Source: a virus
Taxonomy: Duplodnaviria; Heunggongvirae; Uroviricota; Caudoviricetes
Length of the DNA: 33,479 nucleotides
Reading direction: 5' to 3' (one strand)
Virus record (IMG/VR): IMGVR_UViG_2531839128_000027
A model generated the notes under the pieces. That model worked only from the letters and a program-made list of their open reading frames with translations. It ran no database searches and had not been told where the DNA came from. Below, one piece after another: positions 1 to 33,479 of the stretch. The translations under genes and the position numbers were made by a program. Each line of letters starts with the position of its first letter. Within the stretch, counting starts at the first letter, position 1.

Positions 1-949
1 TAAAATTATGCTTGGCGCAATAACGAGCATAGTTTGAGTTAACTGGCCGCATTAACGGTTCATTTTTCCAGGGCGATGCTTCTTTGGCTTTGATAAAAGG
101 TTGCGCACTTGGATAACCGGCCCAGTAATGCCAGGGTTTTGTCGGGCCGACATAATGAATTAATACGGTTTCATCATTAATTGGACAAACAAATGATTTT
201 TTTAATTCATAATTTAAACTAAATTGCGTATTGTATTTAGCATCAATGAATTTAACTTTCCCTAACAGGATAAGATTAAGGATATCTTGATCCATATAGG
301 TTAAACGGGAAACGATGGCTTTATCAGCAAGCATCGACATCGCTTTAGCAGAAACGGACTCCTGCGCCCACGCTAGTGTATTAATTAACAGGACACCTGA
401 ATTAAAGTAACCCTTTTCAAGTTCATTACACTGCAGACTTTGACCCCGTAACGACCACCAGTTAGCATCGCGTTCAGTAACAACAGCAGCAACGTTATTG
501 GCAAGATCCATTGTTATCAGCGGCTTTAAGTTTCCCTGACAGGCGATATCAGCATCCAGGTAAAGGATCTTATCTTGTTGATCAATAAAGTAATCTGCAA
601 TTACAAAACGGAAATACATGGCAATAGACCAATTTTTGGTCGTCGGTAATGCCTTAAGCCGTTCACAATTTACCAGATGGATCTGGATACAGGTACGATA
701 GCTTTTCGCCAATTGGGCTAAACGCTGGATATCGGCTTCAGGGATATCATCAATAAAAACGTGGAAAACAAAACTCACGTCGTTGTTATGTAACAAAACT
801 GACGTGATTGAAACACCACAACCAAAAAGAAAGTTTTTATCAATGCCATAAGCAACATGGAATGATGATGCCACTGACGCCGCTGGCCTTTCATCGAAGA
901 TGATTGTCTTATTGATCATCTCTTGTGGATTAAAATAGTGGGCACTCAT
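1..949 (-). CDS. LPS outer-core GT8 glycosyltransferase (WaaO/WaaI-like alpha-1,3-hexosyltransferase); C-terminus runs off the window start
   Basis: Hand translation of the minus strand from ATG at 949..947 gives MSAHYFNPQEMINKTIIFDERP...FHVAYGIDKNFLFGCGVS...LDADIACQG, with the DxD motif and overall look of GT8 LPS glycosyltransferases. SD GGAGAG lies upstream. It sits 15 bp downstream of waaP in the same orientation. The ORF track omits it because it is open at the window edge. Confidence 0.8.
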   Translation of the reverse strand, partial: MSAHYFNPQEMINKTIIFDERPAASVASSFHVAYGIDKNFLFGCGVSITSVLLHNNDVSFVFHVFIDDIPEADIQRLAQLAKSYRTCIQIHLVNCERLKALPTTKNWSIAMYFRFVIADYFIDQQDKILYLDADIACQGNLKPLITMDLANNVAAVVTERDANWWSLRGQSLQCNELEKGYFNSGVLLINTLAWAQESVSAKAMSMLADKAIVSRLTYMDQDILNLILLGKVKFIDAKYNTQFSLNYELKKSFVCPINDETVLIHYVGPTKPWHYWAGYPSAQPFIKAKEASPWKNEPLMRPVNSNYARYCAKHNF

Positions 950-964
950 ATTTCTCTCCGGAAA

Positions 965-1762
965 TTACAACGATTTTCGAATCGTTCTTTCCCTGATTTT
1001 TGTGGCTTTTGCTTCTGCTTGCGACAGCAGTCCTTGTTCCAGCTTGAGAATGTCTTTAAGCGGGGCGGCAAAATACACTTTCATAAACCGCCAGATATCC
1101 CGCTGAGTCAGGCCGATATTCATCGAAGAAAAATAAAGCCCAATAAGATCTTTATCGCGCCAACGACGTGGAACGCGCGTGCGAAGCTGCGCCCGGTGCA
1201 GGTCAATTACCGAAATTTTTAACTCCTCTTCCTTACCGGAAAAAGGCAAGTGCAGCAGGAAATGACAGATATAACAGTCACGGTGATTAATGCCCGCAGC
1301 ATGCATATCGCGCACCATCGTCGCGACACGCTTAATAAGCATACGCTTTACGCGAACATCTGGTGGGTTGGTCGCCCAGTCAGCACAGTAATCTTCCAGA
1401 CTTATGGTTGGTGTCAGATCTTCGGTAATAATAAATGAAGTTCTGGTCAGCGGATTCATGCCTTTTTCGCCAAATGCCACCCCATACATAGTATCAACGC
1501 CGACATCCCGCAGTCGATGAATCGCATTCCATTCGCGGTCAGCGCCTAATACTGGCATCCGCAATGAGAGTAAATTTTTGATTATCTCTTTCAGGGTCGT
1601 GCCGCGATGCCATTTGAGAAAATAGCTTTTGCCCGCCATTTCAAAGCGCAGAGTACGGCGAGTTTCCAGTTCACGAAATACCTCACCCTGCAAGGTTTTA
1701 ACTTCCTCAAAAGGATCTTTGCCGCGCCATAACGTGGCAAACGGCTCTTTAAGTTCAACCAT
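965..1762 (-). CDS. waaP: LPS core heptose(I) kinase WaaP
   Basis: ORF track 965..1771 (268 aa) matches WaaP. The conserved protein starts [12 protein letters not shown], so the start is probably the internal ATG at 1762 (265 aa); 1771 is the alternative. It overlaps the 3-prime end of waaG. Confidence 0.92.
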
Positions 1763-2879
1763 CCAGACCACCCGTTATGATATCCGCCGCTTTCTCTGGC
1801 AGACTGTATAAATCTTGTGTATCAGCATAATGTCGCGCATTTTCCGCCCAAGCCTGGCGCAATGAAGATTGCGTTAACGCTTTGCGTAAAATCTCATTCA
1901 ATGTTTCCTGGCGGAATGGCTCAGCAATAGCCTCGCCGCAATTAGCGTCGACAATATAATGCGCATAGCCACAAACGGCAGTTGTTAGTACCGGTAATCC
2001 TGCAGTAATCGCTTCCAGCAGCACAATTCCCGCCGCTTCCTGGTAGGCAGGATGCAGTAATAAATCCGCCGCCGCCATTAATTCCGAGACATCGTTGCGC
2101 CCCGAGAAGAAGTGAACATTACTGCGCACGCCGCGTTTTTCTGCCAGTGCCTCAAATTTTCGCGGTTTATCCTGCCCAACAACATATAGCAATGTGTTGT
2201 GGCGCAGCGAATCCGGTAACGAAGCAAGTGCTTCAATGGAACGATCGACACCTTTACGCGTGAAGTCTGAACCGACCTGCAACAATAAATATTGTTGTTC
2301 GGTTATTCCATTCTTCTTACGGAAGATTTCACGGCTATTGGCTGGCTGCTGGCTATATTTACGATCAGGATAAATCCCCGGTGGCAGAATATGAAAACGC
2401 TCCGCTTCAGTCTGATAATGTTTCTGGAAATCGGCGATTTGCTTATCTGTCAGCATCAGCAGCTGTGTCGGCTTGCCCTGTTCGAAGGTTGCCCGCTCAA
2501 AGGCGGCATAATGGCGATAACGTGACGTCAGGCGATAGAAAAAGCCTTTTTCCTGCGCTACTTTCTCGGCATAACAAACATCAGCGGCATAATAAACGTC
2601 CAGCCCCGGCATTTTGTTGAATCCAACGACTTTATCGACGGGATGTTCGCGTAAATGTTTTTGCACCCAGGCAAAATACTCCGCATTGCGCCCGTGATTG
2701 GTATGCGATTTAACCGGCACTTTGATCAGTTCAAATACATCAGGGCATTCGCCTTCCCACGACTGGGTATAAACCCGAACATGATGACCTCGGGCGGCGA
2801 CTGTCTGAGCAATACGCATAAAATCACGCTGCAAACCGCCAAAGGGAAAATATTTATATAAACAAAAAGCAACGATCAT
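1755..2879 (-). CDS. waaG: LPS core glucosyltransferase I WaaG (GT4)
   Basis: 374-aa ORF of the same length and sequence character as E. coli WaaG. Its start overlaps the waaQ stop by 4 bp (ATGA-type coupling). Confidence 0.95.
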
Positions 2880-3934
2880 AACGACGTACCTGTCGTGGAG
2901 GAGGGCAGTAATTTATCGACAGCAGCAATGACATCTGCCGCCGGAATAACCGAAAGATACATCTCATTTCGGTCACGCTGATCGCGCGTTGGCATTTCCC
3001 GGTAATCTCCCGCCCAGAATTGAATCATGTTATTTGACCAGGGACGCCAGAAAATATGGTCTGTCGCACCAAACAGCGATATCAGCGGCGTATTAACTGC
3101 AGCGGCAATATGCGCCGGTGCGGAATCAACGCCAATAAACAGCTGCGCATGATCGATTAACGCACCAAGTTCCGGGAAGGTCACCTTTCCAGCCAGCGCC
3201 GTTACTGGTGGCGTCTGGCATCCCTGCGCAATTTCATTGACGCAGGCCAGATCGTCTTTATCCGGGCCGGACGTCAGAACGACTTCATAACCACGAGCAT
3301 GTAAGGCATCAATCACAGCGGAAAACTTGGCGTTGTCCCAGCATTTGAAGATTTGCCGCGCCGTAGGTTGGATAACCACATAATTTTGTCCAACACCAGC
3401 GTGATCAAGTTCGCGACGCATACGTTTCCAGCTTGCAGGCGGGTAACTCATGGTTGTCTGCTTCACCAACGAATCAAGTCCCAATGGTGTCAGCACGGAT
3501 AAGTTACTTTCCACCACATTTCCACCCTGCAACGGCACCAAATGGGTGAAACTTTTACGCCAAAAAGCAGACTGCCGATGATGATAATCCTGGGAAATTT
3601 TCACACGGGCATTTAATAAGCGAACCAGTATAGCAACCATCCATTGATCGGTAAGATTGACGATAAGGTCATACTTATTGGCACGTAATACCTTGATGAG
3701 ATGAAAAAAGTTGGCAATTTTTTCTGAGGCTTTTGCTTTTTTATTTTTTATGCCGTAGAGCGCGTTAATCTCTGGATTTTCAGACAGGATCGGGATGGTG
3801 TCCTGATAAAGCAGCACATCGATTTTTGCGTCAGGGTAATTTTTTTTCAGCGAACTAATGACGGGAGTAGTTAATAACATATCCCCATGAAAACGCATCT
3901 TAATGAGCAAAATTCTTCGAAATGGCTTATCCAC
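2876..3934 (-). CDS. waaQ: LPS heptosyltransferase III WaaQ (GT9)
   Basis: 352-codon ORF. The codon at 3934 is GTG with an AAGAG SD-like sequence upstream; alternative starts are TTG at codon 9 or ATG at codon 13, so the exact N-terminus is uncertain. First gene of the waaQ operon, divergent from waaA. Confidence 0.88.
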   Translation of the reverse strand: MDKPFRRILLIKMRFHGDMLLTTPVISSLKKNYPDAKIDVLLYQDTIPILSENPEINALYGIKNKKAKASEKIANFFHLIKVLRANKYDLIVNLTDQWMVAILVRLLNARVKISQDYHHRQSAFWRKSFTHLVPLQGGNVVESNLSVLTPLGLDSLVKQTTMSYPPASWKRMRRELDHAGVGQNYVVIQPTARQIFKCWDNAKFSAVIDALHARGYEVVLTSGPDKDDLACVNEIAQGCQTPPVTALAGKVTFPELGALIDHAQLFIGVDSAPAHIAAAVNTPLISLFGATDHIFWRPWSNNMIQFWAGDYREMPTRDQRDRNEMYLSVIPAADVIAAVDKLLPSSTTGTSL

Positions 3935-3983
3935 AAGTAACTCTTTTTGTTGAGATTATCCGATTAAGGTGAAGCAGAAAAAG

Positions 3984-3995
3984 CACGCTACCGCC
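3984..3995 (-). promoter_or_regulatory. ops element (GGCGGTAGCGTG) in the waaQ operon leader, core of the JUMPstart sequence; RfaH recruitment site
   Basis: Plus strand reads CACGCTACCGCC, which is GGCGGTAGCGTG on the minus (waaQ sense) strand, about 50 nt upstream of the waaQ start. This is an exact match to the ops consensus. Confidence 0.85.
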
Positions 3996-4346
3996 CCAGG
4001 CTCAACAGCTACCTGAATACTGATACCGCACTGATATTGACGCGCTAGTGTATCACTTCTTTCGCGGCAATCCGACCCGAATGATTTTTAAGCACATTGT
4101 TGATTTTCAATAAAGAAATCAATCAAATAAAATCATTAGCAACCATATTCTTTCACTGTTGCTCTGCGATTCCTTCCTGCACGTACAGCAGAAATCAATG
4201 AATCGCATAAAAATACAAAAAAAGTATAGATGTTCAGCAAGAATTGGCGGGTAAATTGCTATTTAAGTCAAAAACGGGAAAAGTAATGGTAAAGCCACAG
4301 CTAAATACATAGAATCCCCAGCACATCCATAAGTCAGCTATTTACT

Positions 4347-6111
<1,765 letters not shown>

Positions 6112-6118
6112 CGTTTAT

Positions 6119-6140
6119 GCCGGATGGTATGCCATCCGGC
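6119..6140. terminator. GC-rich hairpin between convergent coaD and mutM (candidate bidirectional terminator)
   Basis: Stem GCCGGATGG (6119..6127), loop TATG, stem CCATCCGGC (6132..6140). Flanking U-tracts are weak. Confidence 0.5.
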
Positions 6141-6149
6141 GCGCATGAA

Positions 6150-6959
6150 TTACTTCTGGCACTGCCGACAATAAAACGTTGCCCGCTGCGCATGTTTAGT
6201 CGCCACAATCGGCGTACCGCACACCCGACACGGCTCGCCTTTTCGCCCGTAAACCTGCAATTCCTGCGCGAAATAGCCCGGTTTACCATCACTTTGCAGA
6301 AAATCTTTCAGCGTTGTACCACCCTGCTCAATCGAACGCAGCAACACCGCTTTAATCACCCGAGCTAACAATTCACACTCTGCCAGCGACAGTGATGACG
6401 CCAGCCGATCCGGATGGATCCCCGCCGCAAACAGTGATTCGCTGGCATAGATATTCCCTACCCCTACCACCAGCTTGTTATCCATCAGCCACGGTTTAAT
6501 CGCCGTTTTTTTCTTCGCGCACTTCTGATGCAGATACTCACCATTGAAATCGTCGCTGAGCGGCTCCGGTCCAAGATGGGCCAGCACATTATGCCCTTCC
6601 AGCTCTTTGGTCCACAGCCAGGCACCAAAGCGGCGCGGATCGGTGTAGCGCAGCACTTTACCGTTGCTCATCACCAAATCCACATGGTCATGCTTTTCAG
6701 GGGGAAGTTCTTCTGGAAGGATGCGCAGGCTGCCAGACATCCCCAAATGAATGATAATCCAGCCCTCAGGCAGCTCCAGCAGCAAATATTTAGCCCGCCG
6801 CTGCACGCTAAGCACTGGTTGGTCGCTTAAACGGTAGATCTCTTCTGAAACCGGCCAGCGCAAGCGTCCGTTGCGCACCACTGCATGAAGAATGGTTGCA
6901 CCAACGAGATGCGGTTCTATGCCGCGACGGCTGGTTTCAACTTCGGGTAATTCAGGCAT
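6150..6959 (-). CDS. mutM: formamidopyrimidine-DNA glycosylase MutM (Fpg)
   Basis: The track ORF is 278 aa, but Fpg begins MPELPEVET with the catalytic N-terminal Pro, which sets the start at ATG 6959..6957 (269 aa). The C-terminal zinc finger CRVCGTPI...YCRQCQ is present. Confidence 0.95.
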
Positions 6960-7010
6960 AGCATCTCCAGGAATGAACAGATGCAATCAATATGGGGGCA
7001 AGCAGATAAC

Positions 7011-7038
7011 AAAAAACCCCGCCGGAGCGAGGTTTTTT
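7011..7038 (-). terminator. intrinsic terminator/attenuator downstream of rpmG, upstream of mutM
   Basis: On the minus-strand transcript: stem CCUCGC, loop UCCG, stem GCGGGG (one G-U pair), then U6. The plus strand shows A6 CCCCGC CGGA GCGAGG T6. Confidence 0.7.
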
Positions 7039-7056
7039 GTTACATCAAAGCGAGAA

Positions 7057-7227
<171 letters not shown>

Positions 7228-7244
7228 TTATTTCCTCTAAGTAC

Positions 7245-7502
<258 letters not shown>

Positions 7503-7626
7503 TTAGCTCGAGCTTCGTATGGGGTATTGGCGCCTCGTCAGGCTTTACAGCCCGGTCATCGCAGTTCTATGTGAACTCTCGATTGCCAGGCCCAAATGCC
7601 AAACCCGAGATTCTCAAAGGTGGCGT

Positions 7627-7655
7627 AGTATACGCTGACTCAGCGATGTGCTCAA
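7627..7655 (-). promoter_or_regulatory. candidate sigma70 promoter for rpmB-rpmG (-35 TTGAGC, 17-nt spacer, -10 TATACT) with a roughly 140-nt leader
   Basis: Minus strand reads TTGAGC-N17-TATACT (plus coordinates: -35 at 7650..7655, -10 at 7627..7632), upstream of the rpmB ATG at 7481. Confidence 0.45.
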
Positions 7656-7697
7656 GTCCCGAACAGACAAAGATCCCGAAGGATCGCGCATAGCGGG

Positions 7698-8372
7698 TTA
7701 AATCCAGCCGCGTTCGGCAAAAGAAACATACTCTCCACGCCCAATCACGATATGGTCGAGCACGCGTAAATCCATGAACTGACAACTCTTTATTATCCGT
7801 TCAGTAATGAGTTTATCCGCTTTACTGGGTTCAGCACAACCCGAAGGGTGATTATGTGCAAGGATCAGCGCCGAGGCGTTTATTTTTATCGCTTCGCGGA
7901 TAATTTCCCGAGGATGGACTTCAACATGGTTTAGCGTGCCGGAAAAAAGTCGGCTATGCGTTATAACCCGGTGTTGTGAGTCGAGAAAGATCACCATAAA
8001 GATCTCCCGCTCCTCACCCGTGAGCTGGCTTTGTAAAAATTCCCGCGTCATCTCCGGGCTGAGTAAAGGGCTTTCTTCACGCATCCGCACGTTGTAGTAA
8101 CGCCGCGCCAGTTCAGCAATCCCCTTTAACTGGGCAAATTTCGCCACGCCAATTCCATGAACGCCACTAAATTGTTCATATTCAGAGGTTAACAAGCCAT
8201 AAAGAGAGCCGAAATTCTCCAGCATCTCTTTTGCCAGGGTTAATACATCTTTACCGCGCGTTCCGGTACGCAGAAATAGCGCCAGCAGCTCGACATCCGT
8301 TAAGGCGCTAATACCAAACTTCAGCATTTTTTCGCGCGGCATCAACAGCTGTGAATTGTTTTTCACCTTCAC
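7698..8372 (-). CDS. yicR: UPF0758/JAB-domain protein YicR (formerly RadC)
   Basis: 224-aa ORF with the RadC-like C-terminal JAB motif ...HNHPSG...; conserved neighbour between rpmB and coaBC. Confidence 0.9.
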
Positions 8373-8537
8373 CTCCTTTGTGGTGCTCGCATCCTGTCAT
8401 AGCCGTTCCGTTAAATCGACGGCCAGTTTTCAATCCTGGAAAGCGCCTCGCAAAGTGATTCTCAGGTGAAGGCACGACAACAAAAGTATTGTGATAAAAT
8501 CGCCAACTTCTGGTGTCACCCAACAGGAAAAATCATC

Positions 8538-9758
8538 ATGAGCCTGGCCGGTAAAAAAATCGTTCTCGGCGTTAGCGGCGGTATTGCTGCCTATAAAACC
8601 CCTGAACTGGTGCGTCGTTTGCGCGATCGCGGGGCCGACGTCCGCGTAGCCATGACCGAAGCGGCAAAAGCCTTTATCACCCCACTTAGCTTGCAGGCGG
8701 TTTCTGGTTATCCCGTTTCCGACAGTCTGCTGGACCCGGCAGCCGAAGCCGCTATGGGCCATATTGAGCTGGGTAAATGGGCTGATTTAGTGATTCTCGC
8801 CCCTGCCACGGCAGATTTGATTGCCCGTGTTGCTGCCGGAATGGCGAATGACCTGGTATCGACGATTTGTCTGGCTACACCTGCGCCTGTAGCCGTGCTC
8901 CCCGCCATGAACCAGCAGATGTACCGTGCCGCTGCCACGCAGCATAATTTAGAGGTGCTTGCTTCCCGTGGTTTGCTCATCTGGGGGCCAGACAGTGGCA
9001 GTCAGGCTTGTGGTGATATCGGTCCTGGGCGAATGCTCGATCCGTTAACCATTGTGGATATGGCGGTAGCGCATTTTTCGCCCGTCAACGACCTGAAACA
9101 TCTGAACATTATGATTACCGCCGGCCCGACGCGTGAACCGCTCGATCCCGTGCGTTATATCTCTAATCACAGCTCCGGCAAGATGGGTTTTGCTATCGCC
9201 GCCGCCGCTGCCCGTCGTGGCGCGAACGTCACGCTGGTATCAGGTCCGGTTTCACTACCGACGCCACCGTTTGTTAAACGTGTTGATGTGATGACCGCGC
9301 TGGAAATGGAAGCCGCCGTGAATGCTTCTGTACAGCAGCAAAATATTTTTATCGGCTGCGCCGCCGTGGCGGATTATCGCGCAGCTACCGTGGCCCCAGA
9401 GAAAATCAAAAAGCAGGCCACGCAGGGTGATGAATTAACAATAAAAATGGTTAAAAACCCCGATATCGTCGCAGGCGTTGCCGCACTAAAAGACCATCGA
9501 CCCTACGTCGTTGGATTTGCCGCCGAAACAAATAATGTGGAAGAATACGCCCGGCAAAAACGTATCCGTAAAAACCTTGATCTGATCTGCGCGAACGATG
9601 TTTCCCAGCCAACTCAAGGATTTAACAGCGACAACAACGCATTACACCTTTTCTGGCAGGACGGAGATAAAGTCTTACCGCTTGAGCGCAAAGAGCTCCT
9701 TGGCCAATTATTACTCGACGAGATCGTGACCCGTTATGATGAAAAAAATCGACGTTAA
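8538..9758 (+). CDS. coaBC: bifunctional phosphopantothenoylcysteine decarboxylase / synthetase CoaBC (Dfp)
   Basis: The track ORF starts at 8466, but the conserved 406-aa protein starts [20 protein letters not shown] at ATG 8538, with AGGAAA upstream. The flavoprotein N-domain and CoaB C-domain are recognisable. Confidence 0.95.
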
Positions 9759-10194
9759 GATTCTGGACCCGCGCGTTGGGAAGGAATTTCCGCTCCCGAC
9801 TTATGCCACCTCTGGCTCTGCCGGACTTGACCTGCGTGCCTGTCTCGACGACGCCGTAGAACTGGCTCCGGGTGACACTACGCTGGTTCCGACCGGGCTG
9901 GCGATTCATATTGCCGATCCTTCACTGGCGGCAATGATGCTGCCGCGCTCCGGATTGGGACATAAGCACGGTATCGTGCTTGGTAACCTGGTAGGATTGA
10001 TCGATTCTGACTATCAGGGCCAGTTGATGATTTCCGTGTGGAACCGTGGTCAGGACAGCTTCACCATTCAACCTGGCGAACGCATCGCCCAGATGATTTT
10101 TGTTCCGGTAGTACAGGCTGAATTTAATCTGGTGGAAGATTTCGACGCCACCGACCGCGGTGAAGGCGGCTTTGGTCACTCTGGTCGTCAGTAA
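9736..10194 (+). CDS. dut: dUTP diphosphatase (dUTPase)
   Basis: 152-aa [21 protein letters not shown]...; the start could be the second ATG at 9739. It overlaps the coaBC 3-prime end by about 20 bp. Confidence 0.95.
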
Positions 10195-10300
10195 CACATA
10201 CGCATCCGAATAACGTCATAACATAGCCGCAAACATTTCGTTTGCGGTCATAGCGTGGGTGCCGCCTGGCAAGTGCTTATTTTCAGGGGTATTTTGTAAC

Positions 10301-10897
10301 ATGGCAGAAAAACAAACTGCGAAAAGGAACCGTCGCGAGGAAATACTTCAGTCTCTGGCGCTGATGCTGGAATCCAGCGATGGAAGCCAACGTATCACGA
10401 CGGCAAAACTGGCCGCCTCTGTCGGCGTTTCCGAAGCGGCACTGTATCGCCACTTCCCCAGTAAGACCCGCATGTTCGATAGCCTGATTGAGTTTATCGA
10501 AGATAGCCTGATTACTCGCATCAACCTGATTCTGAAAGATGAGAAAGACACCACAGCGCGCCTGCGTCTGATTGTGTTGCTGCTTCTCGGTTTTGGTGAG
10601 CGTAATCCTGGCCTGACCCGCATCCTCACTGGTCATGCGCTAATGTTTGAACAGGATCGCCTGCAAGGGCGTATCAACCAGCTGTTCGAGCGTATTGAAG
10701 CGCAGCTGCGTCAGGTATTGCGTGAAAAGAGAATGCGTGAGGGTGAAGGTTACACCACCGATGAAACCCTGCTGGCAAGCCAGATCCTGGCCTTCTGTGA
10801 AGGTATGCTGTCACGTTTTGTCCGCAGCGAATTTAAATACCGCCCGACGGATGATTTTGACGCCCGCTGGCCGCTAATTGCCGCGCAGTTGCAGTAA
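10301..10897 (+). CDS. slmA: nucleoid occlusion factor SlmA (TetR family)
   Basis: The track ORF starts at 10259, but the conserved 198-aa protein starts [17 protein letters not shown] at ATG 10301. TetR-type HTH is present near the N-terminus. Confidence 0.94.
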
Positions 10898-10903
10898 TAT
10901 GAC

Positions 10904-10925
10904 GCCGGATGACTTTTCATCCGGC
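10904..10925. terminator. hairpin between convergent slmA and pyrE (candidate bidirectional terminator)
   Basis: Stem GCCGGATGA (10904..10912), loop CTTT, stem TCATCCGGC (10917..10925), followed by GAGTTTCTTT. Confidence 0.6.
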
Positions 10926-10933
10926 GAGTTTCT

Positions 10934-11575
10934 TTAAACGCCAAACTCTTCGCGATAGGCCTTAACCGCCGCCAGATGTTCCGCCATTTCCGGCTTCTCT
11001 TCCAGATAGGCAATCAGATCTTTCAGGGTGATGATAGAGATCACTTTGCAGTTGTAATCACGCTCAACTTCCTGAATCGCCGAAATCTCGCCGCGCCCCC
11101 GTTCCTGACGATCAAGCGAAATCAATACGCCAGCAAGCGTCGCGCCATTAGCCTGAATAATCTCCATCGATTCGCGAATCGCCGTTCCGGCGGTGATCAC
11201 ATCATCTACCAGCATTACGCGTCCTTGTAACGCGCTACCAACCAGATTGCCGCCTTCACCGTGGTCTTTTGCCTCTTTGCGGTTAAAGCAGTACGGCAGG
11301 TCAAGGTCATGATGCTCCGCCAGCGCCACGGCGGTAGTGGTCGCAATCGGGATCCCTTTGTAAGCAGGGCCAAACAGCAGATCGAACTCAAGGCCGGAAT
11401 CCACCAACGCTTCAGCGTAAAAACGGCCTAACAGTGCCAGATCGCGCCCGGTATTAAACAGCCCGGCGTTGAAGAAATAGGGGCTTTTGCGCCCGGACTT
11501 CAACGTAAACTCGCCAAACTTTAACACCTGCTTGCCAAGCGCAAATTCAATAAACTGGCGCTGATATGGTTTCAT
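10934..11575 (-). CDS. pyrE: orotate phosphoribosyltransferase
   Basis: The track ORF is 218 aa, but the conserved 213-aa PyrE starts [13 protein letters not shown] at ATG 11575. The PRPP-binding motif [11 protein letters not shown] is present. Confidence 0.95.
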
Positions 11576-11607
11576 GCCTTCGCTCCTCATCTTACTTTTC
11601 TACAGAC

Positions 11608-11632
11608 AAAAAAAGGCGACTCATCAGTCGCC
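11608..11632 (-). terminator. pyrE attenuator: intrinsic terminator in the rph-pyrE intercistronic region
   Basis: Minus-strand transcript: stem GGCGACU, loop GAUG, stem AGUCGCC, then U7 (plus-strand A-run 11608..11614), placed between the rph stop (11640) and the pyrE start (11575). This matches the known UTP-sensitive attenuator. Confidence 0.85.
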
Positions 11633-11639
11633 TTAAAAA

Positions 11640-12356
11640 TCAGTTTGCCAGCGCCGCCTTCTGCGTCGCTACAATGGATTCGATTCCCCCTCGGGCCAGA
11701 GCCAACAAGGTGAGTAGCTCTTCATGGGTGAACGGCTCGCCTTCTGCCGTCCCCTGCACTTCAATGATGCGCCCGTCTTCGGTCATCACTACGTTCATGT
11801 CGGTCTCTGCGGCAGAGTCTTCAACGTATTCCAGATCGCAAACCGCTTCGCCGTTCACAATTCCGACAGAAACTGCGGCTACCATCCCTTTCATCGGATT
11901 GGTTTTCAGCTTGCCGTTTTCCACCAGCTTCTGTAGCGCATCTGCCAGCGCCACGCAGGCACCCGTAATCGACGCGGTACGCGTGCCACCATCAGCCTGA
12001 AGCACGTCGCAGTCCAGCGTAATGGTGAACTCACCCAGCGCTTTCAAATCTACTGCCGCGCGAAGAGCACGGGCGATCAGACGCTGGATTTCCATTGTGC
12101 GTCCACCCTGCTTACCTTTCGCCGCTTCACGAGCGTTACGGGTGTGGGTAGAACGTGGCAGCATGCCGTACTCTGCGGTGATCCAGCCCTGGCCCTGACC
12201 TTTCAGGAAGCGCGGCACGCCTTCTTCAATAGAGGCGGTACACAACACTTTGGTATCGCCAAATTCGACCAGCACCGAGCCTTCTGCATGTTTTGTATAG
12301 TTACGAGTCAGGGTAACGGGACGCACCTGATTATTGCTACGGCCTGCTGGACGCAT
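11640..12356 (-). CDS. rph: ribonuclease PH, intact
   Basis: The track ORF is 246 aa; the conserved 238-aa protein starts [14 protein letters not shown] at ATG 12356. The frame is open through ...[11 protein letters not shown], so there is no rph-1-type frameshift. Confidence 0.94.
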
Positions 12357-12482
12357 ATTGAAATCTCCGGCTTGAAACAAATGTGGCTGCGCATTATACG
12401 GACTTCCGGCGGTTATTCCTATCCTGACAAGGCATCGATGGCTATAATCCTTCCACCTCTCCTTTTATAAACAGGAACGTCT

Positions 12483-13346
12483 ATGATCCGCAGTATGACC
12501 GCCTACGCCCGGCGTGAAATCAAGGGTGAATGGGGGAGCGCAACCTGGGAAATGCGCTCGGTAAACCAGCGTTATCTGGAAACTTACTTTCGTCTGCCGG
12601 AGCAGTTCCGTAGCCTTGAACCTGTCGTTCGCGAGCGTATTCGTTCTCGCCTGACGCGCGGTAAAGTGGAATGTACCCTGCGCTATGAGCCAGATGTTAG
12701 CGCGCAAGGTGAGCTGATCCTCAACGAAAAACTGGCTAAACAGCTGGTAACTGCCGCGAACTGGGTAAAAATGCAGAGTGACGAAGGGGAAATCAACCCG
12801 GTTGATATTCTACGCTGGCCGGGCGTGATGGCAGCCCAGGAGCAGGATCTTGACGCCATTGCCGCTGAAATTCTCGCGGCGCTGGATGGTACGCTGGACG
12901 ACTTTATTGTCGCGCGCGAAACCGAAGGTCAGGCACTGAAAGCATTGATCGAGCAGCGTCTGGAAGGCGTCACCGCCGAAGTGGTCAAAGTCCGCGCCCA
13001 TATGCCGGAAATCCTGCAATGGCAGCGTGAGCGTCTGGTCGCGAAGCTGGAAGATGCTCAGGTTCAGTTGGAAAACAACCGTCTGGAGCAGGAGCTGGTT
13101 CTGCTGGCACAACGAATTGACGTTGCCGAAGAACTGGACCGCCTGGAAGCGCATGTCAAAGAGACCTACAACATTCTGAAGAAAAAAGAAGCCGTTGGTC
13201 GTCGTCTGGACTTTATGATGCAGGAATTCAACCGCGAGTCGAACACTCTTGCGTCGAAGTCTATCAATGCCGAAGTGACAAACTCCGCGATTGAGCTGAA
13301 AGTGTTGATTGAGCAGATGCGCGAGCAGATTCAGAACATTGAATAA
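12483..13346 (+). CDS. yicC: YicC-family protein (stress-induced; YicC-family endoribonuclease)
   Basis: 287-aa ORF MIRSMTAYARREIKGEWGSATWEMRSVNQRY..., the characteristic YicC N-terminus. Confidence 0.93.
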   Translation: MIRSMTAYARREIKGEWGSATWEMRSVNQRYLETYFRLPEQFRSLEPVVRERIRSRLTRGKVECTLRYEPDVSAQGELILNEKLAKQLVTAANWVKMQSDEGEINPVDILRWPGVMAAQEQDLDAIAAEILAALDGTLDDFIVARETEGQALKALIEQRLEGVTAEVVKVRAHMPEILQWQRERLVAKLEDAQVQLENNRLEQELVLLAQRIDVAEELDRLEAHVKETYNILKKKEAVGRRLDFMMQEFNRESNTLASKSINAEVTNSAIELKVLIEQMREQIQNIE

Positions 13347-13382
13347 CTCGTAACGCCAATTCTTACTTTTCAGCCTTCACAA

Positions 13383-13413
13383 ATGCCGCCCACTCAAACA
13401 GAGCGGCATTTTT
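13383..13413 (+). terminator. candidate terminator after yicC
   Basis: Stem ATGCCGC (13383..13389), 13-nt loop, stem GCGGCAT (13403..13409), then TTTTTCTT. The long loop lowers confidence. Confidence 0.45.
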
Positions 13414-13505
13414 CTTCCCCGCAACTTCAATTCTGTTTTGCGTGCCTGCTCCAGATTTTGCGATGTTTTTTTGCCCAGCACACTGAGAACGTGAGATACT
13501 CACAA

Positions 13506-13521
13506 CTGTATATAAATACAG
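13506..13521 (+). promoter_or_regulatory. LexA (SOS) box upstream of dinD
   Basis: CTGTATATAAATACAG, a perfect CTG-N10-CAG with an AT-rich core, about 45 bp upstream of the dinD start. Confidence 0.88.
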
Positions 13522-13566
13522 TTACAGATTTACTTTCTTTGCAATCGATATCACATGGAGTGGGCA

Positions 13567-14391
13567 ATGAACGAACATCATCAACCTTTTGAAGAAATAC
13601 GGCATTATGGCACTGAAGGGCAAGAATTTTGGTCAGCTAGAGAATTGGCACCGTTACTGGATTATCGGGACTGGCGCAATTTTCAAAAGGTACTGGCCCG
13701 CGCGACTCAAGCGTGCGAAGCCAGCAATCAAGCTGCATCTGACCATTTCGTTGAAACCACCAAAATGGTTGTATTAGGTTCAGGGGCTCAACGAGAACTT
13801 GAAGATGTTCATCTCTCCCGCTATGCCTGTTACCTGGTAGTACAAAACGGCGACCCTGCGAAACCGGTTATTGCGGCAGGGCAAACTTATTTTGCTATCC
13901 AGACCCGACGGCAGGAGCTGGCTGACGATGAAGCTTTCAGGCAACTTCGTGAAGACGAAAAGCGTCTTTTTCTGAGAAATGAATTGAAAGAACATAACAA
14001 ACAATTGGTTGAGGCAGCGCAGCAAGCTGGGGTAGCGACAGCTATCGATTTCGCCATATTTCAGAATCATGGTTACCGGGGGCTGTATGGTGGATTAGAT
14101 CAGAAAGCCATCCATCAGCGGAAGGGGCTGAAAAAGAGTCAGAAGATCCTGGATCATATGGGTTCAACAGAACTGGCGGCTAATCTCTTTCGAGCTACCC
14201 AAACAGAAGAAAAACTCAAGCGGGATGGCGTGAATTCAAAACAGCAAGCTAATACCACACACTTTGACGTGGGTAGCAAGGTGAGGCAAACCATTCAGGA
14301 ACTTGGCGGAACCATGCCTGAGGAGTTGCCGACCCCGCAGGTCAGCATCAAGCAGTTGGAAAACAGTGTAAAAATTACAGAGAAGAAATAG
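13567..14391 (+). CDS. dinD: DNA damage-inducible protein DinD
   Basis: The track ORF starts at 13555 (MEWAMNEHH...). The ATG at 13567 has a well-spaced GGAG SD and gives the 274-aa form; either start is possible. Confidence 0.9.
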   Translation: MNEHHQPFEEIRHYGTEGQEFWSARELAPLLDYRDWRNFQKVLARATQACEASNQAASDHFVETTKMVVLGSGAQRELEDVHLSRYACYLVVQNGDPAKPVIAAGQTYFAIQTRRQELADDEAFRQLREDEKRLFLRNELKEHNKQLVEAAQQAGVATAIDFAIFQNHGYRGLYGGLDQKAIHQRKGLKKSQKILDHMGSTELAANLFRATQTEEKLKRDGVNSKQQANTTHFDVGSKVRQTIQELGGTMPEELPTPQVSIKQLENSVKITEKK

Positions 14392-14682
14392 CAGAAACTA
14401 AAAACTCTTTTTGTTGATTGAGATACCCGATGCGTAAGCCAAAGTCCAGGTGCGGTGAACACAATGGCTAAACATTGCACCTTTCTTTTCCACCCCTCAA
14501 TTTTAACCTATTTTTTCTTATGCATTTTCTCAGACAAGAAGTCAGAAGAATGCATCTACGCTACAGAAAATAGCGATTTCACATAACTACAAGTTATCAA
14601 TTTCCTCTCACCTTAAAAAATCTCAATCGTGACAATACGCACAAATCGCTACCCTGCCAGACAGATTTTTAGGGAGAGAACC

Positions 14683-17860
<3,178 letters not shown>

Positions 17861-17914
17861 ACCTGATTTCAGTATCATGCCCAGTCATTTCTTCACCTGT
17901 GGAGCTTTTTAAGT

Positions 17915-18190
17915 ATGGCACGCGTAACTGTTCAGGACGCTGTAGAGAAAATTGGTAACCGTTTTGACCTGGTACTGGTCGCCGCGCGTCGCGCTCGTCA
18001 GATGCAGGTAGGCGGAAAGGATCCGCTGGTACCGGAAGAAAACGATAAAACCACTGTAATCGCGCTGCGCGAAATCGAAGAAGGTCTGATCAACAACCAG
18101 ATCCTCGACGTTCGCGAACGCCAGGAACAGCAAGAGCAGGAAGCCGCTGAATTACAAGCCGTTACCGCTATTGCTGAAGGTCGTCGTTAA
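17915..18190 (+). CDS. rpoZ: RNA polymerase omega subunit
   Basis: 91-aa [34 protein letters not shown]... Confidence 0.96.
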
Positions 18191-18208
18191 TCACAAAGCG
18201 GGTCGCCC

Positions 18209-20317
18209 TTGTATCTGTTTGAAAGCCTGAATCAACTGATTCAAACCTACCTGCCGGAAGACCAAATCAAGCGTCTGCGGCAGGCGTATCTCGTTGCACG
18301 TGATGCTCACGAGGGGCAAACACGTTCAAGCGGTGAACCCTATATCACGCACCCGGTAGCGGTTGCCTGCATTCTGGCCGAGATGAAACTCGACTATGAA
18401 ACGCTGATGGCGGCGCTGCTGCATGACGTGATTGAAGATACTCCCGCCACCTACCAGGACATGGAACAGCTTTTTGGTAAAAGCGTCGCCGAGCTGGTAG
18501 AGGGGGTGTCGAAACTTGATAAGCTCAAGTTCCGCGATAAGAAAGAGGCGCAGGCCGAAAACTTTCGCAAGATGATTATGGCGATGGTGCAGGATATCCG
18601 CGTCATTCTCATCAAACTTGCCGACCGTACCCACAACATGCGCACGCTGGGCTCACTTCGCCCGGACAAACGTCGCCGCATCGCCCGTGAAACTCTCGAA
18701 ATTTATAGCCCGTTGGCGCACCGTTTAGGTATCCACCACATTAAAACCGAACTCGAAGAGCTGGGTTTTGAGGCGCTGTATCCCAATCGTTACCGCGTAA
18801 TTAAAGAAGTGGTGAAAGCCGCGCGCGGCAACCGTAAAGAGATGATCCAAAAAATCCTCTCTGAAATCGAAGGGCGTTTGCAGGAAGCGGGAATACCGTG
18901 CCGCGTCAGTGGTCGCGAAAAGCATCTTTATTCGATTTACTGCAAAATGGTGCTCAAAGAGCAGCGTTTTCACTCAATCATGGACATCTACGCTTTCCGC
19001 GTGATCGTCAATGATTCTGACACCTGTTATCGCGTGCTCGGGCAAATGCATAGCCTGTACAAGCCGCGTCCGGGTCGCGTGAAAGACTATATCGCCATTC
19101 CTAAAGCGAACGGCTATCAGTCGTTGCACACCTCGATGATTGGCCCGCACGGCGTGCCGGTTGAGGTCCAGATCCGTACCGAAGATATGGATCAGATGGC
19201 GGAGATGGGTGTTGCCGCGCACTGGGCTTATAAAGAGCACGGCGAAACCAGTACTACCGCACAAATCCGCGCCCAGCGCTGGATGCAAAGCCTGCTGGAG
19301 CTGCAACAGAGCGCCGGTAGTTCGTTTGAATTTATCGAGAGCGTTAAATCCGATCTCTTCCCGGATGAGATTTACGTTTTCACACCGGAAGGGCGAATTG
19401 TCGAGCTGCCTGCCGGTGCAACGCCCGTCGACTTCGCTTATGCAGTGCATACCGATATCGGTCATGCCTGCGTGGGCGCACGCGTTGACCGCCAGCCTTA
19501 CCCGCTGTCGCAGCCGCTTACCAGCGGTCAAACCGTTGAAATCATTACCGCACCGGGCGCTCGCCCGAATGCCGCGTGGCTGAACTTTGTCGTTAGCTCA
19601 AAAGCGCGCGCCAAAATTCGTCAGTTGCTGAAAAACCTCAAGCGTGATGATTCTGTAAGCCTGGGCCGTCGTCTGCTCAACCATGCTTTGGGTGGTAGCC
19701 GTAAGCTGAATGAAATCCCGCAGGAAAATATTCAGCGCGAGCTGGATCGCATGAAGCTGGCAACGCTTGACGATCTGCTGGCAGAAATCGGCCTTGGTAA
19801 CGCAATGAGCGTGGTGGTCGCGAAAAATCTACAACATGGGGACGCCTCCATTCCACCGGCGACTCAAAGCCACGGGCATCTGCCGATCAAAGGCGCTGAT
19901 GGCGTGCTGATCACCTTTGCGAAATGCTGCCGCCCCATTCCTGGCGACCCGATTATCGCCCACGTCAGCCCCGGTAAAGGTCTGGTGATCCACCATGAAT
20001 CCTGCCGTAACATCCGTGGCTACCAGAAAGAGCCAGAGAAGTTTATGGCTGTGGAATGGGATAAAGAGACGGCGCAGGAGTTCATCACCGAAATCAAGGT
20101 GGAGATGTTCAATCATCAGGGTGCGCTGGCAAACCTGACGGCGGCAATTAACACCACGACCTCGAATATTCAAAGTTTGAATACGGAAGAGAAAGATGGT
20201 CGCGTCTACAGCGCCTTTATTCGTCTGACCGCTCGTGACCGTGTGCATCTGGCGAATATCATGCGCAAAATCCGCGTGATGCCAGACGTGATTAAAGTCA
20301 CCCGAAACCGAAATTAA
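18209..20317 (+). CDS. spoT: bifunctional (p)ppGpp synthetase II / hydrolase SpoT
   Basis: 702-aa ORF. The initiation codon at 18209..18211 is TTG, which the track shows as M. HD hydrolase domain, synthetase domain and C-terminal TGS/ACT region are all present. Confidence 0.95.
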   Translation: MYLFESLNQLIQTYLPEDQIKRLRQAYLVARDAHEGQTRSSGEPYITHPVAVACILAEMKLDYETLMAALLHDVIEDTPATYQDMEQLFGKSVAELVEGVSKLDKLKFRDKKEAQAENFRKMIMAMVQDIRVILIKLADRTHNMRTLGSLRPDKRRRIARETLEIYSPLAHRLGIHHIKTELEELGFEALYPNRYRVIKEVVKAARGNRKEMIQKILSEIEGRLQEAGIPCRVSGREKHLYSIYCKMVLKEQRFHSIMDIYAFRVIVNDSDTCYRVLGQMHSLYKPRPGRVKDYIAIPKANGYQSLHTSMIGPHGVPVEVQIRTEDMDQMAEMGVAAHWAYKEHGETSTTAQIRAQRWMQSLLELQQSAGSSFEFIESVKSDLFPDEIYVFTPEGRIVELPAGATPVDFAYAVHTDIGHACVGARVDRQPYPLSQPLTSGQTVEIITAPGARPNAAWLNFVVSSKARAKIRQLLKNLKRDDSVSLGRRLLNHALGGSRKLNEIPQENIQRELDRMKLATLDDLLAEIGLGNAMSVVVAKNLQHGDASIPPATQSHGHLPIKGADGVLITFAKCCRPIPGDPIIAHVSPGKGLVIHHESCRNIRGYQKEPEKFMAVEWDKETAQEFITEIKVEMFNHQGALANLTAAINTTTSNIQSLNTEEKDGRVYSAFIRLTARDRVHLANIMRKIRVMPDVIKVTRNRN

Positions 20318-20323
20318 TGTTTT

Positions 20324-21013
20324 ATGAACCCAACACGTTATGCACGCATCTGCGAAATGCTCGCCAGGCGGCAGCCTGATCTGACCGTCTGCATGGAGCA
20401 GGTCCACAAACCTCATAACGTTTCTGCGATTATTCGTACCGCAGATGCCGTTGGCGTACATGAAGTTCACGCCGTCTGGCCTGGTAGCCGCATGCGCACC
20501 ATGGCTTCGGCAGCGGCGGGTAGTAACAGCTGGGTACAGGTGAAAACACACCGCACCATTGGCGATGCCGTCGCTCATCTCAAAGGCCAGGGAATGCAGA
20601 TTCTGGCAACCCATCTTTCTGATAACGCTGTCGATTTCCGCGAAATTGATTACACTCGCCCGACCTGCATTTTGATGGGACAGGAGAAAACGGGCATCAC
20701 GCAGGAAGCATTGGCCCTGGCGGATCAGGACATCATCATTCCGATGATCGGCATGGTGCAGTCGCTGAATGTTTCCGTTGCCTCAGCCCTCATTCTTTAC
20801 GAAGCCCAGCGTCAGCGGCAAAATGCAGGCATGTACCTGCGTGAAAACAGCATGTTGCCGGAAGCAGAGCAACAACGCCTGTTGTTTGAAGGCGGCTATC
20901 CGGTGCTGGCGAAAGTCGCAAAACGCAAAGGCCTGCCTTATCCCCACGTCAATCAGCAAGGCGAGATCGAAGCTGATGCCGACTGGTGGGCTACTATGCA
21001 GGCTGCAGGGTAA
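20324..21013 (+). CDS. trmH: tRNA (Gm18) 2-prime-O-methyltransferase TrmH (SpoU)
   Basis: 229-aa ORF MNPTRYARICEMLARRQPDLTVCMEQVHKPHNVSAIIRTADAVG... (SPOUT fold), 6 nt downstream of spoT. Confidence 0.95.
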   Translation: MNPTRYARICEMLARRQPDLTVCMEQVHKPHNVSAIIRTADAVGVHEVHAVWPGSRMRTMASAAAGSNSWVQVKTHRTIGDAVAHLKGQGMQILATHLSDNAVDFREIDYTRPTCILMGQEKTGITQEALALADQDIIIPMIGMVQSLNVSVASALILYEAQRQRQNAGMYLRENSMLPEAEQQRLLFEGGYPVLAKVAKRKGLPYPHVNQQGEIEADADWWATMQAAG

Positions 21014-21018
21014 GTGCC

Positions 21019-23100
21019 ATGAAAGGTCGCCTGTTAGATGCTGTCCCACTCAGTTCCCTAACGGGCGTTGGCGCAGCACTTAGTAACAAACTGGCGAAAA
21101 TCAACCTGCATACCGTGCAGGATCTACTCTTACACCTTCCCCTGCGCTACGAAGATCGCACCCATCTCTACCCCATCGGAGAACTACTGCCGGGCGTTTA
21201 TGCCACGGTGGAAGGCGAAGTGCTGAACTGCAATATCTCCTTCGGCGGTCGGCGGATGATGACCTGCCAGATCAGCGACGGTTCCGGCATCCTCACCATG
21301 CGCTTTTTCAATTTCAGCGCGGCAATGAAAAATAGCCTGGCGACGGGCCGCCGTGTACTGGCTTATGGCGAAGCAAAGCGCGGTAAATATGGTGCGGAGA
21401 TGATCCACCCGGAATACCGCGTGCAGGGCGATCTCAGCACGCCAGAATTACAGGAAACGCTCACGCCGGTTTATCCAACAACGGAAGGCGTAAAGCAGGC
21501 CACGCTGCGTAAATTAACCGACCAGGCGCTGGATCTGCTCGACACCTGCGCCATTGAAGAACTCCTGCCGCCGGAACTGTCACAAGGAATGATGACGCTA
21601 CCGGAAGCGTTGCGCACTTTGCACCGCCCGCCACCGACGCTACAGCTTAGCGATCTGGAAACCGGGCAGCATCCGGCGCAACGTCGTCTGATTCTGGAAG
21701 AACTGCTGGCGCACAACCTCAGCATGTTAGCCTTACGTGCCGGAGCACAGCGTTTTCATGCCCAGCCGCTGAGCGCCAATGACACGCTGAAAAATAAACT
21801 CCTCGCCGCCTTACCGTTCAAGCCAACGGGCGCACAGGCACGCGTAGTGGCGGAGATCGAGCGCGATATGGCGCTGGATGTGCCGATGATGCGTCTGGTG
21901 CAGGGCGATGTAGGTTCCGGTAAAACGCTGGTCGCCGCCCTCGCCGCGTTGCGTGCGATTGCCCACGGCAAACAGGTAGCATTGATGGCACCAACCGAAT
22001 TACTCGCCGAGCAGCACGCCAATAACTTCCGCAACTGGTTTGCACCGCTCGGTATCGAAGTGGGCTGGCTCGCCGGTAAGCAGAAAGGTAAAGCACGGCT
22101 GGCACAGCAGGAAGCCATCGCCAGCGGTCAGGTGCAGATGATTGTCGGTACACACGCCATCTTCCAGGAACAGGTGCAGTTTAACGGCCTGGCGCTGGTG
22201 ATTATCGACGAACAGCATCGTTTTGGCGTGCATCAGCGTCTGGCATTGTGGGAGAAAGGCCAGCAGCAGGGCTTCCATCCGCATCAGTTGATCATGACCG
22301 CCACGCCGATCCCCCGCACGCTGGCAATGACTGCGTATGCCGATCTCGATACCTCGGTGATAGATGAGCTGCCGCCAGGCCGCACGCCAGTGACTACGGT
22401 CGCTATTCCTGATACCCGCCGTACCGACATCATTGACCGCGTGCGCCACGCCTGCATAACTGAAGGTCGTCAGGCATACTGGGTTTGTACGTTGATTGAA
22501 GAGTCGGAATTGCTGGAAGCGCAGGCGGCGGAAGCTACCTGGGAAGAGTTGAAACTGGCGCTACCAGAGTTGAACGTTGGCCTGGTACACGGGCGGATGA
22601 AACCTGTCGAGAAACAGGCGGTGATGGCGTCGTTTAAACAAGGTGAGCTACACCTGCTGGTTGCCACAACCGTTATTGAAGTCGGCGTTGATGTGCCTAA
22701 CGCCAGTCTGATGATTATCGAAAACCCGGAGCGTCTGGGTCTGGCGCAGTTACACCAGCTTCGCGGGCGTGTAGGTCGTGGTGCGGTGGCTTCTCACTGC
22801 GTGCTGCTCTACAAAACGCCGCTCTCCAAAACCGCGCAAATTCGGCTGCAAGTGCTGCGCGACAGCAACGACGGTTTTGTGATTGCACAGAAAGACTTAG
22901 AGATTCGCGGACCGGGTGAACTGTTAGGTACGCGTCAGACGGGTAATGCTGAGTTTAAAGTGGCGGATTTACTGCGCGATCAGGCGATGATCCCGGAAGT
23001 TCAGCGCCTGGCGCGACATATTCACGAACGTTACCCACAACAAGCAAAAGCCCTGATAGAACGCTGGATGCCGGAGACGGAACGTTACTCCAACGCATGA
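21019..23100 (+). CDS. recG: ATP-dependent DNA helicase RecG
   Basis: The track ORF starts at 20986; the conserved 693-aa RecG starts MKGRLLDAVPLSSLTGVGAA at ATG 21019. Walker A GDVGSGKT and DEQH box are present. It ends ...ERYSNA with TGA at 23098..23100. Confidence 0.96.
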   Translation: MKGRLLDAVPLSSLTGVGAALSNKLAKINLHTVQDLLLHLPLRYEDRTHLYPIGELLPGVYATVEGEVLNCNISFGGRRMMTCQISDGSGILTMRFFNFSAAMKNSLATGRRVLAYGEAKRGKYGAEMIHPEYRVQGDLSTPELQETLTPVYPTTEGVKQATLRKLTDQALDLLDTCAIEELLPPELSQGMMTLPEALRTLHRPPPTLQLSDLETGQHPAQRRLILEELLAHNLSMLALRAGAQRFHAQPLSANDTLKNKLLAALPFKPTGAQARVVAEIERDMALDVPMMRLVQGDVGSGKTLVAALAALRAIAHGKQVALMAPTELLAEQHANNFRNWFAPLGIEVGWLAGKQKGKARLAQQEAIASGQVQMIVGTHAIFQEQVQFNGLALVIIDEQHRFGVHQRLALWEKGQQQGFHPHQLIMTATPIPRTLAMTAYADLDTSVIDELPPGRTPVTTVAIPDTRRTDIIDRVRHACITEGRQAYWVCTLIEESELLEAQAAEATWEELKLALPELNVGLVHGRMKPVEKQAVMASFKQGELHLLVATTVIEVGVDVPNASLMIIENPERLGLAQLHQLRGRVGRGAVASHCVLLYKTPLSKTAQIRLQVLRDSNDGFVIAQKDLEIRGPGELLGTRQTGNAEFKVADLLRDQAMIPEVQRLARHIHERYPQQAKALIERWMPETERYSNA

Positions 23101-23951
23101 CCAGACTCATCACAAGACAAGTCACGCAGTAAATCTTCAATCTGGATAGTGAGGATATCCATTGCCTCATACGCATCCTGTGCAATTCGCGCCGCCATTG
23201 CGCCTTCCGGTTCACCACGCAGAATTTCAGCCGCTGCCTGTACGCCAGCCACAATCATTTCAGGTGTTAACATTTGGCGAAGAAAAGCGCGATTATCAGA
23301 GGACCAGCCATCTTTATGGCCTAATGGATGCCCCCAGCCTATCCATTCTTGCGACCATAACGGATTGGCTTCTATGGGATAAATTAGATGCACGGCATAC
23401 TGAATAGCACACACCGCTTTTCCTGGCGTATCCAGCGCCCACCAGCGCGACCAGAGAGAATGAATTAACGGCGCGGCCCCACCCAGAGTATTGAACACCG
23501 CCAGCCAGCAAAGAACGTTATTGAAACCACGCTCGTTATCCATACGCTGCAACGCGGTGTCCAGTAAAAATTGCCGTACCTGCTGGCGTTGGGAAGCATT
23601 CATCATCTCCTGCCAGAGATAGGGCCGACACAATGCCTTCATTAAGGATTCTTCGAAGTGATCACCATAACCGCCAGCTAAAACGGTTTCATGCCATTGC
23701 GCCAGGCAGAGCGGAAACAGATAGCGAAACAACTCTATTTGCATCGGTTCGTTATAAACGAGATTGAGTACATAGTAAGCACTCAAATCCCATACGCTGA
23801 TCTGCTGCCACTCTTTAGCCGCCAGCGCCTTGAGTTCGGCATCTGCGTAATCAAATTCCGTTTCCCATACACAGAGCACTGGCGGCTCATCACCAAAAAT
23901 ATGGCGACAGTGTTCACGTAGCGTTTCCGGTTCCTTCCGACGCTTTTTCAT
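23085..23951 (-). CDS. hypothetical Trp-rich protein of unknown function (288 aa), immediately downstream of gltS and convergently overlapping the recG 3-prime end
   Basis: Uninterrupted 867-nt ORF (MKKRRKEPETLREHCRHIFGDEPPVLCVWETEFDYADAELKALAAKEW...). Codon usage looks host-like (CTG, GCG, CGT, GAA rich) and there is no competing long ORF on the other strand. The start is 2 nt after the gltS stop and the stop lies 16 nt inside recG. I see no recognisable motif. The upstream SD is weak, so the exact start is uncertain. Confidence 0.65.
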   Translation of the reverse strand: MKKRRKEPETLREHCRHIFGDEPPVLCVWETEFDYADAELKALAAKEWQQISVWDLSAYYVLNLVYNEPMQIELFRYLFPLCLAQWHETVLAGGYGDHFEESLMKALCRPYLWQEMMNASQRQQVRQFLLDTALQRMDNERGFNNVLCWLAVFNTLGGAAPLIHSLWSRWWALDTPGKAVCAIQYAVHLIYPIEANPLWSQEWIGWGHPLGHKDGWSSDNRAFLRQMLTPEMIVAGVQAAAEILRGEPEGAMAARIAQDAYEAMDILTIQIEDLLRDLSCDESGHALE

Positions 23952-23953
23952 TT

Positions 23954-25159
23954 TTAACCGGCAAAAATCGGCAACATTAAATACAGCTTAATCACCAGCG
24001 CATTGACGATATCGATAAAGAACGCACCGACCATCGGCACCACCAAAAACGCCATGTGCGACGGGCCAAAGCGTTCAGTGATCGCCTGCATGTTGGCGAT
24101 TGCCGTTGGCGTTGCACCGAGGCCAAAACCACAGTGACCCGCAGCCAGCACTGCCGCATCGTAGTTTTTGCCCATCATGCGCCAGGTAACGAAGATGGCA
24201 TACAACGCCATGAAGATGGTCTGTACCACCAGAATCGCCAGCATCGGCAGCGCCAGCGAAGCCAGCTCCCACAGTTTCAGCCCCATCAGCGCCATCGCCA
24301 GGAACAACGACAGGCTTACGTTACCCAGCACGGATACCGCACGCTCAAAGACGCGGTAAAAGCCCATCATTGACAGACCGTTGCTCAGAATCACGCCAAC
24401 AAACAGTACACAGACGAAGGTCGGCAGTTCAAAAGCAGTGCCAGCCAAAAGTTGCGCAACAATTTTCCCCACCGTCAGGCAGATAGCAATCAGCGCGATA
24501 GTTTCAATCAGCACCAGCGAGGTGATCATGCGGCCCACATCCGGCTTTTCAAACGCCGTCGGGACTTCCTGGTCATCCGGAATACCGTTCGGCGTGGTGG
24601 AGTGTTTCACCAGATAGCGCGCCACCGGACCGCCAATCAAGCCGCCCAGCACCAGACCGAACGTTGCACAGGCCATCGCCACTTCCGTCGCATTGGTGAA
24701 GCCATAACGTTCAATGAACAATTTACTCCACGCAGCGCCCGTACCGTGACCGCCGGAAAGCGTAATAGAACCGGCCAACAGCCCCATCAGCGGATCAAGC
24801 CCTAACAGGCTAGCCATACCAATGCCAATGGCATTTTGCATCACCAACAGACCAACAACCACAATCAAGAAGATGCCAACCACACGCCCACCGGCACGCA
24901 AACTGGCAATGTTGGCGTTCAGGCCAATGGTGGCGAAGAAAGCCAGCATTAACGGATCGCGCAGGGACATATCAAAGTTGACTTCCCAGCCCATGCTTTT
25001 TTTCAGTACTAGTAGCGCCAGCGCCACCAACAAACCACCCGCAACAGGTTCCGGTATGGTGTATTTCTTCAAAAAGGAGACGGAATGGACCAACTTACGC
25101 CCGAGCAGCAACGTCAGCGTTGCGGCAACAAGCGTTGCTAAAGTATCGAGATGAAACAT
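23954..25159 (-). CDS. gltS: sodium/glutamate symporter GltS
   Basis: 401-aa polytopic membrane protein MFHLDTLATLVAATLTLLLGRKLVHS... of the same length and type as E. coli GltS. Confidence 0.95.
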   Translation of the reverse strand: MFHLDTLATLVAATLTLLLGRKLVHSVSFLKKYTIPEPVAGGLLVALALLVLKKSMGWEVNFDMSLRDPLMLAFFATIGLNANIASLRAGGRVVGIFLIVVVGLLVMQNAIGIGMASLLGLDPLMGLLAGSITLSGGHGTGAAWSKLFIERYGFTNATEVAMACATFGLVLGGLIGGPVARYLVKHSTTPNGIPDDQEVPTAFEKPDVGRMITSLVLIETIALIAICLTVGKIVAQLLAGTAFELPTFVCVLFVGVILSNGLSMMGFYRVFERAVSVLGNVSLSLFLAMALMGLKLWELASLALPMLAILVVQTIFMALYAIFVTWRMMGKNYDAAVLAAGHCGFGLGATPTAIANMQAITERFGPSHMAFLVVPMVGAFFIDIVNALVIKLYLMLPIFAG

Positions 25160-25344
25160 AGTTACTCCTTTGTATCCGCATCACTCTTTCATACTCGTCA
25201 TACTTCATCGCGCAGTGGCAACTTCATGAACTATGACGGGTATCGAGTTATGCTTTCCTGGGTCAAATTCTCAGCTGTTAATGAACAAATGGCATGGATT
25301 TTAAGCAGAAAAATACCAAAAGTTATATAAAAAAGTGCATTTAT

Positions 25345-25366
25345 CTCATTTAAATATTTAGATGAG
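25345..25366. promoter_or_regulatory. 22-bp near-perfect palindrome in the gltS-xanP divergent promoter region (candidate operator)
   Basis: CTCATTTAAAT|ATTTAGATGAG: the 11-bp half-sites match at 10 of 11 positions as inverted repeats. Centred about 83 bp upstream of the xanP ATG. Confidence 0.35.
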
Positions 25367-25438
25367 GATGTGGCAAACGTTTGCTTTTCTCTTTCGGTCA
25401 GCTAAAATGCCCGCTTTGCTACCACGGGATTGTTTTCG

Positions 25439-26830
25439 ATGTCTGTTTCCACCCTCGAGTCAGAAAATGCGCAACCGGTTGCGCAGACTCAAAACAGCGA
25501 ACTGATTTACCGTCTTGAAGATCGTCCGCCGCTTCCTCAAACCCTGTTTGCCGCCTGTCAGCATCTGCTGGCGATGTTCGTTGCGGTGATCACGCCAGCG
25601 CTATTAATCTGCCAGGCGCTGGGTTTACCGGCACAAGACACGCAACACATTATTAGTATGTCGCTGTTTGCCTCCGGTGTGGCATCGATTATTCAAATTA
25701 AGGCCTGGGGTCCGGTTGGCTCCGGGCTGTTGTCTATTCAGGGCACCAGCTTCAACTTTGTTGCCCCGCTGATTATGGGCGGTACCGCGCTGAAAACCGG
25801 TGGTGCTGATGTTCCTACCATGATGGCGGCTTTGTTCGGCACGTTGATGCTGGCAAGTTGCACCGAGATGGTGATCTCCCGCGTTCTGCATCTGGCGCGC
25901 CGCATTATTACGCCGCTGGTTTCTGGCGTTGTGGTGATGATTATCGGCCTGTCGCTAATTCAGGTTGGGTTAACGTCCATTGGCGGCGGTTACGCAGCCA
26001 TGAGCGATAACACCTTCGGCGCACCGAAAAATCTGCTGCTGGCAGGCGTGGTCTTAGCCTTAATTATCCTGCTTAACCGTCAACGTAACCCTTACTTACG
26101 CGTGGCCTCACTGGTGATTGCGATGGCGGCCGGATATGCGCTGGCGTGGTTTATGGGCATGTTGCCAGAAAGCAACGAACCGATGACGCAAGAACTGATT
26201 ATGGTGCCAACGCCGCTCTATTACGGTCTTGGCATTGAATGGAGTCTGCTGCTGCCGCTGATGCTGGTCTTTATGATCACTTCGCTGGAAACCATTGGCG
26301 ATATCACGGCGACCTCTGACGTTTCCGAACAGCCAGTGTCCGGTCCGCTGTACATGAAACGCCTGAAAGGTGGCGTGCTGGCAAACGGCCTGAACTCGTT
26401 TGTTTCGGCGGTGTTTAACACCTTCCCGAACTCCTGCTTCGGGCAAAACAACGGAGTGATCCAGTTGACTGGTGTTGCCAGCCGCTATGTCGGTTTTGTC
26501 GTCGCGCTGATGTTGATCGTGCTGGGTCTGTTCCCGGCAGTGAGCGGTTTTGTACAACACATTCCAGAACCGGTTCTGGGCGGCGCAACGCTTGTAATGT
26601 TTGGCACCATCGCCGCCTCCGGTGTGCGTATCGTTTCTCGTGAGCCGCTGAACCGTCGGGCGATTCTGATTATCGCGCTGTCGCTGGCGGTTGGTCTGGG
26701 CGTGTCTCAGCAGCCGCTGATTTTGCAGTTTGCCCCTGAATGGCTGAAAAACCTGCTCTCCTCCGGGATCGCCGCGGGCGGTATTACTGCCATCGTGCTG
26801 AATCTGATTTTCCCACCAGAAAAACAGTAA
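25439..26830 (+). CDS. xanP: xanthine permease XanP (NCS2/NAT family)
   Basis: The track ORF starts at TTG 25430; the conserved 463-aa protein starts [16 protein letters not shown] at ATG 25439. Polytopic NAT-family transporter. Confidence 0.94.
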
Positions 26831-26837
26831 TTCACTG

Positions 26838-26862
26838 GCGGCGGTAAGATAATTACCGCCGC
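26838..26862 (+). terminator. hairpin downstream of xanP (candidate terminator)
   Basis: Stem GCGGCGGTAA (26838..26847), 5-nt loop, stem TTACCGCCGC (26853..26862). The trailing U-tract is weak. Confidence 0.45.
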
Positions 26863-26950
26863 AGTCTCACCTCTTTCACCATTCCCGCCTTGAGGATTGC
26901 GCGTAAATCGTGCATAACTCCCTTATGTGCATTTCACGGGATGGAAGACC

Positions 26951-28660
26951 ATGAAATTTATTGGGAAGCTGCTTCTCTACATTCTCATCGCTCTGTTAGT
27001 GGTGATCGCTGGCCTCTATTTTCTTCTGCAAACCCGCTGGGGAGCAGAACATATCAGCGCATGGGTTTCCGAGAATAGCGACTATCATCTGGCCTTCGGG
27101 GCGATGGATCACCGTTTTTCCGCGCCATCTCATATCGTGCTGGAGAACGTCACGTTTGGCCGTGATGGCCAGCCCGCGACCCTGGTGGCAAAAAGTGTCG
27201 ACATTGCGCTAAGCAGTCGGCAACTGACCGAACCACGCCATGTCGATACCATCCTGCTGGAAAACGGGACGCTGAATCTCACCGACCAGACCGCGCCGCT
27301 ACCGTTCAAAGCCGATCGTCTGCAACTGCGTGATATGGCGTTTAATAGCCCGAATAGCGAATGGAAACTGAGCGCGCAGCGGGTAAATGGCGGCGTAGTT
27401 CCGTGGTCACCAAAAGCCGGTAAAGTGCTGGGTACGAAGGCGCAGATTCAGTTTAGTGCCGGATCGCTTTCGCTCAATGATGTTCCTGCCACCAATGTAC
27501 TGATTGAAGGCAGTATTGATAACGATCGCGTTACGCTGACTAACCTGGGTGCCGACATCGCCCGCGGGACATTAACCGGAAACGCGCAGCGTAACGCCGA
27601 CGGCAGCTGGCAAGTGGAAAACCTGCGCATGGCGGATATACGTCTACAAAGCGAAAAATCGCTAACCGACTTCTTTGCGCCATTACGCTCTGTCCCGTCG
27701 TTGCAGATTGGTCGCCTGGAAGTGATCGATGCTCGTTTGCAAGGTCCGGACTGGGCGGTGACCGACCTCGATCTCAGCTTGCGCAACATGACCTTCAGTA
27801 AAGATGACTGGCAGACACAGGAAGGCAAACTGTCGATGAACGCTAGCGAGTTCATTTATGGTTCGCTGCATTTATTTGACCCGATTATAAACGCGGAATT
27901 TTCCCCGCAGGGCGTAGCGCTGCGCCAGTTCACCAGCCGCTGGGAAGGGGGTATGGTCAGAACGTCAGGGAACTGGCTGCGTGACGGGAAAACGTTGATC
28001 CTTGATGATGTGGCAATTGCCGGGCTGGAATATACCTTGCCGAAAAACTGGCAACAGTTGTGGATGGAAACGACACCCGGTTGGTTAAACAGCCTGCAAC
28101 TGAAGAGATTTAGCGCCAGCCGCAATCTGATCATTGATATCGACCCTGACTTCCCGTGGCAGCTCACCGCGCTCGATGGTTACGGTGCCAACCTGACGCT
28201 GGTTACCGATCATAAATGGGGCGTCTGGAGTGGCTCGGCGAATCTGAATGCCGCCGCCGCGACATTCAATCGTGTTGATGTTCGTCGCCCGTCGCTGGCG
28301 CTGACCGCCAACAGCAGCACGGTGAATATCAGCGAACTGAGTGCATTTACTGAAAAAGGCATTCTGGAAGCCACCGCCAGTGTTTCACAAACGCCACAAC
28401 GTCAGACACATATCAGCCTGAATGGACGCGGTGTGCCGGTGAATATTTTGCAACAGTGGGGATGGCCTAAATTACCGTTGACTGGCGACGGCAATATTCA
28501 GCTTACCGCCAGTGGCGATATTCAGGCCAATGTCCCGTTGAAACCTACGGTTAGCGGGCAATTGCATGCCGTGAACGCCGCAAAGCAGCAAGTGACTCAA
28601 ACCATGAATGCTGGCATCGTTTCCAGCGGTGAAGTTACATCGACGGAGCCGGTGCGGTAA
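26951..28660 (+). CDS. yicH: AsmA-family protein YicH
   Basis: The track ORF starts at 26927; the conserved 569-aa protein starts MKFIGKLLLYILIALLVVIAGLYFLLQTRWG at ATG 26951, with an N-terminal TM anchor typical of the AsmA family. Confidence 0.92.
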   Translation: MKFIGKLLLYILIALLVVIAGLYFLLQTRWGAEHISAWVSENSDYHLAFGAMDHRFSAPSHIVLENVTFGRDGQPATLVAKSVDIALSSRQLTEPRHVDTILLENGTLNLTDQTAPLPFKADRLQLRDMAFNSPNSEWKLSAQRVNGGVVPWSPKAGKVLGTKAQIQFSAGSLSLNDVPATNVLIEGSIDNDRVTLTNLGADIARGTLTGNAQRNADGSWQVENLRMADIRLQSEKSLTDFFAPLRSVPSLQIGRLEVIDARLQGPDWAVTDLDLSLRNMTFSKDDWQTQEGKLSMNASEFIYGSLHLFDPIINAEFSPQGVALRQFTSRWEGGMVRTSGNWLRDGKTLILDDVAIAGLEYTLPKNWQQLWMETTPGWLNSLQLKRFSASRNLIIDIDPDFPWQLTALDGYGANLTLVTDHKWGVWSGSANLNAAAATFNRVDVRRPSLALTANSSTVNISELSAFTEKGILEATASVSQTPQRQTHISLNGRGVPVNILQQWGWPKLPLTGDGNIQLTASGDIQANVPLKPTVSGQLHAVNAAKQQVTQTMNAGIVSSGEVTSTEPVR

Positions 28661-28671
28661 ACATCAATCTC

Positions 28672-28698
28672 GCCGGGTACGACTCAGACGTACCCGGC
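28672..28698. terminator. GC-rich hairpin between convergent yicH and yicI
   Basis: Stem GCCGGGTACG (28672..28681), loop ACTCAGA, stem CGTACCCGGC (28689..28698). U-tracts are weak on both sides. Confidence 0.5.
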
Positions 28699-28712
28699 AT
28701 TCCATCAATAGA

Positions 28713-31031
28713 TTACAACGTAATTGTCAGCGCATTCCCTTGAGGCTTCACCACCAGCCCCTGCTCACTTTCAGCCTGCGAACCGTCTTGCAGACCATTT
28801 ACTTTCACAACATTGCGCAGGCACAGCGTCCAGTTCTTCGCCTCGCCCGCACCAGTCACAGTAATCGTGTTGCCAGTACGTGCTGCTTTTAAAGTAAAGA
28901 TCACCGATCCGTCAGTAGCGGGCACTTCACAGACGGCTTCATGCCCGTCTTGCAGATTAAAGAGGTGGAATGCCGTGCCTTCGTGCCACACGTAATCGGG
29001 ACGTTGATCGTTGTTGCCCAGCGCCAGTAGGGTGTTATCACGCACATAAATGGGCAGACTCAGGAAGCTGTGCTGCTGTTTATGCCAGCGACTACCGTCG
29101 AGCTCATCGTTGTGCCACAGGTGTGTCCAGCGACCTTCCGGCAGGTAGAACTGCACATCGCCCGCTTCAGTGAACACCGGCGCAACCATCACGTTGTCGC
29201 CTAACATGTATTGACGGTCAAGGTAATCACAAGCCGGATCGTCCGGGAACTCCATCATCATGGCCCGCATCATCGGCGTACCCCGCGCGTTCGCACGCGC
29301 AGCTTCACGATACAGATACGGCATCATGCGGCATTTCAGTTGCGTGAAGAAGCGCACCACATCACAGGACTCATCATCGTAGGCCCACGGCACACGATAA
29401 GATTTGCTACCGTGTAAACGGCTATGGCTGGAGAGCAAACCAAACGCGCACCAGCGTTTGTAAACGTGCGCCGGAGCGGTATTTTCAAAGCCGCCGATAT
29501 CGTGGCTCCAGAAGCCAAAACCTGAAAGGCCAATAGACAAACCACCGCGCAGGCTTTCCGCCATTGATTCGTAGTTAGCGTAACAATCGCCACCCCAGTG
29601 TACCGGGAATTTCTGCGCACCGACGGAGGCCGAGCGGGCAAACAAGACAGCTTCTTCCTCACCAACGGTGTCCTTGAGCACGTTCCACACCAGTTCGTTG
29701 TAGATGTACGCATAATGGTTATGCATTTTCTGCGGATCGGAACCGTCAAACCACTGAACATCAGTTGGGATACGTTCGCCAAAGTCGGTCTTAAAGCAAT
29801 CAACGCCCATCGCGACCAGACCTTTCAGTTTGTCGGCGTACCATTTGCAGGCATCCGGATTGGTAAAGTCATAAATCGCCAGACCTGGCTGCCATTTATC
29901 CCACTGCCATAGCGAACCGTCCGGGCGTTTGAGTAAATAGCCTTTCTCTTGTAACTCTTTAAAGACGGGGGATTTTTGACCGATATAGGGGTTAATCCAG
30001 ACGCAGATTTTCAGTCCTTTCGCTTTCAGGCGGCGGATCATCCCTTCCGGGTCAGGGAAAGTCAGCGGGTCCCACTCAAAATCGCACCACTGGAAGGCTT
30101 TCATCCAGAAACAGTCAAAGTGGAAAACATGCAGCGGCAGATTGCGTTCCGCCATACCATCGATAAAGCTGTTTACCGTCGCTTCGTCGTAGTTGGTGGT
30201 AAATGAAGTGGTTAGCCACAGGCCGAAGGACCACGCGGGCGGCAGCGCCGGACGACCAGTAAAGCGGGTATAACGATCAAGTACCGCTTTCGGCGTCGGG
30301 CCGTCGATAACAAAGTATTCGAGATATTCACTCTCAACGCTGAACTGCACTTTGGAGACTTTCTCCGATCCCACTTCAAAAGAGACACACTGGGGATGAT
30401 TGACCAGTACCCCATAACCACGGTTAGTCATGTAGAACGGGATATTTTTATACGCCTGTTCAGTACTTGTGCCGCCGTCCCGGTTCCAGGTCTCTACCGT
30501 CTGGCCATTGCGCACCAGGGCAGTAAAGCGCTCTCCCAGACCGTAAACTGTTTCGCCAACGCCAAGATCAAGCCGCTCAAACATATAATTGCGTTGATTA
30601 TTCGTGTCCTGCACGTAGCCATTATTTTTCACCTGACTACCGGTAATACGTTCGCCGTTGCGCAGAAAATCCAGTGACCAGAACTCACCTTTGCTGACAC
30701 GCGCGCTTAAGTTGCCACTTTTAAACTCAGCATAACGTTCTGTGTTTTCGATTGTGACCTTCACGTCCTGCAAAATATTGAGCGGATAATGAGGACCGTT
30801 ATTCAGCGCCCCCTGAAAATGCTCAATCCGCACACCGACAATACCTTCCTGTGGGGAGAAAAAGCGCAACGTAAATAAAGGAGTATCAAGCTGCCAGGTA
30901 CGTTCACGCACATCACGGGGGGCAGCATAGACCACCATTTCATTATCCTGCTGTTCAACCTCGAACACCTGAAGCGGGTGAATCAAATTGAGGCCAGGTT
31001 GAATCAACCAGTTTCCATCGCTAATTTTCAT
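28713..31031 (-). CDS. yicI: alpha-xylosidase YicI (glycoside hydrolase family 31)
   Basis: 772-aa [31 protein letters not shown]...; GH31 character (WINPYI, catalytic region around KTDFGE). It sits 9 nt downstream of yicJ. Confidence 0.95.
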
Positions 31032-31040
31032 TGCCGTTCC

Positions 31041-32423
31041 TTAGTTCTGCACTTCTTGAGAGGTGAATTGTTGCTGGCAACGGCGTTTACCCTGAGCCAG
31101 CTGTTCCATAACGGTTTTCAGATTGTGCGTCGTGAGTGAGTAGTAGCGTTTAGCGATAATCGCGCTCAGCAAATAACAGATCGCCGGAACAATCGTGAAT
31201 AGCGCAATAATGATGCTAATCGTGGCGCTGTTCTGCGCTTTTTCTGCCGCATCATATCCGCCATAAGCCAGCATCCAGCCGATAAGAGCGCCGCCGAAGG
31301 CCAACCCCAGTTTGAGCACAAACAGCGTGCCAGCAAAACTGATCCCGGTCAGGCGTTTACCATTGCACCACTCGCCGTAGTCGACGGTATCGGACATCAT
31401 TACCCACTGGATAGGTGTCACCAGTTGATGCAACACACCAATCACGAAGATGAAGACAAACATAGTGATGCTGGCCTGCATGGGAACAAAGAACATCGCG
31501 AGGCTAATCACTGCCAGCAGGGCGTTCGTCCACCAGAAGATAGTGACTTTACATTTCCAGTCGGTCAGAGGTTTTGCCAGTGCGGAACCAATCAGGTTAC
31601 CCACGCAATAAGTGGTGAGAAAAGCGACAAACACTTCCGGCGTGCCCAAAATCCATGTGACGTAATACATCATCGCCCCACCGCGTACGCACACCGCCAG
31701 GATATTGAAAATGGTTAGTAAACCGACAATCCGCCACTGGTCGTTTTGCCAGATATCACGTAAATCTTCCCGCATAGACGTTGTTGTAGGTGGTGCTTCA
31801 ACGCGTTCTTTAGTGGTGAAGAAACAAAATGCCAGCATCATGAATGCCACCACGGAAAGGACCGCGATACCGCCCTGGAAACCGAGTGGTTTATTATCAC
31901 CGCCAATTAAATTAACCAGTGGCATCATCAGAACAGTAGAAAGCATGCCTCCCGCGGTCGCCAGCACAAAACGCCAGGATTGCAGCGAGATACGCTGAGT
32001 CGGGTCATTGGTGATTACACCACCCAATGCGCAGTAAGGGATATTGACGACGGTATAAAGTAAGGTAAGTAGGGTGTAAGTAATTGCTGCATAGATCATT
32101 TTGCCGTTCATACTGAGATCTGGCGTGCTATAGGCCAGTACACAGACGATCCCGAATGGCAGTGCGCCAAACAGTACCCACGGACGAAATTTACCCCAGC
32201 GAGAGCGCGTTCGATCGGCCAACAACCCCATGCAAGGATCGGAAATCGCATCCAGTGCACGAGCGACCAAAAACATGGTTCCGACAAATCCGGCAGGAAT
32301 GCCAAAAATATCGGTATAAAAGAACATCATATATAACATTACGTTATCGAAAATAATGTGGCTGGCGGCGTCTCCCATGCCATAACCAATTTTCTCTTTA
32401 ACGGACAACACTTCACTCTTCAT
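31041..32423 (-). CDS. yicJ: GPH-family sugar:cation symporter YicJ (putative xyloside transporter)
   Basis: The track ORF is 479 aa; the conserved 460-aa protein starts MKSEVLSVKEKIGYGMGDAASH at ATG 32423..32421. Polytopic membrane protein, co-oriented with yicI. Confidence 0.92.
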   Translation of the reverse strand: MKSEVLSVKEKIGYGMGDAASHIIFDNVMLYMMFFYTDIFGIPAGFVGTMFLVARALDAISDPCMGLLADRTRSRWGKFRPWVLFGALPFGIVCVLAYSTPDLSMNGKMIYAAITYTLLTLLYTVVNIPYCALGGVITNDPTQRISLQSWRFVLATAGGMLSTVLMMPLVNLIGGDNKPLGFQGGIAVLSVVAFMMLAFCFFTTKERVEAPPTTTSMREDLRDIWQNDQWRIVGLLTIFNILAVCVRGGAMMYYVTWILGTPEVFVAFLTTYCVGNLIGSALAKPLTDWKCKVTIFWWTNALLAVISLAMFFVPMQASITMFVFIFVIGVLHQLVTPIQWVMMSDTVDYGEWCNGKRLTGISFAGTLFVLKLGLAFGGALIGWMLAYGGYDAAEKAQNSATISIIIALFTIVPAICYLLSAIIAKRYYSLTTHNLKTVMEQLAQGKRRCQQQFTSQEVQN

Positions 32424-32655
32424 CTGCTTTTCCTTGATGCTATAGGGGTGCTGAGACCGATAACGCATTTTGTAAACCATCCCTGTGAGAGCGAATATTC
32501 CGATATCTGGTTATTAATTTATGATTCTTGTTTTATGTGATCGTGGTAGCGTTAATTCCGCTCATATATCATTGTAAAATATGGGTTTTATATGAACTAT
32601 AATGCTTTCGTGATAATACGCTGCGTGTATTAGGCGGAAAAAACTGATCTGGGGG

Positions 32656-32684
32656 ATGTAGAAACTCAAGGAAGTAGCTATAAT
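32656..32684 (+). promoter_or_regulatory. candidate selC promoter (-10 TATAAT at 32679..32684, GC-rich discriminator)
   Basis: TATAAT lies 31 nt upstream of the mature tRNA 5-prime end and is followed by GCGCCCCGCCTCC, a GC-rich discriminator typical of stable-RNA promoters. The -35 (TGTAGA, 17-nt spacer) is a poor match. Confidence 0.4.
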
Positions 32685-32715
32685 GCGCCCCGCCTCCATG
32701 TAGCAATCGAGGCGC

Positions 32716-32810
32716 GGAAGATCGTCGTCTCCGGTGAGGCGGCTGGACTTCAAATCCAGTTGGGGCCGCCAGCGGTCCCGGGCAGGTTCGACTCCTGTGA
32801 TCTTCCGCCA
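32716..32810 (+). tRNA. selC: tRNA-Sec (selenocysteine, anticodon UCA)
   Basis: GGAAGATCGTCGTCTCCGGTGAGGCGGCTGGACTTCAAATCCAGTTGGGGCCGCCAGCGGTCCCGGGCAGGTTCGACTCCTGTGATCTTCCGCCA: 95 nt with the long extra arm, anticodon TCA and encoded CCA, matching E. coli selC. Confidence 0.97.
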
Positions 32811-33067
32811 AAATGCCTCTCCTGACGTTCTCCAACCCCTTGTAATACTGTCAATCCAGATATTTTCTACTGCTCAATATTCAATCGGCTTCAGGAATAC
32901 CTGGTCTAAGGTTTTGTGATGGACGATGAGCGGCTGAAGAATCCGCCTGTCGGTTCTTCTGTCCTCGAACGCATCCGCGATATTCACGCCAGTATGCGCC
33001 GTGTTTATTTGCAGGTGATTTGCCCCCCTGCTGACTCTCAGCCAACTGTATCGCCATTAAGGTGAAG

Positions 33068-33090
33068 GGTGATGCTGCCAACTTACTGAT
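33068..33090 (+). repeat. IS1 left terminal inverted repeat (IRL)
   Basis: GGTGATGCTGCCAACTTACTGAT matches the canonical IS1 end. Confidence 0.9.
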
Positions 33091-33122
33091 TTAGTGTATG
33101 ATGGTGTTTTTGAGGTGCTCCA

Positions 33123-33398
33123 GTGGCTTCTGTTTCTATCAGCTGTCCCTCCTGTTCAGCTACTGACGGGGTGGTGCGTAACGGCAAAAGCACCGCCGGA
33201 CATCAGCGCTATCTCTGCTCTCACTGCCGTAAAACATGGCAACTGCAGTTCACTTACACCGCTTCTCAACCCGGTACGCACCAGAAAATCATTGATATGG
33301 CCATGAATGGCGTTGGATGCCGGGCAACAGCCCGCATTATGGGCGTTGGCCTCAACACGATTTTACGTCACTTAAAAAACTCAGGCCGCAGTCGGTAA
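33123..33398 (+). CDS. insA: IS1 InsA (transposition inhibitor; N-terminal part of the InsAB-prime transposase)
   Basis: 91-aa [94 protein letters not shown], matching IS1 InsA with its zinc finger and HTH. Confidence 0.96.
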
Positions 33399-33479
33399 CC
33401 TCGCGCATACAGCCGGGCAGTGACGTCATCGTCTGCGCGGAAATGGACGAACAGTGGGGCTATGTCGGGGCTAAATCGC

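Follow-up and report, generated by a model that had tools for sequence, protein, structure and literature searches.

Genomic islands integrated at selC include LEE, SHI-2, the tia PAI and AGI-3, and SPI-3 of Salmonella is likewise located at selC, where it carries rhuM near the tRNA. In the insertion sequence IS1, the promoter of insA is located in the left inverted repeat (IRL), the inverted repeats are the sites at which InsA acts as a repressor, and a rare -1 frameshift at an A6C site yields the InsAB' transposase, which acts on the terminal inverted repeats. IS1 prefers AT-rich targets, of which it duplicates 8-9 bp, and composite transposons flanked by IS1 (Tn9 type) exist. Integration at selC has been described in the literature for the genomic island AGI-3 (PMC2704930).

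The stretch of DNA analysed here (33,479 bp in its whole length, hereafter the window) contains both selC and the beginning of an IS1 copy. According to the original prediction, an IS1 left end with an intact insA begins 257 bp past selC and runs off the window end, and what follows could be either the edge of an island or ordinary backbone with a simple insertion. The described layout proved accurate: selC ends at 32810 and IRL starts at 33068, with a gap of 257 bp (32811..33067) between them, and the 91-aa insA ORF is complete within the 412 bp of IS1 that are seen (Table 1). We consider it probable that the locus results from a recent simple insertion of IS1A into ordinary E. coli backbone in which the selC attachment (att) site is empty.

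Table 1 Features of the selC-IS1 region and of the 288-aa ORF, with window coordinates
Feature	Position	Strand	Basis or remark
288-aa ORF between recG and gltS, overlapping the recG 3' end by 16 bp	23085..23951	-	no Pfam family on record
selC, tRNA-Sec gene, anticodon TCA	32716..32810	+	ARAGORN; Rfam RF01852, 83.8 bits, E=1.4e-17
selC 3' 24 bp, att core, duplicated at the far end of selC islands	32787..32810	+	single copy here
K-12-type backbone between selC and IS1, 257 bp	32811..33067	+	100% identical to K-12 MG1655 and many other genomes
Decayed RhuM-family pseudogene fragment with internal stop	32889..33050	+	RefSeq rhuM pseudogene in K-12 and others; translation
Predicted target-site duplication AAGGTGAAG, left copy abutting IRL	33059..33067	.	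conditional on simple insertion; AAGGTGAAGATGTTGTTTTACTCG continuous in K-12
IS1 (IS1A type), first 412 of about 768 bp, truncated at the window end	33068..33479	+	0 mismatches to IS1A of NZ_CP019005
IS1 left inverted repeat IRL, starting GGTGATGCTGCCAACTTACTGAT	33068..33090	+	sequence; identical to IS1A
insA, intact, 91 aa	33123..33398	+	ORF list; PF03811 1.3e-21 (76.4 bits), PF12759 4.7e-31 (106.6 bits)
insB' 5' part, -1 frame, truncated by the window end	33371..33479	+	36-aa translation equals the start of InsB'
A6C programmed -1 frameshift site TTAAAAAAC, predicted source of InsAB'	33372..33380	+	sequence; RefSeq 'programmed frameshift' on identical copies

The selC attachment site and the adjoining backbone

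According to ARAGORN, tRNA-Sec is the sole tRNA of the window. A search for the 26-nt 3' end of selC in the 33.5-kb window, with up to three mismatches allowed, gave one match. The segment 32811..33067, which the original prediction proposed to compare with the region downstream of selC in K-12, is 100% identical to this empty-site sequence and is present in 4,516 of the 5,426 complete E. coli genomes (about 83%). Since the window contains a single selC 3' fragment and empty-site sequence follows straight after selC, the integrase att site at the tRNA 3' end is unoccupied in the window; therefore, no tRNA-targeted island is present, and IS1 sits in the backbone.

The boundaries of occupied sites are seen in genomes with a selC island. 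One of these is L023 (1..1141, reverse orientation), a public read-set assembly (SRR13347162, together with 16 similar places). Over 19,726 bp, its backbone shows 0 mismatches to window positions 13085..32810; directly past 32810, an island with a P4-type tyrosine integrase takes over. In L005 and L011, the match to the window begins again at 32787, so that the distal island end bears a partial copy (24 bp) of the 3' end of selC; both islands end just before the rhuM remnant, and the 257-bp segment is found only past their far end. Their CP4-type cargo includes antirestriction, RadC and CbtA/CbeA genes, with an AIDA-type autotransporter in L005. A look-up of the 48-aa rhuM' ORF, which was used to define att, returned K-12-like or island-bearing contexts only among the ten places shown.

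All testable features of selC-island membership are absent from the window. Foreign DNA at the selC 3' end is replaced by K-12 empty-site sequence that runs across the point (32810/32811) at which the island genomes break; no second selC fragment forms the direct repeat of the tRNA 3' end (attL/attR) within the 33.5 kb; and no tyrosine integrase lies beside the tRNA, the ORFs from selC to the window end being the rhuM fragment and insA/insB' only, with no counterpart of the L023 integrase among them. A second att copy beyond the window is improbable, as it would not follow once empty-site sequence has been passed. Thus, the island-edge option of the original prediction was not borne out, and it is very improbable that this IS1 copy borders a pathogenicity island. 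DNA of the L023-type selC-adjacent integrase was detected in 1,564 of the 5,426 complete genomes, which makes selC a busy integration site. The hotspot invoked in the prediction is therefore genuine for selC itself, but it is irrelevant to a transposition 257 bp away; the landing of IS1 at this distance is better explained by the preference of the element for AT-rich spacer DNA.

Two further observations concern island-bearing relatives. The match between L023 and the window backbone includes the rare Val variant described below, so that occupied and empty selC alleles exist in an otherwise identical backbone; an island-free and an occupied site in such a setting indicate a very recent gain or loss of the island. 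In addition, four hits (H77, H96, H97 and H98) combine near-100% backbone identity with an insertion of ~11-12 kb inside the region matching window 8100..33067. The genes of this insertion include one for a primase-helicase zinc-binding domain protein and, in some of the four, one for a DEAD/DEAH box helicase, and the insertion is probably a small selC island.

The rhuM remnant within the 257-bp segment spans ~54 codons and has a weak Pfam match (PF13310, E=9.9e-5, 22.2 bits, under the 33.7-bit cutoff). Its position beside selC in conserved backbone is suggestive of a relic left by an ancient selC island, with the Pfam match being sub-threshold. At the insertion point, K-12 continues uninterrupted from AAGGTGAAG into ATGTTGTTTTACTCG (beginning ATGTTG after AAGGTGAAG), and the spacer just downstream of the site has a GC content of 21-38% and ends at the setC start codon ~379 bp on. 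IS1 is thus located at the boundary between the GC-normal rhuM remnant and the AT-rich selC-setC spacer, at the upstream edge of the latter. The disruption of a known sRNA by the insertion was considered and dropped, since no Rfam families besides selC were found in or around the target.

The IS1A copy and its lineage

The 412 bp of IS1 are identical at all 412 positions to the beginning of a RefSeq-annotated IS1A copy (script comparison and blastn), which cannot be a chance match, and no other IS1 copies were found in the window by blastn. The insA product combines a zinc ribbon with an HTH, as is characteristic of the IS1 family, and both Pfam domains score above their cutoffs. The A6C site, another feature of the family, joins insA to insB', and the -1 frame remains open to the window end. 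A sigma-70-like promoter site (33075..33102) overlaps IRL and extends slightly beyond it. Of the terminal inverted repeats of ~23 bp, IRL is seen, and neither the window nor any sibling contig extends as far as the right repeat (IRR), the longest of these contigs covering 644 bp of IS1 compared with 412 bp in the window; the DDE_Tnp_IS1 domain (PF03400) becomes visible solely in the continuation provided by one sibling contig (L024). The element is oriented in the same direction as selC and setC. It is IS1A itself, with nothing new in it. A mechanical minus-strand ORF of 66 aa across the junction had no record in the look-up.

The surrounding backbone belongs to a well-defined lineage. Window 1..33067 (from waaO to selC and the spacer) is colinear with the nearest complete genome, E. 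coli EC20-4B-2 (NZ_AP026937), and 33,066 of 33,067 positions are identical. Downstream of selC, EC20-4B-2 has rhuM', setC, yicL, nlpA, yicS, nepI, yicN and adeQ, with neither IS1 nor an island. The sole SNP, at 23392, changes Ala to Val in the 288-aa hypothetical protein. In the protein collection, this protein shares a 90% cluster with GltS, which looks like a clustering artefact. The exact Val variant is rare (15 contigs), and its look-up led to five NCBI drafts (APYK, APYN, APYO, APYQ and APYR; assemblies GCA_000357165.1, GCA_000357365.2, GCA_000357325.1, GCA_000357305.2 and GCA_000358795.2) with the identical junction of backbone and IRL. A Shigella origin was also considered and rejected, given the identity of the backbone to E. 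coli and the NCBI label Escherichia coli on the Val-variant proteins, whose accessions belong to one series with those of the sibling drafts.

Searches for the exact left junction revealed no matches in the 5,426 complete E. coli genomes (60-bp query, E<=1e-9) and none in the GTDB species representatives or the JGI metagenomes. The same junction in five near-clonal drafts and its absence from the complete genomes demonstrate a real insertion that is common to a small clonal group and serves as a lineage marker, as had been anticipated when the position of IS1 was proposed as a strain marker. The site is therefore new with respect to the complete genomes searched, and it is already contained in public draft assemblies; literature searches returned no match for the sibling WGS accessions, and a description of this insertion did not emerge from the search on selC/IS1/setC. 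Each of the five sibling contigs breaks off after 357-644 bp of IS1. Because they too stop inside the element, the window most probably ends in IS1 for the same reason, namely, that a draft contig broke at a multi-copy repeat, rather than on account of something out of the ordinary beyond it. One sibling contig (L025) has three differences from the window inside IS1 (at window 33449, 33460 and 33463), near the contig end, which is consistent with reads of mixed IS1 variants at an assembly break.

A probable simple insertion and competing explanations

These results raise the question of what happened when IS1 entered the locus: was the backbone left intact, or did the insertion bring about or accompany a larger change? 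Comparable events provide a reference. Near selC, we surveyed 11 IS1 insertions in complete genomes, of which ten hit the spacer or setC and the remaining one lies between yicJ and selC. Simple insertions account for eight; these show a 9-bp duplication (8 bp in a single instance), and the backbone on either side is intact. The other three have no duplication and show IS1-adjacent deletions: 88 bp of the spacer in L019 (IS1 at 3193..3960); ~0.84 kb, including the 5' 528 bp of setC, in L015 (3126..3893); and ~6.5 kb in L021 (3134..3901), where setC, yicL, nlpA, yicS, nepI, yicN and part of adeQ are missing and IS1 abuts the truncated adeQ. All 11 copies are single 768-bp elements; cargo was found in none of them, nor was an inversion to an unrelated region. 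In two unrelated genomes (L013 and L014, IS1 at 3354..4121), one with a selC island and the other without, the same 9-bp target GTATCAGCG (6542..6550 of the K-12 locus L002) is occupied by two IS1 variants, with identities to IS1A of 99.6% and 94.3%, and the presence of different variants in unrelated genomes indicates an independent double hit on one site. IS1 has repeatedly hit the AT-rich spacer between selC and setC.

We favour a simple insertion, since eight of the 11 comparable events are of this type and a near-identical relative is free of an island. IS1A would have transposed into the backbone 257 bp after selC and ~379 bp before the start of setC. Beyond the window, the IS1 right end GGAGTCATTACC, a second AAGGTGAAG, ATGTTGTTTTACTCG with the remaining spacer sequence, setC and yicL would be expected in this order. 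The predicted right junction would read ...CATTACC-AAGGTGAAG-ATGTTGTTTTACTCGCCCC and run into setC, with the IS1 right end then followed by AAGGTGAAGATGTTGTTTTACTCG. A search for this right junction (IRR, AAGGTGAAG and K-12) gave no matches in the GTDB representatives and JGI metagenomes; as both collections are also devoid of the left junction, and hence of this lineage, this result is uninformative. Both the anatomy of the element (IRL, promoter-like site, insA, frameshift site and beginning of insB') and its AT-rich target region are fully in line with the biology of IS1. A polar or read-out effect of IS1 on setC is conceivable.

A distinctly less likely course of events is insertion followed by local rearrangement, either an adjacent deletion of the spacer, setC and its neighbours or recombination or inversion between IS1 copies, in which case the 9-bp duplication would be missing. 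The three surveyed copies with deletions and without duplications (L019, L015 and L021) set a precedent, although they are outnumbered by the eight simple events. Genomes bearing IS1 also contain many copies (a median of ~10 matching places and up to 68, for a query that also carried backbone), which are substrates for recombination; against this, an inversion to an unrelated region was seen in none of the 11 cases, and the closest relative, with one SNP in 33 kb, retains intact downstream backbone, which leaves little time for secondary events.

It is very unlikely that a composite element bounded by IS1 begins here, with this copy as its first arm, or that the copy marks the border of foreign cargo brought in by transposition rather than through an integrase; loosely speaking, either case would bear out the island edge of the original prediction. 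The IS1 sequence past base 412 lies outside the window, which gives this explanation its room, and nothing within the window favours it. The selC att site is empty, all 11 surveyed copies at the locus are single 768-bp elements without cargo, and near-identical EC20-4B-2 carries no foreign DNA here. We attach an equally small probability to the broader case in which IS1 is the arm of a cargo element or the breakpoint of a large rearrangement, so that foreign or relocated DNA would lie beside an empty selC att site with the integrase route bypassed. Finally, the notion that the junction is an assembly or chimera artefact with no real IS1 at this place, which might be prompted by the end of the window in a repeat, where draft assemblies are least reliable, and by the mixed variant bases near the end of L025, can practically be dismissed, as five assemblies deposited separately, together with further contigs, share the same backbone-IRL junction, and the switch to IS1 coincides exactly with the first IRL base, as in true transposition.

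The event, regarded here as a probable simple insertion, is of an ordinary, already known kind and of modest significance. Its practical value is threefold. The junction between CCATTAAGGTGAAG and GGTGATGCTGCC cleanly marks a single small clonal group of E. coli. In scans for islands, a mobile element near selC should not be equated with an island; what should be tested is whether the match to the empty site is lost at the final base of the tRNA gene. Finally, approximately a quarter of the surveyed IS1 events (3/11) were accompanied by adjacent deletions, which in some cases removed setC or more, and setC and its neighbours could therefore be affected, with no phenotype implied.

Comparison with known systems

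The selC islands of L005, L011 and L023 share with the window the tRNA locus and the same 257-bp segment, which in island-bearing genomes is located just beyond the far end of the island. They begin at the last selC base and possess a P4-type tyrosine integrase and the 24-bp selC repeat, whereas the window lacks both of these features. With Salmonella SPI-3, the E. coli backbone shares the theme of a RhuM-family fragment right after selC; in contrast to rhuM of SPI-3, the E. coli fragment is a pseudogene with an internal stop and is unconnected to the IS1 event.

With IS1A of E. coli K-12, the element has IRL, insA, the A6C frameshift site and the insB' start in common, and the 412 bp match RefSeq-annotated IS1A copies at every base. 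The difference consists in chromosomal position alone (6257/6258 in the K-12 locus L002), with the window covering the left 412 bp. The other IS1 copies of the selC region (e.g., in NZ_CP019005, NZ_CP195498, NZ_OX460335 and NZ_CM177011) represent the same element in the same orientation and in similarly AT-rich surroundings, and most are simple insertions. Their insertion points in L002 are 5799, 6303, 6322, 6329, 6389, 6486/6488, 6550, 6579, 6734 and 7141, compared with 6257 for the window. Thus, downstream of selC, none of these insertions is closer to the tRNA gene than the one described here, which occupies the edge of the AT-rich stretch and not its interior.
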